Of a DNA stretch of 46,331 bases, positions 1-46,331 are shown piece by piece (within the stretch, counting starts at the first letter, position 1; each line of letters starts with the position of its first letter). Under the pieces are notes generated by a model. The model was not told the origin of the DNA. It saw only the letters and a program-made list of their open reading frames with translations, and did not search any database. The translations under genes and the position numbers were made by a program. The stretch spans positions 1 through 46,331 of the forward strand of contig JAJOKO010000108.1 in assembly GCA_021129825.1 (NCBI GenBank), read 5' to 3'. The DNA comes from Desulfotomaculum sp. (GTDB lineage: Bacteria; Bacillota; Desulfotomaculia; Desulfotomaculales; Desulfohalotomaculaceae).

Positions 1-53
1 AGGGGATTAAGGGGAGGGGGGGTTTACCACAAACATACTTTTCGAACACGCAC
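1..53 (+). mobile_element. Right end of a MITE-like element (family A terminus CTTTTCGAACACGCAC at 38-53), cut by the window edge
   Basis: Terminus is identical to the right ends at 15363-15378 and 37144-37159. The subterminal block GGGGATTAAGGGGAGGGGGG matches 16450-16478. Confidence 0.75.
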
Positions 54-61
54 TATTAATT

Positions 62-161
62 AGCTTTCAGCGGTCAGCAGTCAGCTAAAATATTAAAAAC
101 CAAAAAAGATTTTGAACTTGTTTTTTAGCTGACCGCTGATAGCTGATAGCTGACTGCTAAA
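62..161. repeat. Inverted pair of heptamer arrays able to form a long hairpin (left arm 62-90 as TCAGCNN units; right arm 127-161 as five NGCTGAY units)
   Basis: Right arm reads AGCTGAC CGCTGAT AGCTGAT AGCTGAC TGCTAAA. Left arm is the approximate reverse complement. The same unit recurs at 1998-2029 and 17201-17277. Confidence 0.8.
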
Positions 162-169
162 AATTTGAG

Positions 170-811
170 GTGAATAAACTAGTGGTACGGGTTAAAATAT
201 GTGGTATCCGGGACAGTAACACTGCTCAGGCAGTAATAAAATTGGGGGCAGATGCGCTCGGGTTTGTATTTGCTCCCAGTTCCCGGCAAATATCCCCGGA
301 AGAAGCCCGGGAAATTATTTGTTCTTTACCGCCTTTGGTCAGTAAAGTAGGGGTATTTGTAGATGCTTTACCGGCAGAAGTGCGTCGTATTGCCCAATAC
401 TGTTGCTTAGATGTAGTGCAGTTACACGGGGATGAAACACCGCAGTATGTTCAGCAATTAAACTGGCCGGTAACCATTAAAGCTTTCCGGGTTAAAAATG
501 CCGGGGTATTGCGACAAATAGTAGACTACCCGGTGCAAGCAGTGCTGTTAGATACTTATATTCCCGGTGTAGCCGGGGGTAGTGGCCAAACGTTCAACTG
601 GCAGTTGCTGCAAGCAGTACCGGTAAACCGCCCGGTAATACTAGCCGGCGGACTTACCCCGGACAATGTTAATGCTGCTATTCAGGCGGTACAACCTTAT
701 GCGGTAGATGTATCCAGCGGTGTAGAAACCGGCGGCATTAAGGATTTAGAAAAAGTAGCTTTATTTATAAAAAATGCTAAAAAAGGAGCAAATACTAATG
801 AAACAAAATAA
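170..811 (+). CDS. trpF: Phosphoribosylanthranilate isomerase
   Basis: 213-aa ORF with a GTG start. N-terminal VKICGI and C-terminal VDVSSGVE motifs are typical of PRAI. It overlaps the trpB start. Confidence 0.9.
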
Positions 812-1985
812 ACAGGGCTATTTTGGCAATTACGGCGGGTTTTTTGTACCGGAAACATTGATGCCGGCATTGGAAGAATTAATCGAAAACTACCAAGCAG
901 CCCAAAAAGATCAGCAATTTCATCAAGAACTGAACTACTATTACAGACAATATGTAGGTCGGCCGTCACCGCTGTATTTAGCGGCAGGATTAACCAAACA
1001 CTGCGGCGGCGCTCAAATTTATCTCAAAAGAGAAGACCTTAATCACACCGGAGCTCACAAAATAAATAATACTATTGGGCAAATATTACTGGCCAAAAAA
1101 ATGGGCAAAAAAAGAATTATTGCTGAAACCGGGGCCGGTCAACACGGGGTAGCCACCGCTACCGCTACCGCCTTGTTTGGTATGGAGTGTTTTGTTTACA
1201 TGGGAGAAGAAGATATTCGCCGCCAAGCGTTAAATGTTTTTAAAATGAAGCTTTTAGGAGCGGAAGTGATTAGCGTTAATATTGGCAGTCGCACTTTAAA
1301 GGATGCTATGAATGAAGCTATGCGGGATTGGGTAACTAACGTTGAAAATACTTACTACTGCATTGGCTCGGTGGCCGGACCGCACCCCTACCCACAAATG
1401 GTGCGGGATTTCCAATCAGTCATTGGCACTGAAACCCGCAGACAAATTTTAGAAGATGCCAGTCAGTTACCGGATTATATCATTGCCTGTGTGGGTGGGG
1501 GCAGTAATGCGATGGGTCTGTTTTATCCCTTTTTAAATGATCAAGATGTCAAAATAATCGGTGTAGAAGCAGCCGGGCACGGCGTAGATACTGATCAACA
1601 CGCGGCCACTTTAAATAAAGGTAAACCGGGTGTGCTGCATGGCAGTTACAGTTATATTTTACAAGATCAAAACGGGCAAATAATACCGGTACATTCGGTG
1701 TCTGCCGGGCTAGATTATCCCGGTGTAGGACCGGAGCATAGCCATTTAAAAGATATTGAACGGGTTGTTTATCATTCCGTTACCGATAAAGAAGCACTGG
1801 CTGCTTTTCATTTATTGTGCCGCACTGACGGGATTATCCCGGCACTGGAAAGTGCGCACGCTTTGGCTGAAACGGTCAAGTTGGCCCCAAAACTTGCTAA
1901 AGAAGCGATCATTGTAGTCAACCTTTCTGGACGTGGGGATAAAGATGTCCATACAGTAGCCGAAATAATGGGGGTGGCCTTATAA
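798..1985 (+). CDS. trpB: Tryptophan synthase beta chain
   Basis: Contains the PLP-lysine motif HTGAHKINN and GGGSNAMG. The ATG at 798 is preceded by AAGGAG at 9 nt. The ORF track alternative start is 774. Confidence 0.95.
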
Positions 1986-1997
1986 TAAGTGAGTTTT

Positions 1998-2029
1998 AGC
2001 TGATCGCTGACTGCTGACCGCTGATAGCT
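1998..2029 (+). repeat. Unpaired heptamer array directly after the trpB stop (AGCTGAT CGCTGAC TGCTGAC CGCTGAT AGCT)
   Basis: Four and a half tandem 7-nt units preceded by TTTT. Same unit as at 127-161 and 17246-17277. Confidence 0.8.
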
Positions 2030-2139
2030 TGTAATTCAGACTTTAGTACCTCTTTACTTTTTTGTTTTTTAGTTTATAATGTTGTGTAAGTTGCTCGTTG
2101 TACCATGGTAATGTTGTAAATGTTCAATAGGGATAAATT

Positions 2140-2164
2140 CACTGACAGCGGTCAGTGTTTTTTG
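2140..2164 (+). terminator. Rho-independent terminator-like hairpin
   Basis: CACTGAC-AGCG-GTCAGTG followed by TTTTTTG. Confidence 0.7.
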
Positions 2165-2204
2165 AATAATGGGTTGTTTAAAAACTTGAAAAGAGGTGTT
2201 GGGC

Positions 2205-2585
2205 ATGGAAGAAAGACAATTGCTAATGCCAGAAATTAATGAATCAAATATAGGTTTCTTAAAATTAACTAAAATAAAAGGTAGTAATATTACTTTAATT
2301 TTAAATAATTCCCTTGAAGTGGAGCCTTATTTTGATGAACAATCTCAAGAAGTTGTATTTGAAATTCCAGAGTACAATATAATTGCAGTAGGTGTAACCA
2401 GAGAAGAAGCAATACAAGAATTACAAAATGATTTAGTGTGGTTATGGGAAGAATATGTGGAAACACAAGAAAAAAACTTTTCTAAAGATGCAAAGGATTT
2501 AAGGAACTCTTTAAAGCGGTTGATCAAGGGAGTGGAATATAATTGCGAAAAACACAACCGAGAAAAAACGTGGAAAACGCATTGA
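2205..2585 (+). CDS. HicB-like (UPF0150-fold) putative antitoxin
   Basis: The segment FEIPEYNIIAVGVTREEAIQELQNDLVWLWEEY resembles the HicB N-terminal motif (xPxxxGxxxxGxTxEEAxxxxxEA). SD AAGAGGTG precedes the ATG at 2205. It overlaps the next ORF. Confidence 0.5.
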   Translation: MEERQLLMPEINESNIGFLKLTKIKGSNITLILNNSLEVEPYFDEQSQEVVFEIPEYNIIAVGVTREEAIQELQNDLVWLWEEYVETQEKNFSKDAKDLRNSLKRLIKGVEYNCEKHNREKTWKTH

Positions 2586-2842
2586 AAAAGAAAGGTTTTG
2601 AGCAAAGTAACCGTGACCATAAGAAATTCACATATCACACCTTTGAAGGAGAGAAAACGAGCATTTGGACAAAAATTAGTCACGGGACAAGCCACAAAGA
2701 TATATCTAGGGATAATCTGAAAAAGATGGCAAGGCAGTGCCGGCTTGATTTGGAAAGTTTGCATGATTTAATAGATTGCCCGTTAAGTCGTGAAGAATAT
2801 CAAAAAATTCAAATTTCTAGCGGGGATATAAGAACCAACTAG
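2543..2842 (+). CDS. HicA-like putative mRNA interferase toxin with a C-terminal extension
   Basis: ALKKKGFEQSNRDHKKFTY ... SHGTSHKDISRDNLKKMARQCRL resembles the HicA/YcfA pattern (LxxxGFxxxxxxGSHxxF ... HGxKDLxxGTLxxILKQAGL). TTG start at 2543 has SD GGGAGTGG. Alternative GTG start at 2570. Confidence 0.5.
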   Translation: MRKTQPRKNVENALKKKGFEQSNRDHKKFTYHTFEGEKTSIWTKISHGTSHKDISRDNLKKMARQCRLDLESLHDLIDCPLSREEYQKIQISSGDIRTN

Positions 2843-2919
2843 AAGGTGATAATCAAGTCAAATTTATGTTCATGCGGTTTAGCTACATATAGGATTGAGA
2901 GGGGTAGGATTAAATTATA

Positions 2920-3708
2920 ATGAGTAATAGAATTGACGTTTGCTTTGCCAAACTAAAAACCAGTGGTGAAAAGGCTTTTATCCCTTTTATTACCGCGGGA
3001 GATCCTGATTTAGCTACCACTGTAAAACTAGTACAAGCGATGGCTGCTGCCGGGGCAGATATTATTGAACTGGGTGTGCCTTATTCTGAACCGGTAGCTG
3101 ATGGTCCGGTAATTCAAGCTGCTACCCAGCGTTCACTGAAAACCGGTACTACTTTAACTGAAATATTGAAAACAGTGCGGGTAATTCGCCAAACAGCGAC
3201 CGTGCCGTTGGTGCTAATGTCTTATTACAATCCAATCTTACAATACCGCTTGGATAAATTTGTGGCGGATGCAGTAGCGGCCGGTGTAGACGGGGTGATT
3301 GTGCCGGATTTACCGGTTGAAGAAGCCCAACCGTTAGCTCAAGCAGCAGCGGCAGCAGGTTTGCATTTAATTCCACTAGTAGCACCGACCACTACGGATA
3401 ATCGTTTGGTGGCAATCGCCGCTCAAGCGCAAGGATTTATTTACTGTGTATCGATAACCGGGGTGACTGGCGCCCGGCAGCAAGTTAATACGGAAATAGC
3501 AGCACTAACCCGGCGGGTACAGGCGGTATCAACACTGCCGGTGGCGGTAGGTTTTGGTGTATCTACACCGGAACAAGCTGCTGTAGTAGCCAAACAATGT
3601 GATGCGGTTATTGTGGGCAGTGCAATTGTCAAGGTAATTGAGCAAAGCCCCGGCACAGCAGTGAGCCAAGTGGCGGAAATGGTCAAAGAGTTTAAAGCGG
3701 CGTTGTAG
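2920..3708 (+). CDS. trpA: Tryptophan synthase alpha chain
   Basis: Contains FIPFITAGDP, ELGVPYSEPVADGPVIQ and GFGVSTPEQ motifs. Confidence 0.95.
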   Translation: MSNRIDVCFAKLKTSGEKAFIPFITAGDPDLATTVKLVQAMAAAGADIIELGVPYSEPVADGPVIQAATQRSLKTGTTLTEILKTVRVIRQTATVPLVLMSYYNPILQYRLDKFVADAVAAGVDGVIVPDLPVEEAQPLAQAAAAAGLHLIPLVAPTTTDNRLVAIAAQAQGFIYCVSITGVTGARQQVNTEIAALTRRVQAVSTLPVAVGFGVSTPEQAAVVAKQCDAVIVGSAIVKVIEQSPGTAVSQVAEMVKEFKAAL

Positions 3709-3785
3709 AGAGCAGTGAAGAATAAAGATGACTATTTTTTTCAGGGCGGGTATCTGTAACAAATACCTTCAAATAAAAGCATCTC

Positions 3786-3814
3786 TTGACTATTTAACCC
3801 GGAATGGCTATACT
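3786..3814 (+). promoter_or_regulatory. Sigma-A type promoter for mazEF
   Basis: TTGACT (3786-3791), 17-nt spacer, TATACT (3809-3814). It lies 27 nt upstream of the mazE start, which has an AAGGAGG SD. Confidence 0.6.
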
Positions 3815-3840
3815 TTAGATATACATAAGGAGGTGCTTGC

Positions 3841-4089
3841 ATGTATACGAAAATTCAAAAATGGGGTAACAGTCAAGGATTACGTCTTGCCAAGAACGTA
3901 CTGAAAGATGCTCGCCTTGAAGTCGGTAGTGAGGTAAACGTTACAGTACGAGATGGTATTATTACTATCATGCCAATTAGGAAAATTCGTAAGCGGTACT
4001 GCCTTGATGACCTCGTGGCACAAATCCCCGAAGACTACTACACTAGCGAAGTTAATTGGGGGAAACCAGTCGGTAAAGAGGTGTGGTAA
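3841..4089 (+). CDS. mazE: AbrB/MazE/SpoVT-family antitoxin
   Basis: N-terminal KIQKWGNSQGLRLAK swapped-hairpin motif. The stop overlaps the mazF ATG (TAATG). Confidence 0.85.
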   Translation: MYTKIQKWGNSQGLRLAKNVLKDARLEVGSEVNVTVRDGIITIMPIRKIRKRYCLDDLVAQIPEDYYTSEVNWGKPVGKEVW

Positions 4090-4424
4090 TGACGATCTAT
4101 GTTCCGCAGCAAGGTGACATTATTTCCATCACTTTCAACCCCCAGTCCGGACACGAACAAAAAGGTCGCCGACCTGCTTTGGTTGTGAGCAAGGGCATGT
4201 TCAACCGTAGCACTGGCTTGGTTATTGTGTGTCCTTTAACAAACACAGAACGCCGGTTTCCTTTTCATGTACCTGTTCCAGAAAACAGCAATCTGACGGG
4301 GTTTATCATGGTTGAGCAAATCAAGTCGCTCGACTTTAGTACTCGTCGAGCACAGTTCATCGAATATGCCTCAGATGAACTGCTGGCAAATGTGCTATCA
4401 ATATTGGATACTTGCATCTATTAA
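4089..4424 (+). CDS. mazF: MazF/PemK-family endoribonuclease toxin
   Basis: YVPQQGDIISITFNPQSGHEQKGRRPALVVS is typical of the PemK fold. The ORF track offers a GTG at 4083. Confidence 0.85.
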   Translation: MTIYVPQQGDIISITFNPQSGHEQKGRRPALVVSKGMFNRSTGLVIVCPLTNTERRFPFHVPVPENSNLTGFIMVEQIKSLDFSTRRAQFIEYASDELLANVLSILDTCIY

Positions 4425-4470
4425 CTGACCAAAAATCAAGCCAAAAAATTGAAGATTATGACCACTATTT

Positions 4471-5946
4471 TCATTCCAAATCATCCTGGTTATTAATGCG
4501 TGGATGATCAACGACCAGCGATTGTTTACCAGTATACCACTGCATTAAATCTTCGCCTTCTTGCTTAGAAACATCAACGAGTTCAAAATAAGCCATAGAA
4601 GCTAAGTCTAAACCAAAAGTGACTAAATCAACCCGGCGTTGAAACGGTGAATGTCCGATAGTGAGAGATTGCATGCAGTGCCGGGGTACCAGTACCGTGG
4701 TTCTGACGAATAAATTACGAAATCTTACTGCCAGCATATTTTGCTGACAACCCCAGCCGGCATCTTGGTATTGCCACCAACCTGAAAATACTGCTAAAGG
4801 CAACAACAATAGGGTTACCCAACCCCATTCCAACCAAAATATTGCTACCGGTATGCCAGCTAGTGCTAAAGGTGACATCGCTAAAGTAGCCCGGAAGATA
4901 TAGCGGTTACGAGCTATGGTGGGCAGTGTTTCTAAAGGAATATCATAGGCAAATTCCGGCAAAAATTCTTGTAAAAAATTAATCAATTCTCGCCGGCGTA
5001 GCAGTGGCCAAAGCAAGGCTTTTTCGCCGCTTTCCAAAGCATAACCGGCACTTTCTATTTTTAATGCACCGTATCCCCAAGGTTGCCGCATTAATCCTTC
5101 TGTAAAACGTACTGCTTGAATACGCTGTACCGGGATTGATATTTGATGCCGCTCCAATAATCCGTAAACTATTTGCAGACGATCTTCAGCACGGGTGACG
5201 GTAAAGCGACCATATTTAATCACTATGCCAATAACTGCTAATAACCATAAAAATAATAGCACTATAATAGCAAAAATTAACGTAAATAAAATTGATGCTA
5301 CTATTTGTTCGTATATTTGCATAAAATATGCTTGTTCTAAATCCGGTCGCCACCTGATTTGATGAAGTAAAGTAAAGATACCGGAAAAGAAAGCGGCTAC
5401 TAGCCCAAAACCACTGGTGGAAGTTATCCCAAAAATAATCAGTTCCGAAAAAGATATTTTTTTGCTTGCTTTAGGGGTTGCTACGCCGGTTGTTTCTGCT
5501 TCGATTTCTACCGGTTTGGCAGGTAATAATGTTTGACGCAAGTTCTCCGCATCTTGTTTAGCAACAGCAGTAAAAACAGCTTCTGGTTCTGTGCCGCCGG
5601 CTGTTTCAATTTGCACCGTAACTACCCCGAAAAGGCGTTGTAAAATCCCTTGATTAAAATCAATCACTTGAATCCGTTCCCGGGGGATCAAGGTTTTTTT
5701 ACGAACGAATATCCCGCTATGAACATTTAGTTCATTATCTTTAATCTGATAAGTAAAGCGATACCAAGACAGAATACCCCAGCCGGATGCTACTAGAAGT
5801 AGAATTCCCCCGGCTATTAATACCCAAGTTTGAATGCCTTGTGAAACCAGCACAATAACCAATGGTATAATTGAGTTTCTTAATATTTTAACAGCAGATA
5901 ACAGAGCGCCGGCCGGGTGTAAACGACAAGGTTCAAAGCACATCAT
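4471..5946 (-). CDS. ydbT: Membrane protein with three bacterial PH (bPH_2/DUF304) domains, YdbT-like
   Basis: 491 aa with alternating TM pairs and three repeats of the pattern (R)ERIQ.ID..QG...R..G. It overlaps the upstream ydbS-like stop by 14 nt. Confidence 0.75.
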   Translation of the reverse strand: MMCFEPCRLHPAGALLSAVKILRNSIIPLVIVLVSQGIQTWVLIAGGILLLVASGWGILSWYRFTYQIKDNELNVHSGIFVRKKTLIPRERIQVIDFNQGILQRLFGVVTVQIETAGGTEPEAVFTAVAKQDAENLRQTLLPAKPVEIEAETTGVATPKASKKISFSELIIFGITSTSGFGLVAAFFSGIFTLLHQIRWRPDLEQAYFMQIYEQIVASILFTLIFAIIVLLFLWLLAVIGIVIKYGRFTVTRAEDRLQIVYGLLERHQISIPVQRIQAVRFTEGLMRQPWGYGALKIESAGYALESGEKALLWPLLRRRELINFLQEFLPEFAYDIPLETLPTIARNRYIFRATLAMSPLALAGIPVAIFWLEWGWVTLLLLPLAVFSGWWQYQDAGWGCQQNMLAVRFRNLFVRTTVLVPRHCMQSLTIGHSPFQRRVDLVTFGLDLASMAYFELVDVSKQEGEDLMQWYTGKQSLVVDHPRINNQDDLE

Positions 5947-6415
5947 CGGACACCTGCGCTAAACTGGAAATATGCTGACTAAGAGCACTGGCTGTTTCTG
6001 TTGCCAGTGCTGGTATTTCGTGGGCACCAGTCGCAGTAGAAATAGTTACAGTAGCCAAATCGTAATGACGCATTAATATCCCTTGCAGGGTATCCACATG
6101 CTGTACCCGTGCCAGTGGAATAAGAGTACGTTCCACAATCCATACCCCGCGCTGCAAGTCGATTTCATTTTCGGTAATTTCATAACGCCAGCGTTGCCAG
6201 CGCAATCGAGGCAATACCAATATCTCTAAAATACCATGTAAAATCACTAAGACTGCTGGGATTATTAAAATCCAGTGAGACCATTCCAGTAGGATTATTA
6301 AGGCGGCAGCAGCACCAAAAACAATAATGCTCAATATGGCAGTGCCAATACCACCGTGAATTTGCCATAATTTCAAAGCTCGTAAATCAAGTTTTTCTTT
6401 GGGTTCGGGACGCAT
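5933..6415 (-). CDS. ydbS: Single bPH_2-domain membrane protein, YdbS-like
   Basis: Two TM helices followed by LIPLARVQHVDTLQGILMRHYDLATV. The ATG at 6415 is preferred because the ORF-track TTG at 6427 abuts the SD. Confidence 0.7.
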   Translation of the reverse strand: MRPEPKEKLDLRALKLWQIHGGIGTAILSIIVFGAAAALIILLEWSHWILIIPAVLVILHGILEILVLPRLRWQRWRYEITENEIDLQRGVWIVERTLIPLARVQHVDTLQGILMRHYDLATVTISTATGAHEIPALATETASALSQHISSLAQVSDDVL

Positions 6416-6645
6416 TGATGTAAACAACTCCTTTTTTTAATGGGACACTAAAAGACATATTAGATTATATTTCTTGAATAAAACTGATTTTCCTGCTGAA
6501 AAATATCAAAATTATATTTATGTTGTTAGTATATCTCCATAAAACAAAATCAGTACAAATGATCAAAAGTAGTAGTTTTTTTATGATATACTATAATTAA
6601 TAATAATTGGTAAAATTAAAACACTAAAGAGGAGTTGAACGCAAT

Positions 6646-7008
6646 ATGGTGAAGACAAAATATTTCTCAACCCACCTACTTGACAAGGCCTTAGCCAAAA
6701 ATAAAGCAGTGAGGGAACATAAAAGACAGCAACAATTAGCTCTTGTTTTTGAAGCTATTGACAAGCTGTCTAGCAGAGTTTCCTTTGAAAAAAGTTATGT
6801 TTTTGGTTCTTTGGTTAAGCCGGATTGTTTTTTGAAAAACTCTGATATTGATATCGCCTTTGAAGGCTTAAGTAATAGAGAATTCTTTCCGACAATCACT
6901 TTTCTTGCCAGTGAGTTAGATGCAGAAATAGATGTTATCCAAATGGAAGGTCACCCTTTGCGGGATATAATTGTTCAGGAGGGAATTGAATGGAAACAGA
7001 AAAGTTGA
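6646..7008 (+). CDS. Minimal nucleotidyltransferase (MNT-type antitoxin)
   Basis: Contains the GS...DxD motif (VFGSLVKPDCFLKNSDIDIAF). It overlaps the downstream HEPN gene by 19 nt. Confidence 0.8.
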   Translation: MVKTKYFSTHLLDKALAKNKAVREHKRQQQLALVFEAIDKLSSRVSFEKSYVFGSLVKPDCFLKNSDIDIAFEGLSNREFFPTITFLASELDAEIDVIQMEGHPLRDIIVQEGIEWKQKS

Positions 7009-7442
7009 GCCTATTTAAAGCTTTAGTTAATAATCAAAAGGAAGAAATTGAGCATATTTTTATTAAAATAGAGCAGAGACGGACTGGAGAGGGGGCAGTT
7101 AATTTAGAAAGCCTTGCTTATCAACTGCATAATTTATATTGTGCTTTTGAAGATTTATTTAAAATCATTGCCAAGTTTTTTGAGAATCATATTGAAGATA
7201 AAAGCAAATATCACCGGGAGCTTCTTTGGAGGATGAAAATTTCGATTGAAGGAATCAGACCTGCTTTATTATCTAAAACAAGCTATAAATTACTTGATTC
7301 TCTCAGAGCATTTCGTCATGTTTTTAGGCATGCTTATTCCTATGAACTTGATCAACAGAAGGTAGCTATAATAGTGGAAGATGTTCTTAAACTAAAAGAT
7401 TTGTATCAAAAAGAAATCGATCATTTTTTAAAACAATTTTAG
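6990..7442 (+). CDS. HEPN-domain protein (HepT-like putative RNase toxin)
   Basis: All-helical 150-aa protein with an Rx4H motif in RAFRHVFRHAYSYELD, paired with the MNT gene. Confidence 0.7.
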   Translation: METEKLSLFKALVNNQKEEIEHIFIKIEQRRTGEGAVNLESLAYQLHNLYCAFEDLFKIIAKFFENHIEDKSKYHRELLWRMKISIEGIRPALLSKTSYKLLDSLRAFRHVFRHAYSYELDQQKVAIIVEDVLKLKDLYQKEIDHFLKQF

Positions 7443-7541
7443 ATTTTTTAAAAAAAATCTTCATTTCCTACTTGCTTTCAGAAAAACATTTGTTGTTTAG
7501 GGGCTTTTCGAAGAACACTTAAAGTTAGGGGTGTACGATTT

Positions 7542-8207
7542 GTGAATATACAATTTTTAAAAAACCATCTTTCAAACAAAATTTTGACTATCAGTATAAT
7601 AATCACGTTGATTATTATCTATGGAGTGGCATTTTTACAGCCCTTTGCTTACGGTATTCGGTATAAGATTGTTTGGTCTCAGGATCTTTGGTCTGAGTAT
7701 CCGATAACTAGAGATTTTCTCACAATTGGAGAGATGCTCCAGTTTTTAAAGATTGCGCCCTTTGATTTTCTACTCTTAGGAGGTCTGCCGGTATTTCTTG
7801 TGTGCGGTACAGCCTTTTTTTACCATCTCTTTTACCGTCTCAGGTGCAGAAGCGGAAAGCAATCTTTGAGTTATCTAAAAACCTTATTAGACGCAACTTT
7901 GATTTTCGCACCAATTACTATTGGAACATGCTTGGGGTTATTATTTGAGTTTTCGCTTGTTGCCAGTGCCCTCCTTGGTGATGCTCCCCTCACCATCTTC
8001 TTTACTTTATTCGCTGTCTTCATTGCGGGTTCTTTATGGTTTTATAAATTGCGGTCACTCTGGCTGGTTTGTGTTGGAAAAATATCTAACCATGGTTACA
8101 TATGGTTATTTTTAATTACAATAAGCTTTTGTTTTTTTTATGTATTTTTGATGGTTCTTGCTATCTTCAATCTCTCGGATATGGTCAGAGCAATTGAAAT
8201 TACTTAA
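7542..8207 (+). CDS. Hypothetical polytopic membrane protein (about 5 TM), no recognised family
   Basis: 221-aa ORF with a GTG start, hydrophobic segments and an AT-rich composition. Confidence 0.55.
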   Translation: MNIQFLKNHLSNKILTISIIITLIIIYGVAFLQPFAYGIRYKIVWSQDLWSEYPITRDFLTIGEMLQFLKIAPFDFLLLGGLPVFLVCGTAFFYHLFYRLRCRSGKQSLSYLKTLLDATLIFAPITIGTCLGLLFEFSLVASALLGDAPLTIFFTLFAVFIAGSLWFYKLRSLWLVCVGKISNHGYIWLFLITISFCFFYVFLMVLAIFNLSDMVRAIEIT

Positions 8208-8245
8208 AATTTAATGAGGAATTTAGGGAGTTGAATATTCCAAAA

Positions 8246-8266
8246 AACTGACCGCTAAATACTAAC
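8246..8266 (+). repeat. Degenerate heptamer array (AACTGAC CGCTAAA TACTAAC)
   Basis: Three units in 7-nt register, 39 nt after the stop of the membrane protein gene. Confidence 0.4.
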
Positions 8267-8396
8267 CTTGCTGGGAGTGGTGCGAAAAGAGTATGAAACA
8301 GTGTAGGTGCTTTGCTAAAAGTTAACATAAGGCATATTAGCGGAACCAACAAAAATAGCAAATTTTTAATTTGTTTGTAAAACTTTAGATTATATT

Positions 8397-8451
8397 AATA
8401 TAATTTTAATATAATTTTAATATAATTTTAATATAATTTTAATATAATTTT
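8397..8451. repeat. Five perfect tandem copies of the 11-bp unit AATATAATTTT
   Basis: Counted directly. Each unit contains TATAAT. Partial copies flank the array, which ends 77 bp upstream of the EAL/GGDEF gene start. Confidence 0.95.
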
Positions 8452-8527
8452 AACGAAAATTTAATATAATAATGTTATACTTTAACAGGTGTGTTGAAAG
8501 ATCTTCAGTAACATTGGAGGAATATTT

Positions 8528-10819
8528 ATGTTATCCAGTAAATTTGCAACTAAAATTTCGACAATTATTAATCACCTTCCCTTTTTATCAAATAGTCCCT
8601 TAAAGGGTCTCACTAGTTATTTACAAAACAAGCAGTGGGTTGGTATTCTGTATTTAGATATTGTTAAATTTAGTCTTATTGAAGAAAAGTTTGGTCCAGA
8701 TAGTTGCGCAACAATATTGCAACAGTTAGAAATTACCTGTAAAAATATAGGTGTAGAGGTTGTTTCACCGTATATGGTGATCAAAGTTTACCGTTGGGGC
8801 GATGATATCTGCCTGTTTTTCACCGGCGATTCTTCACCTAGTATTGCTGAATTTCAAAAAAAAGCTTATAAATTTAAAGATGAAGTACGCAGTGCTATTA
8901 ATGAATTTTTAGCTCGTAGTATTAAATTAAAAGGAATATTAATATTAAATCAGCTTGATTTTCACGTCGGCTATGCTATTGCTCGTTCTGAAAAAAGCTC
9001 TTGTAATAAAGCAGTTTATAAAGCTTTAAAAGAAAGTTTTTTAATTGCTAAAAATAAATATAATTTAGAAGAAGTGCTGGGTTTAGAAATACTTAAAGAT
9101 TTAATAACCCAAAGCAATTTCCGGATAGTGTACCAACCGCTAGTTAACCTATCCAATGGCGAAATAATTGGTTATGAAGCCTTGACCCGTGGTCCTGCCG
9201 GTAGCGTTTTAGAATCACCGGGCATGCTCTTTCCATTAGCTGAAAAAGCAGGTTTATTATATCCCTTAGAAAAAGTAACCAGAGAAAAAGCATTAACAGA
9301 AATGCACCGGCTAAATCAGGGGGAAATGCTTTTTTTAAATATTAATCCTACGATATTAAATGACCCTTCTTTTTCGAGCGGTAGAACAAAAGAAATATTG
9401 CAGAAAACACAAAGGATGCCCCAGCATGTTGTTTTTGAAATAACAGAACGCACTGCTATTACTAATTTTTCTGCTTTTCGTAAAGCTTTAGAACATTACC
9501 GCCGTCAAGGCTTTAAAGTAGCAATAGATGATGTCGGTGCCGGTTATTCTAGTTTGCAGTCAGTAGCCGAGCTTAAACCTGATTTTATTAAAATTGATCG
9601 TTCGTTAATCGCTAACATCCACCTGGATTCCACCAAGCAAGCTTTACTGGAAACATTTGTGGTATTTAGTCGTAAAATCAATAGTGCTTTAATTGCCGAA
9701 GGGATTGAAACTAGAGAAGAATTAAAATCAGTTATCCGTTTAGGTGTTAATACCGCCCAAGGTTTTTATATCGCCCGACCGGCTAATCCCTTACCAGATT
9801 TAAATACTGATTTTAAGATGAGCTTAAAAGAAAAAACTACTCGTAAACAAGATGCTTTAAATATGTTACCGTTAGTGGGCGAAATTGTGCAAGCCACCTT
9901 ATATGTAAATACTGGTGATGCTACTGGTGATGTAGTAGCCAAATTTCAACAAAATAAGAACTTGCATAATGTGGTAGTATTAGATTCAAATGAGCAACCA
10001 GTTGGTTTAATAACCCGGGATAAATTATTTTATAAATTAGGTAAACAATATGGTTTTGATCTATATTGCCGGCGGGCAATTGATTTATCGATGGACAAGC
10101 AACCTTTAATTATTGAATCTAATATTGATATTGACACGGCAGCTCAATTAGCAATGCAACGAAATGTTGATCAAATTTATGACCCGTTTATAGTGATTGA
10201 AAATAACCGCAGTTTAGGGCTTGTTTCTATTCGCCAGCTTTTAGATACTATTAGTAATTTGAAAATGGCAGTAGCCCGGTCGGCAAACCCGTTAACTGGT
10301 TTGCCGGGTAATATTGTTATTGAAGCCGAGTTGCTTAAACGCCTTGATAAAAACATCCCTTATGCCGCAATTTATATTGATTTGGATAATTTTAAAGGTT
10401 TTAACGATCGCTATGGCTTTGAACGAGGTGATTTAGCCTTGAAGATGACGGGCAGAATACTTACTGACGTTACTACTCAATATGGCAGCAAACACGATTT
10501 GGTCGGTCACATTGGCGGTGATGATTTTATTATTATCTCCAAACCAAGTCAAGCAGATACTATCTGTCAAAAAATAATTGATCGTTTTGCTGAAACTGCT
10601 CCCAATATTTATGATCAAGAAGATCGTGCGAAAGAATCTATTACTACAGTGGACCGCCAAGGACAAAAAGTACAAATACCAATTATGAGTGTTTCTATCG
10701 TCTCTGCAAAAGGCGGTCCTAAATATAATCCGGTTAGTTTTGAGCAATTAGCTGAAACTATTGCAGTGCTAAAAAAGAAAGCTAAAGCTATTCCAGGTAA
10801 CGCTTATGTGTGCCAATAA
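8528..10819 (+). CDS. Multidomain c-di-GMP protein: degenerate GGDEF (RWGDD), EAL, two CBS, and GGDEF variant (GGDDF)
   Basis: EAL catalytic set is present (YEALTRG, NINP, FEITER, AIDDVGAGYS, KIDRS, AEGIE, QGFY). The C-terminal cyclase-like domain reads DLDNFKGFNDRYGFERGD ... HIGGDDFII. Confidence 0.85.
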   Translation: MLSSKFATKISTIINHLPFLSNSPLKGLTSYLQNKQWVGILYLDIVKFSLIEEKFGPDSCATILQQLEITCKNIGVEVVSPYMVIKVYRWGDDICLFFTGDSSPSIAEFQKKAYKFKDEVRSAINEFLARSIKLKGILILNQLDFHVGYAIARSEKSSCNKAVYKALKESFLIAKNKYNLEEVLGLEILKDLITQSNFRIVYQPLVNLSNGEIIGYEALTRGPAGSVLESPGMLFPLAEKAGLLYPLEKVTREKALTEMHRLNQGEMLFLNINPTILNDPSFSSGRTKEILQKTQRMPQHVVFEITERTAITNFSAFRKALEHYRRQGFKVAIDDVGAGYSSLQSVAELKPDFIKIDRSLIANIHLDSTKQALLETFVVFSRKINSALIAEGIETREELKSVIRLGVNTAQGFYIARPANPLPDLNTDFKMSLKEKTTRKQDALNMLPLVGEIVQATLYVNTGDATGDVVAKFQQNKNLHNVVVLDSNEQPVGLITRDKLFYKLGKQYGFDLYCRRAIDLSMDKQPLIIESNIDIDTAAQLAMQRNVDQIYDPFIVIENNRSLGLVSIRQLLDTISNLKMAVARSANPLTGLPGNIVIEAELLKRLDKNIPYAAIYIDLDNFKGFNDRYGFERGDLALKMTGRILTDVTTQYGSKHDLVGHIGGDDFIIISKPSQADTICQKIIDRFAETAPNIYDQEDRAKESITTVDRQGQKVQIPIMSVSIVSAKGGPKYNPVSFEQLAETIAVLKKKAKAIPGNAYVCQ

Positions 10820-10834
10820 ATACGGTTTACAGTT

Positions 10835-12301
10835 TTATTCAACTATAATTAAATTTGGCTTTATTCGAATATTATATGGTAAACCAGTATCAATAAAACC
10901 CGGGATTGATATATAAGTTATCCCTTCACTGACAACAATATCCGTGGCATTAGCGGCAATAGGAATAAACATGTGGTAGTTTTCCTGTTCTTTAGTTAGT
11001 TCAATTCTAGAACTTTTTTGATCCCAATTGACCATATAACCCAAGGCTTCCATAGTAAAACGCAACGGGATATAATAACTGCCATCTTCGTAATAAGCTC
11101 CCCCCCTCATTTTTATTTCTGCGCCATTTATGTTAGCAATGTTTTTGCCGATAGTAAATCTAATCCTCTGATATTCAGCCGGTTTTAGAATGCTTTTGGC
11201 TACGTGCATCTTTAATCCTGGCGAAAGCACTTGTCTGTCCGGTATTAATCCTGTATTTTGAATCAGTCGACCATCAGGAAGTCTATACTCCGCTACCGTT
11301 AATTTCAATGCGCCGCCATCACTGAGATTTAGGATTGTTTGCACCGTACCTTTGCCATAAGTTTGATTACCTACTAAGGTAGCTACGCCGTGATCTTGAA
11401 GAGCACCGGCTACTATTTCAGCGGCACTGGCGGTATTTTCATCAACTAATACTACTATCGATAGATTATTAATCAACTTCACATGATTACTAAAATAAAT
11501 TGTTTCCTCGCCGCAATTTTCTATAAAACTAATTATTTTTTTGTTTAGCGGTAAAAAATAATCAACTATATCTACTGCAGCTATTAAATGCCCTCCCGGA
11601 TCATTACGTAAATCTAAAATTAAGCCTTTTAGCTCCCGGTTTTGCTTTTGTAAATTCTGCCAAGCATCAAGAAATTCGTTTGCTGTACGTTCGTTAAAAC
11701 TAATAATATCAATATAGCCGATATTCTCAAACACTACTTCTGAATATACCGTGGGCGTATTAATTGGAGCCCGGACTAGCGGTATTTTAAAGGTTTGATT
11801 ATCCCGGCGAATAGTTAATACTACTGTGCTACCCTCTACGCCACGAATTTTTTCAGCAATAATATCTAAAGAAAGTTGTTTAATACTTTTTCCATCAACT
11901 GCAATAATCAAGTCACCCTCTTTAATAAGGGCTTGTTTAGCCGGAGAATTAGCAAATACTACTACTACTTGAATATAATCATTAAACGCTTCCATTTTAA
12001 TGCCAATACCGACATATTTACTATCCAAAAAATCTGCAAATTCTTGCCATGATTCCGGTGTAATATGCTCAGCATAAGGGTCATTAAGAGTATCCAGCAT
12101 CCCATCAATAGCACCGTCAACTAAATCATCAGCTTGCGGTTTACTAATGTGATATTCTAGGATGTAATTAGAAATTTCTTTTAAACTAGTTGAGTGTCTC
12201 TCGGTAAATCCCGCATTATTAAAACTGCCAAAAGCCATTGCCGGCCAAGTTAAAAAAAATATCATCACCATAACTAGCATAAAATTAAATTGCTTAAACA
12301 A
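10835..12301 (-). CDS. S41 C-terminal processing peptidase with PDZ and a C-terminal copper-amine-oxidase-N-like domain
   Basis: Signal peptide, PDZ (GDLIIAVDG), catalytic region ENTASAAEIVAGALQD and YGKGTVQ. TTG start with SD GGGGTG. Confidence 0.85.
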   Translation of the reverse strand: MFKQFNFMLVMVMIFFLTWPAMAFGSFNNAGFTERHSTSLKEISNYILEYHISKPQADDLVDGAIDGMLDTLNDPYAEHITPESWQEFADFLDSKYVGIGIKMEAFNDYIQVVVVFANSPAKQALIKEGDLIIAVDGKSIKQLSLDIIAEKIRGVEGSTVVLTIRRDNQTFKIPLVRAPINTPTVYSEVVFENIGYIDIISFNERTANEFLDAWQNLQKQNRELKGLILDLRNDPGGHLIAAVDIVDYFLPLNKKIISFIENCGEETIYFSNHVKLINNLSIVVLVDENTASAAEIVAGALQDHGVATLVGNQTYGKGTVQTILNLSDGGALKLTVAEYRLPDGRLIQNTGLIPDRQVLSPGLKMHVAKSILKPAEYQRIRFTIGKNIANINGAEIKMRGGAYYEDGSYYIPLRFTMEALGYMVNWDQKSSRIELTKEQENYHMFIPIAANATDIVVSEGITYISIPGFIDTGLPYNIRIKPNLIIVE

Positions 12302-12453
12302 AAAAACACCCCATCATAAATGATTTATTTATAAATTACCTAATGTTAAGATAGTTCTCTACTTGACGATAATTTCCTGCATCAATGTAAAATTAAAGTA
12401 AAGCAGGTATTATAAATGTTAATGTAGAAGATAATATTTCTAAAGTAGTTTTT

Positions 12454-12467
12454 TTCTGACGACTGAC
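12454..12467 (+). repeat. Two heptamer units (TTCTGAC GACTGAC) after a T-run in the polA leader
   Basis: Same NNCTGAY unit and the same TTTT prefix as the larger arrays. Confidence 0.35.
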
Positions 12468-12500
12468 GAAAGTGGGTGCTTAAAAATTTCTTCAAATACT

Positions 12501-15134
12501 TTGATTGTAATAGACGGAAACAGTTTGGTTTACCGGGCTTTTCATGTGATCCCTCTTTTAACTACGAATCGTGGTCTAGTAACCAATGCCGCTTACGGTT
12601 TTACTAATATGTTATTGAAAATTTTAGAACAAGAACAACCTGGGTTAGTAATAGTAACTTTTGATAAAAGCAGGCTAACCTTTCGTAACCAACAATACAG
12701 CGAATATAAAGCGAATAGAAAACCAATGCCGGCAGAATTACGACCACAATTTCAAATCATAAAAGATATTTTGCAAGCTATGCGGATAACGGTACTTGAA
12801 TTAGAAGGCTATGAGGCTGATGACCTAATTGGTACTATTGTTGCTCAGGCTGGTAAAGCCAATATTTCCACATTAATTATTAGTGGCGATCGTGATGTTT
12901 TTCAATTAATATCTGCTAACACTAAAGTTCTGATCACCCGTAAAGGTATTACTCAATTGGATATTTATGATGATCATAAAGTGCGGGAACGTTTTGGTAT
13001 CTCTCCCCACCAGTTTATCGATTTCCGGGCCCTGACCGGAGATAGTTCAGATAATATTCCCGGTGTACCCGGCATTGGTGAAAAAACTGCTGCCAAGCTG
13101 TTGCAGCAATATCCTAGTTTGGATGATATTCTGGATAATCTAGACCAATTACCTAAACGCCAACAAGAAAAAATCAAACAACATCGTGAACAAGCCTTAT
13201 TGTCTAAACAATTAGTCACTATTAAACAAGATGTGCCTATTGAAGTAAATTTAAATAAATGCACTTATAATAATCCGGATCATCATCGCTTATTAAAATT
13301 ATTTACCGAACTGGAATTTAAATCTTTAGCTAAATCATTGTTAGCAGATAATAGTTCTAAAGAAATTAGTGATCTGGCACCAGCAGATGCTGTTTCAGTG
13401 GTATATCAAAAAATAACTACACCTGAACAATTACAAGAATTAATCAATACCACTCGTAGTGCCGGTAAAATAGCACTGGTGCTAGGTGGTAGTAAAGAAA
13501 CCGGGGTAATAACAGCTGTTATCGCCACCGGAGACCAGTACCCGGTATTCTGCCTACCGGTAGAAGGGCAGTCACCTGAATATCTCCAAACATTAAAAAC
13601 TATTTGCGAAGACCCTAAAATAACCAAAGTTTGTCATCATGCCAAAAATATTATTTGGTTATTAGACTATCATGATATCAAATTAAAAAATTTAAGTTTT
13701 GATGTTGGTATTGCCGCCTATTTATTGAATCCTACTGTTGCTAATACAAATTTAGAAAATTTAGCATTAGCCTATTTAGACCAGGTGCTTTTACCTGATG
13801 CAGCAAGTTCATTGCCATCCCAGGCAAATGCTATTTACCAGTTAGCACCACTATTCCACAAGAAACTCCAAGAACAGCAACAGGAGCAATTATTTTATAC
13901 CATGGAATTACCACTGGTAAATGTGCTGGCTGAAATGGAAATCCAAGGCATGGCTGTAGATAGGCAAATACTAGAAGACATGTCTGTGCAACTGGGTCAG
14001 CATATTGCTATCCTTATTCAAGAGATCCATAATTTATCAGGGGAAAAATTCAATATTAATTCCCCTAAACAATTGGGTAAAATATTATTTGAAAAACTGG
14101 GCTTACCGGTTGTTAAAAAAACTAAAACCGGTTATTCGACTGATGCCTCAGTGTTAGAATCATTATCTGCGAGTCTAAAAGGCACCGGAAAACAGCAGAT
14201 TATTATTAAGTTATTACAATACCGGCAACTAGCAAAATTAAAATCTACCTATGCAGATGGTTTAATCAGTCTGATTAGTAAAAAAACAGGGCATATTCAC
14301 ACTACTTTAAACCAAACAGCAACTGCTACCGGGCGATTATCAAGCACTGCTCCTAATTTACAAAATATTCCGATTCGTTTAGAGTTGGGAAAACAAATTC
14401 GGCGAGCGTTTATACCAAGCAATTCTGATAATCTGATTTTGACTGCTGATTATTCCCAAATTGAACTGCGAGTGCTAGCTCATATCTCCGGCGACCCCGG
14501 TTTTTTAGAAGCTTTTAATAACAAACAAGATATTCATGTGCGCACTGCATCCGAGGTATTTAACGTGCCGGTGGATACAGTTACACTTGAAATGCGCAGC
14601 CGGGCTAAAGCGGTTAACTTTGGCATTATCTATGGCATTAGTGATTTTGGACTGTCCCGTGATATTAAAGTCAGTAGAGCAGAAGCACGCCGCTATATTA
14701 ACAACTATTTTGCTCGCTGTCCCGGAGTAAAAAAATATATTGACCAGATAATAGTAAAAGCTAAAGAGTGTGGTTATGTAACCACACTCTTTAACCGGCG
14801 ACGTTATTTGCCAGAACTAGCCAGTTCTAGTCATGCCACTCGTAATTTTGGTGAACGTATCGCTATGAATACACCTATTCAAGGTAGTGCAGCAGATATT
14901 ATCAAGCTAGCAATGATTAACATTCATAAGCAGTTGCAAAAAAATAAACTGTTCTCTAAAATGATTTTACAAGTACATGATGAATTGATTTTTGACGCTC
15001 CTAAAAATGAAATGCCGGCGTTAATTAAGCTAGTTAAAGGATGTATGGAAAATGCTTTATCTTTAGATGTGCCTCTGGTGGTAGATATAAAAACCGGTCC
15101 AAACTGGTATGAGGTAAAACCGGTTAACAGTTAA
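12501..15134 (+). CDS. polA: DNA polymerase I
   Basis: 5' nuclease motifs (IDGNSLVYRAF, GDSSDNIPGVPGIGEKTA). Pol motifs A (ADYSQIELRVLAH), B (RSRAKAVNFGIIYG) and C (QVHDEL). The TTG start is uncertain because there is no clear SD. Confidence 0.95.
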   Translation: MIVIDGNSLVYRAFHVIPLLTTNRGLVTNAAYGFTNMLLKILEQEQPGLVIVTFDKSRLTFRNQQYSEYKANRKPMPAELRPQFQIIKDILQAMRITVLELEGYEADDLIGTIVAQAGKANISTLIISGDRDVFQLISANTKVLITRKGITQLDIYDDHKVRERFGISPHQFIDFRALTGDSSDNIPGVPGIGEKTAAKLLQQYPSLDDILDNLDQLPKRQQEKIKQHREQALLSKQLVTIKQDVPIEVNLNKCTYNNPDHHRLLKLFTELEFKSLAKSLLADNSSKEISDLAPADAVSVVYQKITTPEQLQELINTTRSAGKIALVLGGSKETGVITAVIATGDQYPVFCLPVEGQSPEYLQTLKTICEDPKITKVCHHAKNIIWLLDYHDIKLKNLSFDVGIAAYLLNPTVANTNLENLALAYLDQVLLPDAASSLPSQANAIYQLAPLFHKKLQEQQQEQLFYTMELPLVNVLAEMEIQGMAVDRQILEDMSVQLGQHIAILIQEIHNLSGEKFNINSPKQLGKILFEKLGLPVVKKTKTGYSTDASVLESLSASLKGTGKQQIIIKLLQYRQLAKLKSTYADGLISLISKKTGHIHTTLNQTATATGRLSSTAPNLQNIPIRLELGKQIRRAFIPSNSDNLILTADYSQIELRVLAHISGDPGFLEAFNNKQDIHVRTASEVFNVPVDTVTLEMRSRAKAVNFGIIYGISDFGLSRDIKVSRAEARRYINNYFARCPGVKKYIDQIIVKAKECGYVTTLFNRRRYLPELASSSHATRNFGERIAMNTPIQGSAADIIKLAMINIHKQLQKNKLFSKMILQVHDELIFDAPKNEMPALIKLVKGCMENALSLDVPLVVDIKTGPNWYEVKPVNS

Positions 15135-15173
15135 ATATGATCAAAAGATGAAAAGGTAAAGAGATTTCTTTTA

Positions 15174-15378
15174 GTGCGTGTTCGAAAAGGGTACCCTTTA
15201 GCACATTTGAAATTTACATATTAATCCAATTAACCTTAAAGCACACCCCCACCCTACCCTCCCCCATCAAGGGGGAGGAGACTTGATTTCCCCTCCCCTC
15301 GTGGGAGGGGCGGGTACCCACCCGAAGGGAAGGGTGCGGGGAGGGGGGTTGCCACAAACATACTTTTCGAACACGCAC
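15174..15378. mobile_element. Complete family A MITE (205 bp)
   Basis: Perfect 16-bp TIR GTGCGTGTTCGAAAAG / CTTTTCGAACACGCAC. Identical TTTTA 5-mers lie at 15169-15173 and 15379-15383. The core is GC-rich and multi-hairpin, with no ORF. Confidence 0.9.
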
Positions 15379-15429
15379 TTTTAGTTCTTTAATTCTTTAA
15401 TCTCTTAATCTCTCAAAGGAGTACTTAAA

Positions 15430-16281
15430 ATGCCTGAGTTACCTGAAGTAGAAACGATTAAACGTACCTTGAAAATAGTTTTAGCAAATTTAACTATTAC
15501 AGATGTGACAATTTTTAAACCTAAACTAGTTAACAGACCTGATTTTAAAGAAGCGCTTGTTGGTTGTCAAATCAGTGATCAATTAACACGCCGGGGGAAA
15601 TATTTACTATTACCTTTAAACAAATGTGCTAGCAAGTCCGGTGATATGACGTTAGCAATTCACTTACGAATGACTGGTTGTCTGGTAGTAATAAAAGAAA
15701 ATGATCAATTACCCAAATATACCCATGTGTTATTCTATTTCGATAATCCCAAAATAAAGTTAGCTTTTGCAGATATGCGCCAGTTTGGCCGCCTGTCTTT
15801 ATTAACTAACGCAGAACTGCAAGATTTATCCGGGTTAAAAGATTTGGGACCGGAACCACTGGAAAAAAACTTTAACCCGACCTATTTAAAAAATAACTTG
15901 TCGTCACGCCGGGCTAAAATTAAATCTTTACTGTTAAACCAAACTTTGGTAGCCGGTTTAGGCAATATTTATGTAGATGAAGCTCTATACCTGGCTCAAA
16001 TACACCCGGAACGCCTAGGTTGTGATTTAACTGCTCCAGAAGTTAATAATCTTTACCATGCTATTATCACAGTATTAGAGCAAGGTATTCAAAACGGCGG
16101 TACTTCAATTAGTGACTATGTAGACGCCGAAGGTAATGCTGGTAATAACCAAAATATGTTACAAGCTTACCAGCGCCAAAACAAGCCCTGCTACCGGTGC
16201 GATGAAATTATTACCCGCATCAAAGTAGCCGGACGCAGTTCCCATTTTTGCCCCCGGTGTCAAAAAATCAAAAATAGTTGA
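15430..16281 (+). CDS. mutM: Formamidopyrimidine-DNA glycosylase
   Basis: N-terminal MPELPEVE and a C-terminal zinc finger (CYRC...CPRC). Confidence 0.95.
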   Translation: MPELPEVETIKRTLKIVLANLTITDVTIFKPKLVNRPDFKEALVGCQISDQLTRRGKYLLLPLNKCASKSGDMTLAIHLRMTGCLVVIKENDQLPKYTHVLFYFDNPKIKLAFADMRQFGRLSLLTNAELQDLSGLKDLGPEPLEKNFNPTYLKNNLSSRRAKIKSLLLNQTLVAGLGNIYVDEALYLAQIHPERLGCDLTAPEVNNLYHAIITVLEQGIQNGGTSISDYVDAEGNAGNNQNMLQAYQRQNKPCYRCDEIITRIKVAGRSSHFCPRCQKIKNS

Positions 16282-16317
16282 ACAAGCACCAATCACTCAC
16301 CCCTCCCATATACCTAT

Positions 16318-16520
16318 GAGTACTCTCGGAAAGTCTAACCCCACTATTTCTGTACCTTTCAAAGAAAGTTTTCGTTTTTTCACCCCCACCTGCACCCTTC
16401 CCTTCGGGTGGGTACCCGCTCCCCCATCAAGGGGGAGGGAACTTGATTTCCCCTCCCCTCGTGGGAGGGGATTAAGGGGAGGGGGGATTTTATAACAAAA
16501 CTCCTTTTTGAACATATACT
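16318..16520. mobile_element. Hybrid MITE: family B left terminus (GAGTACTCTCGGAAAG) and a degenerate family A-like right end
   Basis: 16318-16470 is nearly identical to 45692-45840. The right end CTCCTTTTTGAACATATAC aligns with ATACTTTTCGAACACGCAC. The 72-aa ORF inside is judged spurious. Confidence 0.8.
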
Positions 16521-16554
16521 TAAAGATATCTTTTAGGTTGCGGGAGGGGTTTTT

Positions 16555-17229
16555 TTGGAGTTAATTGCTATCATAATATTTGCTTTAGCTTTGAATATGG
16601 ATGCCTTTGGAACCGGCATAGCTTATGGTATCAGAAGAATTAAAATTCCTTTTAATTCGGTGCTGATTATCAGCCTAATGTCAGTAATAGCTATTAGTAT
16701 TTCAATGATAGCGGGACATCTGCTGACCGGTATATTATCTGAATCATTGGCCCGGCAGCTTGGAGGTATTTTATTAATAATCTTGGGTATTTGGTTATTG
16801 ATTCAATGTCGTCCAAATTCAAAAAACGGCACTGCCAAACAGCATCAAAAAGAGAAATTGCAAAAAACAGTGTTAAAACTACGCCTTAAAATGCTCGGAT
16901 TAGTAATTCAAGTGCTACGTGAACCAGTAAAAGCTGATTTAGATAAATCTGGTGTTATCAGTTCACGCGAGGCTCTTTTGCTAGGGTATGCACTGGCTTT
17001 AGACGCTTTCGGAGCCGGTTTTGCAGTAGCTATGATTGGATTTAACTTGATTATCACGGTGGTTGTAGTCGGATTAGGACATATTTTAATGATTTACTCC
17101 GGGTTAATCCTAGGTAGCCGTTTTATAGCTACTAATATTGGACCTAAAATGGCTGTAATACCAGGTTTAATCCTAATTATCATCGGGATATTTAAGTTAA
17201 TCAGCGTTCAGCTATCAGCTATCAGCTAA
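16555..17229 (+). CDS. ytaF: Sporulation membrane protein YtaF (MntP-like fold)
   Basis: LALNMDAFGTGIAYGIRRIKIP and a second LALDAFGAGFAV repeat. The polA-mutM-ytaF order matches Bacillus. Confidence 0.8.
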   Translation: MELIAIIIFALALNMDAFGTGIAYGIRRIKIPFNSVLIISLMSVIAISISMIAGHLLTGILSESLARQLGGILLIILGIWLLIQCRPNSKNGTAKQHQKEKLQKTVLKLRLKMLGLVIQVLREPVKADLDKSGVISSREALLLGYALALDAFGAGFAVAMIGFNLIITVVVVGLGHILMIYSGLILGSRFIATNIGPKMAVIPGLILIIIGIFKLISVQLSAIS

Positions 17230-17277
17230 AGATTTAAAAGATTTTAGCTGAACGCTGACTGCTGATCGCTGAAAGCT
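17201..17277. repeat. Inverted pair of heptamer arrays forming a hairpin that spans the ytaF stop codon
   Basis: Left arm TCAGCGT TCAGCTA TCAGCTA TCAGCTA (17201-17228). Right arm AGCTGAA CGCTGAC TGCTGAT CGCTGAA AGCT (17246-17277), followed by ATTTTTATT. Confidence 0.85.
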
Positions 17278-17285
17278 TATTTTTA

Positions 17286-18094
17286 TTAATAATAAAAATC
17301 GTGCCCACCGATGGTTTTCATAAATTCTCTGTTATTAGGAATCCAGAAAACAGTCGCTTTTCTGGGATTCAAAAAATATAAAGCAGTGCCTACCGGACGT
17401 GCTCCGTTTAAAGCCGCTTTTGCTGCGATAATACTTTCTGGAGCGGGATTATTATAAATACTGCCGTCTAATACCGGTGAAAATTGGGTGAATCTTCCTT
17501 GGACATCAAAGATAACACTGTAAATGGTGTTCGGGAATTTACTAGAATTAACTCGATTTAATACTACATTACCTACTGCTACTTTACCAATATCAGATTC
17601 TCCCCCTGCTTCAGCCTGAATAATACGGGCCAACCAAAATATTTTGTCTGCATATATTTGATCGGAACGGCTTGTCCCCCGGCTAACTTCAGGAGTTGAC
17701 CTTGTAACTGGTTGCTCAACCGGCTGCTTAACCGGTTGGGGTGCGGGTGGTTCAAGCTGCTTAACCGGTTACTTAACTTGCGGCGCAGGTTGCTTAACTG
17801 GTTTTGGTGCAGGCTGTTTAACTGGTTGTGGTTCAAGTTTGACTGGAGGAATTTGTATCGATGCCGATTTTTTTTCAGTATCAGTATTGACCGCAATCTC
17901 TAATTCAGACTTTTTTCTGTTAGTTCGCCAGTTAAATCACCTTTACTTTCATTTTCTTCGACTGCAATTTCAGATTGATTTTCAGATTGATCATCACTGG
18001 CAGTTTTTTTACTTAAACTATCATCCATCTTTAAAATAATAACTGCCATTATTAAACAAACTGCTACTAAAATAATTTTCGTACTTTTTTTCAT
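17286..18094 (-). pseudogene. SleB/CwlJ-type cell wall hydrolase (Hydrolase_2), disrupted
   Basis: Signal-anchor ORF runs 18094 to 17900. The frame is lost at the T6 run at 17911-17916. The PVKQPAP repeat linker contains an in-frame TAA at 17769-17771. The catalytic domain (ARIIQAEAGGES ...) runs 17633 to 17286 in the linker frame. Confidence 0.7.
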
Positions 18095-18225
18095 GTTTAA
18101 TACCATCCTTTTTTTTGATAGCTCGTCCGAGCCAACAATTAATATGGATAAGTATAAACTATTTTACACACTATTGTTAGCAGTAAATAAAGGCAGGATT
18201 GGAATATATCTTGTGCCCTCCCCGA

Positions 18226-18870
18226 TCAATTCAAAATTTTCACTTTAGCTAATTCAGCAAGTTCTCCCACGGTTTTTTGATGAAGTTTTCCATTAATATA
18301 AATATTAAGTAAATTATTATCATCATTCAGCTCATTTAGCTGATCAATACAATGTTTTATACCAATCTCTCCTAATGCCCAAGCGGCATATCCTCTCAAT
18401 GTAGGGTTGGGACTATCCAAAAAACTAATTATCTTAGGTACTATTTCCAGGATGTAGTTTACTTGACCGGCCAACCTACCAATTGCCCAGAGCATCCCAC
18501 GTTGGAATACTGCTTCATCTATAGCTGCTGTAATCATCATTGGTGCTAAATCAGCATATAATTGGGGGCGATTATAAATTATCTCTGCCACCGCCTCAGG
18601 AGCACCATAATTTACTGTTCCGGATTCCTCCGTCATTGTCCACAAAAATCTACGGATTAAATCTCTGATTTCTTCCGGGTCATTATCAGATATTATGGCA
18701 GATACTAAGCCAAGAGCTTCTGTAGCTTGACAACGTAATAAATCATCTTTGGTATATGTAAGACGCACCAAAAAACGGGTGATTTTAGTACTGTTTTCTG
18801 GTGCTATTTGCATTAATTGTTCGTATTTTTTATCTTGAACTAATTTAGTTATTGTTTGTTTATTAAGCAA
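18226..18870 (-). CDS. HEAT-repeat protein (DVU0298-like)
   Basis: Contains HEAT-type helices (RCQATEALGLV, PTLRGYAAWALGEIG). The TTG start directly abuts the gatD stop. Confidence 0.6.
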   Translation of the reverse strand: MLNKQTITKLVQDKKYEQLMQIAPENSTKITRFLVRLTYTKDDLLRCQATEALGLVSAIISDNDPEEIRDLIRRFLWTMTEESGTVNYGAPEAVAEIIYNRPQLYADLAPMMITAAIDEAVFQRGMLWAIGRLAGQVNYILEIVPKIISFLDSPNPTLRGYAAWALGEIGIKHCIDQLNELNDDNNLLNIYINGKLHQKTVGELAELAKVKILN

Positions 18871-19608
18871 TTAATCCCCCCCACTCAATTTTAAGCGACT
18901 TAACATTAACTTATGAGCATCTTTCTCAAATTCGTCATTTAATGAAATTAATTCCTTGTTCATATTCCGACGGCACAAAGCCAATTTTATCAAGTGATCA
19001 GTAAAGACACTGTTTTTTGGTAACAGCGGACCATGTAAGTAAGAACAAAAAACATTTTTATACCGGGCACCTTCCGTACCGTCTTTACCATTGTTACCAT
19101 AGCCTGATAGTAGATTACCCAGTGGTTCAATATTACCTAAATGTGTTTTGCCGGCATGATTTTCAAAACCGGTTACTTTTAAAATTTGATTATCTAAATT
19201 TAATTCTATCGCCACATTCCCAATAAATCTTTTCGTGCTTGCTACTGTATAATAATCCAGTAAACCCAACCCGGGTATTACTTCATTTTCCAAAGTGCGG
19301 TAATACTGCCCTAACAATTGATAACCACCGCAAATAGCTAAAATAATTAATCCGTCTTCTATCGCCTGGTGCAAAAAAACTTTACGCTGTCCTAAATCAT
19401 CAGAAATTAAGTTTTGTTCCCGGTCAGATCCCCCGCCCAAAAACAAAAAATCTACCTGATTAAAATCAACAGTTTCTCCTAAATTAACCTCTAATAATTG
19501 CACTGGGATATTACGCCAGCGGCATCTTTGCAAAAAAGCAATTACATTGCCCCGATCACCATAAAGGTTTAATAAATCAGGATACAGATGGCATACTGTC
19601 AGCATCAA
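18871..19608 (-). CDS. gatD: Lipid II isoglutaminyl synthase, glutamine amidotransferase subunit
   Basis: CobQ-type GATase with CHLYPDLLNLYGDRGN, the nucleophile in AICGGYQLLG, and LHGP. It overlaps the murT end. Confidence 0.85.
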   Translation of the reverse strand: MMLTVCHLYPDLLNLYGDRGNVIAFLQRCRWRNIPVQLLEVNLGETVDFNQVDFLFLGGGSDREQNLISDDLGQRKVFLHQAIEDGLIILAICGGYQLLGQYYRTLENEVIPGLGLLDYYTVASTKRFIGNVAIELNLDNQILKVTGFENHAGKTHLGNIEPLGNLLSGYGNNGKDGTEGARYKNVFCSYLHGPLLPKNSVFTDHLIKLALCRRNMNKELISLNDEFEKDAHKLMLSRLKLSGGD

Positions 19609-20986
19609 ACTGCTCCTTTTTTGCTAATTCACAAAGAATCCTCTGTGCAGACCATAATGCCGTATAAGTAGTAAATAAATAAGTCATTTTTGCTTTGCCA
19701 TGTAATACAGCGGGGACAGCCTGTTCTAAATCAGGTATTACTGTGATTTTATTGATAGGTATCCCGGCATATTTTAGCCTTAAAGCTATTTCGGCTGCTC
19801 TGGTACCGGAACAAGTAAAGCTTTTAATAGCTTCTTCTGGCAGAGATGCCAATATTTCAAATTCCACATCCCACAGCCAAGAAATATCTTGTCCATCGGC
19901 ATCATTATCGTTAACAGCCATAAAAACATCTTTTGTACCCGGCATCGCTAGCAAAGTAACCAAACCTTCATTATAACCGGTGGGGTTTTTAACTAAATTT
20001 AGCAATACCAACTTATCTTGATAACGAAAATGTTCCATTCGTCCAATAGCCGGAGTGTACCTGTCTAGCCCTTTTTTTATAATAGCATCGTTCATTTCCA
20101 TTAAACATCCGATTGTAAAAGCAGCTAAAGCATTATACAAATTATAGAAACCAGCTGCCCGCAAGGATAAATGATAACAATTCTCCTGATAACAAATATC
20201 CGCATTAATATAACCGTTAACTGTTTTAATATTAATAGCCTCTAGGTTAAGTTCTGGTCTTGTAAAAGCACACTGCAAACAGTTATAATCTCCCAATTGA
20301 CTGTAATGATAATAATGATAATGTAATTCCCCCCCGCAGAACGGGCAAAAACGTGATTCTCTGGTTTGAATTGCCGGTCTCTCCCAGTTTTGCTGCCGGG
20401 CAACGCCATAGTAAATTACTTTATGTTTAGTAGATTGCCCTAGTTGAGCGACCAGTGGATCATCAGCATTAAGCACCAAAGTAATATCGTTTAATTTATG
20501 GAGAGCATTTTTTATTAAGGCTACAGTTTTATCTAACTCTCCGTAGCGATCCAGTTGATCTCGAAAAAAATTAGTAATTACTACTATTTGAGGTTGTACT
20601 TCCTGAATTACTTTAGGAAATGATGCTTCGTCAACTTCTAATAAAGCATAGTCAGATTCAACTACACCTGTATAACTGGCTGACCGTACCAAGCAAGCGG
20701 TTACACCGGTTATCAGGTTAGCCCCTTCTTCATTAAAAACTACCTTGTGTCCCCCGGCCTGCATTATTTTAGCAATCATGTTATTAGTAGTAGTTTTACC
20801 GTTAGTGCCGATAACCATAATGATTTCTTTTTTAATCTGACAAGCTAACTCCTGCAAAACACGGGAGTAAATACGCCGGGCTACCACTCCCGGTAATGAT
20901 GAACCACGTCCACCCGTTAACCTGCTTAATTTGGCAGCTAATTTGCCACTTAGAACAGCGATAGAACGAAAAAAATACAAACGCAA
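19577..20986 (-). CDS. murT: Lipid II isoglutaminyl synthase, Mur-ligase-like subunit
   Basis: P-loop GTNGKTTT, Cys4 ribbon (CPFCGG...CLQC) and a DUF1727-like C-terminus. Confidence 0.85.
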   Translation of the reverse strand: MRLYFFRSIAVLSGKLAAKLSRLTGGRGSSLPGVVARRIYSRVLQELACQIKKEIIMVIGTNGKTTTNNMIAKIMQAGGHKVVFNEEGANLITGVTACLVRSASYTGVVESDYALLEVDEASFPKVIQEVQPQIVVITNFFRDQLDRYGELDKTVALIKNALHKLNDITLVLNADDPLVAQLGQSTKHKVIYYGVARQQNWERPAIQTRESRFCPFCGGELHYHYYHYSQLGDYNCLQCAFTRPELNLEAINIKTVNGYINADICYQENCYHLSLRAAGFYNLYNALAAFTIGCLMEMNDAIIKKGLDRYTPAIGRMEHFRYQDKLVLLNLVKNPTGYNEGLVTLLAMPGTKDVFMAVNDNDADGQDISWLWDVEFEILASLPEEAIKSFTCSGTRAAEIALRLKYAGIPINKITVIPDLEQAVPAVLHGKAKMTYLFTTYTALWSAQRILCELAKKEQFDADSMPSVS

Positions 20987-21016
20987 CAGCCTCCGTAGAT
21001 TAATACTAGTGTGTTT

Positions 21017-21796
21017 TTATTTAAACTTAGCTAATTCTTCTAACAAGCGATCATTAAGCACCTTGATATAAGTACCTTTCATCCCTAAAGATTTAGATTC
21101 AATCACACCGGCACTTTCGAATTTACGAAGGGCATTGACAATTACAGACCTGGTAATCCCTACCCGGTCTGCAATTTTACTGGCTACTAGTACGCCTTCG
21201 CTACCATCTAGTTGTTTAAATATATGTTGCACCGCATCTAATTCACTGTAAGATAAAGTGCCTACAGCAACTTGTACCGTTGCTTTTTTGCGGGCTTCGT
21301 TTTCGATACGATCAGTTCTAGCCCGTAATATTTCCATAGCGATCACTGTAGCGCCATATTCCGCTAAAATAAGATCTTCATCCGTAAATTGCTGATTAAA
21401 TTTAGCCAATACCAGTGTACCCAGCCGTAACCCGCCACCTAAAATAGGAATGATAGTAGAAAATTCATTTTGAAGACGGGAGTCTTCTTTAGTAAAAAAC
21501 ATACACGTATCTGCCGTCTGGGGAAAATTAGCATAAGTTTCTTTTATCTCCAGCAAATAATTATTATATGCTTGTGGCAATGCTTTTTTTTCTTCAATAG
21601 TATTTAGCATTTGATCACAAATAAACCCTTTCATAAAACAATAACCCAAAACATGTCCCTGTTCATCAATAACATGGCAGTTGGCACAAATATTTTCGGA
21701 TAATATGGTAGCAATCAAGGTAAAATCAACTGGTAAACCAGCTGATTGCTGTAATAATTTATTAATCGATCTGGTTCTTTCCAGTAAATTACTCAT
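21017..21796 (-). CDS. codY: GTP/BCAA-sensing global regulator CodY
   Basis: GAF-like N-terminus and a C-terminal wHTH (ASKIADRVGITRSVIVNALRKFESAGVIESKSLGMKGTYIKV). Confidence 0.95.
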   Translation of the reverse strand: MSNLLERTRSINKLLQQSAGLPVDFTLIATILSENICANCHVIDEQGHVLGYCFMKGFICDQMLNTIEEKKALPQAYNNYLLEIKETYANFPQTADTCMFFTKEDSRLQNEFSTIIPILGGGLRLGTLVLAKFNQQFTDEDLILAEYGATVIAMEILRARTDRIENEARKKATVQVAVGTLSYSELDAVQHIFKQLDGSEGVLVASKIADRVGITRSVIVNALRKFESAGVIESKSLGMKGTYIKVLNDRLLEELAKFK

Positions 21797-21812
21797 TGAT
21801 GATCTGACCTCC

Positions 21813-23228
21813 CTATAAGATGTAACGAGTTAGATCTTCGCTGGCTACTATCTTGGCTAATTTAGCATCAACATAAATTTGATCGATAATAATAGCTTTA
21901 TCAGAGTTATCAGGAGCATCAAATAAAAGATCCTCTAATAATTTTTCCATGATTGTTTGTAACCGGCGAGCGCCAATATTCTCAGTCTGTTCATTTACAG
22001 TATAAGCTATCTTTGCGATTTCTTCAAGTGAATCTTTTGAAAATTCAATCTGAACTCCTTCTGTTGCCAGTAACCCGATATATTGTTTAATCAGCGCATT
22101 TTGAGGTTCAGTGAGAATTTGTAAAAAATCTTGTTGCGATAAATTATCTAATTCCACCCGGATCGGGAAGCGCCCTTGTAATTCCGGAATTAAATCTGAC
22201 GGTTTAACACTATGGAATGCTCCTGCTGCTATAAATAACACATGATCAGTTTTAACCGGACCATACTTGGTCACTACGGTAGAACCCTCTACGATCGGCA
22301 AAATATCTCGTTGCACCCCACCTCTGGACACATCCGGTCCTTGAGTAGCATCTTTGCCAGCAATTTTATCTATTTCATCCAGAAAAATAATTCCTTGCTC
22401 TTCAGCACGTTTAACAGCTATTGTGGTTAATTCATCCATATCAACTAGTTTTTGTGATTCTTGTTGAATTAAAATTTTGCGGGCATCTTTTACGGTTGCT
22501 TTGCGTTTTTGTTTTTTACTAGGCAACATTCCACCAAATAATTCCTTAATATTTATACCCATTTCTTCTACGCCAGATCCGGTAAACACTTCTAACATTG
22601 GCGAACTATTATCTTCCACTTCTATTTCTAAATATTCATTTTCTAGTTCGCCGCGTTTAAGTTTTTCCCGTAATGTTTCGCGTTCAAATTGAATTCGTTT
22701 TTTGGTTTGTTGTTGTAAATTATTATCTGGAGTAACTTCATCTTGCTTGGTAGTACCAAATAGCATTTCTAAAGGATTTTTTGCAGGGCTATTGGTTACA
22801 GGTAAAGGAGCCAATAATTCTATGATGCGTTCTTCAGCCATTTTAGCAGCTTTATCTGCTACTACAGTCATTTTTTCCTGACGTAACATCCGGATACTAG
22901 TTTCTACTAAATCTCTAACCATAGATTCTACATCACGACCTACATAACCAACTTCAGTAAACTTGGTCGCTTCTACCTTCACAAAAGGCGCTTTTACTAA
23001 CCGAGATAACCTCCGGGCAATTTCTGTTTTCCCTACTCCGGTAGGACCAATCATTAAAATATTTTTGGGCACTACTTCATCCTGTAATTCGTCCGGCAGT
23101 TTACTGCGCCGGTAACGATTTCTCAAAGCAATGGCCACCGCTTTTTTAGCCGCTTTTTGACCCACTATATATTTATCTAATTCCGTTACTATTTGGCGTG
23201 GGGTTAAGTCTTCTAAAGTAATATTCAA
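21813..23228 (-). CDS. hslU: ATP-dependent protease ATPase subunit HslU
   Basis: [17 protein letters not shown], Walker [15 protein letters not shown], Walker [10 protein letters not shown]. Confidence 0.95.
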
Positions 23229-23256
23229 AATAAAATTAGACCTCCTTTAAATTGAT

Positions 23257-23333
23257 GGGGACATTCCCGGTACTCACCAAGCATCAAACGGTAAACTAGA
23301 CCATTAAGTCCAATAAGTGCCGGGTGTGTCCCC
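23257..23333. repeat. Family C long palindromic repeat in the hslV-hslU spacer
   Basis: Arms GGGGACATTCCCGGTACTCAC (23257-23277) and TAAGTGCCGGGTGTGTCCCC (23314-23333) surround a 36-nt loop. The right half recurs at 23914-23965. A mini version lies at 28878-28912 in inverted orientation. Confidence 0.75.
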
Positions 23334-23349
23334 TATCCACAATAGTTTC

Positions 23350-23880
23350 TTACAATTCTTCCACAGTAATATTGTGGTTCGTATAAACGCAAATATCCGC
23401 CGCCGTATTAATTGATTCTTGAACAATTTCTTTTGCTGAAAGAGAACTATGTTTTAGTAATACCCGGGCAGCAGCCATAGCATAAGTACTACCACTACCA
23501 ATAGCCGCAATTCCATCGTCCGGTTCTATTACTTCACCGCCACCGGATATAATTAATAGATGTTTTCTATTAGCTACAATTAATAAGGCTTCCATCCGGC
23601 GTAGCATCCGGTCTAAACGCCATTCTTTGGCTAACTCTACTGCTGCTCGCAATAGATTACCATGATATTCTTCTAGTTTAGCTTCAAACTTTTCAAACAG
23701 TGTAAAAGCATCCGCTACTGAACCGGCAAAACCGGCGATTACTTTTCCTTGGTACAACCGGCGAATTTTATTAGCTTGTTGTTTAATAACCGTCCGGTCT
23801 CCAAAAGTAACTTGACCGTCTCCGGCTATAGCGACTTGATTATTATTTTTTACTGCTACAATGGTAGTGGCATGAAACAT
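23350..23880 (-). CDS. hslV: ATP-dependent protease subunit HslV
   Basis: N-terminal [10 protein letters not shown] and the proteasome beta-like fold motif GSGSTYA. Confidence 0.95.
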
Positions 23881-23913
23881 AGTTAGTTGCTCCTTTTTTT
23901 AAAAAAACTATAT

Positions 23914-23965
23914 TTGAACGGTAAACTATACCATTAAGTCCAGTGAGTGCCGGGTGTGTCCCCTA
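23914..23965. repeat. Half copy of the family C repeat in the xerC-hslV spacer
   Basis: AACGGTAAACTATACCATTAAGTCCAGTGAGTGCCGGGTGTGTCCCCTATCC aligns with 23288-23338. Confidence 0.7.
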
Positions 23966-23970
23966 TCCGA

Positions 23971-24861
23971 TTAAGCCCGGGGATGAGTATTTTGATATAT
24001 TTGTTTTAGCTTTTCCCGGGTAACATGGGTATAAATTTGAGTACTGGAAAGGCTAATATGTCCTAATAACTCTTGTACAGTACGTAAGTCTGCCCCGTTT
24101 TCCAGTAAATGAGTTGCAAAAGTATGCCGGATCGTATGTGGGTTTGCTTTATTGGTCTTAGTTTGCTTTAAGTATTTATTTAGGATTGTTCTGACACTTC
24201 TGGCACTAAGCCGGTCCCCTCTGTAATTTAAAAATAAAGCTTGTGTTTTATTAATTATTTTTACACGCCCATCTTTCAGGTAATTTTTTATCGCTAAAAT
24301 TGCTAATGAACCTATTGGAACTATACGTTCCCGGGAACCCTTACCCCAAACTCGAACATACCCGCCGGATAAATCTACATCATTTTTATTTAAAGTAGTC
24401 AGTTCACTCACGCGTAAGCCACAAGCATAGATAGTTTCTAATAATGCTTTATCCCGTAATCCCAGCGGGGTAACATCCGGCGCTTCTAAAATTTTTATTA
24501 TTTCATCTGGATAAAAAAAACGGGGTAGTTTTTTGGCTACCTTGGGTGTTGCTACCCTGGTAAGCGGATTATTATCCAAGACTTCTTCGCGCATTAAAAA
24601 ATTATAAAATGAGCGCCACGCTGCCAATTTACGAGCAATAGTACTGCGCGCCAGACCTACTTCTTGTAAATAAGCTAAGTAATTACGAAATATCCGATGA
24701 TCTATATCAACCGGGTGCAAAGTAGTATCTTTTTTATTCAAAAGTTCCCCAAAAAAATCCAGACCATGAAAGATATCTTTTTGATATTCTTCCGTGGTGC
24801 GTTGGGAAGAGTTTTTTTCTGCTGTTAAGTATACCACAAACTCATCGATATAAGCATACAT
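23971..24861 (-). CDS. xerC: Tyrosine recombinase XerC (CodV position)
   Basis: R...HxxR...Y catalytic set (RHTFATHLL, LGHISLSSTQIYTHV). Synteny upstream of hslVU-codY. Confidence 0.9.
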   Translation of the reverse strand: MYAYIDEFVVYLTAEKNSSQRTTEEYQKDIFHGLDFFGELLNKKDTTLHPVDIDHRIFRNYLAYLQEVGLARSTIARKLAAWRSFYNFLMREEVLDNNPLTRVATPKVAKKLPRFFYPDEIIKILEAPDVTPLGLRDKALLETIYACGLRVSELTTLNKNDVDLSGGYVRVWGKGSRERIVPIGSLAILAIKNYLKDGRVKIINKTQALFLNYRGDRLSARSVRTILNKYLKQTKTNKANPHTIRHTFATHLLENGADLRTVQELLGHISLSSTQIYTHVTREKLKQIYQNTHPRA

Positions 24862-24933
24862 TACCTTAAAACTCCTTTACAATTATGTATACATATTCGC
24901 TAAAAGTAACAGTTTTCCTGCTTTTATGCTGGT

Positions 24934-25305
24934 TTAAAATTCCTGATTTCGAGCGGAACGTCCTGAACGAAATCTTGCTAACTCCTCCATTTCCTCACGA
25001 GTCAAATCGTCTACTCCAGCCAAAGACTCCAGGTGATGGCGCAATTCGTGCCAAACTGTTTCACGCAGTTCTTCTTCCCAAAGTTTATTTCCCAAGATTG
25101 CTAAAAAAGAGCCATAGTAAAATACTATGTAGCTTCCTAGCATATCGTCCTCAATGTACTCACCCATGATATAGAATTCCTGTTCACGCTTTTCTTCCGG
25201 CAACACAGCAAAGCCACCATTCAAATTACGACAAAGACGAGCCGGTATCTCATCAACCAATTCTCCGGCGAGCACAGTAAATTCGTCCAAAGAAAGTCGC
25301 ACCAT
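24934..25305 (-). CDS. Small zincin-like metallopeptidase family protein (DUF1025-like)
   Basis: 123 aa with an HExxH motif in WHELRHHLESLAGVDD. Confidence 0.6.
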   Translation of the reverse strand: MVRLSLDEFTVLAGELVDEIPARLCRNLNGGFAVLPEEKREQEFYIMGEYIEDDMLGSYIVFYYGSFLAILGNKLWEEELRETVWHELRHHLESLAGVDDLTREEMEELARFRSGRSARNQEF

Positions 25306-25323
25306 AAAACCACCTCTATTGTA

Positions 25324-26643
25324 TTATAACTTAATATCCTTGATAAAATTTGCTAAACTTGCTAGCGCCCGGTTAGATAATTTGTGATTACGTAATTTCT
25401 TATCTTTAATCCGTTTTTCTAATTCAGGCAATATGCCAAAGTTAATGTTCATCGGTTGAAAATTTTTGGGGTTAGCAGTGGTAATATAATTTAATAAGGC
25501 CCCGTGAGCAGTTTCTTTGGGAAATACTAACATTTTTTGGTTTGATATTACCCGGGCTGCATTGATACCGGCTATCAGACCGGAAGCAGCAGACTCTACA
25601 TAGCCTTCCACCCCAGTTATTTGACCGGCAAAAAACAAATTAGGATTTTCTTTAAATTGTAAGGTTGGTTTAAGCAGCAGCGGTGAATTGATATAAGTAT
25701 TCCGGTGCATCACACCATAACGCACAAATTCTGCTGTTTCCATGCCTGGAATCAAACGAAAAACTCGTTTTTGCTCTCCCCATTTTAAATTAGTTTGAAA
25801 ACCGACCATGTTATACAAAGTGTTTTCAATGTTATCTTGGCGTAATTGTACTACCGCAAACGGGTGTTTACCAGTACGGGGATCAATTAAACCAACTGGC
25901 TTTAGCGGGCCAAAAGTGAGCGTTTTTTTACCTCTAGCTGCTAAAACTTCTACCGGCATACATCCTTCGAAATGCACTTTCTTTTCGAAACTTTTAATAG
26001 CTGCTTTTTCAGCAGTAATTAATGCTTTATAAAAAACATTATATTCATCCTCGGACATGGGGCAATTCAAATAAGCAGCTTCACCCTTATTATAACGGGA
26101 AAAACGAAATATTACCGCCATATTTAATGATGCCAAGGTTACAATAGGCGCTGCTGCATCATAAAAATACAAATAATCACTACCAGTTAAGTGTTGGATA
26201 TCTTCAGTTAAATTATCAGAGGTTAGCGGTCCGGTAGCGATGATGGTAGTTCCTTTTCGAGGTATTTCTGGCAGTTCTTCCCGGATCACCTCTATCATAG
26301 CATGTTTTTCTAATAAAGTTGTAATCTGACCAGAAAAATTTTCCCGATCTACAGCAAGTGCCCCACCTGCTGGTACTTGATGTTCAAGAGCACTCCTCAT
26401 AATTAGCGAGTTTAAATTAATCATTTCTTTTTTTAGTAACCCGACGGCATTTTCTAATGCTGTCGCTCTTAAAGAGTTACTACAAACCAATTCGGCAAAA
26501 TTTCCGGTATGATGCGCCGGCGATTTCTTTTGGGGGCGCATTTCATAAAGTCGTACCGGAATATTACGTTGCGCCAATTGCCAAGCAGCTTCTGAACCGG
26601 CTAAACCGGCTCCTATAATTGTAACAATATTGTCGTCATCCAT
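25324..26643 (-). CDS. trmFO: Folate-dependent tRNA (U54) methyltransferase TrmFO
   Basis: FAD motif [16 protein letters not shown]. Length and synteny between topA and xerC fit. Confidence 0.95.
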
Positions 26644-26662
26644 TTATAATTATTAGCACTCC

Positions 26663-28828
26663 TTACTGCTCACTATTTAATTTGTGCCCGCATTGTTCAT
26701 TGATACACTTCAATGTTTTTTTATTACGGGTATTTTTTTGCACTATTAAACCGGCACATTGCGGGCATTTTTCTTTTACCGGCTGATCCCAAATCACAAA
26801 ATCGCAATCAGGATAGTTACTACATCCGTAAAACTTTCGACCTTTTTTACTGCGTCGCGCTACTAAATCTCCACTACACCGGGGACAAGTAACCCCGGTG
26901 GGTTCTAACAAGGGCTTTGTAAAATGACAGTCTGGAAAACCGGGACAAGCTAAAAATTTTCCATAGCGACCAAATTTAATTACTAAATTCCGTTCACACT
27001 GTTCACAAATTTCTTCTGTAACTTCATCGGCAATTTCAATATTACCAATAGCTTCTTCGGCTATTTTAAGTGTTTTATCAAACGGGTCGTAAAATTCCTT
27101 TAATATTTTAACCCAATCTATCCCACCACCTTCTATTTCATCTAATCTTTCTTCTATTTCAGCCGTAAATTCAATATTAATAATATTTGAAAAATGTTCT
27201 TTTAATAAATTGACTACTACTACCCCTAATTCAGTAGGGAAAAATTGTTTGTTTTCCCGCGCTACATAACCCCGTTTTTGAATAGTATCCACAATGGGAG
27301 CATAGGTGCTAGGACGCCCAATACCGTTTGTTTCCAGTGCTTTAATCAGCGTAGCATCTGTGTAACGTGGCGGTGGTTGGGTAAAATGTTGTTTGGGTTC
27401 CAATATTTTTAATTTTAACCGGTCACCTTCGTTAAATTGCGGCAATATTTTATTACTTGTATTTTGCTCGCCGCCCTCTTCTGAATCACTATCCTCAACA
27501 TATACTTTCATAAAACCATAAAATTTAATAATTGAGCCGGTAGCTCTAAACATACATTTACCAGCAATAATATCTAAAGTAGTAGTATCCATTATTGCCG
27601 GGGCCATTTGACTAGCCACGAAACGTGACCAAATTAGCTTATATAATTTAAATTGTTCTCTACTTAGATATTGCTTGATAGCTTCTGGCTCTAAGTTAAC
27701 ATAAGTCGGCCTAATCGCTTCATGAGCATCCTGCACTTTTTTGTTCTCGGTTTTTTTAGTGGTTTTAGCAGCCTGCTTGCTTGAAGCTACTAAATATTGG
27801 TCACCAAAACGCTCTTGAATTAACTGTTGGACCTCTTGTTTAGCAGTTTCTGATACTCGTTTGGAATCAGTACGAATATAAGTAATTAACCCCATAGCAC
27901 CTTTTTTACCCAACTCTAAACCTTCATAAAGTTGCTGGGCTACTATCATGGTTTTACGAGCCGCAAAATTAATTTTTTGATACGCTGCCTGTTGTAATGA
28001 ACTGGTAGTGAAAGGCAGCGCCGGATGACGCAATTTTTCTTTGCGGGTAATTTTGTCCAGTGTGAATTCCACATCTTTAAGTTCAGCCAATACTTGGTCC
28101 ATAGCGGCTTTGTTTTTTATATCAATTTTTTTATTATGATATTTCATTAACTTAGTATCAAAAGTACTATCATCAACCACATCTTCGGCAAGGTTATCTT
28201 GATCAGGAACAGTAAACAGCCTTGCTATTAGTGACCAGTATTCTTCGGGCACAAAATCACTTATTGCTTCTTCCCGGTCGACTACTATTCGCACAGCAAC
28301 AGATTGTACTCTGCCAGCAGAAAGCCCTTTTTTGACCTTACGCCATAATAACGGGCTAAGACTATAGCCTACCAAGCGATCTAATATCCGCCGGGCTTGT
28401 TGGGCATTTACTAAATTGTAATTAATTAAACGGGGTTGCTTTACTGCTTCTTTAATAGCATTTTTGGTAATCTCATTAAATTCAATCCGACAAGGTGTAG
28501 ATTCATCAATACCCAAGATATGCTGCAAATGCCAGGCGATCGCTTCACCTTCACGATCCGGATCAGCAGCCAGTAAAATCCGGTCTGTTTTTTTAATTGC
28601 TGATTTTAATTCTTTAATCACTTTACCTTTGCCCCGGATCGTAATATATTTAGGAGCAAAATCATTTTCCACGTCAACACCCAGCCGGCTTTTAGGTAAA
28701 TCCCTGACGTGACCAATAGAGGCTTTTACAGTATAGTTTTTACCCAAGAATTTACCAATACTCTTAGCTTTAGCCGGAGACTCTACAATCACTACCGTTT
28801 TCGTTTTTTTTGTCAATTCACAGTACAC
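26663..28828 (-). CDS. topA: DNA topoisomerase I
   Basis: Toprim VIVESPAKAKSIGKFLG, active-site Tyr region TYIRTDS, and three C-terminal Cys4 zinc ribbons. A TTG at 28816 is a plausible alternative start. Confidence 0.95.
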   Translation of the reverse strand: MYCELTKKTKTVVIVESPAKAKSIGKFLGKNYTVKASIGHVRDLPKSRLGVDVENDFAPKYITIRGKGKVIKELKSAIKKTDRILLAADPDREGEAIAWHLQHILGIDESTPCRIEFNEITKNAIKEAVKQPRLINYNLVNAQQARRILDRLVGYSLSPLLWRKVKKGLSAGRVQSVAVRIVVDREEAISDFVPEEYWSLIARLFTVPDQDNLAEDVVDDSTFDTKLMKYHNKKIDIKNKAAMDQVLAELKDVEFTLDKITRKEKLRHPALPFTTSSLQQAAYQKINFAARKTMIVAQQLYEGLELGKKGAMGLITYIRTDSKRVSETAKQEVQQLIQERFGDQYLVASSKQAAKTTKKTENKKVQDAHEAIRPTYVNLEPEAIKQYLSREQFKLYKLIWSRFVASQMAPAIMDTTTLDIIAGKCMFRATGSIIKFYGFMKVYVEDSDSEEGGEQNTSNKILPQFNEGDRLKLKILEPKQHFTQPPPRYTDATLIKALETNGIGRPSTYAPIVDTIQKRGYVARENKQFFPTELGVVVVNLLKEHFSNIINIEFTAEIEERLDEIEGGGIDWVKILKEFYDPFDKTLKIAEEAIGNIEIADEVTEEICEQCERNLVIKFGRYGKFLACPGFPDCHFTKPLLEPTGVTCPRCSGDLVARRSKKGRKFYGCSNYPDCDFVIWDQPVKEKCPQCAGLIVQKNTRNKKTLKCINEQCGHKLNSEQ

Positions 28829-28851
28829 TCCTATAAAGCAGTTTTATTAAC

Positions 28852-29045
28852 AGTACGTGTTCGGAGTTTAGCGGATAGGTGACACACCTGTTTCACAGGA
28901 ATGTCCCCATCAATCTATAGACCCAAGAAGTTCAAGGCGACTTTGTAATGGTGGCGTGAAGCGTATAAATAATACGTAAGCGTCGCTATTACAAAGTTAA
29001 CGCAGAAATTCGCTGGGTATTTCGCACGGACTTTTCGAACATCCT
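28852..29045 (+). mobile_element. Degenerate composite element in the dprA-topA spacer
   Basis: Order: decayed A-type left end (AGTACGTGTTCGGAG), an inverted family C mini-hairpin (28878-28912), a 17-bp-stem hairpin core (28939-28997), then a decayed A-type right end (CTTTTCGAACATCC). Confidence 0.65.
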
Positions 29046-30167
29046 CTAACGCTTAGATTTTACTGCTGCATACATCCTACCGGGCATTTTCTTGATTAAG
29101 CCCTTAATTTCCAGAAACATTAAAGCGGCTATCACTTCCTGGGAAGGAGAGTTTATTTTTAGTAATAACGCTTCTAAATGTTGCGGATTAACAGCTAATT
29201 CTTCCCAAACTGTTTGTTCAGTAATACTTAATTTGGGTTTTGGCGAGGCAATAACTTCTTGATCGTCAAACAATGTTTTTACTCTCTGTTCTTCTAAACC
29301 CAATTCTTCTAAAACATCTGCTACGCCGGTAACTGGTTTTGCTCCTTGCTTTAATAATTTTAACGGTCCCTTACTCATATCGCTATAGATATCACCCGGT
29401 ACAACCATCACATCCCGATCTTGTTCTAAAGCAAAATCTGCTGTAATCAGTGCACCACTTTTAGGTCCTGCTTCTACCACGATAGTCAGTTGGGAAAGAC
29501 CACTAATAATCCGATTTCGTGCCGGAAAATGCCACGCTTCTGGCGGTGAACCCAGCGGAAATTCAGTAATAACAGCACCTTTTTGAACAATTTCAGCTAA
29601 CAGTTTAGAATTTTCAGGCGGATAAACCACATCTGCACCGCACCCCAACACTGCTACTGTAAAACCCTTATGGCTACTCAGCACCCCGCGATGAGCAATA
29701 GTATCTATCCCCCTGGCCATACCACTAACTACACTAACCCCGTGCTCAGCGAGTTCACTGGCTAACCGGCGGGCAACAGTGCGACCATAGTCAGTAGGTT
29801 TGCGTGAACCGACCATGGCTACAGTATGATTATAGTCTAGTTGTTTAAGACTACCTCTCACAAATAGTACTAGCGGCGGATCAAAAATTTGTTTTAAAGG
29901 TGGTGGGTAATCTTGATCAGCATAAGTTATAAAATCTACCTGCTGTTTCTGTAAACGAGCTACCTCTTTTTCTAAATTAATCTTCTGACGCTGCCACATC
30001 AAGCCTTCTACCATTACCGAAGTAATTTTAGGAACTTGCAGTAACTCTGTTTCACTGGCTTGCCAAGCTAGCTCTGGTCCACCAAAATGATCTATGATTT
30101 TCCACACCCGCTTACCAGCACCCGGTAATAATAATTGCCAACCTAGCCAGTAGATTCTGCTATCCAA
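29046..30167 (-). CDS. dprA: DNA processing protein DprA
   Basis: Rossmann-like core with GMARGIDTIAHRG and a C-terminal wHTH-like domain. It lies upstream of topA, as in Bacillus. Confidence 0.9.
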   Translation of the reverse strand: MDSRIYWLGWQLLLPGAGKRVWKIIDHFGGPELAWQASETELLQVPKITSVMVEGLMWQRQKINLEKEVARLQKQQVDFITYADQDYPPPLKQIFDPPLVLFVRGSLKQLDYNHTVAMVGSRKPTDYGRTVARRLASELAEHGVSVVSGMARGIDTIAHRGVLSSHKGFTVAVLGCGADVVYPPENSKLLAEIVQKGAVITEFPLGSPPEAWHFPARNRIISGLSQLTIVVEAGPKSGALITADFALEQDRDVMVVPGDIYSDMSKGPLKLLKQGAKPVTGVADVLEELGLEEQRVKTLFDDQEVIASPKPKLSITEQTVWEELAVNPQHLEALLLKINSPSQEVIAALMFLEIKGLIKKMPGRMYAAVKSKR

Positions 30168-30207
30168 ATGATACCACCTCTAAATTCGCCTTGTGTTAAA
30201 AGTTAAG

Positions 30208-30468
30208 TTAATGGTTATTTTTGATATTGTCATTTTTACTTAAATCAATTTTTTTATCCAACGACACTTCTTTTTTTATACCTACTTCTATATCTTTAGT
30301 TTTATCTTTAACATTTTGCATTGTATCAGATGCTTTGTGAGCCACTTTTCTAAATTCCGATATACCTCTTCCTAAAGATTTGGCTACTTCCGGTAATTTG
30401 CCAGGTCCAAATACTATTAAAGCTACCATTAATATTAGGATTATATCTGAAAAACTAAAGTTAAACAT
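30208..30468 (-). CDS. tatA: Twin-arginine translocase subunit TatA/E
   Basis: MFNFSFSDIILILMVALIVFGPGKLPEVAKSLGRGISEFRK. The internal ATG at 30468 is preferred over the ORF-track start at 30501. Confidence 0.85.
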   Translation of the reverse strand: MFNFSFSDIILILMVALIVFGPGKLPEVAKSLGRGISEFRKVAHKASDTMQNVKDKTKDIEVGIKKEVSLDKKIDLSKNDNIKNNH

Positions 30469-31645
30469 ACTCTCTTTGCTCCTTTTTATTACTTTTTGCA
30501 CACCCTCTATAAGTTGTGATTATTTCTTCATAAGTATTAATTGTTTTAAGGGTACAATTAAGTGCAGATATTTTTTCGGCATTTTCTAGCGCTGCTTGTT
30601 TCATTTTACTATAAAGCAGACTATTATCCAATATCTTTTTGATAGAATCAGCAAATATATTGATATCTAACGAACATAAATAGCCATCTTCCCCGTCAAC
30701 CACCATATCTGAAACCCCGAAAGCATCCACAGCTACCACCGGTAAACCGGCTGCTTTAGCCTCAGCAATTACTAACCCTTGTGTTTCCGTTAAAGATGCA
30801 AATATAAAAATATCTGCCCCGGCATAACTTTTGATGGTATCCGCTTTAGAGAGTAACCCGGTGAATATTATTTGATCTGGCATTGTTTGCAATTTAGCTT
30901 GTGCTTTTATTTTTTTTTCATCCGGTCCGCTACCAACCAGCACAAATACTACCTCCGGGTAATTTTGGATGATAATATTATAAGCGTCCAGCAAAAAACT
31001 AATATTTTTTTCTTGACCTAATCTACCTACAAAAAGTAATATTTTTTTATTTTCCGGTATGTTAAAATTGGCTTTTAACCAAGTCTGATCTGCTTTTTTA
31101 AATTCCTCAATATGAATACCGGTAGGGATAATGCTTATCGGTACCTTAACCCCAGTTTTTTTAAGGTGAGTTGCTATTACCTTTGTAGGCACAATCACCC
31201 GGTCACACCGGTTACAAAAATCTGTGGTCACCTTTCGGACAATTTTTTTGGAAATTTTTTTAATAAAAGGTACATAATGAACAAATTGATCGTAAAGAGT
31301 ATGATATGTAAATACTAACGGCACTCTTAATTTACGGGCATACCTGGCCCCAACTTGTCCCAGTAAAAACGGTGAATGAACGTGAATAATATCTAAATTT
31401 AAGTCTTTTAGTTTAGAATATAAACCCGGTGAAAACGGTACAGCTAAAGAAAACCCTTGATAAGTGGGTGACGGTATTGAAAAAAAACGGTATACACCCG
31501 GTTCTGCTTGGCAATTTGGATAATTAGGAGCAAAAATAAAAACCTCATGACCCAGTGCTGTTAATTCAGTAGTAAAGGTTTCTATAGAGCGTACTACCCC
31601 GCTGGTATAAGGCAGATAACTGTCAGAAAACATCCCAATTTTCAT
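30461..31645 (-). CDS. Family 4 glycosyltransferase (GT-B fold)
   Basis: N-terminal MKIGMFSDSYLPYTSGV and a C-terminal E..G....EA motif (TETQGLVIAEAKAAGLPVV). The ATG at 31645 has SD GGGGAGG. Confidence 0.8.
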   Translation of the reverse strand: MKIGMFSDSYLPYTSGVVRSIETFTTELTALGHEVFIFAPNYPNCQAEPGVYRFFSIPSPTYQGFSLAVPFSPGLYSKLKDLNLDIIHVHSPFLLGQVGARYARKLRVPLVFTYHTLYDQFVHYVPFIKKISKKIVRKVTTDFCNRCDRVIVPTKVIATHLKKTGVKVPISIIPTGIHIEEFKKADQTWLKANFNIPENKKILLFVGRLGQEKNISFLLDAYNIIIQNYPEVVFVLVGSGPDEKKIKAQAKLQTMPDQIIFTGLLSKADTIKSYAGADIFIFASLTETQGLVIAEAKAAGLPVVAVDAFGVSDMVVDGEDGYLCSLDINIFADSIKKILDNSLLYSKMKQAALENAEKISALNCTLKTINTYEEIITTYRGCAKSNKKEQREYV

Positions 31646-31775
31646 CGCTACTAACCTCCCCTTTGAGAAATATTCACTCACTTTGGGTTAGCTTATAAAT
31701 AACTATTTTGATAGTATTTACTTGTTGTATTAGAGATTATACCCTGCTATACCCACAATTTACTATATGCACTAG

Positions 31776-32048
31776 TTAATGCTGGGGATTTTTGTGTACA
31801 ATTTCAATTGCTTTCAGAATTTGAGCAATGACCATTGCTTTACCACCAAGCTGTTCAGCTGAAACTTGTGTGATTATTCTGCCTGTTTCGGTAACGACAT
31901 AATGAGCCGGCAGATTATTTAAAGCAATTGCCATTACATCTTGCCGGCAACGTTCACAAGTACATAAATCTTGGTTAGTTAATTTATATTTATCTAATAT
32001 GCTGTTTAAAGTTTGCAATACAATAGCTTCGGTATAATTATATAACAT
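31776..32048 (-). CDS. ComFB-family protein
   Basis: CTCERCRQDVMAIALNNLPAHYVVTETG matches the ComFB Cys cluster. The ATG at 32048 has an AGGAGG SD at 8 nt. Confidence 0.75.
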   Translation of the reverse strand: MLYNYTEAIVLQTLNSILDKYKLTNQDLCTCERCRQDVMAIALNNLPAHYVVTETGRIITQVSAEQLGGKAMVIAQILKAIEIVHKNPQH

Positions 32049-32082
32049 TGTCAAATACCTCCTTGCCCATTTTATAACCATA

Positions 32083-32115
32083 AGAGCAGGGGTTTGAAAG
32101 TCAAGCCCCTGCTCT
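32083..32115 (-). other. GC-rich stem-loop between UPF0182 and comFB
   Basis: AGAGCAGGGG ... CCCCTGCTCT, a 10-bp stem with a 13-nt loop. There is no clean U-tract, so the function is uncertain. Confidence 0.5.
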
Positions 32116-32136
32116 ACCGGCTAGCAATTACTAAAT

Positions 32137-34911
32137 TTACTCAGCTTGCTGATCCAGTTGGTCCAATACTCGCTCTAACCTATTTTGAGCATCACCAAAA
32201 CCGGCCCAATCCCCCTCTCGCAGTCTACTTTGTGCTTCATCATGCAACTGTACTGCTCGCCTGATTAACTCACTTATCGCTAGCACTTCTTGCTGATCTA
32301 ATTCTTCGATTTCTTCACCTGGTAAGGCTATATCGTCAGCTACACCCACTTGACCGCCAAACAAACGTTGCAAGGCTTTATCCAGTGTTGGTTCCATTAC
32401 TACAGCGTCTCCGTGACTAACAATCACCCGGCGCAGTTCAGGCAAACCACCGGCATCGGCTTGCAAATACAGTGGTTCAACATAAATGATGCCATCATTC
32501 ACCGGAATAACCAGCAAATTACCTCTGGTAACGCTAGAACCGGCCGCATCCCACAATGTTATTTGTTCTGATATATAGCCATCTTGGTTAATACGGGCCT
32601 CTACTTGCATTGGTCCAAATACTAATTCGCCGGCCGGGAATTTATATACAAACAAGCGACCATAATGTTCGCCGTCAGAACGTCCGACCATCCAAGCAAC
32701 CATATTATCACGACCTACCGGCGTGAAAGGTATAATTTGGACAAATTCCGGTCCTGTACCATCCGGCAATTCCAGCACCGTATAGAAAGATCCCATGCGG
32801 ACTGTGTCTTCCATAAATATTTCAGTAGGTAATTCCCAGCGATCTTCTTTATTATAAAACTTTAAAGGATCCCGCATATGATAATCAATAAACATTTGCG
32901 CTTGGATATTAAATAAATCTATTGGATAACGAATATGCGCTTGTAATCCAGTTGGCATCTCGTCTAAATCCTTGAACAGCGCCGGGAAAATTTTGCTGAA
33001 TGATTGAATCAGCGGGTCTTCCGGATCTGAAATATAGAAGTTTACTTCCCCGCTATAAGCACTAATTACTACTTTGACTGAATTTCTAATATAATTTAAA
33101 TCTCCTAAAAACGGTTCAGAATACGGAAACATGTTAGTGGTAGTATAAGCATCCCAAATCCAGTATAATCCACCTTCATGGACTACAATATAAGGATCAT
33201 TGTCATACATTAAAAACGGGGCAATTTTTGGTACTCGTTCGTGAATATTACGATGTAACAACACCCGGCTTTCAGCATGGATATCGTCAGACAGCATTAA
33301 GCGGTAATCTGACAAAGCATAAGCCAGAATAGCCCGGTTGAAAAAACCACCTAGTTCAATACCGACATTCGCCGTGTGCCGGGTAAATACGTTTTCATCC
33401 CCTAACGGAAAATTAAACTCGTCCGTGTGGGTATTTACAAATACATGTTGATTGGTTATTTCGCCAAAATATATTTCCGGGCGATCTATTGGTATTTCCT
33501 CTACACCTACAGGTGGGATATCTTTAATAAAAAACTTTGGTAACCCTACTGCAGTAGCTTCATTAACCGGACTCATCGCTACACCAAAACCATGCGTATA
33601 AATTAAGCGCTGGTTAACCCAGGTCTGTGCTTGGGGAGCAAAATTATCTATATTCATTTCTCGCGCTGCCAGCATTACTTGGCGTAATTGACCATCGATG
33701 ATATAGCGATCTATATCTATGTCAACAAAGTCATAATACAAACGCATCTCTTGTAATTGAGCATAAGTTTGCTTCAATGGTATCGCATCCCACACCCGGA
33801 TATTATCAATAGTAGCCCTGTTTTCTTGAATATCTTGGGCCGTTAATTCTACCCTAGCCGGAAAAGAAGCAGTTTCGATTTCATCTAAATTATATGCTTT
33901 ACGGGTGAACTCAATATTGTGAGTAATATAGGGTTTTTCCATATTAAATTGATTAGGTACTACTATAAAACGTTCTACAAAAGCAGGTGCCAGACCGTTT
34001 AAAATAATAGCGGTTACTAGTAAACCGACCACACTGTACATTACCCAGTTAAAGCGCCGCAAGAAAATATTCACCAAAATAATCCCTGCTGTAAGCACGG
34101 ACAAGGCTGCTAAAACTTTTAATGCCAGCAGAGTAACATGTACATCGGTATAACCGGCACCATGAACCACGCCAGTACTGTTAAACAGTAAATCAAATTG
34201 ACTTAAATAAAAATCTACCGCTTTAACAATAAAGAATACTGCTGCTAAAACCGATAAATGCAAACGTGATTGTGTCGATTTCAGTAGTTTAATCTGCCCA
34301 TTATTGGTTAATGCTTCTGAAACAGTATAAAGCACACCTACTGCTAAAGCAGTTACTATAATTGACCAAGATAGAAAAGCCAATATAAATTGGTAAAAAG
34401 GTAGTTGGAAAACATAAAAACCAATATCTTTAGCGAAAATAGGATCTGTAATGCCAAAATAGACACCATTCAAAAACTTTTGTAAGATGATCCAATCTCC
34501 ACTAAAAGCACCACTGGTCATGAAAGCCAATACCGCACTGACTACCAAAAATACTATTAACAGAGCACGTTTGGTTATTAATTTTATCCATTGCTCAAAT
34601 TGCTCCAATGGTGGTCGCATTTCTATTACATTTTCATCAAATGACGGTCGTGGTCTGGATTTAAACTCATGTACTTTTTTCAAAATAAACTGTCTTGTAA
34701 ACAACAAGTTAAACAATATAAAAGCAAAAAACAACACCCCAACAGCGATCCGCAAACCCATTTCACTTAATAAAATGGTTAAAAAAACGGATTGATACCC
34801 CAAATTACTAAACCAAAGCCAATCTGTATATAAACTGGCAAGACCAAATGAAGTAGTAAATATTAAAAAAGCTACAGCCGCTAATATAAAAAGTAAATAC
34901 TTGTTACGCAA
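32137..34911 (-). CDS. UPF0182-family large membrane protein
   Basis: 924 aa. About 7 N-terminal TM helices (LYTDWLWFSNLGY) and a large extracytoplasmic domain. TTG start with SD GGAGGTG. Confidence 0.85.
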   Translation of the reverse strand: MRNKYLLFILAAVAFLIFTTSFGLASLYTDWLWFSNLGYQSVFLTILLSEMGLRIAVGVLFFAFILFNLLFTRQFILKKVHEFKSRPRPSFDENVIEMRPPLEQFEQWIKLITKRALLIVFLVVSAVLAFMTSGAFSGDWIILQKFLNGVYFGITDPIFAKDIGFYVFQLPFYQFILAFLSWSIIVTALAVGVLYTVSEALTNNGQIKLLKSTQSRLHLSVLAAVFFIVKAVDFYLSQFDLLFNSTGVVHGAGYTDVHVTLLALKVLAALSVLTAGIILVNIFLRRFNWVMYSVVGLLVTAIILNGLAPAFVERFIVVPNQFNMEKPYITHNIEFTRKAYNLDEIETASFPARVELTAQDIQENRATIDNIRVWDAIPLKQTYAQLQEMRLYYDFVDIDIDRYIIDGQLRQVMLAAREMNIDNFAPQAQTWVNQRLIYTHGFGVAMSPVNEATAVGLPKFFIKDIPPVGVEEIPIDRPEIYFGEITNQHVFVNTHTDEFNFPLGDENVFTRHTANVGIELGGFFNRAILAYALSDYRLMLSDDIHAESRVLLHRNIHERVPKIAPFLMYDNDPYIVVHEGGLYWIWDAYTTTNMFPYSEPFLGDLNYIRNSVKVVISAYSGEVNFYISDPEDPLIQSFSKIFPALFKDLDEMPTGLQAHIRYPIDLFNIQAQMFIDYHMRDPLKFYNKEDRWELPTEIFMEDTVRMGSFYTVLELPDGTGPEFVQIIPFTPVGRDNMVAWMVGRSDGEHYGRLFVYKFPAGELVFGPMQVEARINQDGYISEQITLWDAAGSSVTRGNLLVIPVNDGIIYVEPLYLQADAGGLPELRRVIVSHGDAVVMEPTLDKALQRLFGGQVGVADDIALPGEEIEELDQQEVLAISELIRRAVQLHDEAQSRLREGDWAGFGDAQNRLERVLDQLDQQAE

Positions 34912-34928
34912 AAAAACACCTCCGAAAA

Positions 34929-34975
34929 TATTTTAACTTATTTTAACTAATGTAAGCTTATTTTAACTTAATGTA
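34929..34975. repeat. Three copies of the 10-mer TATTTTAACT, two extended by (T)AATGTA, in the UPF0182 upstream region
   Basis: Copies at 34929-34938, 34939-34948 and 34959-34968, so the spacing is 10 and 20 bp. Confidence 0.8.
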
Positions 34976-35083
34976 GAGATAGACTTTTGTTTTAAACATT
35001 GATGAGACCTCGGGCAAAGTGTTATTAAATTTTTAAATCTTTTCTTCAATCTTATTTTCACTTCTTTAAAACTGAAAAGGAAT

Positions 35084-35266
35084 TTAAATTGATTTTCTAG
35101 GTTTTTGAATGCCATCAGCTTCCTTTCTTAATTTAGCTTCACACAACTGGCAAAACAATGTAGATTGTTTTTTAGGCTTGGTAATAAAATCATCCTCCCA
35201 TAAATCATTTGATTTTGAATCTTCAGGTACTATTAATTTAGCACAAATAGTACAGCGCTGAGACAT
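35084..35266 (-). CDS. Small CxxC...CxxC zinc-ribbon protein (possibly YlaI/DUF2197-like)
   Basis: 60 aa from the ATG at 35266, which has SD GGAAGG. Contains CTIC and CQLC pairs. Confidence 0.5.
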   Translation of the reverse strand: MSQRCTICAKLIVPEDSKSNDLWEDDFITKPKKQSTLFCQLCEAKLRKEADGIQKPRKSI

Positions 35267-35380
35267 AATAATCAACCTTCCATATATTATATTAAAAAAA
35301 CTCCTGTTATTCAAGTTTTCATTGTTTAAGCCTAATAGGACATGTTCTATATTAAATTTATTTTTCCTGCTAAAATAATT

Positions 35381-36328
35381 TTATAAATTTTTATCTAGGG
35401 CTGATTTAACCAATAAATCTACTAAATCCGGGAATTCAATACCGGCTGCTCTCGCTGAATCAGGTACTAAACTGGTCTCAGTCATGCCGGGTAATGTGTT
35501 TATTTCTAATACATAAGCTTTGCCTTTAGTGGTTACTATTAGGTCAACCCGGCTTAATCCCCTGCATCCCACAGCAGAATAGGTGCGTAGTGCTAAATCA
35601 GCAGTAGTTTTTAGATACTCGTCAGGTAATCTGGGTGGTATAATATGTTTACTCATGCCCACAGTATATTTAGCATGATAATCATACACACCGGTAGCGG
35701 ATACAATTTCTATTTGGGGTAAAACTTTTAAAGTATTATTCCCGATGATAGTAACCGTTATTTCAGTACCACTGATAAATTCCTCTACCATTACATTCTG
35801 ATCATATTTAAAGGATTGTGCCAATGCTCTGGGTAGCATTGTTTTATTTTTTACAAATGAAATACCGATGGTAGACCCTTGAGTAGGTGCCTTTATCACT
35901 ACTGGTAATGAAAATTGTGCACTAATTTGGTTACAAATCTCTCCCATCCCTTTTTGAGCTATTATTTGTTGGGTATATGTACAAAAATTAGGGGTCGGAA
36001 TACCGGTAGCTAATAATATTTTTTTAGTAAACACTTTATCCATAGCTATGGCACTGGCTAACACACCTGAACCAGTATAAGGAATATCCAATGTTTCTAA
36101 AAATCCTTGAATAGTACCATCTTCACCATATTTTCCGTGTAAGCCAATAAAAATCAAATCTACTTTATTGCTCTTGATTTGTTCCAGAAAATCAAGAGCT
36201 GCTGTATCAATTTTTATAGCATCATAACCCTTTTGTTTTAACCCCTGGTAAATCGCTTCACCACTTCTTAGCGAAACCGCTCTTTCAGCAGATTTACCAC
36301 CATATAATATTCCAATTTTTAGGGGCAT
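35381..36328 (-). CDS. ddl: D-alanine--D-alanine ligase
   Basis: ILYGGKSAEREVS-like N-terminus, LHGKYGEDGTIQGFLE and an ATP-grasp C-terminus (LEINTLPGMT). Confidence 0.95.
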   Translation of the reverse strand: MPLKIGILYGGKSAERAVSLRSGEAIYQGLKQKGYDAIKIDTAALDFLEQIKSNKVDLIFIGLHGKYGEDGTIQGFLETLDIPYTGSGVLASAIAMDKVFTKKILLATGIPTPNFCTYTQQIIAQKGMGEICNQISAQFSLPVVIKAPTQGSTIGISFVKNKTMLPRALAQSFKYDQNVMVEEFISGTEITVTIIGNNTLKVLPQIEIVSATGVYDYHAKYTVGMSKHIIPPRLPDEYLKTTADLALRTYSAVGCRGLSRVDLIVTTKGKAYVLEINTLPGMTETSLVPDSARAAGIEFPDLVDLLVKSALDKNL

Positions 36329-36425
36329 CTAAACAACTCCTTAACTCTATAATAGTATTATTATAAAAGATGATATCCATATTGTAAAACATTATAGTAA
36401 TTAATATGAATTTATCTTGCAGAAC

Positions 36426-36454
36426 TTGACTAATATAATAAATCAATTTATAAT
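36426..36454 (+). promoter_or_regulatory. Sigma-A type promoter for tRNA-Trp
   Basis: TTGACT, 17-nt spacer, TATAAT. The -10 box ends 31 nt before the tRNA 5' end. Confidence 0.6.
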
Positions 36455-36485
36455 ATTGTTTGTTAATAAAGTAATATATTTTCGT

Positions 36486-36561
36486 GGGGGTGTAGCTCAA
36501 TTGGTAGAGTACCGGTCTCCAAAACCGGGTGTTGCAGGTTCAAGTCCTGTCACCCCTGCCA
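36486..36561 (+). tRNA. trnW: tRNA-Trp (anticodon CCA), encoded 3' CCA
   Basis: A manual cloverleaf fits: acceptor GGGGGTG/CACCCCT, D arm GCTC/GAGT, anticodon stem CCGGT/ACCGG with loop CTCCAAA, T arm GCAGG-TTCAAGT-CCTGT. Confidence 0.9.
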
Positions 36562-36565
36562 CACA

Positions 36566-36608
36566 AAAAACCCGCCAGCCCAGTAGTAATAAGGGTTGAG
36601 CGGGTTTT
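36566..36608 (+). terminator. Terminator after tRNA-Trp
   Basis: AACCCGC...GCGGGTT imperfect extended stem followed by TTTG. Confidence 0.6.
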
Positions 36609-36685
36609 GTTAATGTTTTGTACGGGACGGCTAAAAGCTTGCAAAAATTGTTCCATTTCCCTTTGACGGAATTCCGGGAACCGGC

Positions 36686-36910
36686 TCATACAGCAACAAC
36701 TTCTAAAACTTGCACTTCTGCATTAGGGTTAACTTTTTCAAACACTTTAGCTTCACCAAATTCAGCAACCATATCTTCAATACCTTCTTGAAGATAGGTA
36801 ACCGCTTCGTTTATAATATCACCAGTAGCAACTGCATTGACTGTTTCGCAATTAGCCATATACTGACCGTCTTCCAACTTGGTAATAATAACAGGTAATT
36901 TATATTTCAT
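36686..36910 (-). CDS. Small HicB-like (UPF0150) protein, no intact toxin partner
   Basis: MKYKLPVIITKLEDGQYMANCETVNAVATGDIINEAVTYLQEGIED fits the HicB N-domain pattern. Confidence 0.5.
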   Translation of the reverse strand: MKYKLPVIITKLEDGQYMANCETVNAVATGDIINEAVTYLQEGIEDMVAEFGEAKVFEKVNPNAEVQVLEVVAV

Positions 36911-37011
36911 AATTGCAACTCCTTTTTTAAAAATATTTTTGATAAAAAGTAGCTATACCAATAAGCCTGATCTTCTTCACTCCAACTTATTACAATTGTT
37001 TTATATTTATA

Positions 37012-37159
37012 GTGCGTGTTCGAAAAGGGTACCATTTAGCACATTTGAAATTTACATATTAATCCAATTAACCTTAAAGCACACCCCCACCCTACCCTCC
37101 CCCATCAAGGGGGAGGGTAGGGTGGGGGGTTACCACAAACATACTTTTCGAACACGCAC
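37012..37159. mobile_element. Complete family A MITE (148 bp, simplest form)
   Basis: Perfect 16-bp TIRs and TTATA direct repeats (37007-37011 and 37160-37164). The core is a perfect 20-bp stem CCCCCACCCTACCCTCCCCC-ATCAA-GGGGGAGGGTAGGGTGGGGG. Confidence 0.9.
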
Positions 37160-37335
37160 TTATACATGGTCATAACCTCCAAGTTGATATTTTTTAATTA
37201 TCCTCTTTATCACGCCAACCTTAAAAATATTCTTGGTATCATTATACCATTGCCAGATTTTTATATTCAAGTCTTTTTAGGTTGATTTAGAGCTGACGCA
37301 TGAAACGGGTGCCCATACCCTTCCCTGTCCCCTGC

Positions 37336-37938
37336 TTAATTTTTATGCTTTTTATTTTTATAGTAAAGATAGCCACCATATGATAACATCAATACTACTC
37401 CAAATATCCAACCTTTAGAACCGATAAATTCACTGGCTTTTTGCCAACTGTGACTGAATACAAATCCTAGTGTGATATTAAAAGTACCCCACAGCAATAA
37501 AAAAATGATACTATAAATTAAAAACCACATAAATTTCAATTTGCTAATTCCAGCTATATAGGGAGTAATATTACCGATGGTGGGTAAAAACCGCCCGCCA
37601 ATAACAAAGGCGGCAGCAGAATGTTCCAGCCAATGTTGGCCTTTTTCAAATTTTTTCGGGGTGATGTTTAAGTATCGACCATATTTTTTAAAAAATGGTT
37701 GTCCCCAGTGCCGGCCAATAAAATATGCAATAGTGGTTCCTAATAAATGACCAATCAAAACAGCTAATATTACGTCAAAAAAATTCAAACTACCCCTTTG
37801 AATTAAAAAACCCGCCATAATCACCATTAATGAGCCGGGAAAAGGTACTCCTAGAGCATCAATAAAAATACCAATCATTAAACCAATACTACCTAGTTTA
37901 ATTAAGTAATTTAATACAGTTTCAATTATTTGATCCAT
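37336..37938 (-). CDS. dedA: DedA-family membrane protein
   Basis: 200 aa with an IDALGVPFPGSLMVIMAGFL N-terminal re-entrant motif and a GRF.P.......AG motif. Confidence 0.85.
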   Translation of the reverse strand: MDQIIETVLNYLIKLGSIGLMIGIFIDALGVPFPGSLMVIMAGFLIQRGSLNFFDVILAVLIGHLLGTTIAYFIGRHWGQPFFKKYGRYLNITPKKFEKGQHWLEHSAAAFVIGGRFLPTIGNITPYIAGISKLKFMWFLIYSIIFLLLWGTFNITLGFVFSHSWQKASEFIGSKGWIFGVVLMLSYGGYLYYKNKKHKN

Positions 37939-38009
37939 TTGATACCCCCTGAACTTTATTATGTCCTGCTATTCTGAAAATAACGGTTGTTGGTCGTCAT
38001 TAATAAATA

Positions 38010-38049
38010 GCTATAAAAATAAAAAAGTTCACCGGTTAGGGTGAACTTT
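38010..38049 (-). terminator. Rho-independent terminator after the nuclease gene
   Basis: On the minus strand: AAAGTTCACC-CTAACC-GGTGAACTTT followed by TTTATTTTTAT. Confidence 0.7.
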
Positions 38050-38053
38050 ACTT

Positions 38054-38569
38054 TTAGTTTCTCTCAGACTTATCCAGCCCCCACAAGCCTTTTTTATTTT
38101 CCCGGGCTTGACGCTGGTATTTCAAAAAATCTTCCGCATAACGTACATTAGGCGGTACAGTCATCACTTGAGCATAACCTTTTTTTAAAAGCAAAGCATT
38201 AAAAAAAGTACCGTCCTCAAGGTACACGTAAGCCAGTAAACGACCGAAACGATCTTGCTCCTGAACATCAAACTCTAATCTAACTTTTTTCCCTTCCAGC
38301 ATTTCTTTAGCAAAAGCACTGGCTTCTTGACCGTATGGTTCCGGCTCAATATTTGGTTTGACGGTTTCCGGTGTATCTACACCAATGATCCGCACCCGTT
38401 CATCCGGGAAAATAATAAACGTATCCCCATCAATAACCCTTTTAACAGTATGCCAATTTCCATCATGATCATTACAACCCGGAATTAAGGTGATCACTAG
38501 CAAAATAACTAATAAATAAGCCCCCAAAGAACGTCGGTTAATTTTAGTGATATTCATATTGACAACCAT
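38054..38569 (-). CDS. Thermonuclease (SNase-like) lipoprotein
   Basis: Lipobox LIPGC. SNase motifs VIDGDTF and RIIGVDTPE. Confidence 0.85.
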   Translation of the reverse strand: MVVNMNITKINRRSLGAYLLVILLVITLIPGCNDHDGNWHTVKRVIDGDTFIIFPDERVRIIGVDTPETVKPNIEPEPYGQEASAFAKEMLEGKKVRLEFDVQEQDRFGRLLAYVYLEDGTFFNALLLKKGYAQVMTVPPNVRYAEDFLKYQRQARENKKGLWGLDKSERN

Positions 38570-38584
38570 ACCTTTCGCTCCAAG

Positions 38585-38612
38585 TTCAGTAATCAGTGGT
38601 CAGTGGCTACTA
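38585..38612 (-). repeat. Heptamer array just after the pyk stop (minus strand: CCACTGA CCACTGA TTACTGA)
   Basis: Plus strand reads TTCAGTA ATCAGTG GTCAGTG GCTACTA. A variant unit (ACTGA instead of GCTGA). Confidence 0.6.
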
Positions 38613-38617
38613 GTTTT

Positions 38618-40372
38618 TTAAACTTTAGCAATACCACTATAGATTAAGCCTCTTTGCCCATCTAGTGTAATAGTTTCCCCGTCTGGAATAATTGTGGTTG
38701 CTTTTTCCACCCCGACAACTACCGGAATATCAATATTTAATCCGATAATAGCAGCGTGGGAAGTAATCCCGCCCTCTTCGGTAATTATTGCCCCACATTT
38801 CTGCATGTAAGGAACGAATTCCCGGTCAGTACCAATTGCAACCATAATATCTCCCTCTTGAATTTTTTGTTGAACATCTTGAATATTACGGCAAATCTTA
38901 GCCGGACCGGTAAAAGAACTGTTACCAATACCACTACCCCGGGTTAAAATACTACCGATAGTGTGTACTTTTAGCAAATTAGTGGTTCCTTGAATTCCTA
39001 CAGGCACACCGGCGGTAATAATCACCTGCTCACCTGTTTTAACTAAACCGGTGGCTAATGCAGCCTCCTCTGTAAATACAAACATATCATCCGTACCGGT
39101 AATATCTTTGACTAAAACAGGCTCTACTCCCCAAACTAAGGCCATTTTAAAGATTACCTTCGGTTTAGAAGTCACTGCTATAATGGAAGATTTGGGGCGG
39201 GTTTTAGAGATTATCCGGGCGGTATGACCAGAAGCAGTTACTGTAATAATGGCTGCTACATTCAAATTAGCAGCTACATTACGGACCGCATAACTAATAG
39301 CGTCAGTTACCGTTTCAGATTTTAAAGTATTAGTTTTTTTAAAATATTCTTCATATGGAAAGGCTGATTCTACCCGCATCGCAATACGATTCATAGTTTC
39401 TACCGATTCTACCGGGTATTTGCCGGCAGCACTTTCACCAGAAAGCATAATAGCATCTGTACCATCCAAGATGGCATTGGCTACATCCGAAGCCTCCGCC
39501 CTGGTTGGTCTAGGGTTGTGGGTCATAGATTCTAACATTTGGGTAGCGGTAATGACCGGTTTACCCACCATATTGCAGCGTTCTATCAACATTTTTTGAA
39601 TCATCGGTACATCTTCAGCCGGAATTTCTACCCCTAAATCTCCCCGGGCTACCATAATCCCATCAGAAACTTTTAATATTTCTTCGATATTATCTACAGC
39701 TTCACTACTTTCAATTTTAGAAATAATATCAATATCTGCCTGGTATTCTTCTAAGATATCTCTAATAGCTAAAACATCTGCTGCTTTACGGATAAAAGAA
39801 GCGGCAATAAAATCTACTTTTTGTTCAATCCCAAATAAAATATCCTTGATATCTTTATCGGTAATAGCAGGCAAATTAACCTGTACCCCCGGCAAATTTA
39901 CCCCTTTACGACTTTTCAAATCCCCACCATTGAGGATTTGGCAGTGTATATCCGTATCACTAATTTCTAATACTTGCAACTCTATCAAACCATCAGATAC
40001 CAGAATTTTATCTCCTATAGAAACATCTTGCGGTAATTTTTGATAGGTTACAGAAACTTTAGTTTCATCGCCCAGAACTTCTTTGGTAGTCAGAGTAAAC
40101 TGGTCGCCGGCACGTAACAAAACCGGTTCTTGCTTAAATGTGCCCAGTCGGATTTCAGGTCCTTTAGTATCTAGCATAATAGCAATATCTTTTTTTAATT
40201 CTTTAGCCACTTGACGCACTAACGCTATTCTTTTTCCATGTTCTTGATGATTACCATGAGAAAAATTCATGCGGGCTACGTTCATGCCTGCTGTAATCAT
40301 TTTTTTTAATATTGCCACATCTTCACTGGCCGGCCCGATAGTGCAAACAATTTTAGTGCGTCTTGTTAACAT
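38618..40372 (-). CDS. pyk: Pyruvate kinase with a C-terminal PEP-utilizer mobile domain
   Basis: KIVCTIGPAS, MVARGDLGVEIP, and a C-terminal TSHAAIIGLNIDIPVVVG domain. The ATG at 40372 (MLTRRTKIV) is preferred over the ORF-track start at 40408. Confidence 0.95.
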   Translation of the reverse strand: MLTRRTKIVCTIGPASEDVAILKKMITAGMNVARMNFSHGNHQEHGKRIALVRQVAKELKKDIAIMLDTKGPEIRLGTFKQEPVLLRAGDQFTLTTKEVLGDETKVSVTYQKLPQDVSIGDKILVSDGLIELQVLEISDTDIHCQILNGGDLKSRKGVNLPGVQVNLPAITDKDIKDILFGIEQKVDFIAASFIRKAADVLAIRDILEEYQADIDIISKIESSEAVDNIEEILKVSDGIMVARGDLGVEIPAEDVPMIQKMLIERCNMVGKPVITATQMLESMTHNPRPTRAEASDVANAILDGTDAIMLSGESAAGKYPVESVETMNRIAMRVESAFPYEEYFKKTNTLKSETVTDAISYAVRNVAANLNVAAIITVTASGHTARIISKTRPKSSIIAVTSKPKVIFKMALVWGVEPVLVKDITGTDDMFVFTEEAALATGLVKTGEQVIITAGVPVGIQGTTNLLKVHTIGSILTRGSGIGNSSFTGPAKICRNIQDVQQKIQEGDIMVAIGTDREFVPYMQKCGAIITEEGGITSHAAIIGLNIDIPVVVGVEKATTIIPDGETITLDGQRGLIYSGIAKV

Positions 40373-40499
40373 CAACCTACATTCTAACATAATCAGCCCA
40401 CACCCCATTTTATTATTTTAACTCAGATTATTGAGTATTAGGTTCTATGGTTTTGATTTTTTCCTTTATCCTCGTTCCTAGCTCCTTACTTTTTGTTCT

Positions 40500-41462
40500 T
40501 CATATAGAAAGTATTTTAGCCAGTTCGAGGATGTCTATATTTAATTCTTTTTTATTTTTAAAAACCGTCTCTAATTCATAGCTCACTATCTTTTCACAAT
40601 GCATCCCCACTGCTTTATTAGCTTGTCCGTCCATCAATAATTCCACCGCTTTTGCTCCCATCCGGGCAGCCAGTACCCGGTCTAGCACCGTAGGACTACC
40701 ACCTCTTTGCAGGTGACCCAGAATAGTTACTTTAGTATCCGTACCGGTGAGGGTTTTAATATCTTGACCTACTTTTAAACCACCGGCTGCCCCTTCCGCT
40801 ACTACAATCATACTGTGTAACTTACCCCTTTTCACACCACGCATTAATTTAGCACAAATTTCTTTAATATCAAATGGTACTTCCGGGATGATGATTGATT
40901 CTGCCCCGCCAGCCAGTCCGGCTGTTAAAGCAATCGCCCCGCAATCCCGCCCCATTACTTCTATTATAAAGGTGCGCTCATGTGATGTAGCTGTATCTCT
41001 GATTTTATTAATAGCATCGACTACATTATTTACAGCAGTATCAAACCCAATACTATAATCTGTACCAAAGATATCGTTGTCAATAGTGCCGGGTACACCA
41101 ATCACTGGCAATTGGTGCTGTTCATAAAAATCAGCCGCACCTCTAAAAGACCCATCGCCACCAATCACGATCAAACCTTGAATACCAGCTTGAACAGCAT
41201 TTTTATAAGCTTTAGTCTTTCCTTCACTAGTAGCAAATTCTCGGGAACGGGCAGTGCGCAGAATAGTACCGCCCCGGTGAATAATATCTGCCACAGATCC
41301 TAAATTCATCGATTGCATATCGCCATCAATAAAACCACTATAGCCCCGGTTAATACCAACTACCTCTATTCCATGATAGATCGCTTTTCTAACCACTGCC
41401 CGGATAGCAGAATTCATTCCGGAAGCATCGCCGCCGCTAGTTAAAATTCCAATTCTTTGCAT
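40500..41462 (-). CDS. pfkA: ATP-dependent 6-phosphofructokinase
   Basis: IGILTSGGDASGMNSAIRAVV, GVPGTIDNDI, MGRDCG. Forms a pfkA-pyk operon as in Bacillus. Confidence 0.95.
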   Translation of the reverse strand: MQRIGILTSGGDASGMNSAIRAVVRKAIYHGIEVVGINRGYSGFIDGDMQSMNLGSVADIIHRGGTILRTARSREFATSEGKTKAYKNAVQAGIQGLIVIGGDGSFRGAADFYEQHQLPVIGVPGTIDNDIFGTDYSIGFDTAVNNVVDAINKIRDTATSHERTFIIEVMGRDCGAIALTAGLAGGAESIIIPEVPFDIKEICAKLMRGVKRGKLHSMIVVAEGAAGGLKVGQDIKTLTGTDTKVTILGHLQRGGSPTVLDRVLAARMGAKAVELLMDGQANKAVGMHCEKIVSYELETVFKNKKELNIDILELAKILSI

Positions 41463-41578
41463 TATAAACCTCCCGATTTGGTTGTCAGTCGGATGAAATA
41501 TATTTTAAATACCACTTGAATTGTACTTGTTTATTTTCATCAAGTCAATAACTGGTATCTTTTTTTATAAAAAACATC

Positions 41579-41616
41579 TTGACAAATATCGACTAGTGTT
41601 TATAATGTATATATAC
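41579..41616 (+). promoter_or_regulatory. Promoter plus palindromic candidate operator of the GntR/ABC operon
   Basis: TTGACA (41579-41584), 16-nt spacer, TATAAT (41601-41606), immediately followed by the perfect palindrome GTATATATAC (41607-41616). The block is duplicated at 46126-46163. Confidence 0.6.
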
Positions 41617-41681
41617 AACATGTTCACTATCAACAATTAGTGGTGGTGATTTTAAAGTGAGCAACAAGAAAGGGCTATGCT

Positions 41682-42059
41682 ATGAATATTATTATTTCCA
41701 ATACTTCTGAAAAATCGCTCTACCGGCAGATTACTGACCAAATAAAAAATAATATTTTGCGTGGTGAACTAATGCCGGGAGATACACTGCCATCTATCAG
41801 AAGTTTAGCTAAAGAACTATATATCAGTGTTATTACTACTAAAAGAGCCTACGCTGAGTTGGAAAAAGAAGGCTTTATTGAAACAGTACCCGGTAAAGGG
41901 TCTTTTGTGACCAAACAAAACGGTGAACTATTGCGGGATAAACAATTAAAAATAATCGAAGAAAAAATGGTTGCTTTGGTGGTAGAAAGCAGGTTGTTGG
42001 GGATCAGTTTAGCAGAATTACAAGAAATGCTGCAATTACTACACGAGGAGGTTTATTAA
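41682..42059 (+). CDS. GntR-family regulator, YtrA subfamily (short effector domain)
   Basis: wHTH LPSIRSLAKELYISVITTKRAYAELEKEGFIETVPGKGSFV. Only 125 aa in total. Confidence 0.85.
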   Translation: MNIIISNTSEKSLYRQITDQIKNNILRGELMPGDTLPSIRSLAKELYISVITTKRAYAELEKEGFIETVPGKGSFVTKQNGELLRDKQLKIIEEKMVALVVESRLLGISLAELQEMLQLLHEEVY

Positions 42060-42062
42060 ATA

Positions 42063-42929
42063 ATGGAAAATATTTTGGAAATTAAAAATTTAACTAAAAA
42101 ATACTCTGATTTTACGCTGGACGATATTTCGTTTAACCTGAAAAAAGGTTATATCATGGGGTTGATCGGTCCTAACGGCTCTGGTAAAACTACTATTATT
42201 AAATTAATAATGAATTTAATTCAAAAGACCGGCGGGGAAATAAAAATATTTGGTCACGATTACGGTAAATACGAGCGGGAAATAAAACAACGCATTGGTG
42301 TAGTTTATGATCAAAATTATTATTATGAAAATTTAAACGCTTTAGAGATCCAGCGGATTATCGCCTCTTTTTACAAGCATTGGGATAAAAAGGTTTTTAG
42401 CAGTTATTTAAAAAGATTTGACTTGCCGGATTATCAAAAAATTAGCAAATTATCTAAAGGAATGAAAACTAAATTTTCACTGGCGATGGCCTTATCCCAT
42501 CAAGCGGAATTGATTATTATGGACGAACCCAGTTCGGGACTGGACCCGGTGTTCAGGCAAGAATTGCAGGGAATTTTAACTGAGTTAATCCAAGATGAAA
42601 ATAAAAGCGTGCTTTTTTCTACCCATATTACCAGTGATTTAGACCGGACAGCAGATTATATTACTTTCATCAATAAAGGAAAACTAGTTTTCAGTGCCGA
42701 AAAAGACCGCCTGCTGGATAATTACGGGATAGTTAAGGGCAGTAATGAATTATTAAACGAAGATATTAAAACCGAATTTATAGGTATCAGGCAAACTTCT
42801 GTAGGTTTCGAGGCTTTAACTGCCAATGCTCCGGCAATCCGCCGCTTGTTCAAAGAAAAAGTAGTGGTAGAGCGACCTACCATAGAAGATATCATGGTGT
42901 ATACCATCAAAGGAGAGCTGCAATCATGA
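42063..42929 (+). CDS. ABC transporter ATP-binding protein
   Basis: Walker A GPNGSGKTT, signature LSKGMKTK, Walker B IIMDEPSSGLD. Confidence 0.9.
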   Translation: MENILEIKNLTKKYSDFTLDDISFNLKKGYIMGLIGPNGSGKTTIIKLIMNLIQKTGGEIKIFGHDYGKYEREIKQRIGVVYDQNYYYENLNALEIQRIIASFYKHWDKKVFSSYLKRFDLPDYQKISKLSKGMKTKFSLAMALSHQAELIIMDEPSSGLDPVFRQELQGILTELIQDENKSVLFSTHITSDLDRTADYITFINKGKLVFSAEKDRLLDNYGIVKGSNELLNEDIKTEFIGIRQTSVGFEALTANAPAIRRLFKEKVVVERPTIEDIMVYTIKGELQS

Positions 42930-43609
42930 CTCACCCGGTGTTGAATTTGGTTAGAAAAGATTTGTTTTTATTAATGATTTCAAAAAAACTGCTACTGCTC
43001 TTTGTAACTAGCATGCTCTTGTTTCCAATGTTTAGCAACGATATTTTCCGGGAATTTATATATATATTTCCCCCTATTTTATTTGCCACTATTTGTTTTA
43101 TATGGGTAACCTCAGATTATGAAATTATTTTGAATACTTTACCGGTAAAACGCAGTGATATTATAAAGGCTGGCTATCTATCTTATTTTTTATTTATGAT
43201 CATAGGATTGTTGATAATAAGTTTAGCTGGTTTCTTATTTCAATTTATTTTAACAACTATAATAACTTTCAGATTAATTAACTGGTTTGATATATGGGCA
43301 GTTTTTATTAGCGGTAGCCTGTTTCTTGCTGTTTTTTCACCAGTGAATTTCAAATTTACTGGTGAAAAAACAGCACTATTGTTATACTTGCCTTTATTTT
43401 TTATATTTCTTGGAGCATCTTATGTAACAGCTATTTTATCAATTCAACATCTTTCGAATAAACAAAGTGATTGGCTGCTACCATATATGACCGTATCTTT
43501 TGATTTTTTAAATTGGAGCATGATTTTGGGATTATCGCTCTTAATTTTAATATTATTGTTTTGCTCGATCTTATTATCCCTAAAAATCTATCAAAAACGG
43601 GATCTTTGA
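42926..43609 (+). CDS. ABC-2-type membrane permease (6 TM)
   Basis: The start overlaps the ATPase stop (ATGA). Hydrophobic 227-aa protein. Confidence 0.7.
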   Translation: MTHPVLNLVRKDLFLLMISKKLLLLFVTSMLLFPMFSNDIFREFIYIFPPILFATICFIWVTSDYEIILNTLPVKRSDIIKAGYLSYFLFMIIGLLIISLAGFLFQFILTTIITFRLINWFDIWAVFISGSLFLAVFSPVNFKFTGEKTALLLYLPLFFIFLGASYVTAILSIQHLSNKQSDWLLPYMTVSFDFLNWSMILGLSLLILILLFCSILLSLKIYQKRDL

Positions 43610-43754
43610 GGTTTATTGACAATAAATAGCACTACAAAAAAGTACATCGCAGTTAAATAATCAAAATTTATATTTTAATTAAGGAGGTGATGCAGATATT
43701 ACAAGCGGTCGTGGCCTAACTACCAATACAAAAAATCTAAGGAGGTTGTGCTAA

Positions 43755-44879
43755 ATGCGTACAATGAGCAAATTTTTATCTATTTGTTTAGTATTAGTGC
43801 TGGTGGTAACTGTTGGTTGTAGCGGTAAAGTAGATTTAGTGGCTGAAGAAGAATTAGTAGATAAAGTGGTCGAGGTCTACCAAGGTATTGAAACAGTACA
43901 GTTTGATATGAATATGTCTATGCAAGCAGAAATGAAAATAGGTGCAAAAACTGAGCAGTTTGATAGCACTACTACCGGCAGTGGCGTGATAGATAATGTT
44001 AATCAAGCCATGAAAATGACGATGCAGATGCAAATGCCGGGTCTAGACGGTGCAGTAGCAGAAACCATGGAAACAGAAATGTACTTTATCAACAACGTGC
44101 TTTACACTAAAATGGGCGGCATAGCAGATATGCCTGTTACTTGGACCAAGATGGCAATGCCGCCGGATTACGAACCAATGCCTATTGATCAACTGGTGAA
44201 ATTATTAAAAACATCAAAAATTGAAGTTTTAGGTACAGAAGAAATTGATGGTGTTTATTGTTATGTAGTTAAATTAACACCGGATATCAAACAATTTTGG
44301 GAGATGATGACGCAACAAATGGGTCTGGGCTTAGATATTCCCGCAAAGGATATAGATGCTACCGCTTTAGAGGAAATGATTGAAAGCCTGTCTATCACCC
44401 AGTGGATTGCCCAAGATACTTTTTTACCATTAAAAGAACAGACGCAAATGACGCTAGTTATGAATCCGGTCAACATGGACTTGCCTGATGTTCCGCCAGA
44501 AGAATCTTTTGAAAGCAGAATAGTGATGGACATCACTACAACTTATCACAGCTATAATGAACCAGTGACTATTCAACTGCCGGCTGCGGCTAAAGATGCT
44601 CAAAGCATGGATGAAGTGATGGCGGAAATAGGATTTGAAGGCACTATTAAAGAAATTGATACCACCAAAGAAAACACTGTTTTAGTAGTTACAGAAGCAG
44701 GAACACAGTATTGGATTACCATCAAAACAGAAACAGATATCATGAATCCAGACGGTGGCAGTGCTTCGTTTGACGCCCTGCAAACCGGACAAAAAGTATC
44801 TATAATATTCAACCCGGAATATCCTATTTTAGAAACTGACCCGGTACAAGCGGTAGCAAGTTTGGTAATTATGTTATAG
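43755..44879 (+). CDS. Lipoprotein, LolA-like/DUF6612-like body with a DUF3221-like C-terminal domain
   Basis: Lipobox VTVGCSG and a Met/Gln-rich mid region. The C-terminus (GQKVSIIFNPEYPILETDPVQAVASLVI) resembles YobA-type DUF3221. Family assignment is tentative. Confidence 0.55.
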   Translation: MRTMSKFLSICLVLVLVVTVGCSGKVDLVAEEELVDKVVEVYQGIETVQFDMNMSMQAEMKIGAKTEQFDSTTTGSGVIDNVNQAMKMTMQMQMPGLDGAVAETMETEMYFINNVLYTKMGGIADMPVTWTKMAMPPDYEPMPIDQLVKLLKTSKIEVLGTEEIDGVYCYVVKLTPDIKQFWEMMTQQMGLGLDIPAKDIDATALEEMIESLSITQWIAQDTFLPLKEQTQMTLVMNPVNMDLPDVPPEESFESRIVMDITTTYHSYNEPVTIQLPAAAKDAQSMDEVMAEIGFEGTIKEIDTTKENTVLVVTEAGTQYWITIKTETDIMNPDGGSASFDALQTGQKVSIIFNPEYPILETDPVQAVASLVIML

Positions 44880-44904
44880 GGAGTTGCCGAGTTGGTAGAG
44901 TAAG

Positions 44905-45071
44905 CCACTAAGGAAGTTCTGGGCGCCCTTTGGGCACGACTTGGTGATGGCGGGGTAAAGCGTATAAATAATATGTAAGCATCGCCATTACCGAGTCAAC
45001 ACCCAAGAGGTACCCGGAAATTTGGATGCCCTCTGGGCAAGGTATTTCGCACGGACTTTTCGAACACGCAC
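44905..45071 (+). mobile_element. Solo or degenerate element with the hairpin core shared with 28916-29045 and a perfect A-type right terminus
   Basis: GGTATTTCGCACGGACTTTTCGAACACGCAC (45041-45071). Core AAGCGTATAAATAATATGTAAGC is flanked by the stem GACTTGGTGATGGCG / CGCCATTACCGAGTC. The left boundary is not identifiable. Confidence 0.6.
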
Positions 45072-45077
45072 TACAAA

Positions 45078-45446
45078 CTATCTTTTATCTACTGCTCTTT
45101 GGTGCTCTTTAGCTAACAAGTATAAACAATATTGATTCATACTGATGTTTTCTTTATCTGCTTGTTTCGATAAATCCTTGTGTAGTGTCTTTGGTATCCT
45201 TAATCTAAATTGACCAGAATACCGTTCTATCTCTTTTGGTTTTGGTATTTCTTCTCCATCTTGTAAAGCAATATCAAACCATCCTTTTTTTGCATCTTCG
45301 CCCATTTTGATAACTTCTGCTATTGTATCCCCACAACTAAAGCAACCTGGCAAATCTGGGTATTCTATGACGTGAGTGCCATCTTCTTCTTCATGAATAA
45401 TAAATGGATATTTTAGGGATAAGTAGTATTCTAGATTATTTTCCAT
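45078..45446 (-). CDS. hicB: HicB-family antitoxin with a C-terminal RHH DNA-binding domain
   Basis: YPFIIHEEEDGTHVIEYPDLPGCFSCGDTIAEVIKMGEDA and a C-terminal FRLRIPKTLHKDLSKQADKENISMNQY. Confidence 0.85.
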   Translation of the reverse strand: MENNLEYYLSLKYPFIIHEEEDGTHVIEYPDLPGCFSCGDTIAEVIKMGEDAKKGWFDIALQDGEEIPKPKEIERYSGQFRLRIPKTLHKDLSKQADKENISMNQYCLYLLAKEHQRAVDKR

Positions 45447-45499
45447 TTTTTACCTCCTAATAAAGTTGGTGAATAGAGCTACCTAGCCCTATTCTCTTA

Positions 45500-45596
45500 G
45501 TGCGTGTTCGAAAAGTAATAATTAACACCCTATATAGTGCTTTTAATTTTATTAGCTACAATATATAGTATAATATTAAACTTTTCGAACACGCTG
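45500..45596. mobile_element. Miniature (97 bp) family A MITE with an AT-rich interior
   Basis: Left TIR is perfect. Right TIR is CTTTTCGAACACGCTG, diverged at the tip. TCTTA direct repeats lie at 45495-45499 and 45597-45601. Confidence 0.8.
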
Positions 45597-45633
45597 TCTT
45601 AGTAACTCTAATACCAGTTTGGTATAATTTTTT

Positions 45634-46031
45634 TTAAACAAAGGGTTTTTGTTTTGGAATTGAAATATTCTTTTCTCCCTTTTTAAAATAGGAGTACTCT
45701 CGGAAAGTCTAACCCCACTATTTCTGTACCTTTCAAAGAAAGTTTTCGTTTTTTCACCCCCACCTGCACCCTTCCCTTCGGGTGGGTACCCGCTCCCCCA
45801 TCAAGGGGGAGGGAACTTGATTTCCCCTCCACTAGTGGGAGGGGGTTAGGGGGAGGGGGTGTTTGGAACTTTTTAACTGTTTCCGAGAGTGCTCAAATAG
45901 TAATGGCTCGAACCACCTCTTGGCTGTCGCATTTCAAATCCTGCATTTAAGAGCAACTTTTGGAGTGTTTCAAACCTTGCGTTGTTAGGGTTATTTCTGA
46001 GTTTTGCAATTAGCTTTTCTCTTTTGCTCAT
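45634..46031 (-). pseudogene. hicA: hicA toxin gene interrupted by a MITE
   Basis: The 5' part runs 46031 to 45895 (MSKREKLIAKLRNNPNNARFETLQKLLLNAGFEMRQPRGGSSHYY). The 3' part runs 45690 to 45634 (FKKGEKNISIPKQKPFV, then stop). Removing 45692-45894 plus one AAATAG copy restores a 62-aa HicA ORF. Confidence 0.8.
45692..45894. mobile_element. Complete family B MITE (203 bp) inserted in hicA
   Basis: Termini GAGTACTCTCGGAAAG and reverse complement GAGCACTCTCGGAAAC. AAATAG direct repeats at 45686-45691 and 45895-45900. The core is shared with 16318-16470. Confidence 0.85.
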
Positions 46032-46108
46032 CTTGCCCCCCTCAATCACTATTATATATGGTTCCGAATATGGTATCAAGTTTTATTTTTCTAATTAAAA
46101 GCGATATG

Positions 46109-46276
46109 TTTTTTATAAAAAACATCTTGACAAATAGCGACTGGTGTTTATAATGTATATATACGTTATATTCACTATCCAACGAAGATATTATGGTGTA
46201 TACCATCAAAGGAGAGATACAATAATGTCCCATCCAGTGTTGAATTTAGTTAAAAAAGATTTGTTAATTATCAATC
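46109..46276 (+). pseudogene. Deletion-derivative paralog of the GntR/ABC operon
   Basis: 46109-46183 aligns with the promoter/operator at 41563-41634. 46184-46265 aligns with the ATPase 3' end plus permease start at 42885-42967. The permease remnant (ATG 46225, MSHPVLNLVKKDLLIIN) is cut by a MITE at 46277. Confidence 0.8.
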
Positions 46277-46331
46277 GTGCGTGTTCGAAAAGGGTACCAT
46301 TTAGCACATTTAAAATTTACATATTAATCCA
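46277..46331 (+). mobile_element. Left end of a family A MITE, cut by the window edge
   Basis: GTGCGTGTTCGAAAAGGGTACCATTTAGCACATTTAAAATTTACATATTAATCCA matches 37012-37066, apart from one base (A for G at 46311), and 15174-15229. Confidence 0.85.

What the first reader, a model, noticed from the sequence alone, without database searches (positions are those of the whole stretch)
62..161. STRR-like tandem heptamer arrays (NNCTGAY) at gene boundaries, oriented with transcription
Arrays of a 7-nt unit occur at 127-161 (5 units), 1998-2029 (4.5 units), 17246-17277 (4.5 units), 38585-38612 (3-4 units, ACTGA variant), 8246-8266 (3 degenerate units) and 12454-12467 (2 units). Most are prefixed by a T-run. 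The four unpaired arrays all read NNCTGAY on the sense strand of the adjacent co-oriented gene (after trpB, after the 7542-8207 gene, after pyk on the minus strand, and in the polA leader). Two loci (62-161 and 17201-17277) have a second inverted array, giving long hairpins of about 25 bp. The hairpin of the terminator at 2140-2164 (bases 2140-2157) also looks built from the same words (CACTGAC AGCGGTCAGTG). Tandem heptamers of this kind are known to me as STRR sequences of heterocystous cyanobacteria. I do not know an equivalent described in Firmicutes. The strict 7-nt periodicity and strand bias hint at RNA-level or single-strand recognition.
Basis: partly seen in the sequence, partly recalled or inferred. 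Interest (0 to 1): 0.65.

Follow-up and report, generated by a model that had tools for sequence, protein, structure and literature searches.

The report
Dispersed heptamer-array hairpin repeats
The 7-base repeats are real. They are the arms of a multi-copy hairpin element recently inserted between genes of this Firmicute, and the same element occurs in many bacterial phyla and phages, where longer copies carry a small Avd-like "intervening-sequence" protein gene.

Summary
Five strong arrays of (A)GCTGA-N-N with a strict 7-nt period lie at 62-85(-), 127-161(+), 1998-2029(+), 17201-17228(-) and 17247-17277(+); none is expected by chance. Four of them form two long imperfect hairpins, always ordered 5'-(NNTCAGC)n-loop-(GCTGANN)n-3'. 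One is a solo arm.

The arrays are not conserved regulatory sites. Three relatives have a compact trpC-F-B-A operon without them. The same genome holds at least 14 more copies.

The type is neither Firmicute- nor cyanobacteria-specific. It occurs in more than 15 phyla and in tailed-phage head operons, almost always between cistrons.

In an 80-locus sample, genes for the PF05635 "23S rRNA intervening-sequence protein" (S23p; bAvd-like in Pfam) are flanked by inverted heptamer arrays. The cores of the two arms change together. 17 loci carry the GCTGA core, always in the same orientation.

Best reading: the window holds ORF-less, MITE/REPIN-like copies of this IVS-type hairpin element. Their RNA is probably an RNase III-type substrate. 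Mobility, protein binding and RNA processing are inferred, not shown.

Similar arrays were noted in Geobacter, Beggiatoaceae and cyanobacteria. I found no report of the link to the protein gene.

The parts
62..85 (-). Hairpin 1, 5' arm. Reads AGCT-T-TCAGC-GG-TCAGC-AG-TCAGC on the + strand: 3 units plus a terminal AGCT.
86..126 (.). Hairpin 1 loop. A/T-rich, with an A-run and a T-run next to the arms that extend the stem.
127..161 (+). Hairpin 1, 3' arm (AGCTGAC CGCTGAT AGCTGAT AGCTGAC TGCT). It lies about 20 nt upstream of the trpF start and abuts an unrelated MITE on the far side of the hairpin.
1998..2029 (+). Solo array of 4 units plus AGCT, 13 nt after the trpB stop, at the left edge of the insertion that splits trpB from trpA. 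On its own it has no significant fold (z -0.34).
1986..2919 (+). AT-rich insertion between trpB and trpA, about 930 bp, absent in three relatives. It holds the solo array, a terminator-like hairpin (2140-2157) and two small ORFs (2205-2585 and 2570-2842; only the first gives a weak, sub-threshold antitoxin-like Pfam match). TTATAAT occurs at both junctions and may be a 7-bp duplication.
17201..17228 (-). Hairpin 2, 5' arm (4 units). It is translated as the last 8 codons of ytaF (..KLI-SVQLSAIS*), which homologues lack.
17229..17246 (.). Hairpin 2 loop (TAAAGATTTAAAAGATTTTA region).
17247..17277 (+). Hairpin 2, 3' arm (4 units plus AGCT), followed by a T-rich tail. It lies between the convergent ytaF and a cell-wall hydrolase gene.
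38586..38604 (-). Short ACTGA-core array (CCACTGA CCACTGA TTACTGA) between the pyk stop and the next gene. It is a weak member with a related core.

Best explanation
The arrays are the two arms of a dispersed, multi-copy hairpin element with the layout 5'-AGCT-(N-TCAGC-N)n - loop - (GCTGA-NN)n-GCT-3', usually 3-5 heptamers per arm.

The window holds ORF-less copies, two complete and one half. These were inserted recently into short intergenic spacers: between trpC and trpF, after trpB, and onto the 3' end of ytaF.

Elsewhere, full-length relatives of the same element carry a gene for the PF05635 S23p/IVP four-helix-bundle protein between the arms. That is the architecture known as an intervening sequence (IVS) in 23S rRNA genes. 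The window copies therefore stand to the full element as MITEs or REPINs stand to their parents.

Shown: the anatomy, the insertion state, the copy number, the cross-phylum recurrence, the association with the IVP gene, and the covariation of the arm cores.

Inferred: (i) the copies spread by a still unknown mobility or copying mechanism; (ii) when transcribed, the roughly 28-bp periodic stem is cut or bound like an IVS stem (RNase III), uncoupling or stabilising the flanking cistrons; (iii) the heptamers are unit binding sites, possibly for the pentameric IVP protein.
For: Anatomy and significance.

Derived insertions: a relative with 91% identical TrpB (L125-128) and two at about 80% (L129, L130) have contiguous trpC-F-B-A, with trpB/trpA overlapping or abutting. 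They carry no CTGA arrays in roughly 45 kb. All YtaF homologues end before the 8 residues encoded by the arm.

Multi-copy in the same genome: depth over hairpin 2 is 205 and 652, against a baseline of 14.7 and 44.7. Other contigs of the same coverage match the whole hairpin. Hairpin 1 is at about 6-10x and the solo array at about 4x.

Arrays end sharply in N-A-G-C-T (63/81/89/78%). Arm order is (-)(+) in 48 cases against 8. 47 of 91 arrays have a partner arm, against 0.9% in control windows. 101 of 120 arrays are intergenic, and all 19 scored inside predicted genes (the 13 listed individually) are antisense. 74 of 89 hairpins lie between co-directional genes, a median of 12 nt after the stop.

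IVP link: L057 and L100. In 80 IVP loci, TCAGC arrays lie upstream in 10, GCTGA arrays downstream in 17, both in 9, and the opposite orientation in none. 74 of 80 loci have period-7/8 arrays. Cores are complementary in 37 of 42 loci, against 9.3% in the cross-locus control. The IVP stop codon lies in the 3' arm.

Half-element indel between related phages.

Literature: the Coxiella IVS has tandem heptamers in its stem, is cut there by RNase III, and encodes S23p; the solved S23p homologue (Xanthomonas) is a pentamer (PMC4990558).
Against: No PF05635 gene lies in the window. I could not search the rest of this genome for one. None was found in 1.04 Mb of array-rich viral loci, so the hairpins clearly exist without a nearby IVP gene.

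No clear target-site duplication or transposase was seen, and the mobility mechanism is unknown.

In phage head operons the hairpins sit at orthologous junctions in related phages. That fits a selected expression function as well as a selfish one.

No RNA data could be obtained. G-U-type and A-C-type mismatches between arms are equal (59 vs 61). The variable positions pair only slightly more than chance (50% vs 43%). Arm similarity could therefore reflect shared protein recognition of DNA rather than base pairing.

The solo array at 1998 sits at the left edge of its insertion, in the orientation of a right arm. The simple model does not explain this.
Confidence: 0.5

Rival explanations
1. The hairpins are selected intercistronic expression elements, not selfish DNA. 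They would act as RNA hairpins placed between a stop codon and the next ribosome-binding site. Possible roles are processing sites, 3'-end stabilisers, attenuators, or translational insulators, since the 3' arm puts TGA in all three frames. On this view they are gained by selection or gene transfer.
For: 74 of 89 hairpins lie between co-directional genes. The element starts a median of 12 nt after the stop and ends a median of 26 nt before the next start. Tailed-phage head modules carry one at nearly every junction, and at the same junctions in related phages. GCTGA at period 7 gives TGA in all frames, and the IVP ORF itself stops there. A is enriched at the variable positions of both arms on the sense strand. 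Nostoc heptamer arrays alter recF/recO reporter expression (bioRxiv 10.1101/2022.06.06.494920).
Against: In the window they are absent from the same operon in three relatives. One copy adds a junk tail to YtaF. The distance to the next start is inflated by an ORF-calling artefact, because the arrays themselves close every frame. Many IVP-flanking cores contain no stop codon. There is no G-U excess. No transcript data exist.
Confidence: 0.22
2. The arrays are tandem binding sites on double-stranded DNA for a multimeric protein, with one 5-6 bp core per subunit. Examples would be a nucleoid or global regulator as proposed for Geobacter, an omega/RHH-type heptad binder, or a stoperator-like phage repressor. 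The two arms would look alike because the same protein binds both, not because they pair.
For: There is a conserved 5-6 nt core with 1-2 nearly free positions per unit. Arrays have sharp ends and a narrow size of 3-5 units. G-U-type and A-C-type mismatches are equal. Geobacter authors annotated inverted pairs of five MTYCTGA heptamers as putative global-regulator sites (PMC2700814). S23p is a homopentamer in the solved Xanthomonas structure (PMC4990558).
Against: No candidate protein is linked in the window. The same core occurs across more than 15 phyla and in phages, which would need a conserved or co-transferred binder. The fixed (-)(+) arm order and the short loops are what a hairpin needs; two independent sites would not need them. 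A 7-bp spacing puts successive sites on different faces of B-DNA.
Confidence: 0.15
3. The arrays are neutral microsatellite-type repeats made by replication slippage. Heptamers are the commonest long simple-sequence repeats in bacteria.
For: Heptanucleotide repeats are over-represented in many bacterial genomes (Mrazek 2007, as cited in PMC4679880). Perfect (GCTGAGT)n and similar runs also turned up in the scan.
Against: Units within an array are not copies of one another: the core is invariant while the two other positions differ. Boundaries are sharp, with no decayed units. Inverted partners occur in a fixed order. The same design recurs across phyla. No 7-nt copy-number variation was seen among the metagenome populations.
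Confidence: 0.04
4. The arrays are operon-specific regulatory sites for an RNA-binding attenuation protein such as TRAP or HutP, suggested by their location in the trp operon.
For: Two of the three loci are in the trp operon. HutP-type sites have a 7-nt period (my own knowledge of HutP and TRAP).
Against: The conserved word is GCTGA, not (G/U)AG. There are only 4-5 units. One locus lies at ytaF and at least 14 others elsewhere. The arrays are absent from the trp operon of three relatives.
Confidence: 0.02

Closest known systems
Geobacter metallireducens "class 3 putative global-regulator binding sites" (Aklujkar et al. 2009, PMC2700814)
   Same: About five tandem heptamers with a CTGA core (MTYCTGA). 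They occur as pairs on opposite strands at variable distance. They are multi-copy and lie in intergenic spacers, including intercistronic ones such as proB|proA. They are unique to one species of the genus.
   Different: The core word differs slightly (YCTGA vs GCTGA). The host is a deltaproteobacterium. They were interpreted as IHF/HU-type DNA sites without a test. No link to a protein gene was reported.
23S rRNA intervening sequences carrying an S23p ORF (Leptospira, Coxiella, Xanthomonas; PMC4990558)
   Same: Terminal inverted repeats form a stem of about 28 bp. The Coxiella stem contains tandem heptamers whose number varies between strains. RNase III cuts in the stem. The loop carries a PF05635 gene. 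They are regarded as selfish elements.
   Different: The window copies have no ORF. They lie between protein genes, not in 23S rRNA helix 25 or 45. Their heptamer word is different. Processing was not tested here.
Cyanobacterial STRR sequences (Mazel et al. 1990; from my own knowledge)
   Same: Tandem heptanucleotides, many dispersed intergenic copies, function unknown.
   Different: STRR units (CCCCAGT, TTGGTCA, CAACAGT) are near-identical within an array. Here two positions per unit vary, arrays are short (3-5 units), and they mostly come as inverted pairs. The host is a Firmicute.
TAACTGA direct repeats of marine Beggiatoaceae, cyanobacteria and Bacteroidetes (MacGregor 2015, PMC4679880)
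   Same: A heptamer with a CTGA core, 2-6 copies per set, intergenic, with a patchy cross-phylum distribution that suggests transfer. The window's 38586-38604 array has this ACTGA core.
   Different: Those repeats are exact units. Almost all are direct (only one inverted set in 170) and lie just upstream of start codons.
REP/REPIN elements and MITEs
   Same: Short, non-coding, multi-copy and extragenic. Inverted doublets form hairpins, singletons occur beside doublets, distribution is lineage-specific, and assemblies break at copies.
   Different: A single arm is not itself a palindrome. There is no GTAG-type head and no RAYT or transposase was seen. Target-site duplication is unclear. The same core recurs across phyla, whereas REPs are species-specific.

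Membership tests
Cyanobacterial STRR | Tandem heptanucleotide unit, dispersed and mostly intergenic | tested here: met
   Period 7 at five loci. All are intergenic or at gene ends. At least 14 more copies exist in the genome.
Cyanobacterial STRR | Unit sequences STRR1-3 (CCCCAGT, TTGGTCA, CAACAGT), near-identical units within an array | tested here: not met
   The unit is NGCTGAN, with two positions varying from unit to unit.
Cyanobacterial STRR | Host is a (heterocystous) cyanobacterium | tested here: not met
   The best named TrpB and YtaF relatives are Peptococcaceae and Desulfotomaculum.
Geobacter-type paired heptamer sites (class 3) | About 5 tandem heptamers with a CTGA core | tested here: met
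   3-5 units of GCTGANN per array.
Geobacter-type paired heptamer sites (class 3) | Two sites on opposite strands at variable distance, multi-copy, intergenic | tested here: met
   Two of the three loci are pairs, with spacers of about 20 and 41-42 nt. Copies elsewhere.
Geobacter-type paired heptamer sites (class 3) | Bound by a global regulator | not testable with these tools
   This was only a hypothesis in PMC2700814.
IVS / S23p (PF05635) element | Terminal inverted repeats forming a long stem | tested here: met
   dG -41 to -43 kcal/mol, z -6.4 to -8.2.
IVS / S23p (PF05635) element | Arms made of period-7 units whose cores are complementary between the two arms | tested here: met
   Window. 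Family: 37 of 42 loci complementary against 9.3% in the control. Same GCTGA core and orientation in 17 of 80 IVP loci.
IVS / S23p (PF05635) element | PF05635 ORF between the arms | tested here: not met
   Loops of about 20 and 41-42 nt. No IVP-like ORF among the window ORFs. The window copies can therefore only be ORF-less derivatives.
IVS / S23p (PF05635) element | Inserted in 23S rRNA helix 25 or 45 | tested here: not met
   The window has no rRNA. The copies lie between protein genes.
IVS / S23p (PF05635) element | Excised by RNase III | not testable with these tools
   The metatranscriptome runs gave one contig only.
REP / REPIN | Each unit is an imperfect palindrome recognised by a RAYT | tested here: not met
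   The solo array does not fold (z -0.34). No RAYT was looked for beyond the window.
REP / REPIN | Inverted doublets and singletons, extragenic, high copy | tested here: met
MITE | Terminal inverted repeats plus a target-site duplication | tested here: inconclusive
   The arms act as TIRs. TTATAAT flanks only the roughly 930-bp insertion. No duplication is evident at hairpins 1 or 2.
Intrinsic terminator | Short GC-rich stem, small loop, U-tract | tested here: not met
   The scan flags 2140-2157 but neither heptamer hairpin. Only hairpin 2 has a T-rich tail.
Rfam RNA families | Score at or above the gathering threshold | tested here: not met
   Only a tRNA in the window. Below threshold there are only generic miRNA-hairpin hits.

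The most novel reading that the evidence does not exclude
Short tandem-heptamer arrays seen for decades in bacterial genomes may be the cis-acting arms of one widespread family of IVS-type selfish elements. This would cover cyanobacterial STRRs, Beggiatoaceae TAACTGA repeats, Geobacter paired sites and the GCTGANN hairpins of this window. The only gene of such an element would be the pentameric, Avd-like S23p/IVP protein. The protein would read the heptamers one subunit per unit, and the core would co-evolve with it. ORF-less hairpins in cells and phages would be its non-autonomous derivatives or its trans targets.
Probability: 0.3. Interest if true: 0.8.

Novelty: new member of a known kind. 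Interest (0 to 1): 0.62.

Why it matters
Tandem heptamers are the commonest long simple repeats in bacteria, and their role has been open since the STRR papers of 1990.

This window leads to three concrete statements:
1. The unit is a hairpin with a fixed arm order, not a direct repeat.
2. The same GCTGANN design is shared by more than 15 phyla and by tailed phages, where it marks cistron boundaries.
3. In an 80-locus sample, genes of the uncharacterised PF05635 family (S23p/IVP; bAvd-like in Pfam) are flanked by such arrays, with compensatory changes in the core.

That gives both orphans a testable partner: the heptamer arrays get a candidate protein, and the protein family gets a candidate nucleic-acid ligand.

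For annotation, it explains contig breaks, odd C-terminal tails such as the one on YtaF, and split operons such as trpB|trpA.

Tried and rejected
- **Rfam**, at gathering and permissive thresholds: no family.
- **RNA evidence**: two metatranscriptome runs from the same sample gave a single contig in trpA, so there is nothing on transcript ends.
- **First lookup of TrpB** failed because of a wrong start codon. It was fixed.
- **Idea that the outer AGCT end creates or marks stop codons**: 43% of tails form a stop against 37.5% expected. Dropped.
- **Apparent tight spacing to the downstream start codon**: partly an artefact, because the arrays close all three frames.
- **RNA-strand test on arm mismatches**: G-U-type 59 against A-C-type 61, no signal.
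- **Pairing of the two variable positions**: only 50% against 43% by permutation.
- **IVP genes in array-rich viral loci**: none in 1.04 Mb.
- **IVP gene in the window**: none.
- **Cargo check** for distant inverted arrays in L017 and L108: ordinary genes lie between them, not cargo.
- **Close empty site for hairpin 2**: the nearest YtaF relative is only 67% identical, so only the C-terminal extension could be shown.
- **Literal sequence strings in the literature**: no relevant paper.
A true genome-wide census of this genome was therefore not possible.

Full report
**1. The observation**

The window (46,331 bp, 37.9% G+C) contains five strong arrays of a 7-nt unit with an invariant GCTGA word and two variable positions. 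They lie at 62-85(-), 127-161(+), 1998-2029(+), 17201-17228(-) and 17247-17277(+). A 3-unit pattern with at most one mismatch matches 12 times, against 0.00 in 100 dinucleotide-preserving shuffles. Counting any 4-mer at period 7, the window has 7 arrays against 1.3 in shuffles.

All five arrays begin TTT(T)-AGCTGA, and four end in a truncated unit...GA-NN-GCT. The sites at 8246-8266 and 12454-12467 are not beyond chance.

**2. Anatomy in the window**

Four arrays make two inverted pairs, both ordered 5'-(NNTCAGC)n - loop - (GCTGANN)n-3'. They fold into imperfect stems of about 28 bp (dG -41 to -43 kcal/mol on either strand, z -6.4 to -8.2). The solo array has no structure of its own (z -0.34).

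The simple scan does not call the pairs intrinsic terminators. The hairpin at 2140-2157 is called.

Gene context:
- Hairpin 1 lies between an unrelated MITE end and the trpF start.
- The solo array lies 13 nt after the trpB stop.
- Hairpin 2 lies between the convergent ytaF and a cell-wall hydrolase gene.

**3. The arrays are insertions, not conserved sites**

The organism is a Desulfotomaculales/Peptococcaceae-like Firmicute from hydrothermal-vent metagenomes. A relative with 91% identical TrpB (four contigs) and two relatives at about 80% identity all have trpC-trpF-trpB-trpA contiguous, with trpB and trpA overlapping or abutting. They carry no CTGA array of 3 or more units in roughly 45 kb.

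In the window, trpB and trpA are separated by an AT-rich insertion of about 930 bp. It begins with the solo array and carries two small ORFs. TTATAAT occurs at both junctions.

The 5' arm of hairpin 2 is translated as the last 8 residues of YtaF (SVQLSAIS*), which no homologue has.

**4. Copy number in the same genome**

Metagenome contigs were laid on the window. Depth over hairpin 2 rises from 14.7 to 205 in one run and from 44.7 to 652 in another. Several other contigs of the same coverage match the whole hairpin, loop included, and continue into different flanks. Assemblies break there. Hairpin 1 is at about 6-10x and the solo array at about 4x.

The arrays are therefore not confined to this region. 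No 7-nt copy-number variants were seen among these populations.

**5. The same element elsewhere**

A 4-unit GCTGANN pattern has about one chance match expected in 596 Gb (my own estimate). The hits were mostly Acidobacteriota, but also Planctomycetota, Verrucomicrobiota, Chloroflexota, Bacteroidota, Nitrospirota, Desulfobacterota, Omnitrophota, Elusimicrobiota, Armatimonadota, Patescibacteria and cyanobacteria (Okeania). It hit the limit again in IMG/VR.

Setting aside perfect microsatellites, the variable-NN arrays share the window's features:
- They have mostly 4-5 units.
- The 3' boundary is sharp, N-A-G-C-T (63/81/89/78%), with no decayed units beyond.
- A partner arm occurs within 600 nt in 47 of 91 arrays, against 0.9% of control windows.
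- Arm order is (-)(+) in 48 cases against 8.
- 101 of 120 are intergenic. All 19 scored inside predicted genes are antisense, as expected because the sense orientation carries TGA in all three frames.
- Of 89 hairpins, 74 lie between co-directional genes. They start a median of 12 nt after the upstream stop.

**6. Link to a protein gene**

In two genome loci the "loop" is about 420 nt and encodes a PF05635 protein, the "23S rRNA intervening-sequence protein" (S23p/IVP; a weaker match to the bAvd-like family).

I then started from the protein. 80 IVP loci were fetched from metagenomes. TCAGC arrays lie upstream in 10, GCTGA arrays downstream in 17, both in 9, and the opposite orientation in none. 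These are concentrated among the IVPs closest to the query.

More generally, 74 of 80 loci have a period-7 (sometimes 8) array within 180 nt, and 42 have one on both sides. In 37 of those 42 the two cores are reverse complements, against 9.3% when loci are cross-paired.

The cores differ between lineages: TCAGC/GCTGA, TAAGC/GCTTA, CTAGC/GCTAG, TCAGT/ACTGA, AGGGT/ACCCT and others. They differ even at what looks like the same junction, between conserved flanking genes that I take, from sequence only, to be dprA and topA. All units of both arms have therefore changed in concert.

The IVP ORF usually ends at a TGA of the 3' arm. Its C-terminal ...KLKADR* is encoded by three heptamers.

I found no paper that describes this association. 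The Coxiella IVS paper does report tandem heptamers (GACAGAT, variable in number) in the IVS stem, RNase III cleavage at the first repeat, and a pentameric structure for the Xanthomonas S23p homologue (PMC4990558).

**7. Phages**

Some IMG/VR contigs are packed with these hairpins, up to 22 arrays in 12 kb. L246/L298, L254 and L245 were examined. In L246 and L254 the ORFs are tailed-phage head modules: large terminase, portal, head morphogenesis, protease and major head protein. A hairpin sits at almost every cistron junction, and at the same junctions in related phages.

Two related phages differ by an indel of exactly the loop plus the 3' arm. This shows how solo arms arise or are completed. 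No IVP gene occurs in 1.04 Mb of these viral loci.

**8. RNA or DNA?**

The arm cores covary, which fits pairing. It equally fits two ends read by one protein. Mismatches between arms are as often A-C-type as G-U-type (61 vs 59). The two variable positions pair only slightly above chance (50% vs 43%, z 2.6). A is enriched at the variable positions of both arms on the sense strand.

No usable transcript data exist for the window. The level at which the element acts is therefore open.

**9. Comparison with what is known**

- The closest published description is in the Geobacter metallireducens genome paper. It reports eight pairs of five tandem heptamers (MTYCTGA) on opposite strands, for example between proB and proA. 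They were annotated as putative global-regulator sites and are unique to that species (PMC2700814).
- TAACTGA direct repeats of Beggiatoaceae, cyanobacteria and Bacteroidetes share the CTGA core, but they are exact and almost never inverted (PMC4679880).
- Cyanobacterial STRRs share only the class. A Nostoc preprint shows that heptamer arrays affect recF and recO expression.
- REP/REPIN elements and MITEs are the best functional analogies.
- No Rfam family matches.

**10. Verdict**

The label "STRR-like" is acceptable as a class description but fails as membership.

The best-supported explanation (about 0.5) is that the window holds ORF-less copies of a widespread IVS-type hairpin element. Its arms are heptamer arrays, and its full form carries an S23p/IVP gene. 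The copies were gained recently and are multi-copy in this genome.

Three things are inferred and not shown: that they are mobile, that the RNA stem is an RNase III-type substrate, and that the heptamers are protein-binding units.

The main rivals are not exclusive of this reading. One is a selected intercistronic expression element (about 0.22). The other is an array of dsDNA binding sites (about 0.15).

Noticed in passing
window 15173-15379 and 37012-37160 (full copies); 1-57 and 46275-46331 (half copies at both window ends); partial copies at 45500-45595 and 45750-45870: An unrelated MITE-like repeat of about 150-200 bp. Its terminal inverted repeats are AGTGCGTGTTCGAAAAG ... CTTTTCGAACACGCACT, around a C-rich/G-rich hairpin. 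The contig starts and ends inside copies. Depth in the metagenome contigs is 4,000-15,000 against a baseline of 15-48.
   Followed up: partly
window 40462-40486 (- strand): Four purine-rich heptamers (AGGAGCT AGGAACG AGGATAA AGGAAAA) lie about 55-80 nt upstream of the pyk start. They form a Shine-Dalgarno-like period-7 array. It is not complementary to the ACTGA array after pyk.
   Followed up: no
window 8395-8470: A tandem repeat of an 11-nt AT-rich unit (TTAATATAATT, 6.9 copies) lies upstream of a GGDEF/EAL gene (8528-10819). The period equals one helical turn.
   Followed up: no
window 3841-4424, 6646-7442 and 2205-2842: A cluster of small toxin-antitoxin-type pairs around the trp genes: MazE/PemK-like, nucleotidyltransferase/HepT-like, and a pair of small ORFs inside the trpB|trpA insertion whose first member gives a weak antitoxin-like hit. 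The 91% relative has a PIN/MazE pair instead at the corresponding place.
   Followed up: partly
window 17286-17896 (- strand): The cell-wall hydrolase (Hydrolase_2) ORF at 17286-17633 overlaps an upstream ORF at 17579-17896 by 55 nt in another frame. This may be a frameshifted or two-part gene.
   Followed up: no
L100 1624-1690 and 2064-2135: A direct duplication of about 70 bp, itself containing GCTGANN and TCAGC arrays, flanks the IVP gene on both sides. It looks like a footprint of how the cassette entered or was copied.
   Followed up: partly
L004, L019, L136-L210: IVP genes of other subfamilies are flanked by inverted arrays with quite different cores (AATCNN hexamers, GTGGGTN, TAAGC/GCTTA, AGGGT/ACCCT, CTGG/CCAG and others). 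Some are long perfect arrays of 9-17 units that resemble classic STRRs. 5' arms tend to be purine-rich.
   Followed up: partly
L131, L134, L140, L149 downstream of the 3' arm: A second conserved GC-rich hairpin (gcgcggcc...ttggttgcggcc...ggccgcgc) follows the GCTGA arm in several IVP loci. It may be another repeat family or a terminator.
   Followed up: no
L068 2076-2696: An IVP-like gene carries 9-nt tandem units (NCCTATNNG) both upstream and inside its coding sequence, in direct rather than inverted orientation.
   Followed up: no

Follow-up and report, generated by a model that had tools for sequence, protein, structure and literature searches.

Bacterial MITEs are exemplified by Correia/nemis in Neisseria and RUP in Streptococcus pneumoniae, and both Correia and RUP duplicate TA. 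The general features of such elements, with examples, are covered in a review by Delihas from 2011 (PMC3184786), and a 2024 review of prokaryotic MITEs makes no mention of IS1182, of Firmicutes/Bacillota or of Clostridia. The bcr1 repeats (group A repeats of the Bacillus cereus group) are ~155 bp long and non-coding, are flanked by 5-bp AT-rich TTTAT direct repeats and fold into a cruciform-like shape; they have no assigned transposase (PMC3184786, PMC6542083). The IS1182 family is heterogeneous in ISfinder, with direct repeats of 2-60 bp (PMC7335449), and its member IS1272 replaces a palindrome on insertion and makes no duplication (PMC5678879). The intrastrand-triplex motifs BoxC, PIT and TMECO are widespread across bacteria; Holder et al. 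2015 give no transposon association for them (PMC4666352), and the dispersal mechanism of BoxC/PIT-type motifs is explicitly left open in the literature.

Here we analyze repeats in a 46,331-nucleotide contig of Desulfotomaculum sp. (hereafter the window). We find that these repeats are very probably MITEs, that is, non-coding DNA bearing the termini of an insertion sequence (IS) and moved in trans by the transposase of that IS. The parent IS belongs to Bacillota, and its transposase is distantly related to those of IS1182.

A shared terminus and its copies in the window

Scanning the window with the terminus GTGCGTGTTCGAAAAG gave 10 matches against an expectation of 0.31, and none of 100 shuffled windows contained 10 or more. 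Eight matches are exact, at 38-53(-), 15174(+), 15363(-), 37012(+), 37144(-), 45056(-), 45500(+) and 46277(+), and two are inexact, at 45581(-) with 2 mismatches and 29031(-) with 3. Three complete copies have a perfect 5-bp duplication. The first, A1 (15169-15383; MITE at 15174-15378), lies in the polA-mutM spacer, and direct reading bears out the initial annotation of a 205-bp segment with perfect 16-bp TIRs (15174-15189 and 15363-15378; 16/16 complementary) between TTTTA flanks (15169-15173 and 15379-15383). The second, A2 (37007-37164; MITE at 37012-37159, 148 bp), is located downstream of a dedA-like gene, has perfect TIRs (16/16) and TTATA at 37007-37011 and 37160-37164, and is built around a perfect 20-bp GC-rich hairpin at 37084-37128. 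The third, A3 (45495-45601; MITE at 45500-45596, 97 bp), has an AT-rich interior and no GC-rich module; its TCTTA duplication (45495-45499 and 45597-45601) was read directly as well, while the claim that it shares the same termini needs qualification, because the outer tip of the right TIR deviates at 2 positions (14/16). Agreement of a single flank pair at 5/5 positions has a probability by chance of ~0.001-0.002 per site. The target TYWTA proposed previously fits these three sites, and the consensus is looser, about T-N-N-N-A with a mostly A/T middle.

Two regions that had been called decayed or solo ends (28852-29045 and 44905-45071) are instead full-length members, ~194 bp each, of a sub-family whose structured interior differs. 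D1 (28848-29051; MITE at 28853-29046, 194 bp) lies in the dprA-topA spacer, directly next to the stop codon of dprA. Its left end GTACGTGTTCGGAG is decayed, the terminus on the right, GAGGATGTTCGAAAAG, belongs to the IS right-end type, its interior is a long hairpin and its flanks (TAACA/TAACG) agree at 4/5 positions. D2 (44879-45071, ~193 bp) has a decayed, uncertain left boundary, an exact GTGCGTGTTCGAAAAG at the right end and unmatched flanks (TTATA/TACAA). The edge-truncated copies are present as described. At 1-53 the window edge leaves only the right end of an A-type MITE, which carries the GC-rich module variant GGGGATTAAGGGGAGGGGGGG, terminates in ...CTTTTCGAACACGCAC and is flanked by TATTA at 54-58. 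At 46277-46331 it leaves only a left end, identical to A1 at 53/55 and to A2 at 54/55 positions, which breaks a paralogue of ORF 42926-43609 after seventeen codons; its left flank, CAATC, is a misfit to the target consensus. We considered that the window might be a circular molecule joined via one element, and rejected this because the outer flanks TATTA and CAATC differ.

The elements range from 97 to 205 bp and have no capacity to encode a transposase. A-type copies carry IS left-end sequence at both termini, whereas D1 retains a terminus of the right-end type. A1 and A2 are identical at 104/105 positions across their first 105 nt, indicating recent amplification, and A-type left arms are identical at 53-54/55 positions.

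Three further features had been overlooked. A chimeric element (16318-16519, 202 bp), which occupies the loop of the terminator hairpin of mutM, joins a C-type left end, GAGTACTCTCGGAAAG, to a variant A-type right end, GTATATGTTCAAAAAG; it holds a GC-rich module as in A1, and its flanks, CCTAT and TTAAA, are unduplicated. C1 (45686-45900; MITE at 45692-45894, 203 bp) has the termini GAGTACTCTCGGAAAG and GAGCACTCTCGGAAAC, AAATAG on either flank and a GC-rich module as in A1. Lastly, a solo IS left-end remnant (7462-7523, 62 bp, minus strand) consists of a decayed terminus, AGTGTTCTTCGAAAAG, and ~45 nt of IS subterminal sequence, with 89% identity over 63 nt to the IS end of a Desulfotomaculum MAG (L048).

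The parent insertion sequence and a comparison of strains and relatives

The initial annotation proposed looking for a long element with the same TIR, and we find one in other genomes: an IS of ~1.63 kb encoding a single protein of 437-442 aa with an N-terminal DUF772 and a DDE_Tnp_1 catalytic domain. In L048 the IS starts exactly with AAGTGCGTGTTCGAAAAG, followed by the N-terminus of the transposase, and the window terminus is identical to this IS end over 18 nt. In Alicyclobacillus fastidiosus the IS is 1636 bp long, with the termini GAGCGTGTCCGAAAAG and GAGGTTGTCCGAAAAG and a DUF772 + DDE_Tnp_1 transposase. All 11 full IS copies examined (1631-1636 bp) have a perfect AT-rich 5-bp duplication: TTATA five times (four in A. 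fastidiosus, one in L234), TTTAA twice, and TATTA, TTAAA, TAATA, TATAA and ATATA once each. The IS and MITE duplications are thus alike in length and composition. Tabulating the flanks of small elements with the exact 16-mer in other Bacillota (Bacilli and Clostridia) also followed a suggestion in the initial annotation, and 7/10 have perfect 5-bp duplications, among them elements at two Clostridiales-MAG loci and in Lentibacillus, Paenibacillus lautus, Halanaerobiales and Peptococcaceae. A contig scan with the bare 16-mer returned 71 loci, of which about four in five look like chance matches in unrelated high-GC genomes; the Firmicute matches are the informative ones.

The TIR had been left without a family, and an assignment can now be made in part. 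The best-matching NCBIfam family for the parent transposase is IS1182 (NF033551), and the alignment covers both an N-terminal part (profile 6-157) and a C-terminal part (248-474). The six members scored reach 85-110 bits, far short of the cut-off of 270, and the assignment is therefore to IS1182-like only. These scores explain why the NCBI name of the parent proteins is just "transposase", and the parent transposase reaches the curated score of no named IS family. Its clade is small: among 1.84 billion searched, 21 representatives reach E<=1e-30. Among all loci examined, no IS bearing the C-type terminus GAGTACTCTCGGAAAG was found, blastn of A1 against plasmids gave no match, and a full-text literature search with the terminus and cassette sequences returned no relevant paper.

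Within the window itself, the reported absence of a transposase holds. Pfam finds no transposase domain in the 30 largest ORFs, which encode housekeeping or toxin-antitoxin proteins or have no domain (7542-8207), and tblastn with 115 parent-IS transposases gives no match. In the 46 kb of the source organism no autonomous copy was found, only the end remnant. Taken together, the termini, the duplications and a parent IS elsewhere support the earlier view of non-autonomous MITEs; the original observation is confirmed and the transposition reading is supported. We infer that mobilization takes place in trans, from a transposase source sited in the genome. The transposase would bind termini of 16-18 bp with the consensus (A)G(T/A)G(C/G)NTGT(T/C)CGAAAAG, excise or copy the element and join it by 5-bp staggered cuts to an AT-rich 5-bp target (~T-N-N-N-A), and repair of the stagger would then leave the 5-bp duplication.

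An unoccupied site was found once, at the neighboring chimeric element. Strain L072 lacks this element and reads ACCTAT-TAT-TAAAG in place of ACCTAT[element]TTAAAG, so one site is polymorphic. The unoccupied site is 3 bp off a simple excision or insertion product and is not a clean single 5-mer. We therefore reject a single insertion as the origin of the chimera, given the 3 extra bases and the fact that CCTAT and TTAAA each occur once there; such a site fits a history in which two elements inserted side by side and then recombined through the cassette that they share. For a GTGCG-type copy no precise empty site was found, as contigs with identical HicB, DedA-like and PolA proteins share all insertions. 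The sampled population is nearly clonal and the next relative has 62% MutM identity, which is too far for empty sites to be read at the nucleotide level, and only spacer lengths can be compared. In the two nearest relatives examined, the order ctpB-polA-mutM-mntP-coaE is kept and the spacers are shorter than in the window: polA and mutM overlap or are 0-30 bp apart (295 bp in the window), and the mutM-mntP spacer is 76-79 bp (273 bp in the window).

It is possible, though we consider it distinctly less likely, that these are true MITEs that have become fossils, the autonomous IS having been lost, so that nothing mobilizes the copies now and they persist as neutral or co-opted spacer DNA. The IS is represented in the 46 kb by one truncated, mutated end, no transposase fragment is found by tblastn, the ends of D1, D2 and the chimera are decayed, and independent contigs with the same HicB, DedA-like, MutM or PolA protein carry identical insertions, all of which would be expected of fossils. 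However, the near-identity of A1 with A2 and of the A-type left arms points to recent copying, one site differs between strains, and an intact IS outside the 46 kb in view is quite possible.

The GC-rich cassette and the folded interiors

In A1, A2 and the C-type copies, the GC-rich interior is cargo and does not belong to the transposition machinery. The 97-bp copy and relatives of 36-58 bp in other genomes do without it. In A1 this module (15244-15348) is BoxC/PIT/TMECO-like, with a C-rich/G-rich outer stem around three hairpins: CTCCCCC-ATCAA-GGGGGAG, CCCCTCCC-CTCGT-GGGAGGGG and a third. The general plan of the cassette is CACCCCCACC-N4-6-CCTCCCCC-ATCAA-GGGGGAGG, often extended by CCCCTCCCC-N4-GGGAGGGG-N3-5-GGGGAGGGGG. 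The third hairpin of A1 is an addition to this plan, and in the cassette of L099 the loop of the second hairpin itself holds another hairpin. All five cassettes of the window lie inside MITEs, with two terminus types and no fewer than three arrangements, and backbones that are otherwise unrelated share a 52-nt stretch at 92-96% identity.

The cassette resembles the published triplex motifs when their pattern is relaxed. The pattern CCCTCNCCC-N3-6-GGGNGAGGG-N3-GGGNGAGGG has no exact match in the cassettes. If the second loop may span 2-5 nt and each block may deviate at no more than 1 position, the pattern is found on both strands of A2 and on the minus strand of A1; a tolerance of up to 2 mismatches brings in the chimera and C1 as well. 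The relaxed pattern has 0 matches in 50 shuffles. Outside the window, such cassettes are found in very diverse bacteria; their 20-mer hairpin was counted at least 120 times in metagenomes whose GC content spans 33-72%, in some cases inside unrelated MITEs. For instance, one metagenome family with the TIR GGGTGCATTCCCTGTTT contains the cassette and has 8-bp duplications at two different loci, and another with the TIR CTGACTCCTCTTC contains it and has a 9-bp duplication. In a small test, a TIR plus duplication enclosed the cassette at 4/104 sites compared with 0/101 matched control sites. The window termini are absent from 120 cassette-bearing metagenome loci, indicating that these loci come from other organisms. 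We tentatively suggest that non-autonomous transposons may carry the BoxC/PIT/TMECO-like cassette as a promiscuous passenger, and that MITEs might be one route of its spread within and between bacterial genomes; this remains a speculative reading.

Such strongly folded interiors could instead mean that the units are mainly functional RNA or regulatory elements (terminators, mRNA stabilizers or small RNAs), repeated by selection and only secondarily mobile. We regard this as improbable. The predicted folds are very stable (z-scores of -6.3 to -10.2), but part of the fold energy is due to TIR pairing alone. The A2 hairpin with its T-rich tail, downstream of the dedA-like gene, is flagged as terminator-like, but no terminator-like site occurs in A1 or the chimera, and although elements sit at gene ends within a conserved gene cluster, their orientation relative to neighboring genes is inconsistent. 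Between D1 and D2 the hairpin stays paired despite G-T wobbles and a double change from T-A to G-C, but the copies are too few for a covariation test. With Rfam 15 at gathering score the whole window yields tRNA-Trp only, and permissive thresholds on the elements give nothing credible, the best match being anti-hemB at 23 bits against a threshold of 49.5.

Spread as REP/BIME-like palindromic units, through a tyrosine (RAYT/HUH) transposase or recombination and with incidental flanking 5-mers, is the alternative raised in the initial annotation and is very improbable. In this AT-rich genome the interiors stand out as GC-rich palindromes, the elements are mosaics with exchanged modules, and one repeat (L091) has a related module and neither TIR nor duplication. 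However, three target duplications are perfect and one agrees at 4/5, the termini are those of a DDE-transposase IS that made 5-bp duplications in 11/11 cases, the 97-bp copy combines termini and duplication with no GC palindrome, and none of the 30 ORFs scanned has a RAYT/Y1-transposase domain. Finally, both window ends lie inside element copies and short-read contigs break at copies, as assembly artefacts or chimeric joins through a repeat would have it, but artefacts are hardly conceivable since the junctions of elements with their flanks recur in independent ENA and Logan assemblies of several samples: A1 in L235 (left) and L073/L074 (right), one A2 junction in L218, and A3, D2 and the left end of C1 in L211/L212.

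Significance and comparison with known systems

The MITEs of the window are an ordinary kind of element, and their parent IS is found in several Firmicutes lineages. Their value is practical and modest, in that they define a previously unnamed IS/MITE lineage in Bacilli and Clostridia, marked by a 16-nt terminus that is strikingly conserved and by a 5-bp target, T-N-N-N-A. Short-read assemblies of the source organism break at the elements into contigs of 1-5 kb, as expected of a high-copy repeat, and the elements thus explain the shattering of assemblies of this uncultured Desulfotomaculum-like organism. Their positions demonstrate that a terminator loop and the conserved polA-mutM-mntP cluster both tolerate insertions. 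That cassettes are the cargo of MITEs in this window, and also in two or more unrelated families from metagenomes, offers a testable route for the spread of the motif.

Like other bacterial MITEs, the elements are short, non-coding, multi-copy and intergenic, with IS-shared TIRs, duplications of fixed length and a strongly folded single strand. They differ from Correia and RUP in their termini and in their parent, a DDE element that is IS1182-like and uses a 5-bp T-N-N-N-A target. The parent shares the DUF772 + DDE_Tnp_1 architecture and the Gram-positive hosts of the IS1182 family (IS1182, IS1272) and is of similar size, and unlike IS1272 it duplicates its target. With bcr1 there is a likeness by description alone, namely that of a Firmicute non-coding repeat with 5-bp AT-rich flanking repeats; a synthetic mini-element with the window termini, compared with plasmids, matched those of Paenibacillus only and no B. 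cereus group plasmid.

For the cassette, small dispersed repeats are reportedly nested in cyanobacterial MITEs, in work attributed to Elhai and colleagues from 2008. The two cases are alike in having small GC-rich hairpins within other repeats and within each other, and they differ in sequences and hosts. REP/BIME units differ from the window elements in respect of TIRs and duplications, which the latter possess. Lastly, the block order of BoxC, PIT and TMECO recurs in the cassette: a loop separates a C-rich block from a first G-rich block, and a short loop links the latter to a second one. In the cassette, by contrast, the blocks form full palindromes or three-way junctions, and every module in the window lies inside a MITE.

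Termini, target duplications and copies of the MITEs

Exact matches to the 16-mer GTGCGTGTTCGAAAAG lie in the window at 15174(+), 37012(+), 45500(+) and 46277(+) and at 38-53(-), 15363(-), 37144(-) and 45056(-), with near matches at 45581(-) (2 mismatches) and 29031(-) (3 mismatches). These 10 termini compare with 0.31 expected from dinucleotide-preserving shuffles of the window, and no shuffle contained 10. Read directly, they bound three complete A-type elements, each between perfect 5-bp duplications: A1 (205 bp, 15174-15378, TTTTA), A2 (148 bp, 37012-37159, TTATA) and A3 (97 bp, 45500-45596, TCTTA). At the base composition of the window a single 5/5 flank match has a probability of ~0.001-0.002, so three such matches are not due to chance, and the proposal of the initial annotation that these are MITEs with 16-bp TIRs and 5-bp target duplications holds. 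For A3, the reported termini and TCTTA duplication stand; its right TIR, described as identical, has 2 mismatches at the outer tip. The first 105 nt of A1 and A2 are 104/105 identical. As had been noticed, each end of the window cuts through another copy (1-53 and 46277-46331). The right-edge MITE interrupts a duplicated ORF (start 46226) after 17 codons, and its flank CAATC misfits the usual target. The sequence at 46109-46276 is a compacted duplicate in which the promoter region of an ABC operon is joined to the start of the operon's third gene (92% and 86% identity to 41561-41631 and 42880-42966).

What had been read as two decayed or solo ends proves to be a second sub-family of ~194 bp, represented by two full-length members. 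D1 (28853-29046, flanks TAACA/TAACG) has a decayed left end GTACGTGTTCGGAG and a right end GAGGATGTTCGAAAAG of the right-end type of the parent insertion sequence (IS), and D2 lies at ~44879-45071. They have in common a 64-nt hairpin core, 83% identical, and the subterminal GGTATTTCGCACGGA. In the two copies of the hairpin (28938-29001 and 44937-45000; n = 2) pairing survives a double change from T-A to G-C as well as several G-T wobbles; Rfam has no match for it. Both insertions abut the end of a coding sequence: the stop codons of dprA (29046-29048) and of a DUF6612 gene (44877-44879) overlap the outermost base of D1 and D2, respectively.

The initial annotation overlooked three further pieces. 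C1 (45692-45894) has a third type of terminus, GAGTACTCTCGGAAAG / GAGCACTCTCGGAAAC, with AAATAG on either side. A 202-bp chimera (16318-16519) shares 176 nt with C1 at 96% identity; its right end, GTATATGTTCAAAAAG, is an A-type terminus in variant form. Lastly, a solo IS-end remnant lies on the minus strand at 7462-7523. Together, the MITE and IS pieces (n = 10) make up 3.0% of the window. Junctions were reproduced in independent ENA and Logan assemblies (both for A1, A3 and D2, one for A2, the left one for C1), and the contigs of these assemblies usually end within the elements; the elements are therefore real and high-copy. This recurrence of junctions rules out an assembly artefact.

The parent insertion sequence and its relatives

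The window was said to contain no transposase gene, and we find the same: a Pfam scan of its 30 largest ORFs gave no transposase domain, and tblastn with 115 parent-IS transposases returned nothing (best E-value 0.03). The long, transposase-encoding element with the same TIR that the initial annotation envisaged was found in other genomes. A contig from a Desulfotomaculum MAG (L048) contains TTTTAAGTGCGTGTTCGAAAAG and, ~110 nt downstream, an ORF with a 68-residue transposase N-terminus; the remnant at 7462-7523 matches the first 63 nt inward of this IS end at 89% identity. Using the ORF fragment, we reached a complete IS on a plasmid of Alicyclobacillus fastidiosus (1636 bp, termini GAGCGTGTCCGAAAAG and GAGGTTGTCCGAAAAG) with a single 442-aa ORF (DUF772 and DDE_Tnp_1). 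A-type copies in the window carry IS left-end sequence at both termini. The best NCBIfam model for 6 members is IS1182, which aligns in both N- and C-terminal parts but scores only 85-110 bits where the cut-off is 270, and because of these sub-threshold scores GenBank names the proteins only "transposase". By sequence, then, the parent IS is IS1182-like yet under the curated family threshold. In an exhaustive HMMER search of 1.84 billion representatives, only 21 proteins reached E<=1e-30 and 94 reached E<=1e-10; this is a compact, distinct clade.

Flanking 5-mers elsewhere bear out the transposition signature. Duplications are perfect in all 11 IS copies (10 genomic in A. fastidiosus and 1 in another genome): TATTA, TTATA (5x), TTAAA, TAATA, TTTAA (2x), TATAA and ATATA, the same in length and composition as those of the window MITEs. 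Hits to the bare 16-mer in a species-representative genome collection are for the most part chance. In Bacillota, small elements (36-175 bp) begin with it on the left and finish in a right end of the GAGGNTGTTCRAAAAG type; they occur in Paenibacillus, Lentibacillus, Oceanobacillus, Alicyclobacillaceae, Halanaerobiales, Peptococcaceae and a Clostridiales MAG. Duplications are perfect in 7/10 of these: TTGAA, TTAAA, TGAAA, TAGAA, TTATA and TACAA, the seventh falling in one of these classes. Pooled duplications almost always have T at position 1 and A at position 5 around a mostly A/T middle, so the proposed target TYWTA is too narrow; T-N-N-N-A describes the data better.

Occupied and unoccupied sites, and the probable mode of spread

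The 30 largest ORFs have housekeeping or toxin-antitoxin domains, except 7542-8207, which has no domain; they include trpFBA, ctpB, polA, mutM, mntP, codY, hslUV, xerC, trmFO, topA, dprA, ddl, pfk, an ABC transporter, HicB and HepT. Outside this population the closest MutM is only 62% identical, with Desulfohalotomaculum, Desulfotomaculum and Peptococcaceae as the best relatives that bear a name, which makes the host an uncultured relative of this group that branches deeply. Two other repeats lie among these genes. Tandem heptamers (AGCTGAY/MGCTGA; 12 hits versus 0.12 expected) at 58-86, 124-159, 1994-2030, 17201-17228 and 17242-17281 occupy gene ends in inverted arrays, lying upstream of trpF, after trpB and over the mntP 3' end, and an 11-bp tandem repeat TTAATATAATT (8395-8470, 6.9 copies, 87% match) lies just upstream of an EAL/GGDEF/CBS gene (8528-10819).

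The two nearest relatives retain the gene order ctpB-polA-mutM-mntP-coaE and have shorter spacers. Between polA and mutM, where A1 lies, there are 30 bp in one relative and the genes overlap in the other, compared with 295 bp in the window; between mutM and mntP there are 79 and 76 bp, compared with 273 bp. This second spacer is polymorphic: in a locus from another sample (L072) MutM is identical, the spacer has SNPs and is 73 bp long, and the chimera is absent. The L072 site (...ATACCTAT-TAT-TAAAGATATC...; in the window ...ATACCTAT[202 bp]TTAAAGATATC...) differs from a clean empty site with one 5-mer. For A-type copies no empty site was found; all contigs with the same HicB, DedA-like or PolA protein share the insertions. 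The unlike ends and flanks of the chimera, each flank occurring once in the empty site, would fit insertion of a C-type element at CCTAT, insertion of an A/B-type element at TTAAA, 2 bp off, and recombination via the common GC-rich cassette that removed all between. The chimera sits in the loop of what looks like the mutM intrinsic terminator (CCCCTCCC at 16300-16307, GGGAGGGG at 16542, then T7 to 16556), a loop of 35 nt in L072.

We propose that the DDE transposase encoded by the parent IS would bind the 16-18-bp ends, insert elements at AT-rich pentamers via 5-bp staggered cuts and so move the MITEs in trans. Whether this still happens is a separate matter: the IS end in the window is truncated and occupancy is clonal across contigs, as for true MITEs that have fallen silent, but the close match between A1 and A2 speaks for recent activity, and we regard extinction as possible though rather unlikely. 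A primary RNA function would suit the very stable folds (z-scores -6.3 to -10.2) and the terminator-like hairpin of A2 downstream of a dedA-like gene, but is not supported by Rfam. A REP/RAYT-type or purely recombinational origin is disfavoured by the target duplications, the DDE parent and a 97-bp copy with ends and duplication but no palindrome. By every testable criterion the elements are MITEs, a precise empty site alone being seen in imperfect form; the initial observation was sound and its reading as transposition correct.

The GC-rich cassette and comparison with known systems

A1 (15244-15348), A2 (37082-37129), the left-edge copy (1-25), the chimera (16383-16492) and C1 (45757-45864) contain a cassette with blocks such as CACCCCCACCC, CCCTCCCCC-ATCAA-GGGGGAGGG and CCCCTCCCC-TCGT-GGGAGGGG-ATTAA-GGGGAGGGGGG. 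GC-rich blocks in the window are all inside MITEs except the terminator stem and isolated short runs. The cassette folds into a single perfect 20-bp hairpin in A2 and a three-hairpin junction closed by an outer stem in A1. A1 and the C-type elements have otherwise unrelated backbones and a 52-nt stretch of 92-96% identity, with one sub-hairpin inverted and on the opposite side. In its block plan the cassette follows the BoxC/PIT/TMECO potential intrastrand-triplex motif (PMC4666352); A1 and A2 match the published pattern with <=1 mismatch per block and a relaxed second loop (no exact match; 50 shuffles gave 0 hits). In JGI metagenome contigs of 33-72% GC, the hairpin 20-mer of the MITEs, CTCCCCCATCAAGGGGGAGG, is found exactly at least 120 times, and among the matches listed CACCCCCACC lies 4-6 nt upstream in 93/124 distinct occurrences. 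Judged by sequence, this BoxC/PIT/TMECO-like motif is conserved base for base across very different genomes. The window termini are absent from the listed metagenome loci with CTCCCCCATCAAGGGGGAGG (L091-L210). Rfam RF02837 (anti-hemB, a Burkholderia sRNA) gives sub-threshold hits at 16383-16493 (23 bits) and 45757-45847 (17.6 bits; gathering threshold 49.5), and the annotated sRNA may itself be such a cassette.

Holder et al. (PMC4666352) state that in their work such motifs were never associated with mobile elements. In a strict scan (12-nt arms, <=1 mismatch, duplication >=4 bp), 4/104 cassette sites and 0/101 control sites were enclosed by TIRs plus duplications. Inspection confirmed two further cassette-bearing MITE families, one at two loci (L200 8310-8537 and L099 3836-4092, reverse strand; TIR GGGTGCATTCCCTGTTT, 8-bp duplications GTGAAATC and CACCTCTT) and one at L108 1960-2308 (TIR CTGACTCCTCTTC, 9-bp duplication GCCAATTGA). 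The L099 copy has an additional hairpin nested within a cassette loop. A third carrier, a ~200-bp repeat in L091 (4225-4650 and 9230-9650, reverse strand), lacks both TIR and duplication and is reminiscent of IS200/IS605-type non-autonomous elements; it has subterminal hairpins CCCCCCAGTTCTGCTGGGGGG and CCCCGCAGCTCTGCTGCGGGG. Given these families and the window MITEs, the cassette recurs as a passenger in non-autonomous elements of several kinds, and riding in them may be how it spreads.

Neither the MITE terminus nor the cassette sequence was found in any paper by full-text search, and both IS1182 and Firmicutes go unmentioned in a 2024 review of prokaryotic MITEs. The finding will not surprise a specialist; the association of the cassette with MITEs adds some interest. 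IS1272 of the IS1182 family replaces palindromes without duplication (PMC5678879), whereas the parent IS duplicates 5 bp. By description only, the closest Firmicutes analogue of the MITEs is bcr1 of the Bacillus cereus group, which measures ~155 bp, carries 5-bp TTTAT repeats, has a cruciform-like fold and has been assigned no transposase.
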